DNA of 64,000 nt from Candidatus Dojkabacteria bacterium (GTDB lineage: Bacteria > Patescibacteriota > Dojkabacteria > JAOAGR01), in contig JAOAGR010000004.1 of assembly GCA_026415655.1 (NCBI GenBank), forward strand, positions 134,773-198,772, written 5' to 3'. Below, one piece after another: positions 1-64,000 of this stretch. Numbering within the stretch: the stretch's first letter is position 1; each line of letters starts with the position of its first letter. The position numbers were made by a program, and so were the translations under genes. A model generated the notes under the pieces. The model was not told the DNA's origin. It saw only the letters and a list, made by a program, of their open reading frames with translations, and searched no databases.

Positions 1-22
1 TATTCCACATTCAAGCATTCCA

Positions 23-607
23 ATGAATGTTTCTAAACGAAATTTCCTATTTGAAAATTTAGTTAAATTCAAGCCTGAGTATCAATATAAAATAATTCTG
101 GAGCTCTCTGATCATAATCAGGTCAATGAGAATGATAAAATTAAAGAATTGAAGCTATTGCTAATTGAAAGATATTCAGAATTAGGCAGTAAAATAGAGA
201 TAAAAAACGTAAATAAAGAGGTTGTGACAGAAACAATTCAATGGTTAAAAGAATATCCAATCTCTCTAAAATCTTATAATGAAGCTATTCGTAAGCTTGA
301 GGCATCAGTTTTTGAACGAAACTTACTAGATGACTTAAGATTGTCATTTGAATCGTTATTGAAGAAAGTATTGAATAATGAGAAAACACTTGAAAATCAA
401 CAATCATATCTTGGAGACTACTTAAAACAAAAAGCAATTTCTCCAGAATTACGTAATTTGATCAACCTTTATAGAGATTATTTTACAAAGTACCAAAATA
501 ATTACGTTAAACACAACGATAAAGTAAATAAAAAAGAAATTGAATACATTTTTGAAGTTACGACATCTTTGATGAAGCTGATAATTCGTCTAGAAAACAC
601 AGATTAA
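23..607 (+). CDS. Hypothetical protein, 194 aa, directly upstream of the type I R-M operon
   Basis: Uninterrupted ORF with lysine/glutamate-rich composition typical of this genome. I recognise no motif. Its position makes it a candidate R-M/defence accessory gene. Confidence 0.5.
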   Translation: MNVSKRNFLFENLVKFKPEYQYKIILELSDHNQVNENDKIKELKLLLIERYSELGSKIEIKNVNKEVVTETIQWLKEYPISLKSYNEAIRKLEASVFERNLLDDLRLSFESLLKKVLNNEKTLENQQSYLGDYLKQKAISPELRNLINLYRDYFTKYQNNYVKHNDKVNKKEIEYIFEVTTSLMKLIIRLENTD

Positions 608-676
608 AGCCTGCTTCTTGAAGAATTTCGATTATTCCGATTCCAATGAGAAAATACTATAATTCTTCAGATTAAA

Positions 677-3600
677 ATGGCATTCAATGAAGATACAAGA
701 GTAAAGATCCCTGCGATCTTACATCTTACCCGTTTAGGTTATAAATATATTTCTTTAAAGAATGCTGTTTATGAGGAGAGTACGAATATTTTTACTGAAA
801 TATTCAAACAGAGTATTTCAAAAATAAACGATAGCATAGATGTCGCTGATATTGAGAAAGAGCTAGAAAACATTTCTCTTGATCTAGAAAACGAGGACTT
901 AGGTGAAGCCTTTTATAAAAGGCTAACCTCAAATAACGGAATTAGGTTAATTGATTTTAACGACTTTTCCAGAAATACCTTTAATGTATGCACAGAGCTA
1001 ACTTATAAAAATGGCGAGGATGAGTTCCGACCAGATATTACAATCCTGATTAATGGAATGCCTCTCGCTTTTATTGAGGTTAAGAAACCCAATAATCGTG
1101 ATGGTGTGCTTGCTGAAAGAAACAGGATTAATGTCAGATTCAAGAATGCAAAATTCCTTAAATTTATAAATATAACTCAACTTCTGATTTTTTCTAATAA
1201 TATGGAGTATGAAAATAACTCTGTAGAGCCAATACAGGGAGCTTTCTACTCGACTTCTTCATACACGAGTGCAAATTTTAATTATTTCCGCGAGGAAAAA
1301 CCAGGAGAATTACAGGAATTAACTGATTTAGAAGATGATGTTGAGAACTTTGTTCTTGCAGACAATAACCTGAACACAATTAAACATTCTCCCGAATTCA
1401 TTACTAATAAAAAAACAACCACGCCGACAAACAGAATTCTCAGTTCAATGCTGAGTATTAATAGGTTCGCTAAAATTTTGAAATACGGTATCGCGTACGT
1501 TAGAACCTCAATTGATAATCAGGTTGTTATTGAAAAACATATCATGAGATATCCTCAACTTTTTGCTACTGAAGCAATTGAGCAGAAACTCGAGGAAAAG
1601 GAGAATCACGGAATCATCTGGCACACGCAAGGAAGTGGTAAAACAGCATTAGCTTTTTATAATGTACATTATCTTACAGATTATTACCGCAAGAAAGGTA
1701 TTGTCCCAAGATTTTATTTTATCGTAGATAGAATTGATCTTTTAAATCAGGCGAAAAAAGAGTTCTCCAGCCGTGGGCTTACTGTTTATACTGTGAACTC
1801 TAAAGAAGAACTTTTAAAAGACTTTCAAATTGGCAAGGCTTTGAATAACTTATCAGGTAAAAGAGAAATAACGGTTGTAAATATCCAGAAGTTTAAAGAT
1901 GAAAGTCATTTATTAAGTGACAAGGACTACGATATTAATATTCAAAGAGTGTATTTCCTTGATGAAGTGCATCGTAGTTATGATCCTAAAGGAAGTTTCC
2001 TGGCAAATCTTTTTGCTTCAGACCGCAATGCTGTAATTATTGGGCTGACAGGAACACCACTTATTGGTGCTGATAAAAGCACAAGACAAATTTTCGGTAA
2101 CTATATCCATAAATATTATTACAATGCTTCAATTGCTGATGGATATACTTTACGTTTGATTCGTGAAGGGATTGAGACGAATTACAAGATGCAGCTTCAG
2201 GAGGCATTGAAAGAAGTTGAAATATTAAAAGGTTCTGTAGACAGAACATCAATATATTCTCATCCAAAGTTTGTAGAGCCAATGCTTGATTATATTGTAG
2301 ATGATTTTCTCAAAAGCCGAACGAGACTTGGTGATAACACGATCGGCGGTATGGTTGTATGCGATAGCTCAGAGCAGGCGGAAGCAATGTCACAACTTTT
2401 TGCGAAGAAATATTCAAAAAAACTTAATGCTTATTTTGAAGCAACCGGAAATTATGCATTAAATTCCGGGAACGAGGCTTTTATCTTTAATGATGGAAGT
2501 GAAGGTTTGAACGGAGCGTTGATTCTTCATGACTCCGGGACAAAAGACGATAGAAAACAGGCATCAGAAGATTTTAAAAACGGAAAGATTGATCTGCTTT
2601 TTGTTTACAATATGCTTCTGACAGGTTTCGACGCTAAAAGATTAAAGAAACTTTATATCGGACGTGTCATACGAGAACATAATCTACTCCAGACATTAAC
2701 AAGAGTTAATAGACCATACAAGAAGTTCAAATACGGTTATGTTGTAGATTTTGCTGATATTCGAAGTGAATTTGATAAGACAAATAAAGCGTATTTTGAT
2801 GAATTACAAAACGAGTTAGGTGAAGAATTTGATAAATACTCAGCACTATTCAAATCTCAAGAAGAAATTGAACAGGAAATAAAGGAAATTAAAGAGCAAC
2901 TATTCAAATATGATTTGAGTAATTCGGAAATTTTTTCTCAACAGATTTCTCAGATTGAAGATAGAAAGACAGTACTGGAAATTAAAAAAGCACTGGAGAA
3001 TGCAAGGAATTTATATAATTTAATCAGACTCCAAGGTGATTATGAACTTCTTGAGAAATTAGATTTCCGTAAGCTCTCCGAGCTTTTAAGTGAAACCGCA
3101 AGACATCTTGATCTATTGAACCTAAAAGAGGATCTGCAAAATAACGAAGAAAATAAGAATTTACTAAATGAGGCACTGGAAGATGTAATTTTTGCTTTTA
3201 GGAAGGTATCAGAAGAAGAGCTTGTTATCGCTGATGAATTAAAAGATATTTTGCGAAAGACAAGAGAAACTTTAAACCATAATATTGATAAAAAGGATCC
3301 TCAATTCGTAGCCTTATATGAAGAACTTAAAAGACTATTCAGTAAAAAGAATTTGGATGAGATCACTCAGGAAGAAATGAAAACAAATATTGTTTCTCTC
3401 CAAAAGATTTATCAAAGAATTCTGGATTTGAATCGTCAGAATAATTTATTGAAAGCAAAATATAACAATGACGAGAAGTATGTAAGAGTTCATAAGAGAA
3501 TTCTTGAAACAGGACGTCCGACTAGAAAAGAAATTGAGCTTTATGAGGCTCTAATGGGAGTAAAAGCACAGGCAGATGAAAAAGTCTTAATTAATCACAA

Positions 3601-3760
3601 TATCCTGAATAACGACGGATATTTTGAAAACCTTATGACTCAAACTGTTGTTAATACTTTTCAAGATGTAAATATTCCTCTGGATGCAGAATCTGCTATC
3701 TTTATCAACCAGTGTATCTCTAAAGAATATTTGAACGAATTTAAAGGAATCACGCAATGA
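677..3760 (+). CDS. hsdR: Type I restriction enzyme R subunit (HsdR)
   Basis: N-terminus MAFNEDTRVKIPAILHLTRLGYKYISL is typical of HsdR. Helicase motif I is GIIWHTQGSGKTALAF and motif II (DEAH-like) is VYFLDEVHRS. The protein is 1027 aa. Its stop overlaps the hsdM start (ATGA). Confidence 0.9.
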   Translation: MAFNEDTRVKIPAILHLTRLGYKYISLKNAVYEESTNIFTEIFKQSISKINDSIDVADIEKELENISLDLENEDLGEAFYKRLTSNNGIRLIDFNDFSRNTFNVCTELTYKNGEDEFRPDITILINGMPLAFIEVKKPNNRDGVLAERNRINVRFKNAKFLKFINITQLLIFSNNMEYENNSVEPIQGAFYSTSSYTSANFNYFREEKPGELQELTDLEDDVENFVLADNNLNTIKHSPEFITNKKTTTPTNRILSSMLSINRFAKILKYGIAYVRTSIDNQVVIEKHIMRYPQLFATEAIEQKLEEKENHGIIWHTQGSGKTALAFYNVHYLTDYYRKKGIVPRFYFIVDRIDLLNQAKKEFSSRGLTVYTVNSKEELLKDFQIGKALNNLSGKREITVVNIQKFKDESHLLSDKDYDINIQRVYFLDEVHRSYDPKGSFLANLFASDRNAVIIGLTGTPLIGADKSTRQIFGNYIHKYYYNASIADGYTLRLIREGIETNYKMQLQEALKEVEILKGSVDRTSIYSHPKFVEPMLDYIVDDFLKSRTRLGDNTIGGMVVCDSSEQAEAMSQLFAKKYSKKLNAYFEATGNYALNSGNEAFIFNDGSEGLNGALILHDSGTKDDRKQASEDFKNGKIDLLFVYNMLLTGFDAKRLKKLYIGRVIREHNLLQTLTRVNRPYKKFKYGYVVDFADIRSEFDKTNKAYFDELQNELGEEFDKYSALFKSQEEIEQEIKEIKEQLFKYDLSNSEIFSQQISQIEDRKTVLEIKKALENARNLYNLIRLQGDYELLEKLDFRKLSELLSETARHLDLLNLKEDLQNNEENKNLLNEALEDVIFAFRKVSEEELVIADELKDILRKTRETLNHNIDKKDPQFVALYEELKRLFSKKNLDEITQEEMKTNIVSLQKIYQRILDLNRQNNLLKAKYNNDEKYVRVHKRILETGRPTRKEIELYEALMGVKAQADEKVLINHNILNNDGYFENLMTQTVVNTFQDVNIPLDAESAIFINQCISKEYLNEFKGITQ

Positions 3761-5382
3761 CCACACAAGATTTTATAACTAAAACCAAAGATCTGATCGA
3801 TGACCTCAAAGGCGTATGTTCACGTTATGGTCTGGGAAATGACGGTAATGAATTCAAGATCATCACACAAGTCTTCCTGTACAAATTTATGAATGATAAA
3901 TTTGTATTTGAAACGAAAAAGATTGAACCAAAACTTGCTGAAGGGACAAGCTGGGAGGACGAGATTTCCAAACTTTCTGATTCTGATTATCAGATGCTTC
4001 TCCTCAAACTCAATCCCTCAAGTGCAAGACTGAAAAAAGAGCATTTTCTCTCTTATCTTCATAACAGACAGAATAGCGAGCAGTTTGGAAAGCTTTTTGA
4101 TGACACATTAAGAGACATCGCAATATTCAATAATCAGGTTTTTTCTGTAAAGACTGAATCCGGTACCAAGCTTACTCTTTTTGATGAACTTACAAATTAT
4201 ATTGCTGATACTTCCAAACGTGATGATTTTGCACGGGCAATTATCAATCAGCTTGTGAATTTCAGTTTTGAAAAAGTTTTTAATCAGAAATTTGATTTCT
4301 TTTCGACAATCTTTGAATACTTGATTAAAGACTATAACAAAGATGGTGGAGGCAAATATGCCGAGTATTACACTCCTCATGCAGTCGCCAAGATTATGTC
4401 GTCAATTCTTGTCGATAAGCCTGTTAGCAATGTTACTTGTTATGATCCATCAGCTGGATCAGGAACACTTCTTATGAACCTTGCTCATGCAATTGGTGAA
4501 GACAGATGTACGATTTATTCACAGGATATTTCTCAGAAATCATCCGGAATGCTTAGGTTGAATTTAATCTTGAATAATCTTGTTCATTCAATCCCAAATA
4601 TTATTCAGGGTGATACTTTACTTTTCCCTTATCATAGAGATGGAAATGGTTTAAAAAAGTTTGATTATATTGTCTCCAATCCTCCTTTTAAGCTGGATTT
4701 TAGTGATACTCGTGAAAGTCTTGATACAAAAGAAAACAGCGAAAGATTCTTTGCCGGAATTCCTACTGTTCCTCCAAAAGATAAGGATAAAATGCCGATT
4801 TACTTGCTTTTTATACAGCATATTATTTACTCTCTGTCTGAAGCTGGTAAAGCTGCAATAGTTGTTCCGACAGGTTTCTTAACAGCCAAAAATGGAATAG
4901 AAAAGAAAATTCGTTCTGAACTAATAGATAAAAAGATCTTGCGAGGAGTGATATCAATGCCAAGCAACATTTTTGCAACAACTGGAACTAATGTTTCTGT
5001 AATTTTCCTGGATAAGGAAATACAGTCGGATACGGTAATTTTAATGGATGCATCAAAGTTAGGAACAACAGTAAAAGAAGGTAAAAATCAGAAAACACTT
5101 CTTTCTTTTGAGGAGGAACAAAAGATTATTGATACATTTAATAAACATGAAGAGTTTGAAGATCTTTCTATTGTTGTGTCTTATGAGCAAGTGAAAGAAA
5201 AAGATTACAGCTTCAGTGCGGGGCAATATTTTGAAGTAAAACTTGAATATGTTGAGATAACGAAAGAGGAGTTTAAAAAGAAAATGGAGGATTATGAAAA
5301 TAATCTAAAACAATATTTTGATGAGTCAGAAAAGTTACAAAAGAAGATTTTAGAAAATTTTACAAGACTGGAGCATGAATAA
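3757..5382 (+). CDS. hsdM: Type I R-M N6-adenine DNA methyltransferase M subunit (HsdM)
   Basis: SAM-binding motif I is YDPSAGSGTLL and motif IV is VSNPPF. The 541-aa size fits HsdM. It overlaps hsdR and hsdS. Confidence 0.9.
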   Translation: MTTQDFITKTKDLIDDLKGVCSRYGLGNDGNEFKIITQVFLYKFMNDKFVFETKKIEPKLAEGTSWEDEISKLSDSDYQMLLLKLNPSSARLKKEHFLSYLHNRQNSEQFGKLFDDTLRDIAIFNNQVFSVKTESGTKLTLFDELTNYIADTSKRDDFARAIINQLVNFSFEKVFNQKFDFFSTIFEYLIKDYNKDGGGKYAEYYTPHAVAKIMSSILVDKPVSNVTCYDPSAGSGTLLMNLAHAIGEDRCTIYSQDISQKSSGMLRLNLILNNLVHSIPNIIQGDTLLFPYHRDGNGLKKFDYIVSNPPFKLDFSDTRESLDTKENSERFFAGIPTVPPKDKDKMPIYLLFIQHIIYSLSEAGKAAIVVPTGFLTAKNGIEKKIRSELIDKKILRGVISMPSNIFATTGTNVSVIFLDKEIQSDTVILMDASKLGTTVKEGKNQKTLLSFEEEQKIIDTFNKHEEFEDLSIVVSYEQVKEKDYSFSAGQYFEVKLEYVEITKEEFKKKMEDYENNLKQYFDESEKLQKKILENFTRLEHE

Positions 5383-6556
5383 ATTAGTGAAACTACAACT
5401 TGGAGAAGCAGTAACTTACTCTACAAAGAGAGTAGCTCTAAAGGATGTTCCTCTTCAAAACTATGTAACTACGGATAATCTTTTGCAGAATAAAGCAGGT
5501 GTTACTGAAGCTACTAATTTGCCACCAAATTCTAAAAATGTATCAAAATATGAAAATGGACATATACTTGTCTCAAATATAAGACCTTACCTGAAAAAAA
5601 TATGGTTCGCAAATAGGGAAGGTGGGTGTTCAGCAGATGTATTAAATCTTGAAGTTCGAGAAGGATTTGATCCTATGTTTGTATATTATTCAATATTTGG
5701 TGATGACTTCTTCGACCATATGATGAAGGGTGCGAAAGGATCAAAGATGCCCAGAGGAGATAAGCAGCAGATATTAACGTACCAAATACCCAATATCACA
5801 ATACAAGAACAGCAAACAATCGTCTCTGTTCTTTCTACCCTCGATGCTAAAATCGAACTCAATAACAAAATCGTTGCTGAATTAGAATCTCTGGCAAAAA
5901 CCATTTATGAATATTGGTTTATCCAGTTTGATTTCCCTGATGAAAATGGAAGACCTTATAAATCGAGTGGAGGGAAGATGGTTTGGAGCGAAGCTCTGAA
6001 AAAGGAAATACCAGAGGGATGGGAGGTAAAAAAGGTAGGGGATTTAGTGGATGTAAAAAGAGGTAAAAACATCACAAGAAAAACTGTTGTTGAAGGAGAT
6101 ATACCAGTTATTGCAGCAGGATTAGAGCCAAGTTGTTATCACAATGTTTCAAATACATCCTCACCTGTAATAACAGTTAGTGGATCTGGGGCAAATGCTG
6201 GATATATTCAGCTGCATTATAAAGAAATATGGGCGTCTGATTGTTCATATATTGATCAGACTATGTTTAGCCAAATTCACTTTATGTATTTGTTTTTAAG
6301 AAGTAAACAAAATGAAGTTTACGATATGCAGAAAGGTTCGGCACAACCTCATGTCTACCCGCAAGATATCATGGATATTAAGGTTCTGGTTGATAAAGAA
6401 TTAAAGATGATCTCTAGATTTGAGACACTTGTAGTATCGCTGTATAAACAAATTGGCAAAAGCAAAGTACAAAATCAAAAACTTATAGATCTTCGAGATT
6501 GGCTTTTACCGATGCTTATGAATGGGCAGGTGAGTATCAAAGATAAAATTAGTTAA
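5375..6556 (+). CDS. hsdS: Type I R-M specificity subunit (HsdS)
   Basis: Two target-recognition-domain halves are separated by a conserved central helix (LESLAKTIYEYWFIQFDFPDENG) and end in a conserved C-terminal helix (LIDLRDWLLPMLMNGQV). The protein is 393 aa. Confidence 0.85.
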   Translation: MNKLVKLQLGEAVTYSTKRVALKDVPLQNYVTTDNLLQNKAGVTEATNLPPNSKNVSKYENGHILVSNIRPYLKKIWFANREGGCSADVLNLEVREGFDPMFVYYSIFGDDFFDHMMKGAKGSKMPRGDKQQILTYQIPNITIQEQQTIVSVLSTLDAKIELNNKIVAELESLAKTIYEYWFIQFDFPDENGRPYKSSGGKMVWSEALKKEIPEGWEVKKVGDLVDVKRGKNITRKTVVEGDIPVIAAGLEPSCYHNVSNTSSPVITVSGSGANAGYIQLHYKEIWASDCSYIDQTMFSQIHFMYLFLRSKQNEVYDMQKGSAQPHVYPQDIMDIKVLVDKELKMISRFETLVVSLYKQIGKSKVQNQKLIDLRDWLLPMLMNGQVSIKDKIS

Positions 6557-6564
6557 GTAATAAA

Positions 6565-8370
6565 ATGTACCTCGCAGAATTAAAGCTATGGAATTTCAGA
6601 AAATATGGAGATAATAGCTTTGAACTGGAAAAACCACATTTGGTAGTGCCATTCAAAAAGGGATTAAATGTCCTAGTTGGCGAAAATGATTCCGGTAAGT
6701 CTGCAATTTTAGATGCAATTAAAATTGCCTTAAAAACACATGCTATAGAGTGGGTAAAAGTTGACGAAGAAGATTTTTATAATGAAAGCTCAAAACTACG
6801 TATAGAGTTGGTGTTTAAGGGATTAGAAGATGCAGAAGCAAAAAACTTTATTGAATGGCTTGGTTGGGAAGAGAATGAAACTAAAGAACAAGTTCCTATA
6901 TTAAAATTAATTTATCAGGTTGAGTACAAAAATAACCGGATTATTCCTACTGATATCTCAGCTGGTATGGATGATTTTGGCTCTCCTTTAAATGCGGAAG
7001 CCAAAGAATATTTAAAAATCACATATTTAAAAGCTTTAAGGGACGCAGATAATGAACTTATTGCAAAGAAAAACTCCAGGCTTTCTCAAATACTAAAGGG
7101 ACATCATCTATTTCAAGAGAAACTTCCGCATAATGTTCACAAGCTAACGAATAAGCTCAACGAGTTTAATGAAGAGGTTAAAAAATGGTTTGAAGATGAT
7201 AAAAAAGATAGTGGTAAATCAAAGTCAAATAAAGAAGAGATAAAAGATATTATTGATGAATTTATTGGTGCATTTATAGATCAAGAAAATAATAGCTCAA
7301 ATTTTACACTTTTTGAGCCAAACATTATTTCAATATTAGAAAAGATAACTTTAGGTTTATCAAATGTACGGAACCCTGGTTTGGGAACACTTAACAGGTT
7401 ATACATGGCGGCTGAGTTACTTCATCTAAAGCGGCGGGATTGGAATGGTGTAAAGTTATGTTTGATTGAGGAGTTAGAAGCCCATCTACATCCACAAGCT
7501 CAAATGAAAATTGTAGAAAAACTTCAAACTGAAGCTGAAAAAGCAAACTTACAAATCATACTAACAACTCATAGTCCGAATTTGGCATCAAAAGTAAAAA
7601 TTGAAAATCTTATTTTATGTAATAGTAATAGAGCATATTCACTTGATGTCGGAAATACGAGACTTGATAAAGATGATTATAAATACTTAAAACGCTTTCT
7701 GGATGTGACCAAGTCAAATTTATTCTTTGCGAAGGGGGTAATTATTGTTGAGGGGTGGTCAGAAGAGATCTTAATACCGGTTTTAGCAAAAAAAATAGGA
7801 TGTGATCTAACTCAAAACGAAGTCTCAATTGTAAATGTTGGTTCAACTGCTTACTTGCACTTCGCAAAAATATTTTTAAGAAAAGATTCAAGCGAAAAAT
7901 TAGATATTCCAGTTTCAATAATAACAGATCTTGATGTTCGACCTGATGAAACAGATGGTCAGTTTAATACCGAAGAAGAGCAAACAAAGGAATCAAGTAT
8001 TAAAGCAGATTTCAAAGACTTTAATGATTCAAATGTGAAGATATATATCGCAAAGCAGTGGACATTAGAGTGGTGTATTTTTAAATCAAGTTTGTCAGAT
8101 AAGTTCAAAGAGATTATTGCTAATGTTCACTCTGGTACTGAAGAATTCAAGAAAGATGAAAATGATAAGTTTTCATCTGAGTTCGAAACAAAATTAATTG
8201 ATAAGTTAAAAAAATCTAAGGGGAGTTCAGGTCTAGATAAGGTGAGATTAGCTACAGAATTAGCAGAATCTCTTGAATATATAGATATAACAATTGATGA
8301 AGGCGACGAGTATTTAGATTATTTAATTGAAGCTATAAAACACGCATGTAAAGACAATGGAAATAAGTGA
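6565..8370 (+). CDS. gajA: OLD-family ATP-dependent endonuclease (ABC-type ATPase plus C-terminal Toprim); GajA-like, class 2 OLD
   Basis: Walker A is VGENDSGKSAILDAI, Walker B/D-loop is LCLIEELEAHLHP, and the H-loop is TTHSP. Toprim motifs are IIVEGWSEEILIP (conserved Glu) and SIITDLDVRPDE (DxD). The start is 8 nt after the hsdS stop. The 3' end overlaps the downstream UvrD-like gene. Confidence 0.75.
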   Translation: MYLAELKLWNFRKYGDNSFELEKPHLVVPFKKGLNVLVGENDSGKSAILDAIKIALKTHAIEWVKVDEEDFYNESSKLRIELVFKGLEDAEAKNFIEWLGWEENETKEQVPILKLIYQVEYKNNRIIPTDISAGMDDFGSPLNAEAKEYLKITYLKALRDADNELIAKKNSRLSQILKGHHLFQEKLPHNVHKLTNKLNEFNEEVKKWFEDDKKDSGKSKSNKEEIKDIIDEFIGAFIDQENNSSNFTLFEPNIISILEKITLGLSNVRNPGLGTLNRLYMAAELLHLKRRDWNGVKLCLIEELEAHLHPQAQMKIVEKLQTEAEKANLQIILTTHSPNLASKVKIENLILCNSNRAYSLDVGNTRLDKDDYKYLKRFLDVTKSNLFFAKGVIIVEGWSEEILIPVLAKKIGCDLTQNEVSIVNVGSTAYLHFAKIFLRKDSSEKLDIPVSIITDLDVRPDETDGQFNTEEEQTKESSIKADFKDFNDSNVKIYIAKQWTLEWCIFKSSLSDKFKEIIANVHSGTEEFKKDENDKFSSEFETKLIDKLKKSKGSSGLDKVRLATELAESLEYIDITIDEGDEYLDYLIEAIKHACKDNGNK

Positions 8371-10480
8371 TGAACATCTAAAACGAGCTGAAGAATTGCT
8401 ACTCGGTGATAAGACTTTTGATGAAAAAGAAAGAATCCCTTTTATAAAGAATCTCACAACATTAGACTTACTGGCAGTCCCTGGGAGCGGAAAAACTACT
8501 GCATTACAAGCTAAATTATATTGCATTGCACAACAAATGCCCTTTGAAGATGGATCAGGAATATTGGTATTGTCTCATACGAATGCAGCAGTAGAAGAAA
8601 TCGAAAAGAATTTAAAAAGTATTTGCCCGCAACTTTTCACATATCCAAATTTTGTTGGAACAGTACAGAGTTTTGTAAATAAATTCCTTGCTAATCAGGC
8701 TTGTTATAGTTGTTTTGGGTCTTATATTAGAATAAATGATAACGATATTTACTACTCGCAGGTTAAAAAGTTTTATAACAAATTGGAATGGAAGAAGCCT
8801 AGTGATAAGGAAAATAAATTAAAAAATCTACTGTATGGTAAAGCAAATCATGGAAGAAGTGGGCTGACAACTGAGCAGAAAAACCAGAATACTATTGATT
8901 TTATTTACAATTTAAAATTTGATTTGTGTAGTCAAAAGATTCTATATGGATCAAAACTAACGACGCTTTACTCAGCTAGCGGAAAAGCTAGGGATAAATA
9001 TGATGAGTTGTTCACTTGGAAAAAAAGTCTTTTTGAGCAAGGTATATTATCTTTTTCGGATTCCTATTACCTTGCAAATTGGTATTTAGTAAACTATCCC
9101 AAAGTAATTGAGTATCTACAGAGTCGATTCACCTATATTTTTGTAGATGAAGCTCAAGATTTAGAAAAGTATCAACTTGATATAATTGATGAGATTTTTT
9201 ACAAAAACGGAAGAGCAATAATTCAAAGAGTTGGAGATATTAATCAAGCTATTTATAATTCCAGCAAAGCTGTAAAAACCCAGTGTGATTGGAAAACTCG
9301 AAATGAGTATTACTTGAAATGTTCACATCGGCTAACAAAAGAAATTGCAGATGTTGTTAATAATTTCACTTTAGACTGTCAACAAGATCAACTTGGAAAT
9401 CCTAAGTTTGAAGTCGATGGACTGAGAATATTGGAAAGCAATATTAAACCTCACTTGATACTATTTGATGATTCATCCAAATCACAGATACAAAATAAAT
9501 TTGATGACTTGATAAAGAGTTTTAAGTTAGAAAAGACAGTAGAGGGACAAAAGTACGGATTTCACATTATCGGATGGAATGGAAGTTGGAAAGAAGAGAA
9601 AAAAGATGAGAATAAGTTAAGGCTGGAAGATATATTCCCTAGCTATAAAAAAGATACAAAAAGCTCAAAGTCCCACTACAACACCTTAAGTGAGTACATT
9701 CAATATTTCAAAAAAGATGCAAAGACACTTGAAAATGCAAAAAATGCAGTTTTGGAATTATTACAACAAGTCTTGTATTTAGAAGGAAAGACAAATACAA
9801 GATCTATCAGAGGTGTAAAAAAAGAGATGAGATACACACAGGTTGAACTTTTGAAATTATTGAAGGAAGACGACGCTATATACGAAGATTTTAAACTAAA
9901 ACTTTACTCATGGTCGTTCTCCATGATGGTTAAGCAGGATTATGAAAAAGTATATCAGGAAATAAAAGCTTTTATTTTAGGTGAATTCAAAACCTGGTTC
10001 AGTTTACAAATTAACGATGAGACTAAATTGCTACTAGAAGATAACTTCAAGCCAGTATTGGTTACTCCATCTGAAGAAACTAAAAGAAAAGATAGGTTTT
10101 CTTTTGAAATAAATACAGTTCATTCCGTAAAAGGCAAGACTCACTGTGCGACAATGTATGTAGAGACGTCGTATCATAGTTACGAAACAGAAAAATTAAA
10201 ATCTCCAAATCCATTATATAAAGAAAAGCATAACTACATAGATCCTAAAGTCAAAAATATTACTAGGGCTATTGAAACGATTAAAATGATGTATGTAGGA
10301 TTTTCCCGACCAACTCACCTATTATGTTTTGCTGTATTAAAAGATAATGTTAAGAATGATCTTAAAAAATATCAAAACGCTGGATGGGAAATCGTAGATC
10401 TGACTGAAACCATATCACTGCAAAAATATCTAAAATTCGATATCCCGGAACCCTCGGAGGTTACACAAGGTACTGTATAA
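8357..10480 (+). CDS. gajB: UvrD/PcrA-like superfamily I helicase; GajB-like partner of the OLD nuclease
   Basis: Walker A is LLAVPGSGKTTAL, motif II is YIFVDEAQD, and a motif V/VI-like segment reads TVHSVKGKTHCATMYVE. It overlaps the 3' end of the OLD-family gene by 14 nt. Confidence 0.7.
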   Translation: MEISDEHLKRAEELLLGDKTFDEKERIPFIKNLTTLDLLAVPGSGKTTALQAKLYCIAQQMPFEDGSGILVLSHTNAAVEEIEKNLKSICPQLFTYPNFVGTVQSFVNKFLANQACYSCFGSYIRINDNDIYYSQVKKFYNKLEWKKPSDKENKLKNLLYGKANHGRSGLTTEQKNQNTIDFIYNLKFDLCSQKILYGSKLTTLYSASGKARDKYDELFTWKKSLFEQGILSFSDSYYLANWYLVNYPKVIEYLQSRFTYIFVDEAQDLEKYQLDIIDEIFYKNGRAIIQRVGDINQAIYNSSKAVKTQCDWKTRNEYYLKCSHRLTKEIADVVNNFTLDCQQDQLGNPKFEVDGLRILESNIKPHLILFDDSSKSQIQNKFDDLIKSFKLEKTVEGQKYGFHIIGWNGSWKEEKKDENKLRLEDIFPSYKKDTKSSKSHYNTLSEYIQYFKKDAKTLENAKNAVLELLQQVLYLEGKTNTRSIRGVKKEMRYTQVELLKLLKEDDAIYEDFKLKLYSWSFSMMVKQDYEKVYQEIKAFILGEFKTWFSLQINDETKLLLEDNFKPVLVTPSEETKRKDRFSFEINTVHSVKGKTHCATMYVETSYHSYETEKLKSPNPLYKEKHNYIDPKVKNITRAIETIKMMYVGFSRPTHLLCFAVLKDNVKNDLKKYQNAGWEIVDLTETISLQKYLKFDIPEPSEVTQGTV

Positions 10481-10709
10481 TCAGCGATAAACCCTCAAAA
10501 AATAGTTTACTCGGAAAGTTAGTGGCCCTCATAGTGTATGATTAGCCCATGCAATTCACAGAAAAAGAAATAGAGGAATTCAAACAAATTTATTTTGAAG
10601 AATATGGCACTACCATTACTACAATGGAGGCTATAGAAATGGCAACAAACTTAATCACTTTACTCAGAATCGTTTTAAAGATTGACGTTTAAAACGAGAA
10701 TAACTCAAA

Positions 10710-11351
10710 TTAAGCTAGGTTAATCAAAAATTCTTTAATTTGTGGGGTTATCGGCCATAAAACCTTACTCGAATAATCCAGATATTCATCTTCACTTAAC
10801 TCAGAAAGAGTTCTAGTTTCTCCTTCAGGAATAAAAAACCGGTCATAATAATAACCAAGTTTTGTAATTCTCAAACTGTCAGATGCAGTTCCCTTAACAA
10901 TTACTATGTCACTTGCAAAGCTCCCATCAGGTAGAGCAATACCAATACCATAAACCGAATTTACCCTTCTATCCTCCTTGATTTTCCTGAGAAGCAGCTC
11001 GCTTCGATAAATATCCTGCCCGTATTCTGTCTCTGCTGACTGATCACTTGTATCCACAGAATCATAAAGAAATTTAACATCCTCCCGTCCTGCAAATACC
11101 TCTTTTGTTTTCGTCCCCGGCCAATTATCAAGAGAGGGGATTTCTATGCCCCTATCAAGCGAAATAGAAATCATTTCGTATGCTCTGGCATACTCGACAG
11201 CTTTTTTGATGGAATCCTTCTCAAAATCTCCTGTATCCTCTTTTACATCAATATTTTTATCTTCAATATCAAGCAAAGTCACAAGTTCAAATTCTTTATT
11301 AAGTCCTAAATTAAACCACGCCTTTTTTAAAAGGTTTGAATTTTGATCCAT
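10710..11351 (-). CDS. Hypothetical protein, 213 aa
   Basis: Long ORF convergent with the Gabija-like pair. I recognise no motif. Confidence 0.45.
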   Translation of the reverse strand: MDQNSNLLKKAWFNLGLNKEFELVTLLDIEDKNIDVKEDTGDFEKDSIKKAVEYARAYEMISISLDRGIEIPSLDNWPGTKTKEVFAGREDVKFLYDSVDTSDQSAETEYGQDIYRSELLLRKIKEDRRVNSVYGIGIALPDGSFASDIVIVKGTASDSLRITKLGYYYDRFFIPEGETRTLSELSEDEYLDYSSKVLWPITPQIKEFLINLA

Positions 11352-11949
11352 TTGTTGTGGCGAGGAGTATTTTTTTCATAGTCAAAAATGTTCGTTTGAT
11401 AATAATTATGCATCCAATTTAGAGAGCCTATCATTTTCATTGTGGATTTTCACTCCTAAAAATTGATAATTTTCTCAAAATCCAAGAGATTGAATCCATG
11501 ATTAAGAATAATGGAAAGAAGATCACAGCAAAAAACACCCGAAACAGTTTATATCCTTATTCCCTCTATTATATCTGCCACTGTTTTTGTAATGACTCAT
11601 TCTGGAATAAGAATTGTAACTTCTAAAAATTGCTCTGGCTTTTCTGCTTGGTGATTTATATTTCATAATTCTATGCAGTAACAAAGTATACCTTATTTTC
11701 CGGAACAGAAACTACCGTAACATTATTCCACTTTAAATAGAATGAAAGTTTTGGAATACGGATAGTTTTATCTGGATGAGTCGAAAAAAATGTTCGAGCG
11801 GCGTACCCTGCTCTCCGCCAGAATAAAATCAGGTTAAATTTTTTAGTTCGGTTATAAAATTTGTATTTATTTATAGGTATTTTTGATAAACCGGTAAAGT
11901 TTTATTAACATATTTTTTAAAAATGCGTATATATTAAAATTGTTAGTAC

Positions 11950-12496
11950 TTATTTATCTTCTTTTTTTGTCATTGATATAGCCATTAATAAGATGTGTAC
12001 AGCATTATTAAAAGCATCTGTTACTCTACCTTCTTGACAAGTTAAACTTTGATGACGTCGTGCAATCGAACTTAGAGGATGGTACTTGCTGTCATTGGGG
12101 TCTATTCTAATTAGGCCTTCTTTTGTAGTAATTTCTATACATTTTTTTGGCCCGTGCTCGTGTATGCTATCTGCTATTGCTTTTATAAAGAGTGCAATTT
12201 CCTCAGGAGGTTGTGGCGGCGTAGATGGCTTTTGACCATCCAACACCATTTCACTTATAAGGTCGCTAACCTGATTAACCCCGACATTCCCAAATTTATT
12301 GTCAGAATTTAGATTACCTCCTCCATCGGAACTATTTCTATGATTTAAAAATTGTATAATTTGTTCTACAGTAGGATCATCTCTTACTACTATATTTCCC
12401 CAAAATTCGTCTAGATTATTCGCATTTAATATTTGTGCTATCTCGTGTTGTGTGAGAGGTTTTATGTGTTCGCTAAAAGGATTTTGCGCTTCGGTG
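11950..12496 (-). CDS. Hypothetical protein. The reading frame stays open about 250 nt upstream of the annotated ATG, so the start is uncertain
   Basis: My translation of the minus strand continues in frame from about 12496 to the stop at 11950 (...NLNSDNKFGNVGVNQVSDLISEMVLDGQK...). There is no canonical start near the upstream end, so this is either a non-canonical start or N-terminal decay. Confidence 0.35.
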
Positions 12497-12603
12497 GCTT
12501 ACATAATTTAATAAAACATCCCGATATACAAGTCATTATTTTAATTTATAACATTATATCATTTTTTGATAAACTCATCATTGATTACTAAAATAATTTT
12601 ATT

Positions 12604-13107
12604 ATGTACAAATTCGAAGATCTTCTAAAAATCGCCCACGATGCTGATGTAAACTTTAAACGTTGTGTGATTGTTGATGAAGGTGTGCTTGGGGTTTTGG
12701 GAGTAGTTGATAAGGTCAGCTCACTTGTAATACTAGCTGATGATTTCGAATACGAACGAATGATCTTGAAGCATCTTGATAATACTGATCCACATAGACA
12801 TTCTGTAGTATTTGATGAAAAAGTGTTTATTACTCATCGTTTTGTGTATTCCTTCTATTTGGTTGATTATTTTTTGAGTGTGAAAATTTTTGTTGGAGAA
12901 TATCCAATTTTGCCTCCATCTATTTTTGAGTTTTCACTCTTGTATACTCACGGCGAAGAAAAAGGAAGACAGTTCATTACTATATTGGATAATCACTTTT
13001 ATCGGATTAGAGAATATTTAGTCAACAAGACTAAAAAATTCCAGGAAATCAGAAGAGATTTGGAAGAAGAATTTAAAAGTAAATATGTCAAAAAGATTCA
13101 AACATGA
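12604..13107 (+). CDS. Hypothetical protein, 167 aa
   Basis: ORF only. No motif recognised. Confidence 0.4.
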   Translation: MYKFEDLLKIAHDADVNFKRCVIVDEGVLGVLGVVDKVSSLVILADDFEYERMILKHLDNTDPHRHSVVFDEKVFITHRFVYSFYLVDYFLSVKIFVGEYPILPPSIFEFSLLYTHGEEKGRQFITILDNHFYRIREYLVNKTKKFQEIRRDLEEEFKSKYVKKIQT

Positions 13108-13342
13108 ATTAGATTTTTTAGTAGAAAAAAATTTGTGAGACTTGTATTATATTTTTCTATGATCCGTACCACATAGCAGATGGGTGAAAAATTATAATAA
13201 TTAGTTTATGGTTTGTGATGTAAATATTGTTTTATTCAAAATAAAAAATCTAACAACCTTTACCAAATCCTGATAGACAGAAAACTAAAAGCAATATTGT
13301 TTATTTGGGTTTTATATTAGATTTTTGTATAATACTTAGCAT

Positions 13343-14271
13343 ATGGAACTAATAATGTGGATTATAATTTTTATCTTTTCCCTCGTTATACTCATAAAGG
13401 GAGCTGATTGGCTTATTAGTTCATCTGAAAAAATAGGTCTTGCTTTAGGATTAAGTCCATTTGTTGTTGGTATAATCATAGTAGGTGTTGGCACATCGCT
13501 TCCTGAACTTATCTCGTCTCTTTTTGGGGCGTTAAAAGGAGCTACTGATATTGTTAATTCGAATGCTGTAGGATCTAATATTACGAATATTTTATTAATA
13601 GTTGGTATTAGTTCACTTTTGGCAAGAAAATTAATTGTTACTAAAAATATTATAGATCTGGACTTGCCTATTTTGGTTTTATCTACGGTGATTTATTTAA
13701 TTGCCGCCTATGATAGAGTAATTACTGTTTTGGAGTCTATTATTTTAGTGTCTTCATTTATTGTTTATCTGTTTTATAGTATGCATGATAAACCATCGGG
13801 AGAAGAAGAAGTAAAAAAAGAAAAAATTAGTATAAAAACAATAGGGCTATTTGTTATTGGACTTGTCTTTTTACTTGTTGGAGCTAATTATGTTGTAGAT
13901 TCGGTTATAAATATATCCTCTATTATTAGAATACCCGTTGTATAATTTCTATCACAGCAATTGCGGTTGGTACTTCTCTACCTGAATTAGTCGTGTCGGC
14001 AAAGGCAGCAATTAGTAAAAAGTACGATTTAAGTATAGGTAATATTTTTGGATCTAACGCATTTAATGTATTAATGGTCGTTGGGATACCAGGTCTTTTG
14101 GGGAATATGAAAGTAGATGATGTGACATACAACATTGGGCTTTTGTATCTCATTATTAGTACATTTTTATTTTTAGTTTCTGGGATATCACGTACTATTC
14201 ATAAATGGGAAGGTATGATGTTTGTTATCATCTATATTCTATTTTTATTTAATCTTGTAAATATTACATAA
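13343..14271 (+). pseudogene. Ca2+/Na+ antiporter (CaCA/YrbG family) split by a frameshift near 13930-13945
   Basis: Both alpha-repeat signatures are present: GVGTSLPELISS in the 13343-13945 frame and AIAVGTSLPELVVS in the frame starting about 13930. The two halves are in different frames and overlap by about 15 nt. Confidence 0.6.
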
Positions 14272-14295
14272 ATCCGTTAGTCATAAAACAGATTT

Positions 14296-16800
14296 TTGTG
14301 GCATAATGTCCATATTATGAATTTGGGCATTCTGGCAGAATTTTTGATTGATAGAGGATATTTCTACGAGGTTGACCTGGATGATTTCGATGTTTTATCT
14401 GTTTTAATCCATGCATCCGAGCGTATAAATGATAGAAATTATGAAAAGTCTTTTTTGATATTGCCTAGCGAATACAAAAATCCGGAAGTATCTTTCGCGA
14501 TGTTAAAAGTGGGAGATCCTATCTCTGTATCTCGTCTTGAAACATTACTCAGAAATTTAAATTACCAAAAAGGTGTTATATTAGAAAATTATAAGGAATA
14601 TGCATTGCTCGGTAATATATTTGCTATATACGAACCGACTATAAATTGTCAGATAAAAATTATCTTAGATTTTGATTCTATTGAAAGAATTATTGTATCG
14701 AGCAAATCTGAAAATGTTGATGATGTTGGTGTAAATAATATTTTGTTAAGTAATATCAATCCGACTTCTACTGGATATTTATCGAGTATAGAAAAATTTT
14801 TGAAAAATGGAATATATGAAAAACCGATTATTTTGAATAGCACTTCACATAGATATTCTAAATTGCCTATATTTCAATCAAATCAAGTTCTTCTACAAAA
14901 ATATTTTGAAAATAAAAACAATTTTCGTTTGTTTTACTGTGGGGATCAAATTGAACTTTTGAAACTCAGATATGGGGATGTCTTAAATCAACTAAATATT
15001 AAAATCGAAAACCTGAAAAACGTAAATCCAAGTTTTGGATTTGAAATAAAGATCAAAGATCAGAATTATATTTTTTTGACTGATTATGAACTTTTTGACA
15101 GATTAAACCTCGCTAAATCTAGACCAACATCAAAATTCAGTAATTTTTTTGACACTCATGTTAACATCGGAGATTATGTAGTGCATGAATCTCATGGAAT
15201 CGGTATTTATCAAGGTATTGAGGAAAGAGAAGTTTTGAATCAAAAACACCAGTATGTTGTGATTAAGTATGCAAATGATGATGTTCTTTTGGTGCCTTTG
15301 AATCAATTATCAAAAATTACGAAATATATTACAACAGACGGTTATCTACCTAAATTGACAAGACTCGGTACTGCTGAGTGGGAGATTGTAAAAAGAAAAT
15401 TAAAGAAAAATCTTGAATTTGTGGCAAAAGAACTTTTGGAAATATATGCGAAGAAGAATTTTTCGAAAGGAATTTCCTTCAATCCTGATGATGAATTGAT
15501 GCATGAATTTGAAAAATCTGTGCCTTATGAACTGACGCTCGATCAGATCAAGGCTATTAGCGAGGTCAAAGCTAATATGGAATCTGAAAAGCCGATTGAT
15601 AGACTTTTGATAGGTGACGTGGGATTTGGTAAAACAGAGGTTGCATTACACGCTACTGTGAAAGCTGTTATTTCCTCAAAACAAGTAATAGTGATAGCCC
15701 CCACTACCCTTTTAGTTACTCAGTTATATAATGTTTTTTTTGAAAGATTAAATAAATTGGGTATTAGAGTAGCAAGAGTTTCTAGATTTGATGGTAACAA
15801 AAATAACAAAGAAAATATTAAGCTATTCAACGAGGGCAAGATAGATGTACTTATTGGCACTCATAAAATTTTATCGAGCAATATTGAAAGTGAAAACATT
15901 GGCTTGCTTATAATTGACGAAGAACAGAGATTTGGAGTGAGACAGAAAGAAAAAATTAGGAAGATACGAGTTAATATAGATGTTTTATCCATGACAGCAA
16001 CGCCTATACCGCGTACATTACACATGGCATTAACTGGCATAAAAGATATCAGCATTCTTGCTACACCACCAAAAAATCGTCTTCCTGTAAAAACTACAAT
16101 AATATTTTATGAAGAAATTATTGAAAAGATTCGATTTGAACTTGATAGAAATGGCCAAGTGATCATATTACATAATGAAATTGAGACTATAAATGCTTTC
16201 GCTAGTCCGATAATACAGGAGTTTGGTATTGATAATGTTTGTATAGCACATTCTAAGATTGATTCTAAAAAACTTGAAGATCTTATGCTGAATTTTCTTT
16301 GTGAAAAATACAAAATCTTAGTATCTACTACCATCATCGAAAATGGTTTGGATATACCAAATGCAAATACAATAATTATTAATAAAGCACATGAATTTGG
16401 TGTTGGACAACTTTATCAATTAAGAGGGAGAGTTGGAAGAAGAGACAGACAGGGCTATTGTTATCTGGTAGTGCCTAAAATAAAAGAATTTTTAGAATTG
16501 CATCCAAGTTTAAAAGAAGAAGATAAAAATTTGCTGAAAATATTATTGAAAAATCCTAATCAACAAACTCATATCACAAAAGAAGCTATAGAAAGAATAA
16601 AAGTAATTGTACAAAACCAGGAGTTAGGAGTCGGATTCAAAATTGCTTCGAGAGATCTTGAGATTCGTGGATCGGGAAATCTCTTGGGGGTGGAACAAAG
16701 TGGTTTTATAAATTCTGTTGGATATGAGATGTATATTCGCCTTATCGAACAAGAGATAGAAAAGATAAGACATTTAAATATTGTTTCTGAAGAGAATTAG
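14296..16800 (+). CDS. mfd: Transcription-repair coupling factor (Mfd), short form
   Basis: A CarD/TRCF RNA-polymerase-interacting domain is present (GDYVVHESHGIGIYQGI...YVVIKYANDDVLLVPLNQL). Helicase motif I is LIGDVGFGKTEVAL and motif II is LLIIDEEQRFGV. The Mfd/RecG-type TPIPRT motif reads SMTATPIPRTLHMAL. Confidence 0.85.
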   Translation: MWHNVHIMNLGILAEFLIDRGYFYEVDLDDFDVLSVLIHASERINDRNYEKSFLILPSEYKNPEVSFAMLKVGDPISVSRLETLLRNLNYQKGVILENYKEYALLGNIFAIYEPTINCQIKIILDFDSIERIIVSSKSENVDDVGVNNILLSNINPTSTGYLSSIEKFLKNGIYEKPIILNSTSHRYSKLPIFQSNQVLLQKYFENKNNFRLFYCGDQIELLKLRYGDVLNQLNIKIENLKNVNPSFGFEIKIKDQNYIFLTDYELFDRLNLAKSRPTSKFSNFFDTHVNIGDYVVHESHGIGIYQGIEEREVLNQKHQYVVIKYANDDVLLVPLNQLSKITKYITTDGYLPKLTRLGTAEWEIVKRKLKKNLEFVAKELLEIYAKKNFSKGISFNPDDELMHEFEKSVPYELTLDQIKAISEVKANMESEKPIDRLLIGDVGFGKTEVALHATVKAVISSKQVIVIAPTTLLVTQLYNVFFERLNKLGIRVARVSRFDGNKNNKENIKLFNEGKIDVLIGTHKILSSNIESENIGLLIIDEEQRFGVRQKEKIRKIRVNIDVLSMTATPIPRTLHMALTGIKDISILATPPKNRLPVKTTIIFYEEIIEKIRFELDRNGQVIILHNEIETINAFASPIIQEFGIDNVCIAHSKIDSKKLEDLMLNFLCEKYKILVSTTIIENGLDIPNANTIIINKAHEFGVGQLYQLRGRVGRRDRQGYCYLVVPKIKEFLELHPSLKEEDKNLLKILLKNPNQQTHITKEAIERIKVIVQNQELGVGFKIASRDLEIRGSGNLLGVEQSGFINSVGYEMYIRLIEQEIEKIRHLNIVSEEN

Positions 16801-16801
16801 A

Positions 16802-17965
16802 CTATATTCGCCAAACATAAATTTTTTGTATATTTTGTTCTTTTAGATATCTCTTAATGACTTCTATATTTTCGTCATTAATATAATAATATCTTTGTTG
16901 ATTTAGCATAAAAGAACTTTCATTTTCAGAGGTTATTTCTACTTTTAATCCTGGATTTTGAGAAATTATCTGTTTAATCTGATCATTTGTAAGTGCTTTT
17001 ATATCGTTATTTGGACCGAAACTGTACCCGTATTTTGGTAAACAAATAACTAACTTTTGTTTATTTTGTATCTGATTTGAAAAATAACCAGTTACAGATT
17101 TTATCCAAGAGATTGGTGAAAGTCCTTCTTTACCAACATATTTGTGATAGTCATAAAGCATGATACGTATTTCATCTACATAGGGTTCAATTGATTTGAT
17201 TTCTTGACTTTGTTTTGTTTCATTACAACATCCAATATTTTCTTTATCGGAGGATTTGGGTAGAAATACTATGCTAATTTTTTTATTTTTTTCTTTAAAT
17301 TTTATTGATAAATCCTTGATTAATTCTAAATATATATTCTTGTATTGTAGTGGTATAGATTCATAATCTAGATCTATTCCATCTGCATCTAGTTTTATTA
17401 CTTCATCTAATAGATTTTGATTATGTATTTTTATTAAATTTGGTGAGTTGGCAAATGTTGACCAGACATCCGGAGAAAATAATGTCGATGTAAGAAATAT
17501 TTCCTTTCCTGATTCTTTTAGTTTTTGTATTTGTTCTGTTGTGAGAGTAATGCGATTTGTTAAATTACCACTAGAATTTAAACTGAGATAAACAACACTT
17601 ACGGAGTTTAATTCTGTACTACTTAAAGCTTTTTGATAGGAGTTGTTAAAATCAAAAGATGGTATCCATCCCCCCATTTTCAGGTTGTATTCTTCGACTC
17701 TCGTTGGATATGCAGATATTATTGGCTCATTTGAGAAGTGTGGTGAAAATGTTGAAACTGATGTGGATGAATTTATAGATTGTTCACCATTTTCTTTATT
17801 CTCTGTTTTTATGGTTCTTTGAACATATTTGTTAGCATTTTTCTCATATAACTCCGGATTAATTGTTCTGATTATTGGATCGAAGAAGATAATGACTAAT
17901 ATTATCAAAAAGATGAAAGAATAATTAATTAACTCAGATTTCTTAAATCTTTTGAAAAATTTCAT
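16802..17965 (-). CDS. Membrane-anchored glycoside hydrolase family 18-like protein
   Basis: An N-terminal transmembrane helix is followed by a GH18 catalytic motif, DADGIDLDYE (DxxDxDxE). Confidence 0.55.
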   Translation of the reverse strand: MKFFKRFKKSELINYSFIFLIILVIIFFDPIIRTINPELYEKNANKYVQRTIKTENKENGEQSINSSTSVSTFSPHFSNEPIISAYPTRVEEYNLKMGGWIPSFDFNNSYQKALSSTELNSVSVVYLSLNSSGNLTNRITLTTEQIQKLKESGKEIFLTSTLFSPDVWSTFANSPNLIKIHNQNLLDEVIKLDADGIDLDYESIPLQYKNIYLELIKDLSIKFKEKNKKISIVFLPKSSDKENIGCCNETKQSQEIKSIEPYVDEIRIMLYDYHKYVGKEGLSPISWIKSVTGYFSNQIQNKQKLVICLPKYGYSFGPNNDIKALTNDQIKQIISQNPGLKVEITSENESSFMLNQQRYYYINDENIEVIKRYLKEQNIQKIYVWRI

Positions 17966-18217
17966 ATTTCCAGAAAGTTTAACAAATATTTGATTAAATG
18001 ATGAGCTAATATCTTTACCTTTAAAAATATAAAATCTTATGTTGGTTTAAATTCATATTTCTTTATTTGATGTGTTCATCGCTTCTATCAAATATCCAAT
18101 TTTTAGCATTGAGATAATATGTTTTTAAGAGTTCTGATTCCTTTTTTAATTCAATTACGATGGTTTTTTACTGAAGTATTAGTTCATTTTTGATTAAATC
18201 TGTAATAAATTTTATGA

Positions 18218-18991
18218 TTGATTATGTTTTGGATCGAATTATTTATTTTATTTTTTTTAGGATTAATATTTGGTAGTTTTCTAAATGTAATGGTTTATCG
18301 TATCCATAAAGATGAAGATTGGATATTTAGTCGAAGTAAATGTGTGCATTGTAATACTAAATTAGAACTTTTAGATTTAATTCCATTGTTTAGTTATATT
18401 TTTTTAAAGGGAAGATGTAGATATTGTAAAAAGAGTATTAGTATTTTTTATGTGTTTGGTGAATTAACGCTGGCTTTGCTATGGACTATGTTGCCATTAT
18501 TGGGTTATGGTTTGGATAATATCATTACATATATTTTGATGGCAATAATTTTTGCAAGTTTAGGGATATTTATGAGTGATTTTTCATATAGAGAGATACC
18601 GCTGATATTCTTGCTAATTCTTGGTTTATTCGGATTGATCTACAATATCATAGTAGGGCAATTTGATTTTTTGGGGATGCTTATTGGGTTAACATTTGTG
18701 AGTTTATTCTTTGGACTGCCTTTTCTTATTACTAAAGGTAGAGGAATGGGGCTGGGAGACCTTTTTTTGGGTTTTGTTTTGGTTATGACGTTGGGATTTT
18801 ATAAAACAATATTTACGATCACGATGGCGTATGTAGTTGCTGCTGCATTATATTTGACATTATTAGTTTTTCGAAAAATAGATAAAAAATATCAGATACC
18901 GATAGGATCTTTCATTATTTTTAGTTTTTTAATTGTTTTATTTTTTGGTAGTGTGATTATTGATTGGTACTATTCTCTAATATTTTATTGA
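18218..18991 (+). CDS. pilD: Type IV prepilin peptidase (A24 family, PilD/ComC-like)
   Basis: The N-terminus has the tetra-Cys zinc motif CVHCNTKLELLDLIPLFSYIFLKGRCRYCKK. The protein is polytopic, and the catalytic Asp lies in GMGLGDLFLG. Confidence 0.85.
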   Translation: MIMFWIELFILFFLGLIFGSFLNVMVYRIHKDEDWIFSRSKCVHCNTKLELLDLIPLFSYIFLKGRCRYCKKSISIFYVFGELTLALLWTMLPLLGYGLDNIITYILMAIIFASLGIFMSDFSYREIPLIFLLILGLFGLIYNIIVGQFDFLGMLIGLTFVSLFFGLPFLITKGRGMGLGDLFLGFVLVMTLGFYKTIFTITMAYVVAAALYLTLLVFRKIDKKYQIPIGSFIIFSFLIVLFFGSVIIDWYYSLIFY

Positions 18992-19016
18992 CTTACGCTA
19001 TATTTTACTTTAAAAT

Positions 19017-19439
19017 TTGTACAATAATATGAGTAAGTACTTAATAGTAGCATTTGTTATTTTAATAATCGGTTTTTCTTCATTTTTTGTGTATACTGCT
19101 GTTCGTGGAAAAAACAATAGTGAATCTCAAACTGGAAATGAAATATCTTTAGACACTTATCAAAAAGATGGAAAATTGTATGCTGATATAACCGCAACAG
19201 CTGCTGGTTTCAGTCCTAACAAATTGAATCTTAATAGTAATACAGAAATCATTTTAAGAGCCAAAAATATAAATAATTATTCATGTACAAGTGTAATTAG
19301 GATCGCTAAATTAAATATTTTGGAAAAGTTACCTTACAATGGCGAGAAAGAAATTGTTATACCACCTCAACCAGCAGGTACAAAATTGATAGCTACTTGT
19401 AGTTCAGGTGCAAATACAATTCAGATGAATTTTTATTGA
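19017..19439 (+). CDS. Small membrane-anchored hypothetical protein
   Basis: An N-terminal transmembrane helix is followed by a beta-rich extracytoplasmic domain with three Cys. Confidence 0.4.
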   Translation: MYNNMSKYLIVAFVILIIGFSSFFVYTAVRGKNNSESQTGNEISLDTYQKDGKLYADITATAAGFSPNKLNLNSNTEIILRAKNINNYSCTSVIRIAKLNILEKLPYNGEKEIVIPPQPAGTKLIATCSSGANTIQMNFY

Positions 19440-20275
19440 TTCTCTTTAAGTCTATTTAATATCTCAAATATTCTAAAATCAGTTGCTTTTACTCCATTTT
19501 TGAGCATCTTTATTTCACCTTCTGATGGTAAAAATGAAAAGTGCAGTTTTGATATAAGTTCTATCAACACTATTGGAATAGGGATTTTTATGATGAGCTT
19601 TTCTATCTCTGCTTTATCCATTAGTGCTTCAAGAGTGTAATCTACTTCTTCTGCAACTTCATAAGTTTCGTTATTAAAAATATCTTTTTCTATTATTGTT
19701 TGTATTATTTCTGTAAGTTTATCTATTTCTATTATATTAAATGTCGAATTTGTTTGTGGTATGGCTCTTATTTTCAAAATTTGTAATGACCTCAATATTT
19801 TTACAAAATCACAATTGTCTGCCCAAATAATTCCTGGTCTTAGAATAATAAAATCACATATTGAAGATCTGATAATTTTCTCAGCTTCAAATTTTGTTCG
19901 ATAATATTCGGTGATTGCTTTTTCTGTTGTGCCTAAAGCAGAGATATGTATTAATTTAATTTTGTATTTTTCACAAATTTGTACCACTTTGCGTACAAGA
20001 TTTACATGAGTATCATAAAAATAATTTCCCGACTTCTCTCGAATAATACCTATCGCGTTTATAACAATAGTACTATTTTGTAAAGCTTTTTCTAGTTGTT
20101 CTGAGTCTTGATAATTTATTTTTTTTATTTCATCTATTTCGTAGTCTATTTCTCGTTGCTTTCGGATTACTCCTCTTACTTTATAGCCTGTAGATTTAAG
20201 TTTTTTTGCCATATTACTACCAACAAAACCGTTAGCGCCTAATATTGTTATAATGTCATTTGATTTATCTATCAT
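19433..20275 (-). CDS. NAD(P)-dependent epimerase/dehydratase family (NmrA/SDR-like) protein
   Basis: Rossmann motif ITILGANGFVGSNMAKKL at the N-terminus. Confidence 0.65.
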   Translation of the reverse strand: MIDKSNDIITILGANGFVGSNMAKKLKSTGYKVRGVIRKQREIDYEIDEIKKINYQDSEQLEKALQNSTIVINAIGIIREKSGNYFYDTHVNLVRKVVQICEKYKIKLIHISALGTTEKAITEYYRTKFEAEKIIRSSICDFIILRPGIIWADNCDFVKILRSLQILKIRAIPQTNSTFNIIEIDKLTEIIQTIIEKDIFNNETYEVAEEVDYTLEALMDKAEIEKLIIKIPIPIVLIELISKLHFSFLPSEGEIKMLKNGVKATDFRIFEILNRLKENQ

Positions 20276-20302
20276 TTGATATATTATAACAAATGAAAAT
20301 AT

Positions 20303-21688
20303 ATGGAGCGTAAGTTGCGAGTTACTTTTATTTTAGTTATTTTGATAGCTTTTGTCTGTAGTGTGCTTTCACTCATGATTTTGAGACAAAGTCAAAGTGT
20401 CAATACAGTTGAAGATACGCTTGATATGTATTATCGAACCGAATCTTATTTGCAATATGTCGTAAATTATCAGATTTATGGTAATCAGATTTCTAACACC
20501 TTGAGAGATAAGCATAAAAGTCAATATTTTTTATCTTTGTTAAGATTGGGCTTAATACAAAATATAATTAATCAATTTGAGATAAGACAAATTCAAAGTT
20601 ATTTTTCGGCATATGAAAATGCCGATATTGATTATTGGCTAGATTTAATAGAGGCTACTAGAGTTAGACTAAGTCCATATCAGTTCAAAAATATAGAAGA
20701 TACACAAAAATATTTTTTTATCGCTAAGAGGCAACATATATTATCGATAGATGAGTTATTGGAATTTGTAAAATATTTTCAAAATACTCCTATTGCAAGT
20801 TATTTTGATTCTCTTATCAGATTGGCGGATGAGTACAATAATAGAAATTTTAGTGATGAAATTTTTGAACAGATTAAAAATTTAAGAATTCCAGAAGACT
20901 ATAAATTGTTAAATAACGAGATAAGAATAATGCAAGATAGTGTCGCCCAATTAAATAATCGCAACCTAACAGATGTATATATGCAAATATGGGCTTTATT
21001 TTTAAATCTTAATTATTGTTTTCTTTTAAATATTGAAGATATTGAAAATACTTTTGATCAGAGTTTTTTGAAGGATAATAATCAAAATGTTTTATGGTTT
21101 AAGGCCAGTTGTTATTATCAAAAACAAGATTATGATAAGGCGTTGGAGCTGCTTAGGAAATTGATTGATTTGGATCCTTTGCAAATAGAATATAGATATC
21201 TATATCTTGATATATTAAAGTTAATCAATGCTGATAGAGAAAATTTATTTAATGTAATAGATCAGATTTTTATGCTTAATCCTCAAGATTATGAGCTTTA
21301 TACAACAAAAATAAGTATTTTGATAAATGATAATATATATGAAGAGACAAAGAGCTATATACTCAAATTTTTAAAGAACAGTAAAATTTTGAATAAGACT
21401 AAAGAGATGGCTTTGCAAAGGATATTTTATATTGATTATGAAATAACTAGGTTTATGTGTCTTGAAAATCTGATTAAGACATATTTAGACGCCACGGAAA
21501 TCTTTTTGTGCGATTTAATGTCGGATAAAAAAAGCCGTTACAATGATGAAAAGTTAGATAGATTGTCATTGCTGATGGAACGTAAGTTATACTATTCAGA
21601 TATCGCACAGCAAACTGCCCGTGAAATTGGTAAAGAGTTTTTCATTACATATCTGAATGTTGTTCTAGAGAAATCACAAGAGATTTAA
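20303..21688 (+). CDS. Membrane-anchored TPR-like repeat protein
   Basis: An N-terminal transmembrane helix is followed by TPR-like helical repeats (QDYDKALELLRKLIDLDPLQIEYRYLYLDILKL). Confidence 0.4.
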   Translation: MERKLRVTFILVILIAFVCSVLSLMILRQSQSVNTVEDTLDMYYRTESYLQYVVNYQIYGNQISNTLRDKHKSQYFLSLLRLGLIQNIINQFEIRQIQSYFSAYENADIDYWLDLIEATRVRLSPYQFKNIEDTQKYFFIAKRQHILSIDELLEFVKYFQNTPIASYFDSLIRLADEYNNRNFSDEIFEQIKNLRIPEDYKLLNNEIRIMQDSVAQLNNRNLTDVYMQIWALFLNLNYCFLLNIEDIENTFDQSFLKDNNQNVLWFKASCYYQKQDYDKALELLRKLIDLDPLQIEYRYLYLDILKLINADRENLFNVIDQIFMLNPQDYELYTTKISILINDNIYEETKSYILKFLKNSKILNKTKEMALQRIFYIDYEITRFMCLENLIKTYLDATEIFLCDLMSDKKSRYNDEKLDRLSLLMERKLYYSDIAQQTAREIGKEFFITYLNVVLEKSQEI

Positions 21689-22301
21689 GTTCATCTAAAT
21701 CTTCTTTCCATTTGTTTTTAATAGGATCAAACCATTCAAGCCCACGAAATTGTAATTTATAAAAAGCTTTTTTGTTATGCACGCTTCCAAGGTAAATATA
21801 GTCAATCTCTGTTTTGTGGTATTCCTCTATACATTTTGTCATCATGTACATACCAAAACTAGTTTCCCAAAGTTCTTCAACATAAAAAGGATAAGCATAA
21901 TGTAATAATTTATCAGTTTTCAAACATATACAATAACCATGATTTTCATAATTTAATAATGTGTTAAATAGAAAATTTGTAGGATCTGTGAGTAACTGTT
22001 TGATGATATTGGTACTAAAAGATTCTTCTTTGTGTTTTATTGCATAAAAATCTCTAGCTATTTTGCCAATTTTCCAATCATAATTGTTTAATGGCAGGGA
22101 AATCTCTTCTATTTTGTTATTAAATTTTCGCAGAATTCTTCTATTTTCACTGGTTGGAGAATAATTTCTCAATCTAACGCGTAAACTGATTATTTTTGAT
22201 GCTATACATTTCTTGCGTGTAAGTACGTAACCATTATCATACAACTCATCAAGATCGTGATCTTTTATTTCTATATAACCAAATGATTTGTAGCTTGTCA
22301 T
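21645..22301 (-). CDS. Aminoacyl-tRNA-protein transferase (Ate/Bpt family, N-end rule)
   Basis: The C-terminal segment IDYIYLGSVHNKKAFYKLQFRGLEW matches the Bpt/ATE_C signature (YLYLGY...K..YK..FRPLE). Confidence 0.5.
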   Translation of the reverse strand: MTSYKSFGYIEIKDHDLDELYDNGYVLTRKKCIASKIISLRVRLRNYSPTSENRRILRKFNNKIEEISLPLNNYDWKIGKIARDFYAIKHKEESFSTNIIKQLLTDPTNFLFNTLLNYENHGYCICLKTDKLLHYAYPFYVEELWETSFGMYMMTKCIEEYHKTEIDYIYLGSVHNKKAFYKLQFRGLEWFDPIKNKWKEDLDELKSLVISLEQHSDM

Positions 22302-22425
22302 CGGATTATTTGGATTTTATCAGATTATAATAATTTGATTTATTGTTTCACTAATTTTATGCATTTGAATCTTTCCTATTTAACCAGATTAAATATAGAA
22401 ACAGATTATTGCGAGATTACTAAAG

Positions 22426-22453
22426 TGACCTATGGGTTAACCCATAGGTCACG
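22426..22453. repeat. Perfect 28-bp palindrome GTGACCTATGGGTTAACCCATAGGTCAC
   Basis: I checked the reverse complement directly and it is identical. The core is GGTTAACC. Confidence 0.9.
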
Positions 22454-22755
22454 AATCAATATATATTATTGTTTTATAATACAAAATTGAGATTAACGTA
22501 AATAATGTTATTGATGAATAATGAGCTACTGATAATTTGTAATTAATTGATTAATTCATCGGTAAAATATCTCGACGCTTTCTGTGTTGTGATGTAAAAA
22601 TCAATTTTTCATAAAAGATTATTGATAAACTACAAGACTTGGACAGTATGAATACTTATCTAAAAATATTTATATTTAACCACAGGATGTAGGTTTATTT
22701 AGAGGAATGTGTTAGAGTATATATTAAAGTGCGTATTAGAACTTGTATGATAGAT

Positions 22756-22779
22756 CTATGGGTTAACCCATGGGTCACA
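22756..22779. repeat. Second copy of the same palindrome family (ATCTATGGGTTAACCCATGGGTCAC, one arm mismatch)
   Basis: Direct sequence comparison with the 22426 copy. Confidence 0.85.
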
Positions 22780-22844
22780 TAATCATATTAGGAACTAATA
22801 AGTTAACATATTAGAAAATCATGAGGTAAAACTATTGGCAACCC

Positions 22845-22887
22845 ATATAGCAACCCACATAGCAACCCATAGGTTAACCTATGGGTC
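22845..22887. repeat. Three tandem roughly 12-bp iterons (CAACCCATATAG / CAACCCACATAG / CAACCCATAGG) running into the 20-bp perfect palindrome CCCATAGGTTAACCTATGGG
   Basis: Seen directly. The motif family matches the two upstream palindromes but with arm orientation swapped. It lies about 160 bp upstream of the PLD-SNF2 gene. Confidence 0.85.
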
Positions 22888-23047
22888 TTACTACTCTATA
22901 TATTTATCCTTTTATGATTTACATAATTCCCATTTTGTCTTTTTATAGTGTATTGATATATTTAAGTAGATGTGATTTTTAGCTATATAAGAAACTTATT
23001 TTTATTATAAATTTTATTGTAAAATTGAATATACCAAAATTTATTTT

Positions 23048-26000
23048 ATGGCTATACTTATCAATAAGGATGGAAAAGGTCTTGAGGAACGAATTAATGA
23101 ATTGATTTTACGGTCGGACGAGTTGAGATTTTTGGTTGGATTTTTTTATTTTTCTGGATTTCGAGAGATTTATGAAAGCATCAAGAAAAATTCACAATTA
23201 AGAGAAATAAAGGTACTTGTGGGATTAAATGTTGATGAATATAACAATGTATTAGTGGAATATGGTAAAGATTCTGAGACAATTGGCGATAACCTAAAAA
23301 GACGAGTTCAAAAGACAATTGGTCAGACCACCGAAGAAGTTATAACGGAACTTCTGAATAGCTATCGAAAGACATCTAGGCATGAGGATTGCGATACAAA
23401 AGAATTTTATGAAAGTGCGAAACTTTTTTTGGATCTGTTAAGACAATCAAAATTATTAATAAGAAAAACAAAAGAACCGAATCATTCGAAGTTATATTTG
23501 TTTCATCTAATAAATAATACTCCTCCAAATATTGCTATCTTGGGCAGTAGTAATCTGACTAAATCTGGACTCTCTGAAAATTCGGAATTGAATGTAGAAA
23601 TTAGAGATGATGATTATCTGGAAAAGTTAGTTGAGTATTTTGATGAACAATGGATAAATTCGATAGATCTAAATGGAGATGATACTAAACAGAGAATTAT
23701 TGATGTTATAGAGAATAACTCACCGATAAAATCTATTACTCCGTTTGAGGCTTATATTTATATTTTATACCTTTATTATAAAAACAACTTTGTGCATTCA
23801 GATAAAGATGATGAATTAAATAGTTTTTTAGAAAAGAAAGGATATAAACCATTCAAATTTCAATTAGATGCGGTCAATCAAGCTTGCCAGATATTGAATG
23901 AACATAATGGTGTCATATTGGCTGATGTTGTAGGTCTTGGTAAAAGTATAATTGCCTGTTTGATAGGTAAAAAAATAAAATTAAGGGGTATCGTCATAGC
24001 GCCGCCAGGACTCATCGGTGATATAGAGCTAAAAACATCAGGATGGGCAAAATATCTCAATGATTTTGAATTGTATGACTGGGAGATTTTTTCTGCTGGG
24101 AAGCTGGATCAAGCACTGGAGCGGGTCAAGAGTGAAAACTTTGACATAGTGGTGGTAGATGAAGCTCATCGGTTTAGAAATGAAAATACAGAAAGTTATA
24201 CTTATCTACAGTCTATTTGTAGAGGTAAAAAAGTTGTCTTACTCACTGCGACACCATTCAATAACAACCCGTCAGATGTTTTTTCTTATCTGAAGCTTTT
24301 TACCATACCTAAAAAGTCAACGTTGACCGCGAATGGAGATCTTGAGTCAGAATTTCGAGAGATGGAAGATAAGTATCAAAAATTTACGCGTATTTTGAAG
24401 GGTAAGGATAAAGATAAAGATAAAGATAAAGATAAATCGCTAGAAATTTATAAGAAATTATTTCAAGGGGAGAGATATATAGATAATGAAAAATTGAAAA
24501 ATGAATTAAAAAATATATCAATGCGTATAAAGGGAATAATTCAAAAGGTATTGATACGCAGAAATAGAATAGATCTAAAAAATAATCCCTATTATAAAGA
24601 TGAAATCAAGGAATTACCTGTTGTCCATTCACCAAGAGAATGTTTTTTTACTTTGAATAAGGAATTGGATGGTTTTTATGATGATGTACTAAAAGAATAC
24701 TTCGCGGAAGATGGAGTCTTTAAGGGAGCGGTATATAGACCTGATAGATATAAAAAAAAGTATCAGAGCCAAAAACTTATTGAAAATACGACCAACGATC
24801 CCGTATCAGAGATAGCACCTCAGTATAACCTCTATGACTTTATGCGTAGGTTACTTGTGAAAAGATTTGAAAGTTCACTTTTTGCGTTTTACAGAAGCTT
24901 AGAAAATTTTATTAATTTTTATCAAAAGTGTCTTGATTCTATCAACAAAACAAATAGATTTATCTATAACCGTAGCGTGATCGAAGACATTTTGAGAATG
25001 GATATAGATAGTATTGATGAGACTGAACTTAATGAGCGATTGACAAAGATATTGGAGGAAAATGGCGTAGATAAAGAGGACATATATCCCATTGAAAATA
25101 TGCAGGATAGCTTTATTGACGACATAACTAGTGATATTCGACTTTTGGTAGATGTCAAGGATCGACTGGATAAATTGGCAGTGATGGGGAATAATGATCC
25201 AAAAATTTTCGCCCTAAGAGAAAATCTTGATAAAATTTTGAAGCAAGGGGAAAAAGCAATCATCTTTACTGAGTTTGTGGATACTGTCAAATATCTTGCT
25301 GAGAACTTAAATGGTTATAGGATATTTGCAGTGACTGAGAAACCTACAAGACATATATATCAGCAGATCCTTGAGAATTTTGACGCATCGTATCCAAAAG
25401 ATAGGCAGATAAGTGATTTTGATATATTGATTGTTACGGATCGTTTTTCTGAGGGATACAATCTGAATCGTGCTAATCATGTGTTTAATTTTGACATTCC
25501 GTGGAATCCTGTACGTGTTATACAGAGGTTAGGTAGGATCAACCGTATCGGTACTACGCCATATAAAAATCTTTATATATATAATTTTTTTCCAACAACC
25601 AGAGGTGAAGAACAGATAAATCTAAGAAGAACAGCTGAAACGAAGATGTTTATGATACATCGGTGTTTAGTCGAAGATGCAAAGATCTTTTCGGAAGAAG
25701 AGGAACCTACGCCATCCGAGCTTTATAAGAGATTAAATCAAAACCCGGAGGAGTTGGGTGAAGAAGAGTCATTACTTACTAAAGTATCTAAAATCTTGAA
25801 TAGTCATAAAGATGTACAGAGAAAGGTCGAGGATCTACCGCGTTATATCAAGGTTGCTAAGAAATATACGGAAAATAATCTAGTACTAACTGTACAAAGG
25901 GCAAACGGTCTTTACTTTTTTATCAATAACAAAGAACATCCTGTCTCATTGGATGAGGTAATAAAATATATCGAATGTGATCCGGACGAACCTAGATACG

Positions 26001-26428
26001 AATTATCAAATGATTTTTGGACCAATTATCAAAACCTGAAAGACTCGTACCAGAAGTATGCGCATAATCGGTCAGATAAAAGGGATACTAGCACAAGGGG
26101 GGCATTGTCTGATAAAGAAAGAGCAATAAATGTACTCAGGGAGATAATTTCAAAAAACCCCAACTGGTTAGATGAAGATCTCCGAAATTTTCTGGAAAAT
26201 ATTTTGGAGGATCTGATAGAGTACTCGACACTACCCAAAAGGATTGTAAATAGGATCGCTTCTATTAAGCCAAGTAAATTAGCCCATGACAAAAATGCAA
26301 TGTTAAAGATTTTTGAAGAGATCCGTCGTTTTATCAGTCTGGATTATTTTGCGAATGTGATCGAAAGATCCAAACAGACAAAAAGTGAAATTATAATTTG
26401 TATAGAAAATCAGTACCATGGAGGATAA
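23048..26428 (+). CDS. Fusion protein: N-terminal PLD-family (HKD) nuclease domain plus SNF2-family helicase. It resembles DISARM DrmC and DrmD combined
   Basis: The HKD motif is HSKLYLFHLINNTPPNIAILGSSNLTKSG (HxK...GSxN). SNF2 motif I is ILADVVGLGKSIIA and motif II is VVVDEAHRFRN. The helicase C-terminal domain motif VI reads QRLGRINRIGT. The protein is 1126 aa. An in-frame (GATAAA)n microsatellite encodes KDKDKDKDKDK at 24404-24436. Confidence 0.8.
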   Translation: MAILINKDGKGLEERINELILRSDELRFLVGFFYFSGFREIYESIKKNSQLREIKVLVGLNVDEYNNVLVEYGKDSETIGDNLKRRVQKTIGQTTEEVITELLNSYRKTSRHEDCDTKEFYESAKLFLDLLRQSKLLIRKTKEPNHSKLYLFHLINNTPPNIAILGSSNLTKSGLSENSELNVEIRDDDYLEKLVEYFDEQWINSIDLNGDDTKQRIIDVIENNSPIKSITPFEAYIYILYLYYKNNFVHSDKDDELNSFLEKKGYKPFKFQLDAVNQACQILNEHNGVILADVVGLGKSIIACLIGKKIKLRGIVIAPPGLIGDIELKTSGWAKYLNDFELYDWEIFSAGKLDQALERVKSENFDIVVVDEAHRFRNENTESYTYLQSICRGKKVVLLTATPFNNNPSDVFSYLKLFTIPKKSTLTANGDLESEFREMEDKYQKFTRILKGKDKDKDKDKDKSLEIYKKLFQGERYIDNEKLKNELKNISMRIKGIIQKVLIRRNRIDLKNNPYYKDEIKELPVVHSPRECFFTLNKELDGFYDDVLKEYFAEDGVFKGAVYRPDRYKKKYQSQKLIENTTNDPVSEIAPQYNLYDFMRRLLVKRFESSLFAFYRSLENFINFYQKCLDSINKTNRFIYNRSVIEDILRMDIDSIDETELNERLTKILEENGVDKEDIYPIENMQDSFIDDITSDIRLLVDVKDRLDKLAVMGNNDPKIFALRENLDKILKQGEKAIIFTEFVDTVKYLAENLNGYRIFAVTEKPTRHIYQQILENFDASYPKDRQISDFDILIVTDRFSEGYNLNRANHVFNFDIPWNPVRVIQRLGRINRIGTTPYKNLYIYNFFPTTRGEEQINLRRTAETKMFMIHRCLVEDAKIFSEEEEPTPSELYKRLNQNPEELGEEESLLTKVSKILNSHKDVQRKVEDLPRYIKVAKKYTENNLVLTVQRANGLYFFINNKEHPVSLDEVIKYIECDPDEPRYELSNDFWTNYQNLKDSYQKYAHNRSDKRDTSTRGALSDKERAINVLREIISKNPNWLDEDLRNFLENILEDLIEYSTLPKRIVNRIASIKPSKLAHDKNAMLKIFEEIRRFISLDYFANVIERSKQTKSEIIICIENQYHGG

Positions 26429-27122
26429 AAACCAACAAATATTAGAAAATTTTATACATGCTAAGAGTTTTTATGATATTTCCAGGTCATTTATTGATTT
26501 TATTACTGGGAAGACTTCTAATTTTGTTGATTGTAAAAATGAAATAGAAGTATTTGGATATAAGGTCTATCAAATAGGATCAATAGAAGTGGGCAGAAAT
26601 GAGTATATACCGATATTTATTATTGAATTAAGAGAACTAAGCGAAAGAACATCAAGAAAACATCAGTTTGAATTGGGAAAAACAATATTGCGTGGAGAAT
26701 ACTTGTATATAGCTGGTATATTTATATTTTATGATAAAAACGGCAATAAAAGAATAAGTTATATAGAAAAGATATATAAAGATGGTAAGGAACTTTATAC
26801 AACATTTAAGAGATATACCTTCTTCATAAGTGAAAGCCAGACTAATAAAACCTTTCTAAGGCAATTTGCCAGTGGTGATTTTACTAAACAAAAAAGTATA
26901 AGGGAAATCTTTAGTGTAGAAAAAGTAACAAAACAATTTTATCAAGAGATTTCAAGCTGGTATTTTTGGGCACTGAGTCATGTGCGTTTTACAGATGATG
27001 CAGAGAATGAAAAAAATGGCCGCGAGATAGGGATCATTCGTTTTATAACTAGAATAATCTTTGTTTGGTTCATGCGTGAAAAAGGCCTTGTACCAAAGGA
27101 TTTATTTGATTTTAACAAGTAG
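26418..27122 (+). CDS. N-terminal segment of a PglX/DrmMI/MmeI-family adenine methyltransferase, ended by an in-frame TAG
   Basis: It ends in ...IIRFITRIIFVWFMREKGLVPKDLFDFNK*. The downstream ORF is in the same frame and continues the conserved N-terminal region (QNVLKTLDDNESTYYRAILQNLFFATLNTP). The start overlaps the stop of the PLD-SNF2 gene. Confidence 0.6.
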   Translation: MEDKNQQILENFIHAKSFYDISRSFIDFITGKTSNFVDCKNEIEVFGYKVYQIGSIEVGRNEYIPIFIIELRELSERTSRKHQFELGKTILRGEYLYIAGIFIFYDKNGNKRISYIEKIYKDGKELYTTFKRYTFFISESQTNKTFLRQFASGDFTKQKSIREIFSVEKVTKQFYQEISSWYFWALSHVRFTDDAENEKNGREIGIIRFITRIIFVWFMREKGLVPKDLFDFNK

Positions 27123-27140
27123 CAAAATGTATTAAAGACA

Positions 27141-30100
27141 TTGGACGACAATGAAAGTACTTATTATAGGGCTATTTTGCAAAATCTATTTTTTGCGACA
27201 CTAAATACACCTATATCTGAAAGAAAGTTTAGAAAAGAGGAAAGTTTTCATGGGGTAAACGAGCATTACATGAATCATACGTATTTTAGATTTCATGATT
27301 ATTTCAAAAATCCTGATGATATGTTGAACCTGTTTGGGAATATACCTTTTTTGAACGGTGGACTTTTTGAGTGCCTGGATAAAAGGGCAGATGATCCTGA
27401 TAATTACACAGGCAAAGAGATAAGAATAGATGGCTTTTCTGATGTCAAAAGTAAGCAGGTGACATTTCCTAATATTTTGTTCTTTTCTGATGAGGTGACG
27501 GTAGGTCTTGATGAGTTTTTTCCGGATTCGAAAGATAAAAAGAGATATAACGGTGTAAAAATACGAGGACTGATCAATATATTATCTTCATACAAATTTA
27601 CTATTGATGAGAATACTTTGAATGATGAAGAGGTGGCATTGGATCCTGAGCTTTTGGGAAATATCTTTGAGAACCTACTTGCGGCTTATAACCCTGAGAC
27701 TGCTGCAACAGCTCGCAAGGCTACAGGTAGTTATTATACGCCACGAGTTATTGTAGACTACATGGTTACAGAATCTCTGAAAGAATATCTTACCACGCAA
27801 TTTTCTCAACATTATGGGATAGATCAAATGGAAGATTTTAAAGAGAAATTAGAAACACTATTTTCAAGTGAGCATGAAGAAAATCCATTTGATGAGGGAA
27901 TAACCGATTTTTTAATACAAAAAATCAACAAGATAAAAATCATAGATCCTGCCGTGGGTTCCGGAGCTTTTCCGATGGGTATGTTGCACAAGCTGGTTTT
28001 TTTACTGAGTAAATTGGACCCCCATAATGAAAGATGGAAAAGAGAACAGATAGCAATAGTTGAGAAAATAACAGACCCTAAACTAAGACAGAAAATTATT
28101 CAAAAGATTGAGGAGAATTTTCAGCATAATGAACTCGACTATGGGCGAAAATTATATCTAATACAGAATTGCCTTTATGGCGTGGACATTCAGCCCATTG
28201 CTATTCAGATTGCTAAGCTGAGATTTTTTATTTCGTTACTGGTGGATGAAAAATCAAATAACAATAAAGATGAAAACTTTGGCATAGAACCCCTGCCAAA
28301 TCTGGAAACTAAATTGGTAGCGGCTAATACTTTGGTTGCATTACCACAGGAACCCTATCAATGTCTTAAAATGGACGAAATAATTCGTTTAGAAAAAGAT
28401 TTGTTTGAGGTGAGAAATAGTTATTTTACTGCTAATACTCAGAAAGAAAAAAGTAAAATCCAAAAAGAGGATAGAGAGATACGAAATAAATTGAAAAAAC
28501 TCATTGAGGACTATGTGAGCGATAACAAAAACGAATTAAATAAATTGCAAAATGAATTGGAGCAATTACCTGTAAGACTAGAATATGTAGAAGAACGTAC
28601 GCTATTGGAAACTAAAAAAGTCAAAAAAGATGTAAATGAGGAAAAAAGAAACGCACTGATGAATAAAATTAGGGATTTAGAAAACAAAATAAAGGCTGAT
28701 GAGATACTTTTGGAAAGATATAGAAAAGTTGCTGAATACAATATTTTTAATCCTCATATCTCGGAGGTTTGGTTTGATCCTGAGTGGATGTTTGGGGTTG
28801 AGGTAGGTGATGACAAGATTGTTAACAAAGATAAAGATGTATTTGCTTACCATATTACATGGTCAACACATAATAGTAGACGAAAAGAAGATTATGAGCC
28901 GTCAAATACCGAAGGTTATGCACCGGTTTTGTTAAGTTGTGAGGAAAGAAAATATGTTACTAAAATATTAGCCCAAAGAATAGTAAATAAACGATATCGA
29001 GTGCTAGCTCTAAATGTATTAGATGACCATGTACATTTGTTACTAGTTTGTGGGGAAAATGAAATTACAAAAATAGTTGGAGACTTGAAAGGATTTAGTT
29101 CGTATGCCATGTCTCATCTCAACGCAGACGAGGTGCAGAATAGAGAGATGAATTATGGGATCAAAATGACTCAAGGGTTAACTCTTAAGTCATTATCTAA
29201 ATCTGAACGAAAACAAGATTTCGTGACTCTGACTCGTGGGGTAACTTCAGAGTCAATACACGCAACTCCCAAGTCACTAAATGTAATTCCTGAGTCGATA
29301 TGTAATTCCAAATCTGGCGAGTATATTGGGACTGTGACTGAGGGGTTAACCTCAGAGTCAATACACGCGACTCCCAAGTCGCTAAATATAATTCCTGAGT
29401 CGATATGTAATTCCAAATCTGGCGAGTGTATTGGGACTGTGACTGAGGGGTTAACCCCTCAGTCAACAAGCCAATCTTCTCAGTCAACAAGCCAATCTCC
29501 TCAGTCAACAAGCCAATCTCCCCAGTCAACAAGCCAATCTCCTCAGTCAACAAACCAATCTCCTCAGTCAATAAACCAACCTCTCCAGTCAATAAACCAA
29601 TCTCCTTATTCAACAAACCAACCTTCTCAGTCATTAGATCCAACACCTCAGTCATCAGATCTGAATCCTCATTCTAATCGGATATCAATTAATCATTCAT
29701 TTGAAGCTGAAGATATGTACTGTTCAAGTATGCCAGCATACAATGATGGTACAATTTCCAAACTTTGGGCACGTAAATTTGGAAAGGCATTAATTCGTAG
29801 TGAGAAGCATATTGTCAATGCTATCGAATATATCCAAAACAATCATTTGAAGCATAATTTGCCTGAAGTTGATCCTGCGTTATATGAATATGCTCTTACT
29901 TCTTTTGATGATGCATTTAAGAATTTTGTTGTTTCGAAAGGATTTGATATTGTGATTGGAAATCCTCCGTATGTGCAATTACAAAAGGCTTATGACAGCA
30001 GAAATAAATATGCTGATCTCTACAAGAATCAAAATTTTGAAACTTTTGATAGAACCGGAGATTTGTATTGTTTGTTTTATGAAAAAGGAATCCAACTACT

Positions 30101-31142
30101 AAGACAATCAGGCCTCTTGTGTTATATCACTTCGAATAAATGGATGCGTGCAGGATATGGTGAAAAGTTAAGAAATTTCTTTACACAGTATAATCCAAGA
30201 ATTTTGATAGACCTGGGACCTAATGTTTTTGAAAATGCAACGGTTGATACAAATATTTTAATCATCCGAAAAGAACAAAACAAGAATGAGCTTAAAGCAG
30301 TAACAATTAGTGAATCAAAAAAAGATGGGATTGATTTTGCCGATATTTTACAAAAACAAGGCGTTACCGTAACTAAATTAAAACAAGATGCCTGGTTTAT
30401 AGGCAGTGATGCAGAACAAAGCCTGAAAGAAAAAATAGAACGCATCGGCAAACCACTAAAAGATTGGGATGTAAAAATTTATCGTGGAATATTAACTGGC
30501 TTAAACGAAGCCTTTATCATTGACAGTAAAAAGCGAGAAGAGATTCTTGCCAATTGTAGAGATGAAGATGAACGCCGACGCACCGAAGCTATCATAAAAC
30601 CAATTTTGCGTGGCAGGGACATCAAACGGTATTACTACGAGTGGGCGGGGCTGTGGGTGATAATTGCAAAATTTGGCTTCTACAAAGAAGCTCATTTATA
30701 CCCTGCTATAATCAATCATTTATCAAAATACGAGACTCAATTAAAACAAAGAGGGCAATGTCAATATACAAGACAAGGAGCAAAACTAAAAAATCCCGAC
30801 TTTCTCGGACAACATCATTGGCTTGAATTAGATAATAACCCACAAGATTCTTATTTAACTGAGTTTGAGAAGGAGAAGGTGGTGGGGCAAAGAATAACAC
30901 AAGAACCTACGTTTTGTTTAGTTGAACCAAATATCTTAATTCTTGATAGTATGGCATTTTTTACGGGTGAAAATTTAATGTATATTATGGCTATTCTTAA
31001 TTCAAAACTGATTTATAATTATGTAGAAATGATAGTTCATCAGTATGGTTATACAGGTTTTAGATTATCAAATCAGTATGTTGAAATGATGCCCCTTCCC
31101 CCCCATCACTCCATCCAATCAGTCCATAGTAAATCAGATTGA
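27141..31142 (+). CDS. Gamma-class N6-adenine DNA methyltransferase of the PglX/DrmMI/MmeI (Eco57I-like) family, carrying a roughly 570-aa in-frame insertion. The true C-terminus continues to 31305 after a C7 frameshift
   Basis: The NGGLFE motif is present. Motif X is ATGSYYTPRVIVDYMV and motif I is IIDPAVGSGAFPMGML, followed by YGVDIQPIAIQIAKLRF. About 670 aa later comes motif IV, FDIVIGNPPYVQ, then motifs V-VIII (DLYCLFYEKG...LLCYITSNKWM...FENATVDTNILIIRK). The family C-terminal tail IDELVYKLYELTDEEIRQVEERI is encoded at 31144-31305, in the +1 frame past a C7 run at 31098-31104. Confidence 0.8.
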   Translation: MDDNESTYYRAILQNLFFATLNTPISERKFRKEESFHGVNEHYMNHTYFRFHDYFKNPDDMLNLFGNIPFLNGGLFECLDKRADDPDNYTGKEIRIDGFSDVKSKQVTFPNILFFSDEVTVGLDEFFPDSKDKKRYNGVKIRGLINILSSYKFTIDENTLNDEEVALDPELLGNIFENLLAAYNPETAATARKATGSYYTPRVIVDYMVTESLKEYLTTQFSQHYGIDQMEDFKEKLETLFSSEHEENPFDEGITDFLIQKINKIKIIDPAVGSGAFPMGMLHKLVFLLSKLDPHNERWKREQIAIVEKITDPKLRQKIIQKIEENFQHNELDYGRKLYLIQNCLYGVDIQPIAIQIAKLRFFISLLVDEKSNNNKDENFGIEPLPNLETKLVAANTLVALPQEPYQCLKMDEIIRLEKDLFEVRNSYFTANTQKEKSKIQKEDREIRNKLKKLIEDYVSDNKNELNKLQNELEQLPVRLEYVEERTLLETKKVKKDVNEEKRNALMNKIRDLENKIKADEILLERYRKVAEYNIFNPHISEVWFDPEWMFGVEVGDDKIVNKDKDVFAYHITWSTHNSRRKEDYEPSNTEGYAPVLLSCEERKYVTKILAQRIVNKRYRVLALNVLDDHVHLLLVCGENEITKIVGDLKGFSSYAMSHLNADEVQNREMNYGIKMTQGLTLKSLSKSERKQDFVTLTRGVTSESIHATPKSLNVIPESICNSKSGEYIGTVTEGLTSESIHATPKSLNIIPESICNSKSGECIGTVTEGLTPQSTSQSSQSTSQSPQSTSQSPQSTSQSPQSTNQSPQSINQPLQSINQSPYSTNQPSQSLDPTPQSSDLNPHSNRISINHSFEAEDMYCSSMPAYNDGTISKLWARKFGKALIRSEKHIVNAIEYIQNNHLKHNLPEVDPALYEYALTSFDDAFKNFVVSKGFDIVIGNPPYVQLQKAYDSRNKYADLYKNQNFETFDRTGDLYCLFYEKGIQLLRQSGLLCYITSNKWMRAGYGEKLRNFFTQYNPRILIDLGPNVFENATVDTNILIIRKEQNKNELKAVTISESKKDGIDFADILQKQGVTVTKLKQDAWFIGSDAEQSLKEKIERIGKPLKDWDVKIYRGILTGLNEAFIIDSKKREEILANCRDEDERRRTEAIIKPILRGRDIKRYYYEWAGLWVIIAKFGFYKEAHLYPAIINHLSKYETQLKQRGQCQYTRQGAKLKNPDFLGQHHWLELDNNPQDSYLTEFEKEKVVGQRITQEPTFCLVEPNILILDSMAFFTGENLMYIMAILNSKLIYNYVEMIVHQYGYTGFRLSNQYVEMMPLPPHHSIQSVHSKSD
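29223..29438. repeat. Two tandem roughly 105/111-bp direct repeats inside the methyltransferase ORF, each starting with a GGGGTTAAC(C) palindromic element
   Basis: The unit encodes TLTRGVTSESIHATPKSLNVIPESICNSKSGEYIGTV twice. A perfect 24-bp palindrome GACTGAGGGGTTAACCCCTCAGTC sits at 29438-29461, and an imperfect copy is at 29169-29190. Confidence 0.85.
29460..29669. repeat. About 10 tandem 21-bp repeats (CAGTCAACAAGCCAATCTCCT and variants) encoding (P)QSTSQS heptads
   Basis: Seen directly. The repeat is in frame (21 nt = 7 codons) and produces long spurious ORFs on the opposite strand. Confidence 0.85.
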
Positions 31143-31386
31143 GCAATTAGTGGATAAAATCCTTGAAGCAAAACGTAGTGATAAAAACGCAGATACAAGT
31201 CATTGGGAGCATAAGATCGATGAATTGGTGTATAAGTTGTATGAATTAACAGATGAGGAAATAAGGCAGGTAGAGGAGAGAATAGACAAAAATAGAGTTA
31301 ATTAGGTATAAGCGGTTTTTATCTGTTAGACATTTATCGTAATATCAAGTTATAAATTTCTCAGGATTTGATGATTTTTATATTGG

Positions 31387-32835
31387 CTATGCTGCCCTTC
31401 TCATTGCTGCTTTTATACCTTTTCTCAGTTCATGATTATATTCTAGTCTCTGACAAGACAAGGTTATTTGGGATATTAGATGATCTATATCTGCATCTTT
31501 TATATTCTCTCCGTCTTTTATTTTCTTTAATATGTCGGGTGGTATATTTACGGTAACAAGTATCGGTACAGTACTTCCTCTAAGAGTACGTAAAAACTCT
31601 CTGTTTTCTAATAAAGTTCTTAATCTTGTTTTAGGTCTTGTTGTTTGGGTATTGGTTTCATCTTTTGAAACTTCAGAAAATATATTCCTTATAGAACTTC
31701 TGCGGTTTGGGTCCGTTTCTTGAGTATTATTATCTTTACTTTTTGATGAGATGTTACTAGCGGTTTGATTATCTTGATTTTTTAACGAAATGCTGTCAGC
31801 GGTCTGATTATCCTTAGTTTCTGATGAAACGTTATCAGCGGTTGTAACAGGACCGTTCGAATCAGAGATTTTATTATCTTTGCTTTCTGATGAACTTTTA
31901 CCTTTTTCTGTTTGAATAACAAAAAATTCAAACACTGCAAAAAGAGTGTGTGCTATATCTCGTATGTCTTCTTGATCAATTTCTATACTTCCATAATTGG
32001 GATTATCAACATTAGGCGCATCTAAAGTATTTTCTTGATCTTTAGGTGGCGTTTGATTGTTCTTTTCATCATATTTTGTTTTTATTTCAATTACAGTTAA
32101 TTTGACTTTGCTTTTTGCCATCAAATCAAATAGTCTTAATATATCTGAATCAATTCCTGCGGCTGATAGGATATTTTTTCGTATTTTTTTACTCAATTCT
32201 AAGATAAACTCTTTCGTTTCTTCATCTTTTGTGTCATAAGAAAAACCTATCAAGTCAGCTCTTGTGGTCAGAGCGGCTATTGCCCTATGTGTAGGTATTC
32301 CTGTATCTGTTTTTGCATTATCATTGTCATTTGGTACATGTGTAAATGGAAAATATAATCCTATTAATTGAATTAGTTCATCATATTGTTTTTGTATATC
32401 TGGATTTTCCAATTCTATTTTATTTACTTGTTGTCCTGTACCAATTTGTTCAAGGTGTTGCAGTATTTTGCGATAATTGGTAGATACACTTTTTATATAT
32501 TTCTTGACTTTTTCTTCTATACTGTGGTCAATCATCAGTGAAAGTTCATGTAACCAGATCGTTGTAGTTTCTGATTCTTCTTGTGCATCATTTGCTAATC
32601 CTGGTTCGGAATCGGGTCCTACTTGTCTTGATGGATCCTTTATTCTTGGGACCATCTCTGTAGTTGTATTGTAGATTTCGGCGGCTAGTTTTCGTAATCT
32701 ATCTAAAACTTTTTCTGATAATTTTGATTGTGTAGATCTAATATGTTCGATGAAATGGGGACAGGTTGAGAAATTTTTGTTTCCAACTTCATGATCTCCG
32801 TTTTGTATAAATTCGTGTTGTATAATACGTCCCAC
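31387..32835 (-). CDS. Hypothetical protein, 482 aa, with an internal low-complexity Ser/Asp/Asn/Thr/Lys-rich tract. It is convergent with the methyltransferase
   Basis: Long ORF in an AT-rich genome. The repeated SKDN(Q)TA(D/S)SIS-like segment is visible, and I recognise no catalytic motif. Confidence 0.5.
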   Translation of the reverse strand: MGRIIQHEFIQNGDHEVGNKNFSTCPHFIEHIRSTQSKLSEKVLDRLRKLAAEIYNTTTEMVPRIKDPSRQVGPDSEPGLANDAQEESETTTIWLHELSLMIDHSIEEKVKKYIKSVSTNYRKILQHLEQIGTGQQVNKIELENPDIQKQYDELIQLIGLYFPFTHVPNDNDNAKTDTGIPTHRAIAALTTRADLIGFSYDTKDEETKEFILELSKKIRKNILSAAGIDSDILRLFDLMAKSKVKLTVIEIKTKYDEKNNQTPPKDQENTLDAPNVDNPNYGSIEIDQEDIRDIAHTLFAVFEFFVIQTEKGKSSSESKDNKISDSNGPVTTADNVSSETKDNQTADSISLKNQDNQTASNISSKSKDNNTQETDPNRRSSIRNIFSEVSKDETNTQTTRPKTRLRTLLENREFLRTLRGSTVPILVTVNIPPDILKKIKDGENIKDADIDHLISQITLSCQRLEYNHELRKGIKAAMRRAA

Positions 32836-32981
32836 TAATGTGCCAAAATATAACGGCCATAACGCAAATGGATATTTTTCTCGTGAGGGAAATTCGGGAT
32901 TACCGGTATTATCAGGTGTTTTTGTGACTGATCAGCGAAAACTTACAGGATAAGGTTGCATAAAAAGTAAAACTGTCCTAT

Positions 32982-33055
32982 TGGCTGGATCGCCTGGATT
33001 CGAACCAGGAAAACCTCCTCCAAAGGGAGGCGTGATACCGTTTCACCACGATCCA
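32982..33055 (-). tRNA. tRNA-Gln (anticodon UUG)
   Basis: It folds into a cloverleaf with acceptor stem U1-A72 plus GGATCG/CGATCC and discriminator G73, both typical Gln identity elements. CCA is encoded. The anticodon loop is CUUUGGA and the T-arm is CCTGG-TTCGAAT-CCAGG. The 3' end faces the defence island. Confidence 0.8.
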
Positions 33056-33094
33056 TTGCAAAATGTATTATGTCATAAAATGGGGAAAATGTCA

Positions 33095-33928
33095 TTAGTT
33101 TTGTGGATTATATGCCTCACCTATTTCTTTTGATATTTTTCGTAACAATGAATATCTGTCAAATTCGATATGTTTTTTGTTTTTATCTATTCCCAAAGTG
33201 ACGAAAAACTCAAATTCTACTGTATCGAATTCGTTTTTTATTACAAAATTTGTGTAGCCAAGATTAAATAAATCATACATAATCAGCTTAAATGAACTAG
33301 GAGTAAATCTCCAACAATGTACATCAATATATTCACCCTCTTGGGCTTTTTTAAGATGATCTTTTAGTGTGTCAAATGTATGCAGGACTGCATCCGGTCC
33401 TGTACTATCCTCTGGAAACCAAGCAAGTTTTCCATTGCGTATAGAAGCATTAGACATGCTGGTGAAAACCATTCCAGGACTTGGTTTTGTGAGTCTGTGC
33501 ATATGTGCATCAATTATCGATCCTGTAGATGAGTATGGTGCAAAGTAGTCAAAACAATATCTCATATCCGGCACTGCTAACGATAAAACACCTTCGTCTT
33601 TTAATAATGCTTCGCATTGATTTAGGAAATGTATAAAGTCAGGTACGTGTTCTATGACGTGACTTGCTATAATTGCATCATATAATTTTGTTTTACCTAT
33701 TAGATCAGTATAATTTTCGCCGTTCCAGACATAATCTACTTCTTCTATGTTTTCTATTGGTACATTATGAGATTTGTATTTATTAATAAGCTCCTCTCTT
33801 GAAGCGTGGTCTAATATGTGTGCATTATAACCTTCCTTCTTCGGTACAATGGGGTTATAGCTTGGTCCTATTTCTAGTATTAATCCATTTTTATTAACAC
33901 TATATAAAATTTTTTCTTTTCTATGCAT
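33095..33928 (-). CDS. Class I SAM-dependent methyltransferase
   Basis: Motif DAIIASHVIEHVPD and a typical Methyltransf_11/23-like layout. Confidence 0.55.
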   Translation of the reverse strand: MHRKEKILYSVNKNGLILEIGPSYNPIVPKKEGYNAHILDHASREELINKYKSHNVPIENIEEVDYVWNGENYTDLIGKTKLYDAIIASHVIEHVPDFIHFLNQCEALLKDEGVLSLAVPDMRYCFDYFAPYSSTGSIIDAHMHRLTKPSPGMVFTSMSNASIRNGKLAWFPEDSTGPDAVLHTFDTLKDHLKKAQEGEYIDVHCWRFTPSSFKLIMYDLFNLGYTNFVIKNEFDTVEFEFFVTLGIDKNKKHIEFDRYSLLRKISKEIGEAYNPQN

Positions 33929-33979
33929 GCTGGAGTTATTCTAATATAATTCGAAATAAAAATAAAATTTATACTAATA

Positions 33980-35986
33980 GTGATAGACAATCATAAAATA
34001 AAGTTGATATTAAACACCTTTGGGTATGTAAATTCTGTGATACGAGAGCATGGAATAAGGTATGTGTTTTATAAGGCTTTTCGAAGGATAAAAAAGTATT
34101 TTGAATTGAGTAAAAATAGATATCAAAAAAAAATAGAAAGTATTAGATTAGATAAGCTCGTTTTTAGCATAGATCAGAGTAGTCACAAATTAGATAAAAG
34201 TTTTCTAAAAGACGTGTCAATTTTGATTATACTGGATATCAATGATCTTTCAGAGAACTTGCTAAAAGATATTGATGATCAGGTAAGAAAAATAATTGAT
34301 AAACACAAAATAGATATAAGATTAATTGTTCTTACTAAAGATGTATCTCGTGTAAATAAAACCATTTCAAGTCTGTTTATTTTTTCAGAAAAAAAGGAGA
34401 ATATAGATGTATTTGCCATTGTTAAAAAACTTTTACCGGATCTCAAAACCAATGTGTTTGTTAAATATCTGGATGTATTGAACAAAAATGATTTAGGGAG
34501 GGTTATAGATTCTATGAGATTCTTGCAACACATAGTTAAGAAACATAGATTTTTGTGTATAGATGATTTATCTCACAATATTGAACAAAATGATTATTCC
34601 GCTGAGGATGAGAGTTACTTTAATTCTTGGAGGATACTTTTTATAAAAAATAATCTATTAAATAGAATTTTTCTTTCTTCTAAGATGATATTGCCTAATC
34701 ATATTGTTAGACTGAATAAAAATAATCGTAATATCTTTTTCGATTTGGATTCACAGCCTAAAAATCCTATTCAGAATCAGAATACTAAAAATCAGGAATA
34801 TTATTACAAACTAGATACTACAGATCGTGATATTTCAAAATTTAGTGAGATGTTTTTGTTTTTTAATATTAATTCAAGCAATATTGTTATTCTTGATCAT
34901 AATTTATTGGGTGGGGGTTCGAGTTTTTTTATTGATGAATATATAAAGTCAAATATACAGAATTATAATTTTATTTTAATAAGATATGATTATCTAAAAC
35001 TTGGCAAGTATATCGTAGATCTTTTTCTAAGCGAAAAGAGAGAAAGTTTTATTTTTCATTCATTTGCTGATTTGATAGTATTCTTAAATCTTGTTAGTTT
35101 TGAAAAAATAGTCGTAAATTCGCTGGTAAGTTATCAAGATATTTTTTTGATTCTTGAATATATTAGAAATATAAAAAACTCTTGGAATGTCTACATAGAA
35201 TATATGGTTCATGATTATTTTTGCATTTGTCCTAGTTATCATTTGATAGACTGGCAAGTTAAGTATTGTGGTATACCTGAGGACTACAATATCTGTAATA
35301 GATGTATAAAAGACAATCATCTAGATTTTCAAATTTTTGGGTATAAACAATATAATGATATGAAATCATGGAGGAAACGTTGGGCTGAATTCTTGCAGAT
35401 TGTCGATGATATAGTATGTTTTTCCGATTCTTCAAAGGAAATCTTGTTGAAAGCTTATTCAGAATTGAAAAATATATTAGTTAAGCCACATAAACTTAAA
35501 TATCGTTATCCTGATATATATAATGAGCAAGATACATTAGCTCAAATAAAAGATGATAAAACAACCAGAATTGGTATTTTAGGTTCCATTAATGTACCAA
35601 AGGGAGCTTATATAATAAAAGAATTGTTAAAATACATCGAAGCACATAACTTGGATTTTGAAATTATTCTAATCGGTGAGATCAGCATTCCAATTTCTTC
35701 TAAGAAGTTTATAAAAACAGGTCGGTATAAGAGAGATGCAGTACCAGATATCATAAAAAAATACAAAATAAATTTTTTTCTATTGCCTTCGGTTTGTCCC
35801 GAAACCTACTCACTAGTCACAGATGAAATTATGCAATTAGGCTATCCGTTGGTTGTTTTTGATGTAGGTGCACCCCCTGAACGAGTACGCAAGTATAAGA
35901 GAGGACTAGTATTAAGAACTGAGGATTATCTAAATATACTTGATAGAGATTATATAGAGAAGATGCTATTCCAAAACGCTGTCTAA
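33980..35986 (+). CDS. Hypothetical protein with a C-terminal GT1/GT4-like glycosyltransferase domain
   Basis: C-terminal segment EIILIGE...YSLVTDEIMQLGYPLVVFDVGAPPERV, of the GT4 E-x7-E type. Confidence 0.45.
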   Translation: MIDNHKIKLILNTFGYVNSVIREHGIRYVFYKAFRRIKKYFELSKNRYQKKIESIRLDKLVFSIDQSSHKLDKSFLKDVSILIILDINDLSENLLKDIDDQVRKIIDKHKIDIRLIVLTKDVSRVNKTISSLFIFSEKKENIDVFAIVKKLLPDLKTNVFVKYLDVLNKNDLGRVIDSMRFLQHIVKKHRFLCIDDLSHNIEQNDYSAEDESYFNSWRILFIKNNLLNRIFLSSKMILPNHIVRLNKNNRNIFFDLDSQPKNPIQNQNTKNQEYYYKLDTTDRDISKFSEMFLFFNINSSNIVILDHNLLGGGSSFFIDEYIKSNIQNYNFILIRYDYLKLGKYIVDLFLSEKRESFIFHSFADLIVFLNLVSFEKIVVNSLVSYQDIFLILEYIRNIKNSWNVYIEYMVHDYFCICPSYHLIDWQVKYCGIPEDYNICNRCIKDNHLDFQIFGYKQYNDMKSWRKRWAEFLQIVDDIVCFSDSSKEILLKAYSELKNILVKPHKLKYRYPDIYNEQDTLAQIKDDKTTRIGILGSINVPKGAYIIKELLKYIEAHNLDFEIILIGEISIPISSKKFIKTGRYKRDAVPDIIKKYKINFFLLPSVCPETYSLVTDEIMQLGYPLVVFDVGAPPERVRKYKRGLVLRTEDYLNILDRDYIEKMLFQNAV

Positions 35987-37237
35987 CACAATTTTTAACT
36001 GTGAATAGATATTTTTATCATAATATGTGTTGATAGCATCTTCGCGAGCTTGATTAGATATACGGCTATATGCCTCTTCGTTGTCTAATAATAACTTAAT
36101 ATTTTGGTACCAATCTGTTTTCGAATGTGACAACAAAATATTATTAGGATTTCTTTCCTTTATTTTTCTAAAAGGATATCTAGGGGAAGCTATAGAGGGT
36201 TTTTTAAGAATAGCACTTTCAAAATATTTTAGCTCGGATTTGCAGTCATTAAATTCATTATCTTCTAGTGGTATTAAGTTGATATAACACTGATTGATAT
36301 ATTCCAGTTGTGATACAAAATTGGTAAAAGGCAATCTTATGATTCTGTCTGAAAATTCGTTGAAAGATTCATCCAATTCTAAAAAACCTCCGATTAAAAG
36401 ATGCACATTGGCTCTTTCTTTGAGAATCCGTAATAAAACTTGTTTGATCGACGCAAAATCTGCATTGTGACTGCTACTACCACTAAAATAAGCAAGATAC
36501 TTTGTTTTAGAACTTTTTTTCTCTTCTTGTTTAAGAATATAATCAGAATATTCAACTTGAGTACTATTTAATGAGTTATAGATGAGATATGTGGGCTTTT
36601 GATAAGAACTTTGTATCTTGGACGATAAATATTCGTTAGGAGAAATAAAATAGTCCGCCAAACGCATCAACCATATTTTTCTCATCGCAACGCCAAATAG
36701 TATAGAGATATGATTATTATCTTTCGCTTGATAGTCATTTTTAACGATATTGCGTATATGCTCTTCGGATATAATTAGATCGTCTATATCATAGATTATT
36801 TTCTTTCCTAGTTTTTTGAATTCGAATATTAGACTTTCAAGGTCTACTGTCCAAGAAGTACGTACCAGAATGATTAAGTCAATTTTTCTAATGTAATTAT
36901 ACAGTTCTGAAATTTCATTAAGAAAAAAAACATGGGGAGTAATGTTTGTAAAATACTTTTGATAAATTTCTAATAAATTTAATGCTCTATACCTAAATGT
37001 AGAAAAGTCTAGTTGGTCGTATATGTACACGATGTTTCTTTTCTTTGACTCATCAAGTTTTTTTATTCTTTCCTTTGTAGATGACTTTGGATATTGCATA
37101 AAACTATCAAATTTAGCCTCCGCTAATTCCATATTTTGGCCGATAGTATGGGTTGGATTGCCCTTTGTCTTGATACCCGCTATGGATAGGAATCTGTGTT
37201 TAATGTGTTTTAACCGTCTTTTGAGTGTATTATACAT
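35966..37237 (-). CDS. Glycosyltransferase-like protein (GT1/GT4-related)
   Basis: The C-terminal half has a GT-B-like pattern (HLLIGGFLE...FESAILKKPSIASP). Confidence 0.4.
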   Translation of the reverse strand: MYNTLKRRLKHIKHRFLSIAGIKTKGNPTHTIGQNMELAEAKFDSFMQYPKSSTKERIKKLDESKKRNIVYIYDQLDFSTFRYRALNLLEIYQKYFTNITPHVFFLNEISELYNYIRKIDLIILVRTSWTVDLESLIFEFKKLGKKIIYDIDDLIISEEHIRNIVKNDYQAKDNNHISILFGVAMRKIWLMRLADYFISPNEYLSSKIQSSYQKPTYLIYNSLNSTQVEYSDYILKQEEKKSSKTKYLAYFSGSSSHNADFASIKQVLLRILKERANVHLLIGGFLELDESFNEFSDRIIRLPFTNFVSQLEYINQCYINLIPLEDNEFNDCKSELKYFESAILKKPSIASPRYPFRKIKERNPNNILLSHSKTDWYQNIKLLLDNEEAYSRISNQAREDAINTYYDKNIYSQLKIVLDSVLE

Positions 37238-37272
37238 AATTTATCCCAATACTATTATGCATTTTACATTAT

Positions 37273-39522
37273 TTGATCTATAATTGCAGAGACAATATGA
37301 TAAAGAAAGTAAGTATTATCATACCAATATATAACGCATTAAATGAATTGAGAGAATGTGTTGATTCCATCTTGAAAAGTAACATCTCAGTTGATTACGA
37401 AATCATTCTGATTGACGATTGTAGTCCTGATCACAATGTAAAAAAATACTTGGAAGGTATAAACAATCCTAAAATAAAGGTTTTTTATAATGAAAAAAAT
37501 CTCGGATTTGTAAAAACGGTAAATAAAGGTATGAAACTAGCAGAGTCTAATGATGTTTTGTTATTAAATAGCGATACAGTAGTTACTCAAAAATTTTTAG
37601 ATAAAATAGTTAAGGTTGCTTATTCGTCACCATCCATTGGTACTGTTACTCCTCTTTCTAATGCGGCTTCTATAATGTCTATCATTGAGTTTTGTAAGGA
37701 GGTACCATTACCCGAGGGGTTGGATCCAGAGACAGCTAATAAAATAGTTGAGTTGATATATGCTGGTGAAATAATTTCGGCTCCTACTGCAAATGGATAT
37801 TGTATGTATATCAAACGTGAATTACTAGATTTGATAGGATATTTTGATGAAGAAAATTTTGGCAAAGGTTATGGTGAGGAGAATGATTTTAGCATCAGAG
37901 CTATGCTAAATGGATATACAAATGTATGTGATAATTCTACTTTTATATATCATAAGGGACATTCTAGTTTTAATACGCACGAGGCGCTAAATAAAAAAAT
38001 TGATTCTGTGAAGGCTAAACATTCATCAATATTGCACTCTAGATATCCTTTTTGGCAACAGCTGATTGTCGATTTTATTGCCCATTCATTAATGAAAAAT
38101 AAGGTAAAGCTTTTTAATATTGTCTATAAATTGATCAGTTCTAATAAACCAACGATATTAATCTTAAAACATCCAGAACAGGTAAAAGGAGGTATTTATT
38201 TACATACGGAGAACCTAATAAAAAATCTAGGAGATAAATATAATTTTGTAGTTTTATATCCTATTAATCAAGATAATTTTAAGTTACATTTTTATATTAA
38301 TGGAAAAAGATTTGCTGATGAAGGAATAGATCTTTTTAATATTCATAGATATGAAGAAAAGTTATGGGGTAATTATTTGATAAAAGATTTAAATTCTTTA
38401 TTTAATTTTGTACATATTCATATACAGCATTGGTTGTATTTTGATATTGGGATATTAAATTTGTCAAGAATGGTAGATGTACCAGTATCTATGACCTTGC
38501 ATGACTTGTCTTTATTATTTTCAGGTCTTGATTATATCGTTAATCCAACTGCACATGAAGATCGTGAGATTGATACTGAATCAGTGCGTATTAGAAGATT
38601 GAATTTGTTATTAAAAAACGTAGATTGTCTCATAGCACCGAGCAATTATGTAAAAAATAAGTTTACGTCTGTATTTGAGGATATAAACATAAAAGTAATA
38701 GAAAACGGCGTCAAAAAACCTAAAAAGAAAGATCTAAAATCTCTTTCGAGCCTGGATGTTCATGAATATTCAAATATAAATATTTGTTATTTGGGGGCTG
38801 TTGGCAGACATAAGGGTATTGAAGATTACTTTAAGCTAATGAAATATTTTAATCAATCCAAAAAGGAGATGCTAAATTTCTATGTCATTGGTAATGATGA
38901 TCATCGTCTATTAGACGAATTAGATAAAAAGTACAAACTCAAGAAAAATGTTGATTATGTCCATGATGTATATACAAAAGGATATCCATATGATCTGCTA
39001 TTAAAGTATAAAATTAATGTTGTAATCGTACCCTCAATCGTACCTGAGTCATTTTGTATGACGATTTCGGAAGCTTTGGCGCTAGGCATACCTGTTATTA
39101 CTAGTGATCTAGGAGCGCAAGGAGATAGGATAAGGAAACTAAATGCTGGTTGGGTTTATAGTGATCTTGAACAGTTAATAAATACTGTTGTAACGATGAT
39201 CGAGAACCCAGATCAGATACGACAGAAACGAAAGTTTAATATAGATAATGTTAAGGTTAATTTCGTAGAGGACATGGTAAAGAAATATGATGGTATTTTT
39301 TCACAATCTTTAAATAGAGAGGAGAGTACTGTTGTGGGGTTAGATAACATCAAAATTTCAGATGAACTAAAGTTAGAATTTATATACGATGATAATAGAA
39401 CAGGTGTTGTAGGAGTTACACCGGTACTTGGTACCTATTATCTTAAGTTTGTCAATCTAATAAAAAGAAATAATTTGCTGTACCGTATTGCACGAAAATT
39501 TGCTAAATTTGTATTAAAATAA
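37273..39522 (+). CDS. Bifunctional glycosyltransferase: N-terminal GT2 domain plus C-terminal GT4 domain
   Basis: GT2 signature VSIIIPIYNA...ILIDDCSPD...LLLNSDTVV, and GT4 signature ESFCMTISEALALGIPVITSDLGAQGDRI. Confidence 0.75.
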   Translation: MIYNCRDNMIKKVSIIIPIYNALNELRECVDSILKSNISVDYEIILIDDCSPDHNVKKYLEGINNPKIKVFYNEKNLGFVKTVNKGMKLAESNDVLLLNSDTVVTQKFLDKIVKVAYSSPSIGTVTPLSNAASIMSIIEFCKEVPLPEGLDPETANKIVELIYAGEIISAPTANGYCMYIKRELLDLIGYFDEENFGKGYGEENDFSIRAMLNGYTNVCDNSTFIYHKGHSSFNTHEALNKKIDSVKAKHSSILHSRYPFWQQLIVDFIAHSLMKNKVKLFNIVYKLISSNKPTILILKHPEQVKGGIYLHTENLIKNLGDKYNFVVLYPINQDNFKLHFYINGKRFADEGIDLFNIHRYEEKLWGNYLIKDLNSLFNFVHIHIQHWLYFDIGILNLSRMVDVPVSMTLHDLSLLFSGLDYIVNPTAHEDREIDTESVRIRRLNLLLKNVDCLIAPSNYVKNKFTSVFEDINIKVIENGVKKPKKKDLKSLSSLDVHEYSNINICYLGAVGRHKGIEDYFKLMKYFNQSKKEMLNFYVIGNDDHRLLDELDKKYKLKKNVDYVHDVYTKGYPYDLLLKYKINVVIVPSIVPESFCMTISEALALGIPVITSDLGAQGDRIRKLNAGWVYSDLEQLINTVVTMIENPDQIRQKRKFNIDNVKVNFVEDMVKKYDGIFSQSLNREESTVVGLDNIKISDELKLEFIYDDNRTGVVGVTPVLGTYYLKFVNLIKRNNLLYRIARKFAKFVLK

Positions 39523-39547
39523 ACTATTTATGTTATAATTCATAGCC

Positions 39548-39799
39548 ATGCTAAAGATAAGACTAAAACAACAGGGAAGAAAAAATGCAAAAATGTATAG
39601 AGTTGTAGTTGCAGAGTCAACTAGTAGGCGGGATGGAAAAACCGTTGATCAGATAGGTATTTATAATCCTATACCCAATCCTTCTGTTATTGAATTAGAT
39701 ATGAATAAATTTGAATATTGGTTGAATAACGGTGCTCAGATGACCGATAGAGTACGCAAACTATACGAAATTGTAAAATCAGGAAACTTGAAAAAATAA
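39548..39799 (+). CDS. rpsP: 30S ribosomal protein S16
   Basis: MLKIRLKQQGRKNAKMYRVVVAESTSRRDGKTVDQIGIYNP is a classic bS16 sequence. Confidence 0.9.
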   Translation: MLKIRLKQQGRKNAKMYRVVVAESTSRRDGKTVDQIGIYNPIPNPSVIELDMNKFEYWLNNGAQMTDRVRKLYEIVKSGNLKK

Positions 39800-39804
39800 C
39801 TATC

Positions 39805-40068
39805 ATGGAAGAAAATAGAAAACCCCGGCCGACCATTTCCCAAGAAAAACTAGATGAATTTGTGCGTTATGTGATATCTAATTTGGTTGTTAATAAAGAC
39901 AAAGTAGAAGTTGTAGTGATGGAAGATGTACCTGGTACATACACTGTACACATACGAGTTGATGCGTCCGATAGAGGGCGTGTCATAGGTAGAAATGGTA
40001 AAACTATTAATGCATTACGAACTATTTTGAGGATTTTTGGGAGAATTGTTGTGATTTTGGAAGAATAA
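39805..40068 (+). CDS. KH-domain RNA-binding protein (YlqC/UPF0109 family)
   Basis: VHIRVDASDRGRVIGRNGKTINALRTIL contains the GxxG KH motif. The gene follows rpsP, which is the conserved arrangement. Confidence 0.75.
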   Translation: MEENRKPRPTISQEKLDEFVRYVISNLVVNKDKVEVVVMEDVPGTYTVHIRVDASDRGRVIGRNGKTINALRTILRIFGRIVVILEE

Positions 40069-40407
40069 AACATAAGTTATCGAATTTTGTAAATTTCTAT
40101 CAATCATAAATTATTAGTTAAGTTATTTTGACTTTATATATTTCTGATTTTATATAGTAAATTTTAGATGACTTACTTAGGATAGTCGAAAACTCGCTAA
40201 TGTAAAAGATTGTTAATGTATCTGAAAATCTAGATCTTGATTGCCATCTTTTTTACTGATGTTGTTACCATTAATTTTTTATTTTGTTGATAATTAGAAT
40301 AAGGATATATGTACAAGTAGAACAATAAAAATAATTCTTTATGAACGTCTATATAAGTATATATAAAATGTATAATTATATATTTTGTATTTGAAAAACT
40401 AAAATTT

Positions 40408-43257
40408 TTATTTATTTACTCTAATTAATATAGATTGACATGAACTATTACAGTACTCCTGTTTTTTCCCTAAGCTTAACAATAAATTTATTTTATTCTC
40501 ATCAATACCATACGTCTCTTTTTCCAAAGTACCAATGTATATGTATTTAACATTATATTTTTTCAGTATTGATTTAATTTCTTCTATATCATCAGATTTA
40601 TAAACTTTCTCAACATCCTTTTGATATTCTGATATCACTGACATTCCACCATCAATATGCTGATCTCTGATTTCGTACCAAGATTTTTTACCATCTGGAT
40701 ATTTGAATCTCCAAGTTAGTTGGTGAGTTGGCCAATTTAGTATATTTATATTTCCTGTAAATGCCGATATGCGACCATGATATGTATATGCTCCACCAGA
40801 AGACTCAACTATTACTACACGTTCTTTCTCATTTTCATTTAGCCATTTAATTACTTCATAATCATCTTTGTGTTTGCCACCTTCGTGGGTGAGGATAAAT
40901 CTAGCTCCATCAAGAGTGTGATCAATAGGATAAATAAATATTTGATTATCACCGTATTTTGATGTTCGTTCTATGGATATTTTGACTGAGTTATTTTCTA
41001 TTTTTGATACAGGAAACACAGGATTATATGCTTGTATCGTCGCTATAAAGAAATAGCTTAAATGTATAAAGAAAAATATAGATGCTACTATCGATAGACT
41101 AAGATCAGAAAAGATAAAAGTAGTTATTCGTACTTTTTTATCATCATACAAATTTACTTTTCCTTTTGTTGATAACACGACTATTGAAAAAAACGTTATT
41201 ATAATGAGAATGAATATGAAATATATTGAATCAAATATGTAGATATTTTTGTTAAATACCTCGTTCTTATTAAATCCTAAAATATTTAAGAAAAAGTCTT
41301 TGGCAAAGAATAAATAAAGACACAAAATAATAACTTGTATAAAAACAAAGTGTGTTAGATATTTTATTTTAGGTAATATTTCGAAAATTATGCCAAAAAA
41401 TGCCGGTAAAACTATACTCATTATCATCCAAGCATGATACCAGAGTTTAAATACCGTATTTGCCCGAAAATATGGTGGATTTAGCGCATGAAAAAGATCA
41501 CGGAAAAAGAAATATTCACAAAATAGAAGTAATACAATTATGGTAACGAAAGAAAAAATGATAAAAAGTATCTTCTGATTCCATATTCGATAAATTATAA
41601 ATAATAAGATGCTAACTATTATCAATATAACAAAAAGTAGAATAGGCATTCCCCAATAAGAGTAAAAAAATGGAGTTGGATGTTGTAAATCAGGATATTT
41701 GGAAGCAAAAAATTCTGTAAATTCAGGTATGAATCCGATACCTTTTACAGGACTTGTAAAATGAATGAAAAATGGAAAATATAAGATAAATGGTGATACT
41801 AAAGCAGCAATGGATAATAGAAAATACCTAACAAATTCATTGGATTTTATGTTTGCACTAATTAACTTCGATAAGTTTTGTCTGGATCTAAATATACTTG
41901 ATAGATTATTATTTCTTGATATTTCCAAAATTATAGTTTTACATCTGTTGAAAATTTTTACAGATAATTCTCTGATTGATCTTAAATTTTTGTATAAAAA
42001 CAAAATTGCATAAAAGAATCCGAGTGTTATAAAGTCCCAAAAGTTAACAAGGGCAGCAGTAGCAAGAATTATTATAAAAAGAATATGTAATTTAATAGAC
42101 AATTTTTTGGAAATAAATATTAGATATAAAAGCCAGAAAGCGGTCACAAAGAAGACAATAGACATAAAGTGTGGATGCAGATCACCAAGGATAAAACTAT
42201 AGGCAGGCATCTCATTGATGGTATAAGAATCTTCAAATATTCTAGTCGCCTTGGGATAAAAACATCCGCTGTTTACGGTGTTCTTAACATTCTCTACCAA
42301 TTGACCATTAGAGAACGGGAGTAAATCCCAGAGTAAAGACCAGAGAGATGAGTTATTCTCGACTAATGATTTATTTATGTTTTCACTGACACATTGATAA
42401 TATGTGAAATTCCCAGAAAGAAGAAACATCAGCATTGCAAATATACCACTAATAAAATTTTTAGAAATTTTTTGTGCTATCAAAAAAGCACCCACTCCAG
42501 CAAAGGCAAATATGTAGCCTAAAATCAGATTGTAGCCAATTTCATAAGGTATATTAAATATTTTGATAGGTACAGAAAATAAAATGTAGCCATAATAATA
42601 GTAATTTACTTTCTGAATTGACCACCATCCATCAGTTGGTGGAAAATAATCGGTCTTCCCGGCTTGGGAAAGCATTAATATATCCATAAATTTTTCCGTA
42701 CCAAAAAGAATTGGATGGAAACCTCTAATATATAGATAAATGTAATACAATAATAAAAATAAGAAATATAAACCGAATATCTTAGCAAAAAGTTTGACTT
42801 TGTTGTCCTCTTTAAATTCAATATTTATTAATTTAAAACTAGTTCTTCTCGTTATTGTTTTTTCAAAGTTAGATTTATTTTCTCTGTTAAATAAAATTAG
42901 TATCTGATTAAATAAAATCTTAATTCTAGCCAATATGGTTTTTATATTTAAAATATATAATAGAGAAATAATAGTTGTGATTATAAATAATGCTTTAATA
43001 ATAAAATTGTCATTCCAGTTTAGTATCTTAAAAGAAGATAAAATAAATAATGGATAAGTAAATATAACAAGACCAATAATTTGAGAAAAAAATATATGTC
43101 CTAAATCAAACTTCGTTTTGATAAATAATTTTAGAAATGCAAATCCAATAATATTAAATCCGAAAATTACAAGCATCAATTGAAGAGAAAATATGATTTC
43201 AGTTAGCGTATCCGTCATTTTTACGATTCTACTTTGATTTCTGTTATCATACAACAT
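40408..43257 (-). CDS. Large polytopic membrane protein with a DUF2298 / 'chlor_Arch_YYY' motif, putative GT-C-type glycosyltransferase
   Basis: 949 aa with many transmembrane helices. The motif reads GFHPILFGTEKFMDILMLSQAGKTDYFPPTDGWWSIQKVNYYYYGY. There is a soluble C-terminal domain. Confidence 0.5.
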   Translation of the reverse strand: MLYDNRNQSRIVKMTDTLTEIIFSLQLMLVIFGFNIIGFAFLKLFIKTKFDLGHIFFSQIIGLVIFTYPLFILSSFKILNWNDNFIIKALFIITTIISLLYILNIKTILARIKILFNQILILFNRENKSNFEKTITRRTSFKLINIEFKEDNKVKLFAKIFGLYFLFLLLYYIYLYIRGFHPILFGTEKFMDILMLSQAGKTDYFPPTDGWWSIQKVNYYYYGYILFSVPIKIFNIPYEIGYNLILGYIFAFAGVGAFLIAQKISKNFISGIFAMLMFLLSGNFTYYQCVSENINKSLVENNSSLWSLLWDLLPFSNGQLVENVKNTVNSGCFYPKATRIFEDSYTINEMPAYSFILGDLHPHFMSIVFFVTAFWLLYLIFISKKLSIKLHILFIIILATAALVNFWDFITLGFFYAILFLYKNLRSIRELSVKIFNRCKTIILEISRNNNLSSIFRSRQNLSKLISANIKSNEFVRYFLLSIAALVSPFILYFPFFIHFTSPVKGIGFIPEFTEFFASKYPDLQHPTPFFYSYWGMPILLFVILIIVSILLFIIYRIWNQKILFIIFSFVTIIVLLLFCEYFFFRDLFHALNPPYFRANTVFKLWYHAWMIMSIVLPAFFGIIFEILPKIKYLTHFVFIQVIILCLYLFFAKDFFLNILGFNKNEVFNKNIYIFDSIYFIFILIIITFFSIVVLSTKGKVNLYDDKKVRITTFIFSDLSLSIVASIFFFIHLSYFFIATIQAYNPVFPVSKIENNSVKISIERTSKYGDNQIFIYPIDHTLDGARFILTHEGGKHKDDYEVIKWLNENEKERVVIVESSGGAYTYHGRISAFTGNINILNWPTHQLTWRFKYPDGKKSWYEIRDQHIDGGMSVISEYQKDVEKVYKSDDIEEIKSILKKYNVKYIYIGTLEKETYGIDENKINLLLSLGKKQEYCNSSCQSILIRVNK

Positions 43258-44358
43258 ATGTATAGAAAATTGAAAGTAGCTATAGTTGGTACGGCAGGAA
43301 TACCAGCACGTTATGGAGGATTTGAAACTTTAGCCCAAAATTTGGTTGATTATTTATCTGATCGTTTTGATTGGTATGTGTATTGTAGCTCAAGTTTTTA
43401 TAACGATAAAAAATTAGAAATATATAAGAATGCAAAATTGAAATATATAAATTTAAAACCTAACGGATGGCAAAGTATATTGTATGATATATTAAGCATA
43501 TTTGATAGCGTGACATACGCAGATGTTGTCATACTCATGGGTGTATCTGGAGCTTTGGTCTTGCCTTTTGTTAGATTATTTTCAAATATAAAAATAGTAA
43601 CTCATTTAGATGGTTTAGAATGGAAGAGAGGAAAATGGAATGTTTTTATAAAATTATTACTTAAGTTTTTTGAATTCGTTGCTGTAAAATTTTCTCATAA
43701 ACTTATTGCTGATAATATTGCTATTCGTGATTATATAGAAGATGCTTACAAATTATCAGACAATGTTGTTTTGATTGAGTACGGGGGTAATCAATCAAAA
43801 AAAATTAAATTTACACAAGAAATTTTAGAAAAATATCCGTTTTTGAAAAATAAATATGCTTTTTCTGTATGTAGAATTGAGCCAGAAAACAATGTTGAGA
43901 TGGTTTTAGACGCATTTGCGACTTGTAGTCACTTGAATATTGTATTTGTAGGTAATTGGGATGGAAATAAATATGCCCAAAAAATATTTGCTAAGTATTC
44001 AAAATACAAAAACGTTTATCTTGTTGGACCTATTTATGATTTGGACGAGCTTAATACGATAAGATCAAATGCTTACGTTTACATTCACGGTCATAGTGTT
44101 GGTGGAACAAATCCATCATTGGTTGAAGCTATGTTTGTGGGTTTACCTGTTATATGTTACAACTCGATATTTAATGTAAATACAACAGAAAATAAGGCTT
44201 TGTATTTTAGTTCAGCAAAAGAATTGTATGAGATTATTTCTAGTATACAGAGTTATGACTTGAATGAAATAGGAAATCAACTGTATGAATTAGCTAACAT
44301 AAAATATGATTGGGACCACATTACAGATAAATATCGGCAATTAATAAATAGACAATAG
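43234..44358 (+). CDS. GT4-family glycosyltransferase with an N-terminal DUF1972-like domain
   Basis: N-terminal segment KVAIVGTAGIPARYGGFETLAQNL, and later HGHSVGGTNPSLVEAMFVGLPVICYN. Confidence 0.65.
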   Translation: MISVIIQHMYRKLKVAIVGTAGIPARYGGFETLAQNLVDYLSDRFDWYVYCSSSFYNDKKLEIYKNAKLKYINLKPNGWQSILYDILSIFDSVTYADVVILMGVSGALVLPFVRLFSNIKIVTHLDGLEWKRGKWNVFIKLLLKFFEFVAVKFSHKLIADNIAIRDYIEDAYKLSDNVVLIEYGGNQSKKIKFTQEILEKYPFLKNKYAFSVCRIEPENNVEMVLDAFATCSHLNIVFVGNWDGNKYAQKIFAKYSKYKNVYLVGPIYDLDELNTIRSNAYVYIHGHSVGGTNPSLVEAMFVGLPVICYNSIFNVNTTENKALYFSSAKELYEIISSIQSYDLNEIGNQLYELANIKYDWDHITDKYRQLINRQ

Positions 44359-44475
44359 ATATTTGCAAACCAAAAAAAATGTGCTAAATAATATCTGTAG
44401 TCCAAGATTCAATCGGGGATAAAATTTTGTGACTGCCCTTTAAATAAACTAAAAGTTTATTTAACACAAAACTCT

Positions 44476-45615
44476 ATGAGACAAACAACACAAAAAATCA
44501 AAAGAGTATTAGCTAGTATAACAGCGCTCTCTGTAGTAGCGACTGGAGTACTAGTTTTTGCACCGTCAGCATTTGCTGGCCCAGTAACTAATGTCTCAGT
44601 GTCTGGTACTGGTATTACAGCTAACTCAGCTGCGACTAATACTTCTGTCACTCCGACTTTTTCATTTCAAACATCAAACAATTTGACGGTGGATGGACAG
44701 TTTATTCAGGTTACAATGAATGGTTTTGTTGTAGAAACCGGTCAAACACTAGATGCTTCTGATTTGACTCTTACAGGTTGTTCTACGAACTCGCTTGAAG
44801 GCACTCCTGGTACTGCTTCCAATGGTGTTCATGAGGTGCAGGTAACAAATGGTAACTCAGGAAACTCTAATCCTGTAGTTCTGATTACTTTAGATGCTAA
44901 CGGTTCTACGCAACCAACTTGTAATGCAGGTACATTGACATTGGCAGTTGCCTCTGGACAGTTAAGGACTTCTAATACCGCAGATAATTATGCAATGGGT
45001 ATACTAACATCCGTAGATGCTGGGGCTGGACTTTTCTATGTCGGTGACGAAAATGATGTTTTTGTCACGGGTAGTGTAGAAGCCACGCTTTCCTTCGTAA
45101 TCAGAAACTCTGCAGATACTGCCGACCAAGCAAATGTAAATGGTGGTACCGTGGGACCTAATCTATGTCAGCTATCACCAAATCCTATGACGACTACCAA
45201 TTTGAGTACCTGTGCATATAGGTTAAAGGTGGCAACAAACGCAGATTCGGGATACACTGTTAACTATCAAGCCAGTGGGGGGTTTACAAATGGTAATCAT
45301 GTGATGAATAACGCTTCTACTTCTGGAGAGAATGTAACTGCTGGTACTGAAGATTATGGAGTTGTTCTTACGCAAGGATCTGCTACGGGTGGTACAGTAA
45401 CAAGAGGTACGAATTTCACAGGTACTGCTACTGATACGTTCTACTTTGCTGCAACGACGGCGACGGCAGTATATTCATCTAATGGTCCAAATGCACCTGC
45501 GGCTACGGATACAACAAATACCGCACTGATCACTCATGAGGCGGCTATACAAGCTGATACACCAGCAGGTGTATATACACAAACAGTAACATATACTGTT
45601 GCTCCACAGTTCTAA
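44476..45615 (+). CDS. Secreted Thr/Gly/Asn/Ala-rich surface protein (S-layer/adhesin/pilin-like candidate)
   Basis: Signal peptide with an AFA|G cleavage site. The local GC content and codon usage are clearly higher than in neighbouring genes. A strong terminator follows. Confidence 0.6.
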   Translation: MRQTTQKIKRVLASITALSVVATGVLVFAPSAFAGPVTNVSVSGTGITANSAATNTSVTPTFSFQTSNNLTVDGQFIQVTMNGFVVETGQTLDASDLTLTGCSTNSLEGTPGTASNGVHEVQVTNGNSGNSNPVVLITLDANGSTQPTCNAGTLTLAVASGQLRTSNTADNYAMGILTSVDAGAGLFYVGDENDVFVTGSVEATLSFVIRNSADTADQANVNGGTVGPNLCQLSPNPMTTTNLSTCAYRLKVATNADSGYTVNYQASGGFTNGNHVMNNASTSGENVTAGTEDYGVVLTQGSATGGTVTRGTNFTGTATDTFYFAATTATAVYSSNGPNAPAATDTTNTALITHEAAIQADTPAGVYTQTVTYTVAPQF

Positions 45616-45637
45616 GTCACACTTAGAATTGTGCGAA

Positions 45638-45668
45638 TGGGGAGGTTTATACCTCCCTATTTTTTATT
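45638..45668 (+). terminator. Rho-independent terminator
   Basis: Hairpin GGGAGGTttataCCTCCC followed by a T run (TATTTTTTATTT). Confidence 0.7.
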
Positions 45669-45708
45669 TATATTGCATTGCGTTTTTTATATTTTTTAAA
45701 TACATTAT

Positions 45709-46869
45709 ATGTATATGAAAATAAAATTTAACTCGAAAAAGATCCTCAACATAATAGTTTTTGTATTGATGTTGTTGTTCTTATTCGGTCACGTCATATC
45801 AGATCGGCCTGGCTCTCTGGGATCAAGACAAACGGCACCATGGTTAACTATAGGGTCGGGGAAAGTATTGGCCCAGTCAGAGTTTGTTGGCTCCAAGCGT
45901 GGTCTGATAATGAGTCCGATAGTTATTTATCTGAATGGTGAAAGGGGAACAACATTGAAAAATGAACACACCTATTACAAGCTCACTAATGACTATGAAA
46001 CAAAGGCAAGTGTAGTGGTGTATCCTAGTGTTGTGAATATAATTAGAGATGAAGAGGGAAATGTAAAAATCGATGAGACAGAAAAAGATCGTAAAAGTGA
46101 TGTCGCTTCTTGGGTTGTTTTAGAGAGTACACAACATGAGATCAAACATGGTGAAACTATAAGGTCTGAATTTAGCATAAACATTCCCGATGATGCTGAT
46201 CCCGGTTCTCATTTATTTGCTATCTTATTTGCTAGATCACCGGCAGATACAAATACTAATAGTCCAGCTGTAGGAATAAATGACAAAATTTTATTGCCTG
46301 TGATTCTTACCATTGATGGTGATATCAATTTTGAATCTGATATTGACTCATTTTTCGTCTCTGATTTATTGTTAAAAGAACAATCGTTCTTTTGGGGTGG
46401 CACTGCTGTTGTAAATGTAAAAATAAAAAATAATAGTAACATCTATGTTAGACCTCTGGGTAATATATTTATACATCAAGGTGATAAAACAAAACCAGTA
46501 GAGACATTGGCCTTTAATGAAAATGGGTTAATTATATCAAGTAATAATTCGAGAAATTATCGCCACAGCTTTAGTACAAATAATTTTATTAAAGATAAAA
46601 TTGTTGATGGAAAGATAGTGTGGGAATTTGATTGGAGTAGGTTTTTTGATTTTAAGTTCGGAAAGTATTACGTTACTTATCAGAGTCGTATAAAACCAGC
46701 TCCAGAAGCGGGGTTACCAAATGATAAAGTGATCATCATCGAGCGCACAACAGAAATCTTTGTTTTTCCAATACAAATACTCATTTTAATCATTGTTATC
46801 GTCTTATTGATTGTCGCATTAGTCGCTTGGAATTATTTTAAGAAATCAAAAAAAAGGGAAAACAAGTAA
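45709..46869 (+). CDS. Cell-surface protein with a signal peptide and a C-terminal transmembrane anchor plus basic tail
   Basis: N-terminal hydrophobic signal. The C-terminus is IQILILIIVIVLLIVALVAWNYFKKSKKRENK. Confidence 0.5.
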   Translation: MYMKIKFNSKKILNIIVFVLMLLFLFGHVISDRPGSLGSRQTAPWLTIGSGKVLAQSEFVGSKRGLIMSPIVIYLNGERGTTLKNEHTYYKLTNDYETKASVVVYPSVVNIIRDEEGNVKIDETEKDRKSDVASWVVLESTQHEIKHGETIRSEFSINIPDDADPGSHLFAILFARSPADTNTNSPAVGINDKILLPVILTIDGDINFESDIDSFFVSDLLLKEQSFFWGGTAVVNVKIKNNSNIYVRPLGNIFIHQGDKTKPVETLAFNENGLIISSNNSRNYRHSFSTNNFIKDKIVDGKIVWEFDWSRFFDFKFGKYYVTYQSRIKPAPEAGLPNDKVIIIERTTEIFVFPIQILILIIVIVLLIVALVAWNYFKKSKKRENK

Positions 46870-47018
46870 GAGTAAATAGAAACCTTTTGTGTGGTATTGT
46901 TAGTGATGGGATGGGTCAGGGTAAAATTAAATTCGCCATTTTCCTTAGTTATTGTTGAGCAGCAAAACTGTAAATTAAAAATACATAATAATTAAGTTCT
47001 GTTTGATATAATGATTTT

Positions 47019-47732
47019 ATGTTTCAACAAATTTTGACAACAAACAGTCTGATTTATACGGGTTCTGGCAGTGTCGAGTCGAGCCTTCTTTATGTACTTT
47101 TTGTGTGGATTGGAATATTTTTTTCTATTGTTTTACATGAATTTGCTCATGCTTATACAGCGGTTAGACTTGGTGACCTGACACCCAAATACGAGGATAG
47201 ACTTACCATTAATCCATTCAAACATTTTGATCTAATAGGCTTTTTGTTAATTTTTTTTGCAGGATTTGGTTATGGAAAGCCTGTTATGATAAATCCGAAT
47301 AATCTATCAAACCCCAAACGCGATATGATGATTATTGCTATCGCTGGTCCTTTGGTAAACATATTTATATCATTGGCAGTAATTTTTATTTATGCATTTT
47401 TGAGTATATTTTTTCAGAATAGTAATAGTATTGTGTATTTCATGTTTTATACATTTGTTGCGTCCTTACCGGCTATTGGTGTGATAAATCTATTTTTGGC
47501 CATATTTAATATGTTGCCAATTCCACCTTTGGATGGTAGCAAAGTATTTAGATATATTAGTTATCGTATAGCTGATTTTATCGACAATTATATTGAACCG
47601 TATGCTCTTTGGATATTAATAATACTTATCCTGCCTATATGGGGAGATTCTTCGATCCTGCGATTAATTGCCATGCCGTTTTTAACTATATATCTATTTG
47701 TGTTTGAACAAGTTGTTGGTATTTTGAGGTGA
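47019..47732 (+). CDS. Site-2 protease family (peptidase M50) membrane metalloprotease
   Basis: The HExxH motif lies within a transmembrane helix (VLHEFAHAYTAV). The protein is polytopic. Confidence 0.7.
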   Translation: MFQQILTTNSLIYTGSGSVESSLLYVLFVWIGIFFSIVLHEFAHAYTAVRLGDLTPKYEDRLTINPFKHFDLIGFLLIFFAGFGYGKPVMINPNNLSNPKRDMMIIAIAGPLVNIFISLAVIFIYAFLSIFFQNSNSIVYFMFYTFVASLPAIGVINLFLAIFNMLPIPPLDGSKVFRYISYRIADFIDNYIEPYALWILIILILPIWGDSSILRLIAMPFLTIYLFVFEQVVGILR

Positions 47733-47939
47733 ATTTATTAGTGGGATTTTTCTTTTATTTTGTGAGTACTTTTAATTTTTGATAATATTTAAGTATAAAA
47801 AAATAGGTTTTGATTATTCACGGAGAAGAGTTTGTATTACCTAAAAGTCTTAATGTTTTATTCTAATATATTGTTTAATTCATTGAAAAAAGTATTCGAG
47901 ATTTTACTCTTCTAAAATTGTTGTTCTGATTGGTTATCA

Positions 47940-49337
47940 TTGTTATTATTTTTGATAATAATTCATGATATATTTGAATATACATTAATGAACTTTGTAA
48001 AGAATCAAAATCAGCCTATTAGTGTTGTGTATATTGATAAAAAAAGAAAGAATAGTTCTGTATTAAAGTATCTCTTTCTAATATTCACAATAGGTGTTTT
48101 AGTATCCAGCGTTTTGATTTTTATTTTCTTTATTTTTAATGATAAAAATTTTGATTTTGATGCTAAAGTTTTAACTAAAAATTTCAATTTATTTGGTGAA
48201 CAAAAAGAGGAAAACACCCCAAACAATAATGTACAGGATCGAAAGTATAATGAATATACTCTTAGTAGATTTAGTAATGAGGAGATAGATAGATTGGGTA
48301 TTTTAGATATACCAATAGGTTTCTCTGTACAATATGAATATAAAGGTATAAAATTTGTCAGAACACCAAGAAAATCCTTCACTTATCAGCAAATTGGGCT
48401 TTTGAAGTATTTCATAGACATGACACCAGCAAAATTATTAAATCCGGGACCGGCAGCTATCATTACTTTTGATAAGGGAGAAATTAGTCCTAGACATAAT
48501 TTGTCTCAAGATACTATTGCTTTTGCTAGTGGTATGTATATGTTTTTTAATGATATCTCATTCAATTCCATTAAAAATGATCATTTTGTGGATAATGCTT
48601 TTGCAACTTTTGTTCATGAACTTATGCATATTTCTCAATTTAACTACGTTTTTGATGAGTTCGGTTATGAGGATGCATTGAAATTAGTTGAAAAAAAAGG
48701 TTATTCTTGGGTTGATTTAGTTTCTGAGTCTGCTTTGACAAGAAGTTTTGCTGAATCTACAGAGTGGGAGTATGATCCACAAAGGGGGTATTTTCTTAAT
48801 TCTAAGGAAAATGTTTTGACCACAGACTATGGAAAAACCTCAATTTATGAAGACATCGCTGATACAGTGGCGGCTGTAGTTACAACTCGTTTTGATCTGA
48901 TCTCAGAAAATCGAATTATTTGGACGCTCAATTATTTGCAAGAAAATTCAGACAGTATAAAAATGAAAAAGTTACCAGTATTTCCAAATTCAAAATTAGT
49001 AAATCTGGAGGGGGCAAATTTTATTGATACTATTAAACAAGAATACAATAGCAAATATGATTATGTTAGTGTGTCAACTTTTTATTATGATAAAGAGAAA
49101 TCAATAAATGATGTTGTGAGTTTTTTTGAAAACGAATTTAATGATAGATACTGGACAGTAATCAAGCCACTTTATAAAACTAATACAAACAGTGTAATAA
49201 CATATGAGGGTGAATTTAGTACTGGAGTAAGAAATTCATATATCAGAATTTATACTTATGATTATGTGGGAACAGGGTATAATATTAGTTTGAAGGGTAC
49301 TGTTGTTGTATTTATTTGCGGTTTTAAGTTTAACTAA
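47940..49337 (+). CDS. Membrane-anchored hypothetical protein with an HExxH motif (putative Zn metallopeptidase)
   Basis: An N-terminal transmembrane helix and the motif FVHELMHISQF. Confidence 0.4.
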   Translation: MLLFLIIIHDIFEYTLMNFVKNQNQPISVVYIDKKRKNSSVLKYLFLIFTIGVLVSSVLIFIFFIFNDKNFDFDAKVLTKNFNLFGEQKEENTPNNNVQDRKYNEYTLSRFSNEEIDRLGILDIPIGFSVQYEYKGIKFVRTPRKSFTYQQIGLLKYFIDMTPAKLLNPGPAAIITFDKGEISPRHNLSQDTIAFASGMYMFFNDISFNSIKNDHFVDNAFATFVHELMHISQFNYVFDEFGYEDALKLVEKKGYSWVDLVSESALTRSFAESTEWEYDPQRGYFLNSKENVLTTDYGKTSIYEDIADTVAAVVTTRFDLISENRIIWTLNYLQENSDSIKMKKLPVFPNSKLVNLEGANFIDTIKQEYNSKYDYVSVSTFYYDKEKSINDVVSFFENEFNDRYWTVIKPLYKTNTNSVITYEGEFSTGVRNSYIRIYTYDYVGTGYNISLKGTVVVFICGFKFN

Positions 49338-49514
49338 ATGTTAGAAATGTATATTTGACAAATTTCACATCTAGTGATAATATTTGACACTTGAATCACA
49401 CGATTCAAGCTCTTGACAATTTAATAGTGGTAGGAAGTCAATTCCTTTAAACTAATTTAAATTATAATTCCACACATCAAATACTAAATTGATGTGTTGA
49501 GCTATATCAAGTTT

Positions 49515-51031
<1,517 letters not shown>

Positions 51032-51457
51032 CTAGGGAGTTAATCATTTTGCTTGCTTCGTCAAGGCAAGCAGACTCATAAGTCTTTGCTGTATGCAAAG
51101 TCGAGTCAAAAAGGGGAATGCTCTTTTTTCTAAGGATTGACTTTCCTGCCACTATTAAGTTGTTAAGAACAATTATATTGTTTCTGTTCGCACTAATTTA
51201 TTGTTAATAAGTTTAGTTTCCTATTGTGTTTTTTTACTGATAAAAACTATTTGTTTGGATTATAAAAGAATATTCGAATTTTAAATTTCAAAGTATTTTC
51301 AATAATTTTACTTTAAATATTGGTTTTATTTTGCTTTTGACCAGAAAGTAGTCGTTGGTTCTCGTTATAATAAATGTGGTATTGATGTCTATAAATTTAT
51401 TTTAAGGTTCTTATTGTTTACATTTGTGTGATTAGAATATATAATTTTCCTTACTTA

Positions 51458-51534
51458 GGGCGTATAGCTCAGCTGGTTAGAGCGCAGTCCTGATAAGACT
51501 GAGGTCCCTTGTTCGAGTCAAGGTACGCCCACCA
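51458..51534 (+). tRNA. tRNA-Ile (anticodon GAU)
   Basis: GGGCGTATAGCTCAGCTGGTTAGAGCGCAGTCCTGATAAGACTGAGGTCCCTTGTTCGAGTCAAGGTACGCCCACCA. CCA is encoded. It lies in the 16S spacer. Confidence 0.9.
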
Positions 51535-51556
51535 TAAATTTGATTTATATCAAAAC

Positions 51557-51632
51557 GGGCCTTTAGCTTAGTTGGTAGAGCGCGTCGTTTGCAACGACGA
51601 GGTCAGGGGTTCGAATCCCCTAGGGTCCACCA
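51557..51632 (+). tRNA. tRNA-Ala (anticodon UGC)
   Basis: GGGCCTTTAGCTTAG...CGTTTGCAACG...GGTTCGAATCCCC...CCA. The G3:U70 Ala identity pair is present. Confidence 0.9.
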
Positions 51633-52123
51633 GATATATTTACATTCATGATTTTATTTCCTTTGAAAAGTTTTTATTCGTTGATAGAACATTTTAATTA
51701 CATAAATCTTTTATATATTTAAAATTTTTCAGAATTAATAGTCTATTCAAATTAATAGATGTGTTGAAGATTTATATTAATAGTTTATTTGTGCTGTTCT
51801 TAAATAAGTACTAAATGGTTAACTTTAATGTATAGAATCCTTATTGTAACTGAAAAATAAGTTTATTGCCTAAACTTATTTTAATTATTATATTATAATA
51901 GAAATGAAAATTAAAACAAATAGAAAATAATATTTTATTTAAGTCACTCAAAGATTGTAAGTTTCTAATTGTTGATTCAAGATAATTTTTTGAAAATGAT
52001 TATGAAGTATTAAAATATTTTATATAATTAATTAAGGTGATAAAATTAGTAATATACTATAATAAGAAATTGGTAAGTTATTAAATCAATAATAATATCA
52101 ATGGTAATTTACAATCTTTTGAT

Positions 52124-52630
52124 TTAACTTTTTTGATGTCGTAATACTGCATATTGATTAAAACCGAATTGGAATTTTTTATACTTTTCTACATAAAATC
52201 CTGTAGATTTTGCGAGTTCATATATTTCTTCTTTAGTCCAGTAATGCTTATGTTCTTCCAAATTAGATTTGTCTAATAAATTTAAACTGGCTAAAAACAT
52301 TAGAACTGGATGAGCCTTGGGAGTTGGTGTTGTTAAGAATATGACTCCATTTTCATTCAAAATTTTTTTGAATTTTTTGAAAATATTATATACTTCATCT
52401 ACTTCTATGTGCTCAATAACAGCGAGAGCCACTATAGTATCAAAAGTTTTGTTTTCCATCGGTGAATGATCATAATTTACTAAAGTATAAGTGCTTTCTT
52501 TAGGGATAAATTGCTTTAATTCTCCTTCATTTCCTCCAAAATCTAGAATATCACCATGTAGAATTTTTTTTACTTTATTAAATCTGTATTTTTGAAGAAA
52601 TCTTTCTAAGAAAATTTTTGTATCTATCAT
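52124..52630 (-). CDS. Class I SAM-dependent methyltransferase, 168 aa
   Basis: FDTIVALAVIEHIEVDE and a Methyltransf_11-like layout. Confidence 0.5.
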   Translation of the reverse strand: MIDTKIFLERFLQKYRFNKVKKILHGDILDFGGNEGELKQFIPKESTYTLVNYDHSPMENKTFDTIVALAVIEHIEVDEVYNIFKKFKKILNENGVIFLTTPTPKAHPVLMFLASLNLLDKSNLEEHKHYWTKEEIYELAKSTGFYVEKYKKFQFGFNQYAVLRHQKS

Positions 52631-52714
52631 AGAATAATATAATACATTAAATAGAAATTTAATTCAAGAATGGTTTTTATATAACTAAAATATTATATTT
52701 GGTTCTGATGTTAA

Positions 52715-54970
52715 TCAATTGAAGATTTTTTTAACCCGATAACTTTTCATCATAAGTGTATTAGTTATCACACTAAATGACGAAAAAGACATTGCTATCG
52801 CGGCAAAATAAGGATTAAGTAAAATGCCAAAATTTGGGTAGAGTATACCAGCGGCTATGGGTATCAATATTATGTTATACGCAAATGCCCAAAACAGGTT
52901 TTGTTTGATTTTGTTAAATATCCAATTACTTATCAGCAAAGTTTTTATCACAGTTTTAAGATCGTTTTTTAGTATTATTATTTCTCCTGCATCTACAGCA
53001 ATATCTGTACCTGAAGAAAAAGCAATCCCCACATCTGCTTGTACTAGAGCTGGCGCGTCATTTGTACCATCACCGATCATCAAAACTTTGTGTCCCTCTT
53101 TTTGTAGTTTTTTTACTATATTTATTTTATCTATTGGTGAGACATCCGATATTACATTTTGAATGCCAAGTTGTTGGCCTACATTCTTTCCTACAAATTC
53201 GTTATCACCAGTCAGCATTATGATATTTTTCTTCATTTCTTGGATTATTTTTATGCATTCTTTTGCGTCAGGTTTGATAGTATCAGCAACAGTGATAAGA
53301 CCAATTATTTTCTTTTCTCTATCAGAATATGCTAATACAACAGTTTTTCCATTTTCTTCATGGTGTTTTATTATATTTTGGATCTGTTCGTCTGTGACCT
53401 GGCCGATAAATTCTTCAATCATCCTTTTAGATCCTATGATAAAACGATTGTTTTGTATGGTACCTTCTACACCCAGTCCAGTATGTTGGATAAAGTTTTC
53501 AACTTCTAAAATTTTTTCTTCCTTTTCTCTCGAATATTCATAAATTGCTTTGGCAATAGGATGTGTCGAGAATTTTTCAATGGAACCAGCAATTTTGATT
53601 AGTTCTTTTATTGGGTATTTTTCTTCTAAACTAATGAATTCAACAACTTTTGGTGTGCCTATAGTTAGAGTACCTGTTTTGTCAAAAATTATGGTATCTA
53701 TATCTTTTATGTTTTCTATTGCTAAAGTATTTTTAATAAGAATACCATTGGTAGCAGCAATAGAATTTCCCATCATAATAGCCATTGGGGTAGCTAGACC
53801 TAGAGCACAAGGACAAGCAATAATGAGTACAGAGACAAATATCATTAAAGCAAAATCAAAACTTTGTCCCAAAACCAACCATATTATTAGTAAAATTATT
53901 GCTATCGCTAGCACGATAAATGTAAAATAATACGATATTTGATCTACAAATTTCTGAATTTTTGGCTTTGAATTCATTGAATTTTGGACAATATTTGCTA
54001 TCTGTGATAGTACAGTGTCATTACCGACATTTGTGGCTTTTACTAAAATTTTTGATGATAAATTGATAGTTCCGCCAATAACGGTATCACCTTCTTTCTT
54101 ATCAACGGGAATACTTTCACCAGATAAAAACTTTTCATCAATAGAAGTTTTTCCTTCTACAATAATCCCATCTGTGGGGATTTTTTCTCCTGGCTTGACT
54201 AAAAATATATCACCAAGTTTAAGTTCTTTTGTTGATATATCATATTCATGATTATCTCTGATCACATGAGCAATATTTGGTTGAAGATCTAATAGTTTTT
54301 TTAAAGTATTGATGGTGTATTTCTTCATTCTTTCTTCTAGATATTTACCTATTGCAACAAGTGTTAGGATAATGGCTGTACTTTCAAAATAATAATGAGC
54401 CTCTTTTGTTTCATTATGGTATATATTCAACAAAAATAAAATGATACTATACAAATAAGCGGCAAGTGTTCCTAAAAAAATAAGAGAATTCATGTTTGGA
54501 TGAAGTCTTAAGAAGTTTTGGATTCCAGAAATCCAGATGTTGAAATTTAAAAGAATTATAATTGTCGACAATGCTAATTGGACAAGATTATTGTATTTCT
54601 CAAGAAAGTAGGGAATGCGTATACCAATCATAGGTCCCATGGCCAGATATAGTATTGGTATGATCATCAATACAGATAGAATTATCTTTATTATTTGAAT
54701 ATCAATTTTTTTGTCTTTTTGATTCGTTGTCTCATTTTCTAAGATTTTGTATCCAAGATCTTCAACATTCTTCTTAACTGTGCCAATGATTAGTTTAATA
54801 TTTTCAGTGTCTGAATTCTCAAATTCTAAAATTAGTGTTTCTTCGGCGAAATTAACTTGAGCTTGTTTAAGGCCTTGAACATTTTTTAGAGCAAATTCGA
54901 TATTTGCGGCACAAGATGCACAATGCATCCCTTGTATTTTGTATTTTTTTATAGCTATTTTTTCTTCCAT
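52715..54970 (-). CDS. copA: Copper-translocating P1B-type ATPase
   Basis: The N-terminal HMA domain has GMHCASCAANIE. The CPC motif is IIACPCALGLATP, the phosphorylation site is DKTGTLT, and the hinge is GDGTNDAPAL. Confidence 0.9.
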   Translation of the reverse strand: MEEKIAIKKYKIQGMHCASCAANIEFALKNVQGLKQAQVNFAEETLILEFENSDTENIKLIIGTVKKNVEDLGYKILENETTNQKDKKIDIQIIKIILSVLMIIPILYLAMGPMIGIRIPYFLEKYNNLVQLALSTIIILLNFNIWISGIQNFLRLHPNMNSLIFLGTLAAYLYSIILFLLNIYHNETKEAHYYFESTAIILTLVAIGKYLEERMKKYTINTLKKLLDLQPNIAHVIRDNHEYDISTKELKLGDIFLVKPGEKIPTDGIIVEGKTSIDEKFLSGESIPVDKKEGDTVIGGTINLSSKILVKATNVGNDTVLSQIANIVQNSMNSKPKIQKFVDQISYYFTFIVLAIAIILLIIWLVLGQSFDFALMIFVSVLIIACPCALGLATPMAIMMGNSIAATNGILIKNTLAIENIKDIDTIIFDKTGTLTIGTPKVVEFISLEEKYPIKELIKIAGSIEKFSTHPIAKAIYEYSREKEEKILEVENFIQHTGLGVEGTIQNNRFIIGSKRMIEEFIGQVTDEQIQNIIKHHEENGKTVVLAYSDREKKIIGLITVADTIKPDAKECIKIIQEMKKNIIMLTGDNEFVGKNVGQQLGIQNVISDVSPIDKINIVKKLQKEGHKVLMIGDGTNDAPALVQADVGIAFSSGTDIAVDAGEIIILKNDLKTVIKTLLISNWIFNKIKQNLFWAFAYNIILIPIAAGILYPNFGILLNPYFAAIAMSFSSFSVITNTLMMKSYRVKKIFN

Positions 54971-54979
54971 TTGTTGTTT

Positions 54980-55129
54980 TTATCGAGTATCTACATATAC
55001 ACTATTATTATCAGATGAAACATCTACAAACTTGATATTAGGTATTTCTAACAACTTTCTTTCTATCAGTATTTCGCATGAAGCAAAATGTATATTTTTA
55101 ACAAAATATATGTGATTATGTGTTTTCAT
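54980..55129 (-). CDS. Unannotated 49-aa ORF: a degenerate HMA/CopZ-like copper chaperone remnant
   Basis: Translation: MKTHNHIYFVKNIHFASCEILIERKLLEIPNIKFVDVSSDNNSVYVDTR. It sits between csoR and copA. Its start overlaps the csoR stop (ATGA). It has a ferredoxin-like pattern but a single Cys where MxCxxC would normally be. Confidence 0.35.
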   Translation of the reverse strand: MKTHNHIYFVKNIHFASCEILIERKLLEIPNIKFVDVSSDNNSVYVDTR

Positions 55130-55383
55130 GATTGCTTATTATAAAGACTTGTTACATTGATAATTTCTTGGATCATTTGATTGATTTTTTCTGTGTCATG
55201 GTGAGTTAGTGCTTCTTTGAAATAATGATCTATGTGGTGTTCCATCAGGTACCTATGTGCTGATTTGATAAGCTCTATTACTGCTAGATTTTGTTGCATG
55301 ATATCTATGCAATATTTATCATTCTCCACCATCCGCATTATGGTTTCTATCAATGATTTTGCTTTTTTAAGATTTAGTAGCAT
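55126..55383 (-). CDS. csoR: CsoR/RcnR-family metal-sensing transcriptional repressor
   Basis: KYCIDIMQQNLAVIELIKSAHRYLMEHHIDHY matches the Cys/His metal-ligand pattern of the DUF156 family. It is adjacent to copA. Confidence 0.6.
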   Translation of the reverse strand: MLLNLKKAKSLIETIMRMVENDKYCIDIMQQNLAVIELIKSAHRYLMEHHIDHYFKEALTHHDTEKINQMIQEIINVTSLYNKQS

Positions 55384-55531
55384 TTTTTGTTTATTTCTTT
55401 TTATACCTTACCTGTAGGTAGGGTATATTTTTTAGTTCATTTTGTCAATAAAAACGTTTATTTCTTTTAATATTAATTAATTTTCATACTGTTTTTGCAG
55501 ATATGTAATTTTTAAGTTATGATTCAAATTA

Positions 55532-58360
55532 ATGCAAAAAGTGTTTATTGATCAAATCAAGAATCTAGTACCTGATCTTAAATTAATCACGCATGACGCA
55601 AATTATGGGTGTTTAGGGGATCAAATAACTTACTCTAATTTTGGTGATGATATTGTTCTCGATGAAGAGGATTATTCTGGTTTTATCCATGACGCAATAC
55701 AATATGCAAGTCATCTAGGTGTTGAGCGGATAGTTGTTATTGGGATTTTTACACAGGACATTCATCAACAACTAGAAAAGGTAAGAGACAGATTTAATGT
55801 TGTAAAGGTGGATATATCTAGTTGTAAAATAGATTATACAGATCGAGATAACATTAAATTTTCTCGTTCAAGACTTAGTTATTTCCCTGAGTGTGAACTT
55901 TTGTACGAGTTGGTAGAATCTGAAGTCTCTACACTCTTTGTCGTCTTTGAGTCAATAGAAAATTTTTATTATCCTGGTCCATTTGTCAAATTATTAAGAA
56001 AACTCGTAAGCCAAAATAGTGCAAACCGCATACTTTTGTCTACAAATCTACGTGGTCAAGATTATAAAGATAAGTATAAATTTGATTATAGAGTCAGAGA
56101 GTGGAGAGAGTTAGAAATTGCTCATTATATGATTTCTATGGGTTTTACTATTGAAGATTTATTTATTGCCCAGAAAAATAATCAAAGAAGTATAGTTTGT
56201 CTAATACTACATGCACTGGATTATCAAGGTTTTCTAGAAAAATATTTTCTTGTTTCTGATACAGATTCTGTTTTAGTGACATCGTTCTTTGATGGAATTG
56301 ATGATGTAAATAAACAGGATATTTATTTTAGGCATATATCGGTTTCACTGAGAAATATTTATTCACTTTTTGATAAAAAACCAATAGTCGTCTATTTTCC
56401 CCGTTTGATAGAAATCAGTGAACAAAAGAAAGATTTGGAAAATAACTTTATAACACCTTGGAAATTTTATGATGATAAGCATATTGAAAATTTTCTAAAC
56501 TATGATCAAAGATCCGGTAGATTTTTGATATATCATTTGTTTTATCAGATATATCTATTTTTTGATATCAAATTTATTCATACTCATGATTATGATGGAA
56601 TGATATATCGTATTCAGGATGCAATAAACTCTCATATATTTCCGAAAGATATAAAAACTGTTATTTATACTTTTGCTATTAGAATACGCAAATCGCATTA
56701 TAATGAAACTATTTTGTCATATGAAGAAATATTTGATTTGGATTATGAAAAAGAAGTGTTAGAAAGGTCTGATTTAATTGTCGTGGAAAATAAAAGAATC
56801 ATTGATCTTTATAATGAGATTTTGGGAATAAAGTTTTCTGATCAGAAAATTGTTATCCGGCAATTTCCAATCCGTTGCCTCGAAAATTCTTCCTGCAAAC
56901 TAGAAAATGTCGTATATCATACAACACACAAATGTGATTTGCTTTTCATCGGTCAACCGGATCTGTATCATGGATTTGATAGATTTATCAACATTTTGGA
57001 GTATATTGCTAGTTCGGATGATGATAAGAATTTAGATCGTCTGAGTCATCGAATCAAGATTTATTTGATCAAACCATGTACAGATATGCCACAATATTAT
57101 CGTTCTAAATTAGATGATTTGTCTAATAAACTCGATATTCGAATATTTGAAATTTTCCCAGAAGAAATAGAAAAAATAATATCAGAAAATTCTTTTCAAA
57201 ACATAGCTGTTTTACCTTATTTAGATAATTTTTATATCTCAGGTTTAATCTCTGACATGGTCAAGCATGGATTGGCGTTTGTAACACACAAAGATCTTTT
57301 ACCGCATGACCTATATGAGAGATTAAAAAATTATTTATTTCTGTCCAAAGACAATGATTTAAGTGAATATATCGAATCCCTAAAAGAGCTGTTAGATGGT
57401 TATGATAAAATCTATGCTTATTTTGATCAATTAAATCAGACAATTCCTGATTATTCAAAGGAAATAGATGACTTATTTCTGAATTCCGTATTTAGCGCAT
57501 TGTCGAATGAATTTGAGGATAAACAAATAGTCTTAGACGAAGTTTTTCATCAGAAAGTCTCAGTAGTTATCTCAGTCTACAAAATAGAATTTAAATACAT
57601 AGAGGAGTTATGTCAAAGTATAAATTATCAATCGGTAAGGCCTTTTGAAGTAATTTTTGTTGATGATGGATCAGGTGAGGATTATCACGAAGAGCTAATT
57701 CAAATTGTTAGTAAATCGTTAAAATTACCATATAAAATTGTATATCAAGAAAATAAAGGACAAGCTGCAGCGGTAAATCACGGTATAAGGTTATCAAATG
57801 GTGATTTTGTACTTTGTGTGGATGCAGATGATGTACTGATCTATAATATATTGGAGAGATATTTGACTTTTTTGTTGAGCAATTCGGAATATCAAATAGT
57901 ACTTGGTTATCCAAGACATTTTGATGAATCAGAAAAATCTTATATATACGCCTCATATGCATATCCTCACTACTCTTTTTCTCATAGGGTTAGGCCGCTC
58001 TTGTTTATGTCTAATTCACTGGGAGGGTTTTATTTTATGTTTGATAAGAGAGCTCTTCGTGATTATTGTTTTTTAGATGAAACAGATAATTATAAATGGG
58101 CGGATTATGCTTTTCTTATCAAATTGACTTTGTTGGGTTTTAGGAGGGGCCTACTTAATGAACCTGTTTTAGGGTATCGTCAAAGGAAAAGTAGTCGAAG
58201 TAGGACAGTATCTTCATATACAGGTCAACTGCGTATAATCAGAAATTATTTTATTTTTTCTAGATTTGAATCTTATGCACTGATGTCTATGTTACTATAT
58301 TCCCAGAACGCAAAGTATACATTGCCTGAGTTGGGTAAAAAAATTACCGAATTAACTTAA
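55532..58360 (+). CDS. Large multidomain protein with a C-terminal GT2 glycosyltransferase domain
   Basis: VSVVISVYKIE...VIFVDDGSGEDY...GQAAAVNHGIRLSNGDFVLCVDADD is a GT2 signature with its DxD motif. Confidence 0.55.
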   Translation: MQKVFIDQIKNLVPDLKLITHDANYGCLGDQITYSNFGDDIVLDEEDYSGFIHDAIQYASHLGVERIVVIGIFTQDIHQQLEKVRDRFNVVKVDISSCKIDYTDRDNIKFSRSRLSYFPECELLYELVESEVSTLFVVFESIENFYYPGPFVKLLRKLVSQNSANRILLSTNLRGQDYKDKYKFDYRVREWRELEIAHYMISMGFTIEDLFIAQKNNQRSIVCLILHALDYQGFLEKYFLVSDTDSVLVTSFFDGIDDVNKQDIYFRHISVSLRNIYSLFDKKPIVVYFPRLIEISEQKKDLENNFITPWKFYDDKHIENFLNYDQRSGRFLIYHLFYQIYLFFDIKFIHTHDYDGMIYRIQDAINSHIFPKDIKTVIYTFAIRIRKSHYNETILSYEEIFDLDYEKEVLERSDLIVVENKRIIDLYNEILGIKFSDQKIVIRQFPIRCLENSSCKLENVVYHTTHKCDLLFIGQPDLYHGFDRFINILEYIASSDDDKNLDRLSHRIKIYLIKPCTDMPQYYRSKLDDLSNKLDIRIFEIFPEEIEKIISENSFQNIAVLPYLDNFYISGLISDMVKHGLAFVTHKDLLPHDLYERLKNYLFLSKDNDLSEYIESLKELLDGYDKIYAYFDQLNQTIPDYSKEIDDLFLNSVFSALSNEFEDKQIVLDEVFHQKVSVVISVYKIEFKYIEELCQSINYQSVRPFEVIFVDDGSGEDYHEELIQIVSKSLKLPYKIVYQENKGQAAAVNHGIRLSNGDFVLCVDADDVLIYNILERYLTFLLSNSEYQIVLGYPRHFDESEKSYIYASYAYPHYSFSHRVRPLLFMSNSLGGFYFMFDKRALRDYCFLDETDNYKWADYAFLIKLTLLGFRRGLLNEPVLGYRQRKSSRSRTVSSYTGQLRIIRNYFIFSRFESYALMSMLLYSQNAKYTLPELGKKITELT

Positions 58361-58414
58361 TCCTTAGAACTACAATTTAGGGAAAAACAAATATTATCTG
58401 ATCAAATAGAACAA

Positions 58415-58696
58415 TTGAAAGAAGATTTAAAGACTAAAGAACAAGAAGAATTAGATTTATTAAATCAAATACAGTTATTCAGAGATCGATCAGAACTACT
58501 AGAAAGAGATTTGGAATGTAAGAAGAAGGAAAATCTGGGCCTATTAAATCAAGTAGATAAACTAAATGAGCAAATAGAAAGTTTACAAGATGAACTTAGT
58601 GTCTTTAGTCAGAAATTGGAAATTGAGAAGTCCATCGTGTCCAGTTTGCAGGTACAGTTATCTGAAATAAGAAATAGGTATGTAATATCATTTTAA
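58415..58696 (+). CDS. Small coiled-coil protein
   Basis: Heptad-rich sequence with Leu/Glu/Lys/Gln. No other motif. Confidence 0.3.
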   Translation: MKEDLKTKEQEELDLLNQIQLFRDRSELLERDLECKKKENLGLLNQVDKLNEQIESLQDELSVFSQKLEIEKSIVSSLQVQLSEIRNRYVISF

Positions 58697-58748
58697 AAAA
58701 TCTGTATAAGATCTTAAAAAATATATCGAGTAGAAATAATTAACCATA

Positions 58749-58824
58749 TGGTGGACCTTAGGGGATTCGAACCCCTGACCTCATCGATGCGAATGATGCG
58801 CTCTACCAACTGAGCTAAAGGCCC
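58749..58824 (-). tRNA. tRNA-Ala (anticodon CGC)
   Basis: The reverse complement reads GGGCCTTTAGCTCAGTTGGTAGAGCGCATCATTCGCATCGATGAGGTCAGGGGTTCGAATCCCCTAAGGTCCACCA. G3:U70 is present and the anticodon loop is TTCGCAT. Confidence 0.8.
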
Positions 58825-58884
58825 ATAAGCAAAATATTTTAGCATACATTTAATTACAAAATGATTCTTGTATAATATCTAAAT

Positions 58885-59928
58885 ATGAATTTAGAAAAAG
58901 TGTTTGCTTCGATACTGTTTATAGGTTTAGTATTTTTATTGATACCTATCGTTTTTTATATTTCTCATAGGTTTTTTAGATCAAATATACAGATTCCTCA
59001 TCCAGAAGAGGCTAAAAAACATTTTAGAGGTGTCTTTTTACGTGTTTTGTTTTTAGTTTTGACATTACTAACGTATTTTTTTGTCAAGTATATAAATATA
59101 TTACCTGATTATTCGTTTTATGTTGATGCCTTTACTTTCATAGTGTCTGCGTTTTTGATAACTAATTTGATTGTTTATATTATTAAACTTTTTATACATT
59201 ACAATACTGCATTACAGGGAAATCCAAATAAGTATCCAGAACTACTTTTTAAGTTTATAGAAGTTGCGGGTTTGGTAATATTTTTGTTATTCGTACTTTG
59301 GTACTTTAGGATAGATCTAACACCATTTTTGGCAACAATTGGTGTTGGTGGTTTGATAGCAGGTTTTGCTTTACAACCAACACTTGTCAATTTTTTCGCC
59401 GGGTTTAATCTTCTTTCTGATAAGCCTATACAGATAGGTGATTTTGTAGAGTTACCTGATATAAATCTAATGGGAATAATCGAAGATATAGGATGGAGAT
59501 CTACTAGGATTCGTACTTTGCCAAACCAGATAATCGTTATTCCTAACTCTAAATTAATTGATTCCATAATTGTTAATGACTCTAAACCTGATCCCGAAGT
59601 TGCTGTGTTAGTTCAAATGGGTGTAGCGTACAATGCTGACTTGTATTATGTGGAAAAAGTAGTTTTAGAAGTTGCGTCGCAAGTGATGAAATCAATACCT
59701 GAGGGAGTTGATACCTTCGAACCTTTGGTAAGATTTCACACATTTGGAGAATCAAATATAAATTTTACTGTAGTTTTACGTGCTAGACAGTATACAGATA
59801 GGTTCGTTTTAATGCACGAATTTATAAAGGCAATTAAAAAAAGATTTGATGAGGAAGGAATAGAGATTTCAATACCAGCTCGTAAGTTATATATAGCTGA
59901 AAATCAGCATTTGAGTATTAAAAAATAA
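58885..59928 (+). CDS. mscS: Small-conductance mechanosensitive channel (MscS family)
   Basis: An N-terminal transmembrane region and the MscS signature GGLIAGFALQPTLVNFFAGFNLLSDKPIQIGDFVEL. Confidence 0.8.
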   Translation: MNLEKVFASILFIGLVFLLIPIVFYISHRFFRSNIQIPHPEEAKKHFRGVFLRVLFLVLTLLTYFFVKYINILPDYSFYVDAFTFIVSAFLITNLIVYIIKLFIHYNTALQGNPNKYPELLFKFIEVAGLVIFLLFVLWYFRIDLTPFLATIGVGGLIAGFALQPTLVNFFAGFNLLSDKPIQIGDFVELPDINLMGIIEDIGWRSTRIRTLPNQIIVIPNSKLIDSIIVNDSKPDPEVAVLVQMGVAYNADLYYVEKVVLEVASQVMKSIPEGVDTFEPLVRFHTFGESNINFTVVLRARQYTDRFVLMHEFIKAIKKRFDEEGIEISIPARKLYIAENQHLSIKK

Positions 59929-59940
59929 TGTTTTTGTACC

Positions 59941-60915
59941 ATGAAAAACTTGCTTATTATTGATACTTTTGGTCTTATTTTCAGAGCTTATTATGCATTG
60001 CCGCATCTTACATCCAGTGATGGTACGCCTACGGGTGCCGTTTATGGATTTCTACAAATGCTTTTAAGTGTTATACAAAAACATGATCCAGAATATATTG
60101 TTTGTAGTTTGGAATCGACAACACCTACCTTTAGACATGAACTGAATATTGATTACAAAGCCAATCGTAAGGAAACAGAGCCTGAATTGAAAATTCAAAT
60201 TGAAATTATCATTGATATTATAAATCAATTGAATATAAAAACTCTACAAAAAGATGGATTTGAGGCGGATGATGTTATAGGCACTTTTGCAAATAAAAAT
60301 CAGGATATTTTTGATCGTATTGATATATTGACTGGGGATAGAGATCTTCTACAGCTAGTAAATCAAAAAATCGTTGTAATGATGCCCGGTAGACCATTTA
60401 ATAACATCACTATATTTGATGAAAAAGTTTTTGAAGAAAAATTTGGTTTCTCCGTTGATAGATATGTTCTTTATAAAGCATTGGTTGGTGATAGTTCGGA
60501 TAATATCAAAGGTATTCCTGGTATAGGGTCAAAAACAGCTACGGAAATAGTAAAAAAATTTGAAGATATCAACTCTTTACTTGCAAATCTTGATGAACTA
60601 CCAATACGAATAGCACTCTCAATACAAGAAAATCAATCTACTTTAAGGCAATCTTTTGAACTTGCAAAGATCAGATTTGATGTTGATTTAGATTTGGATA
60701 TTGAATTTTGCAAATTATCTACCATGCGTGTCCATAAGTTGCGTGATTTTATAACGAAATTTGAGTTTAGATCTCTTGCTAATAAAATTAATAAATTTGT
60801 TGATTGGTTTGAGGCAAAATATTCATCCATTCTGTGGGAAGAAAGTACAGAAAAGTATAATCTTTTTTATAACATAACTTCGGATGTAGAATATGAAAAT
60901 TTAAATAATGTTTAA
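59941..60915 (+). CDS. 5'-3' exonuclease (FEN/Pol I N-terminal domain) as a stand-alone gene
   Basis: LLIIDTFGLIFRAYYAL...GDRDLLQL...HhH motif GIPGIGSKTATEIV. Confidence 0.8.
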   Translation: MKNLLIIDTFGLIFRAYYALPHLTSSDGTPTGAVYGFLQMLLSVIQKHDPEYIVCSLESTTPTFRHELNIDYKANRKETEPELKIQIEIIIDIINQLNIKTLQKDGFEADDVIGTFANKNQDIFDRIDILTGDRDLLQLVNQKIVVMMPGRPFNNITIFDEKVFEEKFGFSVDRYVLYKALVGDSSDNIKGIPGIGSKTATEIVKKFEDINSLLANLDELPIRIALSIQENQSTLRQSFELAKIRFDVDLDLDIEFCKLSTMRVHKLRDFITKFEFRSLANKINKFVDWFEAKYSSILWEESTEKYNLFYNITSDVEYENLNNV

Positions 60916-60996
60916 AAGGTTTGGGTCAAATTTTCCGTTTTGTTTGATTTTTTGTTCAATCAATAATTTAGATATAATTGAGTAAATATTTATCAA

Positions 60997-62529
60997 ATGT
61001 ATAAAAAAGCATATTATATAAAGACTAAAAAACATCTCTTAGGCAATGGTATTGATTTTGTTGAAGTAGATGACTTGTATAGATATGTAATTTTGAAGAA
61101 CATTCGTCAGATCATAGGCTTTGATCTAAAAGGATTGATTAAAGAATTAATTAGCTCTGGTATTGAGCGTATAGAAAATTTTGATTTTGTAGATTTAAAA
61201 TTGGCTTGGTATTTGATAGATTCATCACGCAAATTTAGTTCTATTAATGAACTTTGTGACTTTTTGAAAACTAGCCATTATTCAGAGTTGTTATCTAAAA
61301 CGCTTGATATCATCAAAAAAGAAGGATTAGAAAATTTATTTGATCTCGAGAAAAAAATTCAAAAGATTTTGGCTTTTATGGAATTAGAAGGAATATCTGT
61401 TGATTTTGAGTATCTATCCAGCATAGAAAAGAAGCTGAAAGATGAGATTGATTTGTTGAAAAAAGAAATGTTTGGTGTTATTGGTTTTGAGTTTAATCCT
61501 GCTTCTACCAAAGATTTACGTCACGTACTGTTTGATGTATTAAGATTAACACCGATAAAGAAACGAAAAACAGGTTATTCGACAGATGATGAGACTCTAA
61601 ATTTTTTGGAAAACCAATCTGATTTCGTAAAGTTATTGAAAAAATTCAGGAACTTGTCAAAATTACTTTCGACATATATCTTAGGACTAAAAGAATGGAT
61701 AGCAGATGATGGAAAAATTCATACGACATTCAGACAAGATGTCGTAGCTACTGGTAGGCTTTCTTCAATAAATCCAAATTTGCAGAATTTGCCATCTGAT
61801 GAGGAAAATGGTACAATGATTCGCAGGATTTTTGTAGCTGGGGAGGGGAGGTGTTTTGTTAGTTTTGATTATTCGCAGATAGATCTTAGAGTTTTAGCCC
61901 ACGAGTGTGAAGATCCCGAGATGATAAGATTCTTTGTAGAGGATCGAGATATTCATGAATCTACTGCTAGGTTGATTTTTGGTACCGATCAAATTACAAA
62001 TGAACAAAGAAAATTCGCTAAGGCTATTAATTTTGGCATAGTTTATGGAATGGAAGCTTATGGACTGTCTAAAACATTGGGAATTAGTGTAGAAGAAGCT
62101 TCTGAATTTATAAACTTATATTTCAAAAAATTTGCAAAAGTAAAGGATTATTTTGCTCGTATTGAAAATGAATTAGATAACTTTGGTTATGTTAAAACTT
62201 TTATGGGACGTAGGAGATATTTTAAGTCTTGGAAAACAGCATCCAAGTATGAGAAGAAAGCTCTTTTTCGCGAGGCTATAAATATGCCGATCCAAGGGGG
62301 ATCAGCAGATGTGATAAAAATGGCGATGGTAAAAGTATATGAGTATATAAAATCAAATAAACTTGATATAAAACTAGTTTTACAGATACACGATGAACTG
62401 GTCTTTATATTTCCAGAGAATTATGATGAGAAAATATTGAAAGATGTTAGTAATATAATGGAATCTTGTGTAAAGTTGAAAGTACCATTGAAGGTGAATT
62501 ATAAATCAGGTATATCGTTTAAGATTTGA
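60997..62529 (+). CDS. polA: DNA polymerase I polymerase domain (Klenow-like, with a vestigial 3'-5' exonuclease region)
   Basis: Motif A is FVSFDYSQIDLRVLAHE, motif B is RKFAKAINFGIVYGM, and motif C is LQIHDELVF. It has the same strand and frame as the upstream 5'-3' exonuclease gene, but two stop codons lie in the 81-nt gap. Confidence 0.85.
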   Translation: MYKKAYYIKTKKHLLGNGIDFVEVDDLYRYVILKNIRQIIGFDLKGLIKELISSGIERIENFDFVDLKLAWYLIDSSRKFSSINELCDFLKTSHYSELLSKTLDIIKKEGLENLFDLEKKIQKILAFMELEGISVDFEYLSSIEKKLKDEIDLLKKEMFGVIGFEFNPASTKDLRHVLFDVLRLTPIKKRKTGYSTDDETLNFLENQSDFVKLLKKFRNLSKLLSTYILGLKEWIADDGKIHTTFRQDVVATGRLSSINPNLQNLPSDEENGTMIRRIFVAGEGRCFVSFDYSQIDLRVLAHECEDPEMIRFFVEDRDIHESTARLIFGTDQITNEQRKFAKAINFGIVYGMEAYGLSKTLGISVEEASEFINLYFKKFAKVKDYFARIENELDNFGYVKTFMGRRRYFKSWKTASKYEKKALFREAINMPIQGGSADVIKMAMVKVYEYIKSNKLDIKLVLQIHDELVFIFPENYDEKILKDVSNIMESCVKLKVPLKVNYKSGISFKI

Positions 62530-62548
62530 TAAATAAATTTAAATAACT

Positions 62549-63130
62549 TTATTCTGATAACACACCTTCACAATCTATCTTTTTTTGTTCCACCCTAAAT
62601 TCAATTTTTTTCTTAGTCTTCTCAAACTTCACACCAGCCCATGGATAAGTGATCATCTGAATAGACATACAGTTTTTACCAGGACTATTTTCTACAATTT
62701 CTATTACTAATTTGTTCTCATACTCTTTTACATCAGTTATACTTAGCGAATATCCTCCTGATGGTTTGGGACCGGGAAAATAAAAAAACGCAGTTTGTTT
62801 TTCAAAATCTATAAAGGCACTACAATCAGGTAATTCCTTATCAAAGCATATTTTTTCATTCATCTCTTCCTGTGAATTAATAACAAATGATGTTAGAGAT
62901 TCGTATTGCCTCACATTGTAGATCTTATCATGCAGAGAAGTGTATGTGATCCTATTAAAAGGGCCACTTTCATTATTTATGAGTGTAGTTTTCTCTATGT
63001 TGGTTGTGGGAATGCGAGTAGCGGGTGTAAATGTATTTAGTACGGCTATCAATGTAAAGAAAATGAATATTGCAATTATTAGAGAATATAAATTTCTTTT
63101 TTCATTCAGAAAATTATAAAATCTGTCCAT
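62549..63130 (-). CDS. PrcB_C-domain lipoprotein-like protein
   Basis: An N-terminal transmembrane/signal segment and FPGPKPSGGYSLSITDV, which resembles the PrcB C-terminal domain signature. Confidence 0.4.
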   Translation of the reverse strand: MDRFYNFLNEKRNLYSLIIAIFIFFTLIAVLNTFTPATRIPTTNIEKTTLINNESGPFNRITYTSLHDKIYNVRQYESLTSFVINSQEEMNEKICFDKELPDCSAFIDFEKQTAFFYFPGPKPSGGYSLSITDVKEYENKLVIEIVENSPGKNCMSIQMITYPWAGVKFEKTKKKIEFRVEQKKIDCEGVLSE

Positions 63131-64000
63131 TTTTGTTTATTTAATCTCTTTTGATTCAAAAATGCAAATATTTCATCGTAATTATCAATATTTTCTAAAA
63201 TAACATCAGACACACCTAGATTACTAGTACTTATATATATCGTACCAGTTTTAAATATCCTGTCAAATACACTCTGATTAATATTGACATAAGTTATATT
63301 TTTATATGGAAGTATTGTCGTACGTTTTATAATAATTCCATGTTTTATTATTAAGTAGTTATCTGTGAAAATATATTTAGTGAACAATGCGAATATCAAA
63401 TTGTACAAATAAAGAGGCAAAATTATGATTTCGAATATTCTAAATGTTGAGAACGATAACAGATTAGGTGATGCGTCATATAGTGGGGGTTCATCTGCTC
63501 TGACAAGTAGTAGTTGTTCTATTATTTGATTAATATTTGCGGGAAATGGTATTGAAGTAGATTTTTGTATGATTGTTCTTTGCTCTTTTCCTTCGGAATC
63601 TTTTGTAATAGCAATATCCGCGCCAAAGTAATTGACATTAGCATTTACATAACCAAGTATAGGGTATTTGATAAATTCTATAGATTTTATAAAAACTCTT
63701 TTTGAATAAACTATATTAGAAATTAATTTTGTATCTAATAAATTTATTAAGAAATCTGGTGAGTAGAATACTTTCATGAAAGTAGAATATATGGCAGTGT
63801 TAGTGAAGACAATTATTGTTGAAATTATTGTACCGATACCGAAAAGTGATAGTGCAACAATACGATAAGGTTCACCTATAAATGCCAATATTTGTTTGTC
63901 AAAATTAAAAAATACAATTATTTGCCAGATACCAAAAATAACTACAACAGCAATCAGTAGCCTTGATAGATTAAGTATGTAGATTATGAATGTTTTTATT
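63106..64000 (-). CDS. Membrane protein with bPH_2 (YdbS/YdbT-like) domains. It is partial and continues beyond the window end
   Basis: bPH_2-like segment LPYKNITYVNINQSVFDRIFKTGTIYIST. The frame stays open upstream of the listed TTG start, through to position 64000. Confidence 0.55.
   Translation of the reverse strand, partial: IKTFIIYILNLSRLLIAVVVIFGIWQIIVFFNFDKQILAFIGEPYRIVALSLFGIGTIISTIIVFTNTAIYSTFMKVFYSPDFLINLLDTKLISNIVYSKRVFIKSIEFIKYPILGYVNANVNYFGADIAITKDSEGKEQRTIIQKSTSIPFPANINQIIEQLLLVRADEPPLYDASPNLLSFSTFRIFEIIILPLYLYNLIFALFTKYIFTDNYLIIKHGIIIKRTTILPYKNITYVNINQSVFDRIFKTGTIYISTSNLGVSDVILENIDNYDEIFAFLNQKRLNKQKWTDFIIF

What the first reader, a model, noticed from the sequence alone, without database searches (positions are those of the whole stretch)
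28740..29880. Domesticated IS200/RAYT-like HUH domain, with its catalytic Tyr apparently replaced by Phe, inserted in frame inside the catalytic domain of the methyltransferase
In gamma-class methyltransferases motif I and motif IV (NPPY) are normally about 100 aa apart. Here they are about 670 aa apart. The extra segment stays open for about 1.7 kb in a roughly 30% GC genome, which is extremely unlikely without selection. It encodes a coiled-coil stretch and then an IS200/IS605 TnpA-like fold: YHITW...RR, the HuH motif DDHVHLLL, and KGFSSYA. After a repeat-rich spacer the C-terminal RAYT-like helix follows, LWARKFGKALIRSEKHIVNAIEYIQNNHLKH. This aligns residue by residue with the RAYT sequence LWQRSYWDRIVRDEQEYLNIREYIINNPLKW, but F replaces the nucleophilic Y. 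A likely non-catalytic ssDNA-hairpin-binding HUH module grafted into a defence methyltransferase is, as far as I know, undescribed.
Basis: partly seen in the sequence, partly recalled or inferred. Interest (0 to 1): 0.85.

Follow-up and report, generated by a model that had tools for sequence, protein, structure and literature searches.

The report
HUH nuclease nested inside restriction methyltransferase

Summary
Window 28800-29939 (ORF aa 554-933) is a whole Y1 HUH nuclease inserted in frame 8 residues before motif IV (NPPY) of an Eco57I/Type IIG-like adenine methyltransferase. Pfam Y1_Tnp scores above its gathering cut-off. AlphaFold builds the fold from the two halves, and Foldseek's top 29 PDB hits are all IS200/IS605 TnpA structures.

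The "Tyr replaced by Phe" claim is wrong. The nucleophile is Y897 in AIEYIQNNHLKH, which aligns with ISDra2 Y132 and E. coli RAYT Y115. F880 is a variable position where Phe is the commonest residue. So the domain looks catalytically competent.

The "repeat-rich spacer" is a run of in-frame REP-like palindromes (core GGGTTAACCC) and their tandem duplications, in the loop between the HuH and Tyr motifs. Three more copies lie upstream of the operon.

The architecture is not unique. About 40% of the closest representative clusters of this HUH subfamily are embedded at the same spot in Type IIG methyltransferases. Hairpin-encoded peptides are about 90-fold enriched in those genes.

In this genome the host gene carries an in-frame TAG and a poly-C frameshift.

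Best reading: a RAYT-like module nested in a restriction-modification gene. Its role for the enzyme is unknown. No paper in the searchable library describes it.

The parts
22425..22452 (.). Intergenic REP-like perfect palindrome GTGACCTATGGGTTAACCCATAGGTCAC, upstream of the operon
   Evidence: As ssDNA it folds at -12.9 kcal/mol, z = -8.3. It shares the GTGAC...GGGTTAACCC...GTCAC frame with the in-gene copies.
22756..22773 (.). Second intergenic copy, CTATGGGTTAACCCATGG
22843..22886 (.). Third intergenic copy, ACCCATAGGTTAACCTATGGGT, preceded by tandem duplicates of its 5' arm (GCAACCCAYATA repeated)
   Evidence: The arm GCAACCCA also occurs in the L001 in-gene palindrome.
23048..26428 (+). 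Partner gene: PLD (HKD) nuclease + SNF2 helicase, 1126 aa, intact
   Evidence: Pfam PLDc_2, SNF2-rel_dom, Helicase_C. PADLOC 'HKD+Snf2'. The same gene pair is present in L001-L004, L063 and L064.
26418..27122 (+). First 234 codons of the methyltransferase gene, cut off by an in-frame TAG at 27120-27122
   Evidence: Same frame as the 1333-aa ORF. Homologous to the N-termini of P0002, P0005 and P0012. TAG is an ordinary stop in this window, used by 5 of 28 long ORFs.
27141..28799 (+). Methyltransferase N-half, with motif I DPAVGSGAF at 27945-27971 and a native helical / coiled-coil spacer. It ends in WFDPEWMFGV.
28800..29150 (+). HUH core, strands and helices b1-aA-b2-b3-aC. HuH motif H630-V-H632 at 29028-29036.
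   Evidence: Pfam Y1_Tnp. AF2 pLDDT 91-98. Foldseek matches TnpA structures. The His residues are invariant or nearly so in the family.
29151..29720 (+). Expanded aC-b4 linker, about 190 aa and predicted disordered. It holds four in-frame GTTAAC-centred palindromes (29165-29194, 29225-29255, 29335-29360, 29440-29465), a 105-bp x 2.2 repeat and a 21-bp x 8.4 repeat. The 21-bp unit re-copies the 3' arm CTCAGTCA.
   Evidence: The family median for this stretch is about 44 aa against 245 here.
29721..29939 (+). Strand b4 (KLWARKF), helix aD with nucleophile Y897 (29829-29831) and metal ligands N901 and H905, plus the family-specific C-terminal extension (...DDAFKNFVVSK).
29940..31142 (+). Methyltransferase C-half: GFDIVIGNPPY (NPPY at 29961-29972), motifs V-VIII and the TaqI_C target-recognition domain. 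A +1 frameshift lies in the C7 run 31099-31105.
31090..31305 (+). Out-of-frame remainder of the gene: the conserved C-terminal helix (PPITPSNQSIVNQIEQLVDKIL...)
   Evidence: It is 70% identical to the P0012 C-terminus.

Best explanation
WHAT IT IS
Window 28800-29939 is a complete Y1 HUH single-strand-DNA nuclease of the IS200/RAYT superfamily, and its catalytic residues are intact. It belongs to a distinct subfamily with the motifs ITWxTHNSR, DHVH, LW and Y-x3-N-x3-H. It is nested in frame at the junction between the N-terminal and C-terminal modules of a Type IIG-like N6-adenine methyltransferase, with its nucleophilic Tyr 44 residues before NPPY. That methyltransferase works with a PLD-SNF2 partner.

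This is one instance of a widespread, inherited architecture, not a one-off graft.

SHOWN
- The fold.
- The intact catalytic residues.
- The exact insertion boundaries.
- Recurrence at the same site in many Type IIG genes.
- Co-inheritance with the methyltransferase N-half.
- A specific association with short GC-stemmed palindromes, which sit in frame in the HUH linker, elsewhere in the host gene, or flank the gene.

INFERRED MECHANISM
- Like RAYT/TnpA-REP enzymes, the module binds its cognate hairpin when the DNA is single-stranded.
- Y897 nicks and rejoins next to the hairpin, using a metal held by H630, H632, N901 and H905.
- This seeds new hairpin copies and arm duplications preferentially in cis, which would explain the four copies in its own linker and the three upstream of the operon.
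- Only in-frame copies in permissive loops survive, because the carrier is a restriction-modification gene.
- The methyltransferase tolerates the module because it sits in the surface linker at the point where the N- and C-halves of this enzyme family are in any case recombined.

NOT ESTABLISHED
Whether the module gives the enzyme any benefit.

STATE IN THIS GENOME
The carrier gene has a nonsense codon and a frameshift. The methyltransferase is therefore probably decaying, phase-off or mis-assembled, while the HUH reading frame is still intact.
For: IDENTITY
- Pfam Y1_Tnp 27 / 31.4 / 41.6 bits against a cut-off of 23.
- A family profile hits ISDra2 TnpA at E = 1.4e-9, aligned through the Tyr helix.
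- The AF2 core has pLDDT 91-98. Foldseek's top 29 hits are all TnpA structures, probability 1.0, TM 0.5-0.56.

CATALYTIC RESIDUES
- Invariant D, H, K, W, Y, N, K and H in 17 sequences.
- HHYNH pattern in 61/63 embedded and 93/98 stand-alone domains.
- Y897 corresponds to ISDra2 Y132 and RAYT Y115.

BOUNDARIES
- The insert spans exactly a stand-alone protein of the family, from K-A-Y-H-I-T-W to A-F-x-P-I.

RECURRENCE
- An hmmsearch of 1.84e9 representative proteins found 188 clusters at E <= 1e-30.
- 66 of the 170 closest sequences are 400 aa or longer. Of these, 48 have motif I before the HUH and 55 have NPPY after it. The median Tyr-to-NPPY distance is 46 aa, range 42-114.
- The carriers fall in at least three PADLOC Type IIG profiles, including MmeI-like enzymes.

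INHERITANCE
- HUH identity correlates with methyltransferase N-half identity (Spearman 0.44, Mantel p = 0.001).
- The window, P0012 and P0103 form one HUH clade.

HAIRPINS IN THE WINDOW
- 6 of the 14 GTTAAC sites in the window centre long palindromes, against 0.55 expected. All six lie in the linker or just upstream of the operon.
- The palindrome arms co-vary: CTAT/ATAG versus TGAG/CTCA.

HAIRPINS IN RELATED LOCI
- The L001 linker holds TGCAACCCACGGGTTAACCCGTGGGTTGCA. The L002 linker holds the same stem.
- In L060, the nearest stand-alone relative is flanked by CTGAGGGTTnnnAACCCTCAG hairpins.
- In L065, identical hairpins flank the whole restriction-modification gene.
- In L072, nine hairpins lie inside the gene and none in the other 10 kb. 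Each is a peptide insertion that homologues lack.
- The hairpin-encoded peptide KG[LFI][KQN]P[LI] occurs at 0.92 per 1000 aa in HUH-bearing methyltransferases, 0.89 in stand-alone HUH proteins and 0.01 in 233 HUH-less homologues.
- As ssDNA the hairpins fold at -5 to -17 kcal/mol.

PRECEDENT
Against: - No biochemical activity is shown. Cleavage, hairpin binding and cis-spreading are all inferred.
- NCBIfam equivalog cut-offs are not reached for RAYT (55.8 against 80) or for IS200 TnpA (37.9 against 55). Behaviour cannot simply be transferred from either family.
- Outside the locus, no dispersed copies of the window's palindrome were found in the 64-kb window. The rest of the genome could not be read, and the genome and metagenome scans were uninformative. 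A REP family in the usual multi-copy sense is therefore not demonstrated for this genome.
- L002 (P0103) has the linker stem but no other copies within 20 kb.
- The HUH-less controls for the peptide enrichment come from the window's own methyltransferase family, whereas most embedded examples are MmeI-like.
- The strict placement at a single site in a single enzyme class, with conserved catalytic residues, could equally mean that the module has a host function.
- Palindromes in double-stranded DNA could also be binding sites for a dimeric protein rather than ssDNA hairpins.
Confidence: 0.6

Rival explanations
1. The HUH module is a domesticated, non-catalytic ssDNA-hairpin-binding domain that lost its nucleophilic Tyr (Y to F). 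It serves the methyltransferase only as a DNA-binding appendage.
For: - The domain is nested in a defence methyltransferase and has hairpins nearby.
- F880 does sit where some homologues have Y.
Against: - F880 is not the nucleophile position. The invariant Y897 aligns with ISDra2 Y132 and RAYT Y115.
- At the F880 column, F is the commonest residue in the family: 80 F, 69 Y, 10 S.
- HuH, Y, N and H are all present in the window, and in 61/63 embedded domains.
Confidence: 0.06
2. The nested HUH is the transposase of a mobile restriction-modification unit. The hairpins are the ends (or REP-type handles) of an IS200-like ssDNA element whose cargo is the Type IIG gene that carries the transposase inside it. 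The RM gene therefore spreads as a selfish unit.
For: - In L065, identical hairpins in opposite orientation bracket the whole solitary MmeI-like gene, at 541-560 and 4574-4593, with a third at 4709-4728.
- HUH-bearing RM genes sit alone among housekeeping genes.
- The same CAAGGG...CCCTTG hairpin type is found with this HUH in genomes of 30-51% GC.
- The NJ tree shows many switches of context.
Against: - In the window, hairpins lie only upstream of the operon and inside the linker, and none lies downstream.
- L002 has none flanking the gene.
- HUH identity tracks the methyltransferase N-half but not the C-half. That fits vertical descent with recombination better than movement of whole genes.
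- No empty or filled site pairs were found.
- Copy number is one per locus.
Confidence: 0.14
3. The HUH module has been recruited for the defence function itself. For example it might tether or target the RM enzyme to single-stranded or hairpin DNA (replication forks, incoming conjugative or phage ssDNA), or add an ssDNA-nicking effector. The hairpins would be by-products or regulatory sites.
For: - About 40% of the closest clusters of the subfamily are embedded, always in Type IIG methyltransferases and always 42-114 aa before NPPY.
- Catalytic residues are conserved in embedded copies, although those copies lack element ends at the insert boundaries.
- The module is co-inherited with the N-half.
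Against: - Thousands of close methyltransferase homologues work without it.
- Stand-alone family members sit among housekeeping genes with no defence context.
- Other RAYT types with their REPs are nested at two other sites of the same methyltransferase family, in L063 and L064. This looks like opportunistic nesting rather than one designed function.
- In this genome the methyltransferase is broken while the HUH frame persists.
Confidence: 0.17
4. Artefact. The segment is an assembly chimera, or a chance open frame across an inserted IS200 element that in fact disrupts the gene.
For: - The source is a MAG.
- The gene has a nonsense codon and a homopolymer frameshift, which could be assembly errors.
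Against: - The same in-frame architecture occurs in dozens of independent assemblies. P0103 is identical on 24 or more contigs.
- The insert has no IS ends, no start codon and no stop codon, and it matches the coding limits of stand-alone homologues.
- My own estimate from the window's roughly 33% GC base composition: 380 codons stay open by chance with p of about 1e-13.
Confidence: 0.01

Closest known systems
RAYT / TnpA-REP (REP-associated tyrosine transposases; E. coli YafM, PDB 4ER8) and REPtrons
   Same: - HUH fold.
- HuH motif, with the nucleophilic Tyr on helix aD and the Y-x3-N-x3-H metal ligands (PMC3479197).
- Best NCBIfam match.
- Single copy.
- Cognate GC-stemmed palindromes next to, and inside, the gene.
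   Different: - Below the NCBIfam cut-off (55.8 against 80).
- Lacks the class-2 'Y---NP' signature; it has N-H or N-R instead.
- It is not a free-standing gene. It is translated as an internal domain of a restriction-modification methyltransferase.
- In some loci the hairpins flank or fill the host RM gene rather than a RAYT gene.
In-frame REP insertions inside tnpA-REP genes (subclass 2.4 of Quentin et al. 2018, PMC6006769)
   Same: [quoted passage not shown] This is exactly what the window's 'repeat-rich spacer' is.
   Different: - A different HUH subclass. The window has DHVH and YIxNN[HR]xKH, whereas subclass 2.4 has NH[IFV]H and YIxNNP.
- The insertion here is in the aC-b4 loop.
- Here the hairpins also invade the carrier methyltransferase (L072).
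Quentin subclass 1.2 Y1 proteins (DH[IV]H, YIKNQKEHH, conserved C-terminal tail, non-IS, Bacteroidetes and Cyanobacteria)
   Same: - DHVH motif.
- YIxN-x-x-x-(K/H)H-type Tyr helix.
- A conserved roughly 30-aa C-terminal tail.
- Low copy number and no IS features.
   Different: - N instead of Q at Y+4.
- Subclass 1.2 was reported without REPs, whereas this family has them.
- That study discarded long proteins as 'gene fusions or annotation errors'.
IS200/IS605 TnpA (ISDra2 2XM3/2XO6, IS608)
   Same: Closest solved structures and best PDB sequence hits. The Tyr aligns with Y132.
   Different: - No Y---Q motif.
- No LE/RE subterminal hairpins at the insert boundaries.
- No tnpB.
- Not multicopy.
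- NCBIfam 37.9 against a cut-off of 55.
Eco57I/MmeI-type Type IIG restriction-modification methyltransferases (here the split form, with a PLD-SNF2 partner)
   Same: - Motif I, NPPY, Eco57I and TaqI_C domains.
- PADLOC REase_MTase_IIG at 453 bits.
- Gene pair conserved in homologues.
   Different: - Carries a 380-aa foreign nuclease module before motif IV.
- In this genome the ORF is interrupted twice.
Inteins and other nested selfish elements in conserved motifs
   Same: An in-frame foreign nuclease gene nested next to the most conserved catalytic motif of a host enzyme, with the host reading frame preserved.
   Different: - No splicing junction residues: the junctions read MFGV|EVGD and VVSK|GFDI.
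- No Hint domain.
- The module stays in the mature protein. This is read directly from the sequence.

Membership tests
Y1 HUH nucleases (Pfam PF01797 Y1_Tnp) | Profile score at or above the gathering threshold | tested here: met
Y1 HUH nucleases (Pfam PF01797 Y1_Tnp) | His-hydrophobic-His motif on strand b3 | tested here: met
   H630-V-H632 at 29028-29036. Conserved in the family.
Y1 HUH nucleases (Pfam PF01797 Y1_Tnp) | Single nucleophilic Tyr on the C-terminal helix aD | tested here: met
   Y897 (29829-29831) aligns with ISDra2 Y132, which is F in the Y132F mutant 2XO6. It is invariant in 17/17 sequences and present in 154/161 complete domains.
Y1 HUH nucleases (Pfam PF01797 Y1_Tnp) | The b-a-b-b-a-b-a TnpA fold | tested here: met
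   AF2 model. Foldseek top 29 PDB hits are all TnpA structures.
Y1 HUH nucleases (Pfam PF01797 Y1_Tnp) | ssDNA cleavage with a covalent 5'-phosphotyrosine intermediate | not testable with these tools
   Needs biochemistry.
RAYT / TnpA-REP (NCBIfam NF047646; class 2 of Quentin et al.) | Equivalog score at or above the cut-off | tested here: not met
   45 to 55.8 bits against a cut-off of 80. Stand-alone relatives score 41.6-60.6.
RAYT / TnpA-REP (NCBIfam NF047646; class 2 of Quentin et al.) | Y-x3-N-P signature, with N and H of helix aD as metal ligands | tested here: inconclusive
   The Y897-x3-N901-x3-H905 spacing matches Y115/N119/H123. The Pro after the Asn is absent; the window has N-H.
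RAYT / TnpA-REP (NCBIfam NF047646; class 2 of Quentin et al.) | Association with cognate REP hairpins near the gene (REPtron) | tested here: met
   - Window: 4 in-linker copies plus 3 upstream copies.
- Also seen in L060, L065, L066, L072, L073 and L001.
- About 90-fold peptide enrichment over HUH-less homologues.
- Genome-wide REP copy number was not testable.
IS200/IS605 transposase (NCBIfam NF033573) | Equivalog score; Y---Q motif | tested here: not met
   30.5 to 37.9 bits against a cut-off of 55. N rather than Q at Y+4.
IS200/IS605 transposase (NCBIfam NF033573) | Element with LE/RE subterminal hairpins at its ends, often with tnpB, and multicopy | tested here: not met
   The insert boundaries coincide with the coding limits of stand-alone homologues, with no room for element ends. 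There is no second HUH or tnpB-like hit in the window.
Gamma-class N6-adenine methyltransferase, Eco57I / Type IIG-like | Motif I (FxGxG-type), motif IV (NPPY) and TaqI_C-type target-recognition domain | tested here: met
Gamma-class N6-adenine methyltransferase, Eco57I / Type IIG-like | Uninterrupted full-length reading frame | tested here: not met
   In-frame TAG at 27120-27122 and a +1 frameshift in the C7 run 31099-31105.
BREX PglX / DISARM DrmMI | NCBIfam equivalog score | tested here: not met
   PglX scores 72 against a cut-off of 500. The partner's DrmD score is 127 against 610.
Intein | Cys/Ser/Thr at the N-junction, His-Asn + Cys/Ser/Thr at the C-junction, Hint domain | tested here: not met
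   The junctions read GV|EVGD and VSK|GFD. No Hint or intein Pfam hit.

The most novel reading that the evidence does not exclude
The nested HUH is the built-in transposase of a new kind of selfish restriction-modification element. A Type IIG gene carries an IS200/RAYT-like Y1 nuclease inside its own reading frame. It is bounded or peppered by that nuclease's cognate hairpins, so the RM gene itself (or its modules) can be mobilised or rearranged through single-stranded DNA. A variant of this reading: the module gives the enzyme an ssDNA or hairpin-directed activity that is used in defence.
Probability: 0.2. Interest if true: 0.85.

Novelty: new variant of a known kind. Interest (0 to 1): 0.68.

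Why it matters
RAYT-type HUH nucleases and their REP hairpins are abundant, but what they do for the cell is still unclear. Restriction-modification genes are classic selfish or defensive modules.

This finding shows that a whole, apparently active HUH nuclease is repeatedly carried inside the reading frame of Type IIG methyltransferases. It sits at the junction where the enzyme's halves are exchanged. Its hairpins accumulate in frame within the carrier gene.

If the module is active, three things follow:
- It gives a tractable system for RAYT-REP biochemistry: one polypeptide, with its cognate hairpins encoded in its own gene.
- It shows a route by which REP-like sequences remodel protein-coding genes.
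- It suggests a possible link between ssDNA transposition machinery and the mobility or diversification of restriction systems.

For annotation, such proteins should not be dismissed as fusion errors. The nucleophile should be read from the YIxNN motif, not from the LWxxxY strand.

Tried and rejected
1. HUH-driven shuffling of methyltransferase halves. HUH identity tracks the N-half (r = 0.44) and not the C-half (r about 0). However, HUH-less homologues selected on the N-half alone show the same decoupling: r = -0.09, and median C-half identity is 0.25 when N-half identity is 0.6 or more. Shuffling is therefore a general property of the family and not evidence for an HUH role.

2. Silent C-half cassettes near the gene. 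tblastn found none. The only other hit is the hsdM gene of a separate Type I system.

3. Genome-wide REP census. An exact scan of genome contigs for CTATGGGTTAACCCAT gave 54 scattered single hits at chance level, and the source genome is not in that collection. A metagenome scan for GTGACnnnnGGGTTAACCCnnnnGTCA gave 5 unrelated short contigs with no HUH gene.

4. Plasmid or phage carriage. tblastn of the domain found nothing in either collection.

5. RNA element, IStron or intron. No Rfam match at E <= 0.1 in 22000-32000.

6. TAG recoding as an explanation for the in-frame stop. Rejected, because TAG ends 5 of 28 long ORFs in the window.

7. Intein. No junction residues and no Hint domain.

8. 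A single-sequence phmmer search against the PDB was uninformative. A family profile was needed.

9. The antisense ORFs 29171-29416 and 29197-29655 are by-products of the palindromic and tandem repeats.

10. Literature. Six full-text searches found no description of an HUH/RAYT domain inside an RM methyltransferase. JGI's automatic names already read 'methylase subunit / REP element-mobilizing transposase RayT' for some members.

11. A second structure prediction, of the whole carrier protein, was not run. Too few sequences carry both parts in the same arrangement to trust the inter-domain geometry.

Full report
WHAT IS THERE

The window comes from a low-GC (about 30-35%) genome. The 1333-aa product of 27141-31142 is identical to an NCBI protein from a Candidatus Dojkabacteria MAG. 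Pfam finds Eco57I (123 bits), N6_Mtase, TaqI_C and, at aa 601-660, Y1_Tnp (27 bits against a cut-off of 23). PADLOC calls it a Type IIG restriction enzyme-methyltransferase (453 bits) and calls the upstream 1126-aa gene 'HKD+Snf2'. The same two-gene cassette, a PLD-SNF2 helicase followed by the methyltransferase, recurs in every related locus fetched.

BOUNDARIES OF THE INSERT

Insertion-free homologues at 59-70% identity read WFDPEWMFGV-TG-GFDIVIGNPPY at this point. The window reads WFDPEWMFGV-[380 aa]-GFDIVIGNPPY. The insert is therefore aa 554-933, which is 28800-29939.

The coiled-coil stretch upstream is shared with P0002 and is native methyltransferase sequence. The motif I to motif IV distance in 105 HUH-less relatives is 220-320 aa, not about 100.

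The insert corresponds end to end with free-standing 140-190-aa proteins of the same family, at 30-41% identity. This includes the N-terminal K-A-Y-H-I-T-W motif and a C-terminal tail ending in A-F-x-P-I. It is a whole gene's worth of protein, without a start codon, a stop codon or element ends.

IS IT AN HUH NUCLEASE, AND IS IT DEAD?

With the repeat linker removed, Pfam Y1_Tnp rises to 41.6 bits over profile positions 23-121 of 121. NCBIfam prefers REP_Tyr_transpos (55.8 bits, cut-off 80) over IS200 (37.9 bits, cut-off 55). It is therefore neither a canonical RAYT nor an IS200 transposase.

A 17-sequence family profile hits ISDra2 TnpA at E = 1.4e-9. It aligns the family's invariant Tyr with the residue that is Y in 2XM3 and F in the Y132F mutant 2XO6.

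Messing et al. (PMC3479197) give Y115 as the nucleophile for E. coli TnpA-REP, with H59, H61, N119 and H123 as metal ligands. The window has H630, H632, Y897, N901 and H905 in the same spacing.

Across 158 family members that column reads F 80, Y 69, S 10, H 2. The 'Y to F' inference is therefore a mis-assignment of the nucleophile.

The HHYNH pattern is intact in 61/63 complete embedded domains and in 93/98 stand-alone domains.

AlphaFold2, run with a 41-sequence alignment, builds b1-aA-b2-b3-aC and b4-aD into one domain at pLDDT 91-98 and leaves residues 120-310 disordered. Foldseek's 29 best PDB hits are all IS200/IS605 TnpA structures.

THE 'REPEAT-RICH SPACER'

The linker between helix aC and strand b4 spans about 44 aa in most family members but 245 aa here. 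It contains:
- four palindromes of the form TGACTGAG-GGGTTAACCC-CTCAGTCA, at 29165-94, 29225-55, 29335-60 and 29440-65;
- a 105-bp x 2.2 repeat;
- a 21-bp x 8.4 repeat, whose unit starts with the palindrome's 3' arm.

Of the 14 GTTAAC sites in the 64-kb window, six centre long palindromes, against 0.55 expected from shuffles. Three are in this linker. The other three lie in the 750-bp non-coding stretch just upstream of the helicase gene, at 22425-52, 22756-73 and 22865-86. The last of these also carries tandem arm duplications.

The intergenic and in-gene copies share GTGAC...GGGTTAACCC...GTCA(C) and differ by paired changes in the arms (CTAT/ATAG versus TGAG/CTCA). As ssDNA they fold at -5 to -13 kcal/mol.

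The homologous linker of P0012 (L001) holds a perfect 30-nt palindrome with the same centre, TGCAACCCAC-GGGTTAACCC-GTGGGTTGCA. The P0103 linker (L002) holds the same stem around a 20-nt loop.

The nearest stand-alone relative (P0130, L060) is flanked by CTGAGGGTTnnnAACCCTCAG hairpins. One lies in its 5' coding extension, one lies 17 nt after its stop codon, and degenerate copies lie upstream. That is the REPtron arrangement.

Quentin et al. [quoted passage not shown]

HOW GENERAL IS THE NESTED ARCHITECTURE?

An exhaustive profile search of 1.84 billion representative proteins found 188 clusters at E <= 1e-30. Of the 170 closest sequences, 66 are 400 aa or longer. Among those 66:
- 48 have motif I before the HUH;
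- 55 have NPPY after it;
- 44 have both, and the remainder are contig-truncated;
- the distance from the catalytic Tyr to NPPY has a median of 46 aa and a range of 42-114; it is 44 in the window.

The carriers belong to at least three PADLOC Type IIG profiles and include single-chain MmeI-like enzymes. Some are already auto-named by JGI as 'methylase subunit / REP element-mobilizing transposase RayT'.

Stand-alone members are real single genes among housekeeping genes. A few short 'stand-alone' entries (P0124, P0126) still carry methyltransferase junction remnants. This shows that decay of a carrier gene can leave a free HUH ORF.

A rough NJ tree of 158 domains needs 27 switches between embedded and stand-alone states, against about 49 for shuffled labels.

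Among carriers, HUH identity correlates with the methyltransferase N-half (Spearman 0.44, Mantel p = 0.001) but not with the C-half. HUH-less relatives show the same N/C decoupling. The module therefore simply sits at the family's natural recombination joint and is inherited with the N-half.

HAIRPINS FOLLOW THE HUH

- L065: three identical CAAGGGGCTnnAGCCCCTTG hairpins bracket the whole MmeI-like gene.
- L066 and L073: related palindromes lie inside the HUH part of the gene.
- L072: nine copies lie inside the 3.6-kb gene and none in the other 10 kb. Each encodes an NKGLQPL-type peptide that homologues lack at that position.
- The hairpin-encoded peptide KG[LFI][KQN]P[LI] occurs in 41% of HUH-bearing methyltransferases (0.92 per 1000 aa) and in 16% of stand-alone HUH proteins (0.89 per 1000 aa). 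It occurs in 1% of 233 HUH-less methyltransferase homologues (0.01 per 1000 aa).
- Linker peptides such as GHAP, GACP and GGMPP fit, by back-translation (I did not read the DNA of those genes), three reading frames of one GGGGCATGCCCC-type palindrome. This suggests the conserved object is DNA rather than peptide.

Separately, canonical subclass-2.4-like RAYTs with their own flanking hairpins are nested in frame at two other positions of the window's methyltransferase family (P0044/L063 and P0063/L064). In L001, two copies of such a RAYT flank the operon.

STATE OF THE GENE IN THIS GENOME

An in-frame TAG at 27120-27122 separates the first 234 codons from the rest of the gene. TAG is a normal stop in this window. 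One extra C in a C7 tract (31099-31105) moves the conserved C-terminal helix into the +1 frame, at 31090-31305. The helicase partner and the HUH frame are intact. These lesions could be a real pseudogene, phase variation at the homopolymer, or assembly errors. This cannot be decided here.

INTERPRETATION

Shown:
- a complete Y1 HUH module with all catalytic residues, nested in frame at one defined site of Type IIG methyltransferases;
- the arrangement is widespread and inherited with the N-half;
- it is accompanied by cognate palindromes in and around the carrier gene.

Inferred: the module behaves like a RAYT. It binds its hairpin on ssDNA and nicks and rejoins through Y897. This seeds hairpin copies and arm duplications in cis, and only in-frame copies in permissive loops survive.

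I hold this at about 0.6 overall. Identity and architecture are near-certain. Activity and cis-spreading are plausible but untested. Whether the module serves the enzyme or mobilises the RM gene remains open.

NOVELTY

RAYTs, REPtrons and in-frame REP insertions are known. I could find no paper describing an HUH/RAYT module translated as an internal domain of restriction-modification methyltransferases, nor REP-like hairpins filling the carrier gene. The 2018 survey explicitly discarded long proteins as fusions or errors. I therefore rate it a new variant of a known kind.

Noticed in passing
window 27120-27122 and 31099-31105 (continuation 31090-31305): The methyltransferase gene is interrupted twice. 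An in-frame TAG follows codon 234. One extra C in a C7 homopolymer throws the conserved C-terminal helix out of frame. The cause could be a pseudogene, homopolymer phase variation or an assembly error. The HUH module and the helicase partner remain intact.
   Followed up: partly
window 22425-22452, 22756-22773, 22843-22886: Three GGGTTAACCC / GGTTAACC-centred palindromes lie in the AT-rich non-coding stretch upstream of the PLD-SNF2 gene. The third is preceded by tandem copies of its own 5' arm (GCAACCCAYATA). They belong to the same hairpin family as the in-gene copies.
   Followed up: yes
window 677-10480: A second defence cluster. It comprises a Type I RM system (hsdR 677-3760, hsdM 3757-5382, hsdS 5375-6556) followed by a Gabija-like pair (OLD-family ATPase/TOPRIM 6565-8370 and UvrD-type helicase 8357-10480).
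   Followed up: partly
L072 5001-8627 (P0187): One MmeI-like Type IIG gene carries nine in-frame copies of the hairpin CAAGGGGCTnnAGCCCCTTG. Each adds an NKGLQPL / NKGLKPL-type peptide that homologues lack. There are none in the 10 kb of flanking DNA.
   Followed up: yes
L065 541-560, 4574-4593, 4709-4728 (P0145 gene 779-4567): Identical 20-nt hairpins, with the loop inverted in the middle copy, bracket an entire solitary HUH-bearing RM gene that sits among housekeeping genes. This is a REPtron-like or transposon-like layout.
   Followed up: partly
L063 6376-6435 and 7052-7134 (P0044); L064 7512-8777 (P0063): A different, canonical RAYT (NHVH, YIRNNP) together with its flanking hairpin pairs is nested in frame at two other positions of the same methyltransferase family: before motif I, and between the methyltransferase core and the target-recognition domain.
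   Followed up: partly
L001 1-302 and 10135-10731: The PLD-SNF2 + methyltransferase operon of P0012 is flanked by two copies (one truncated) of a subclass-2.4-like RAYT. Each carries the in-gene palindrome GTAGAGGCACGTTGCAACGTGCCTCTA.
   Followed up: partly
L059 4575-6507 and L060 6001-7872: Two stand-alone members of the HUH subfamily (P0125 and P0130) both lie next to a seryl-tRNA synthetase gene in unrelated contigs.
   Followed up: no
window 29171-29416 and 29197-29655, minus strand: Antisense ORFs of 81 and 152 aa across the linker. They are side-effects of the palindromic and tandem repeats, not genes.
   Followed up: partly
P0124, P0126, P0225: Short HUH ORFs that still carry methyltransferase junction remnants (an N-terminal FDPEFRFG, or a decayed GFDIVFGNLH). 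They show carrier genes decaying around a surviving HUH frame.
   Followed up: partly
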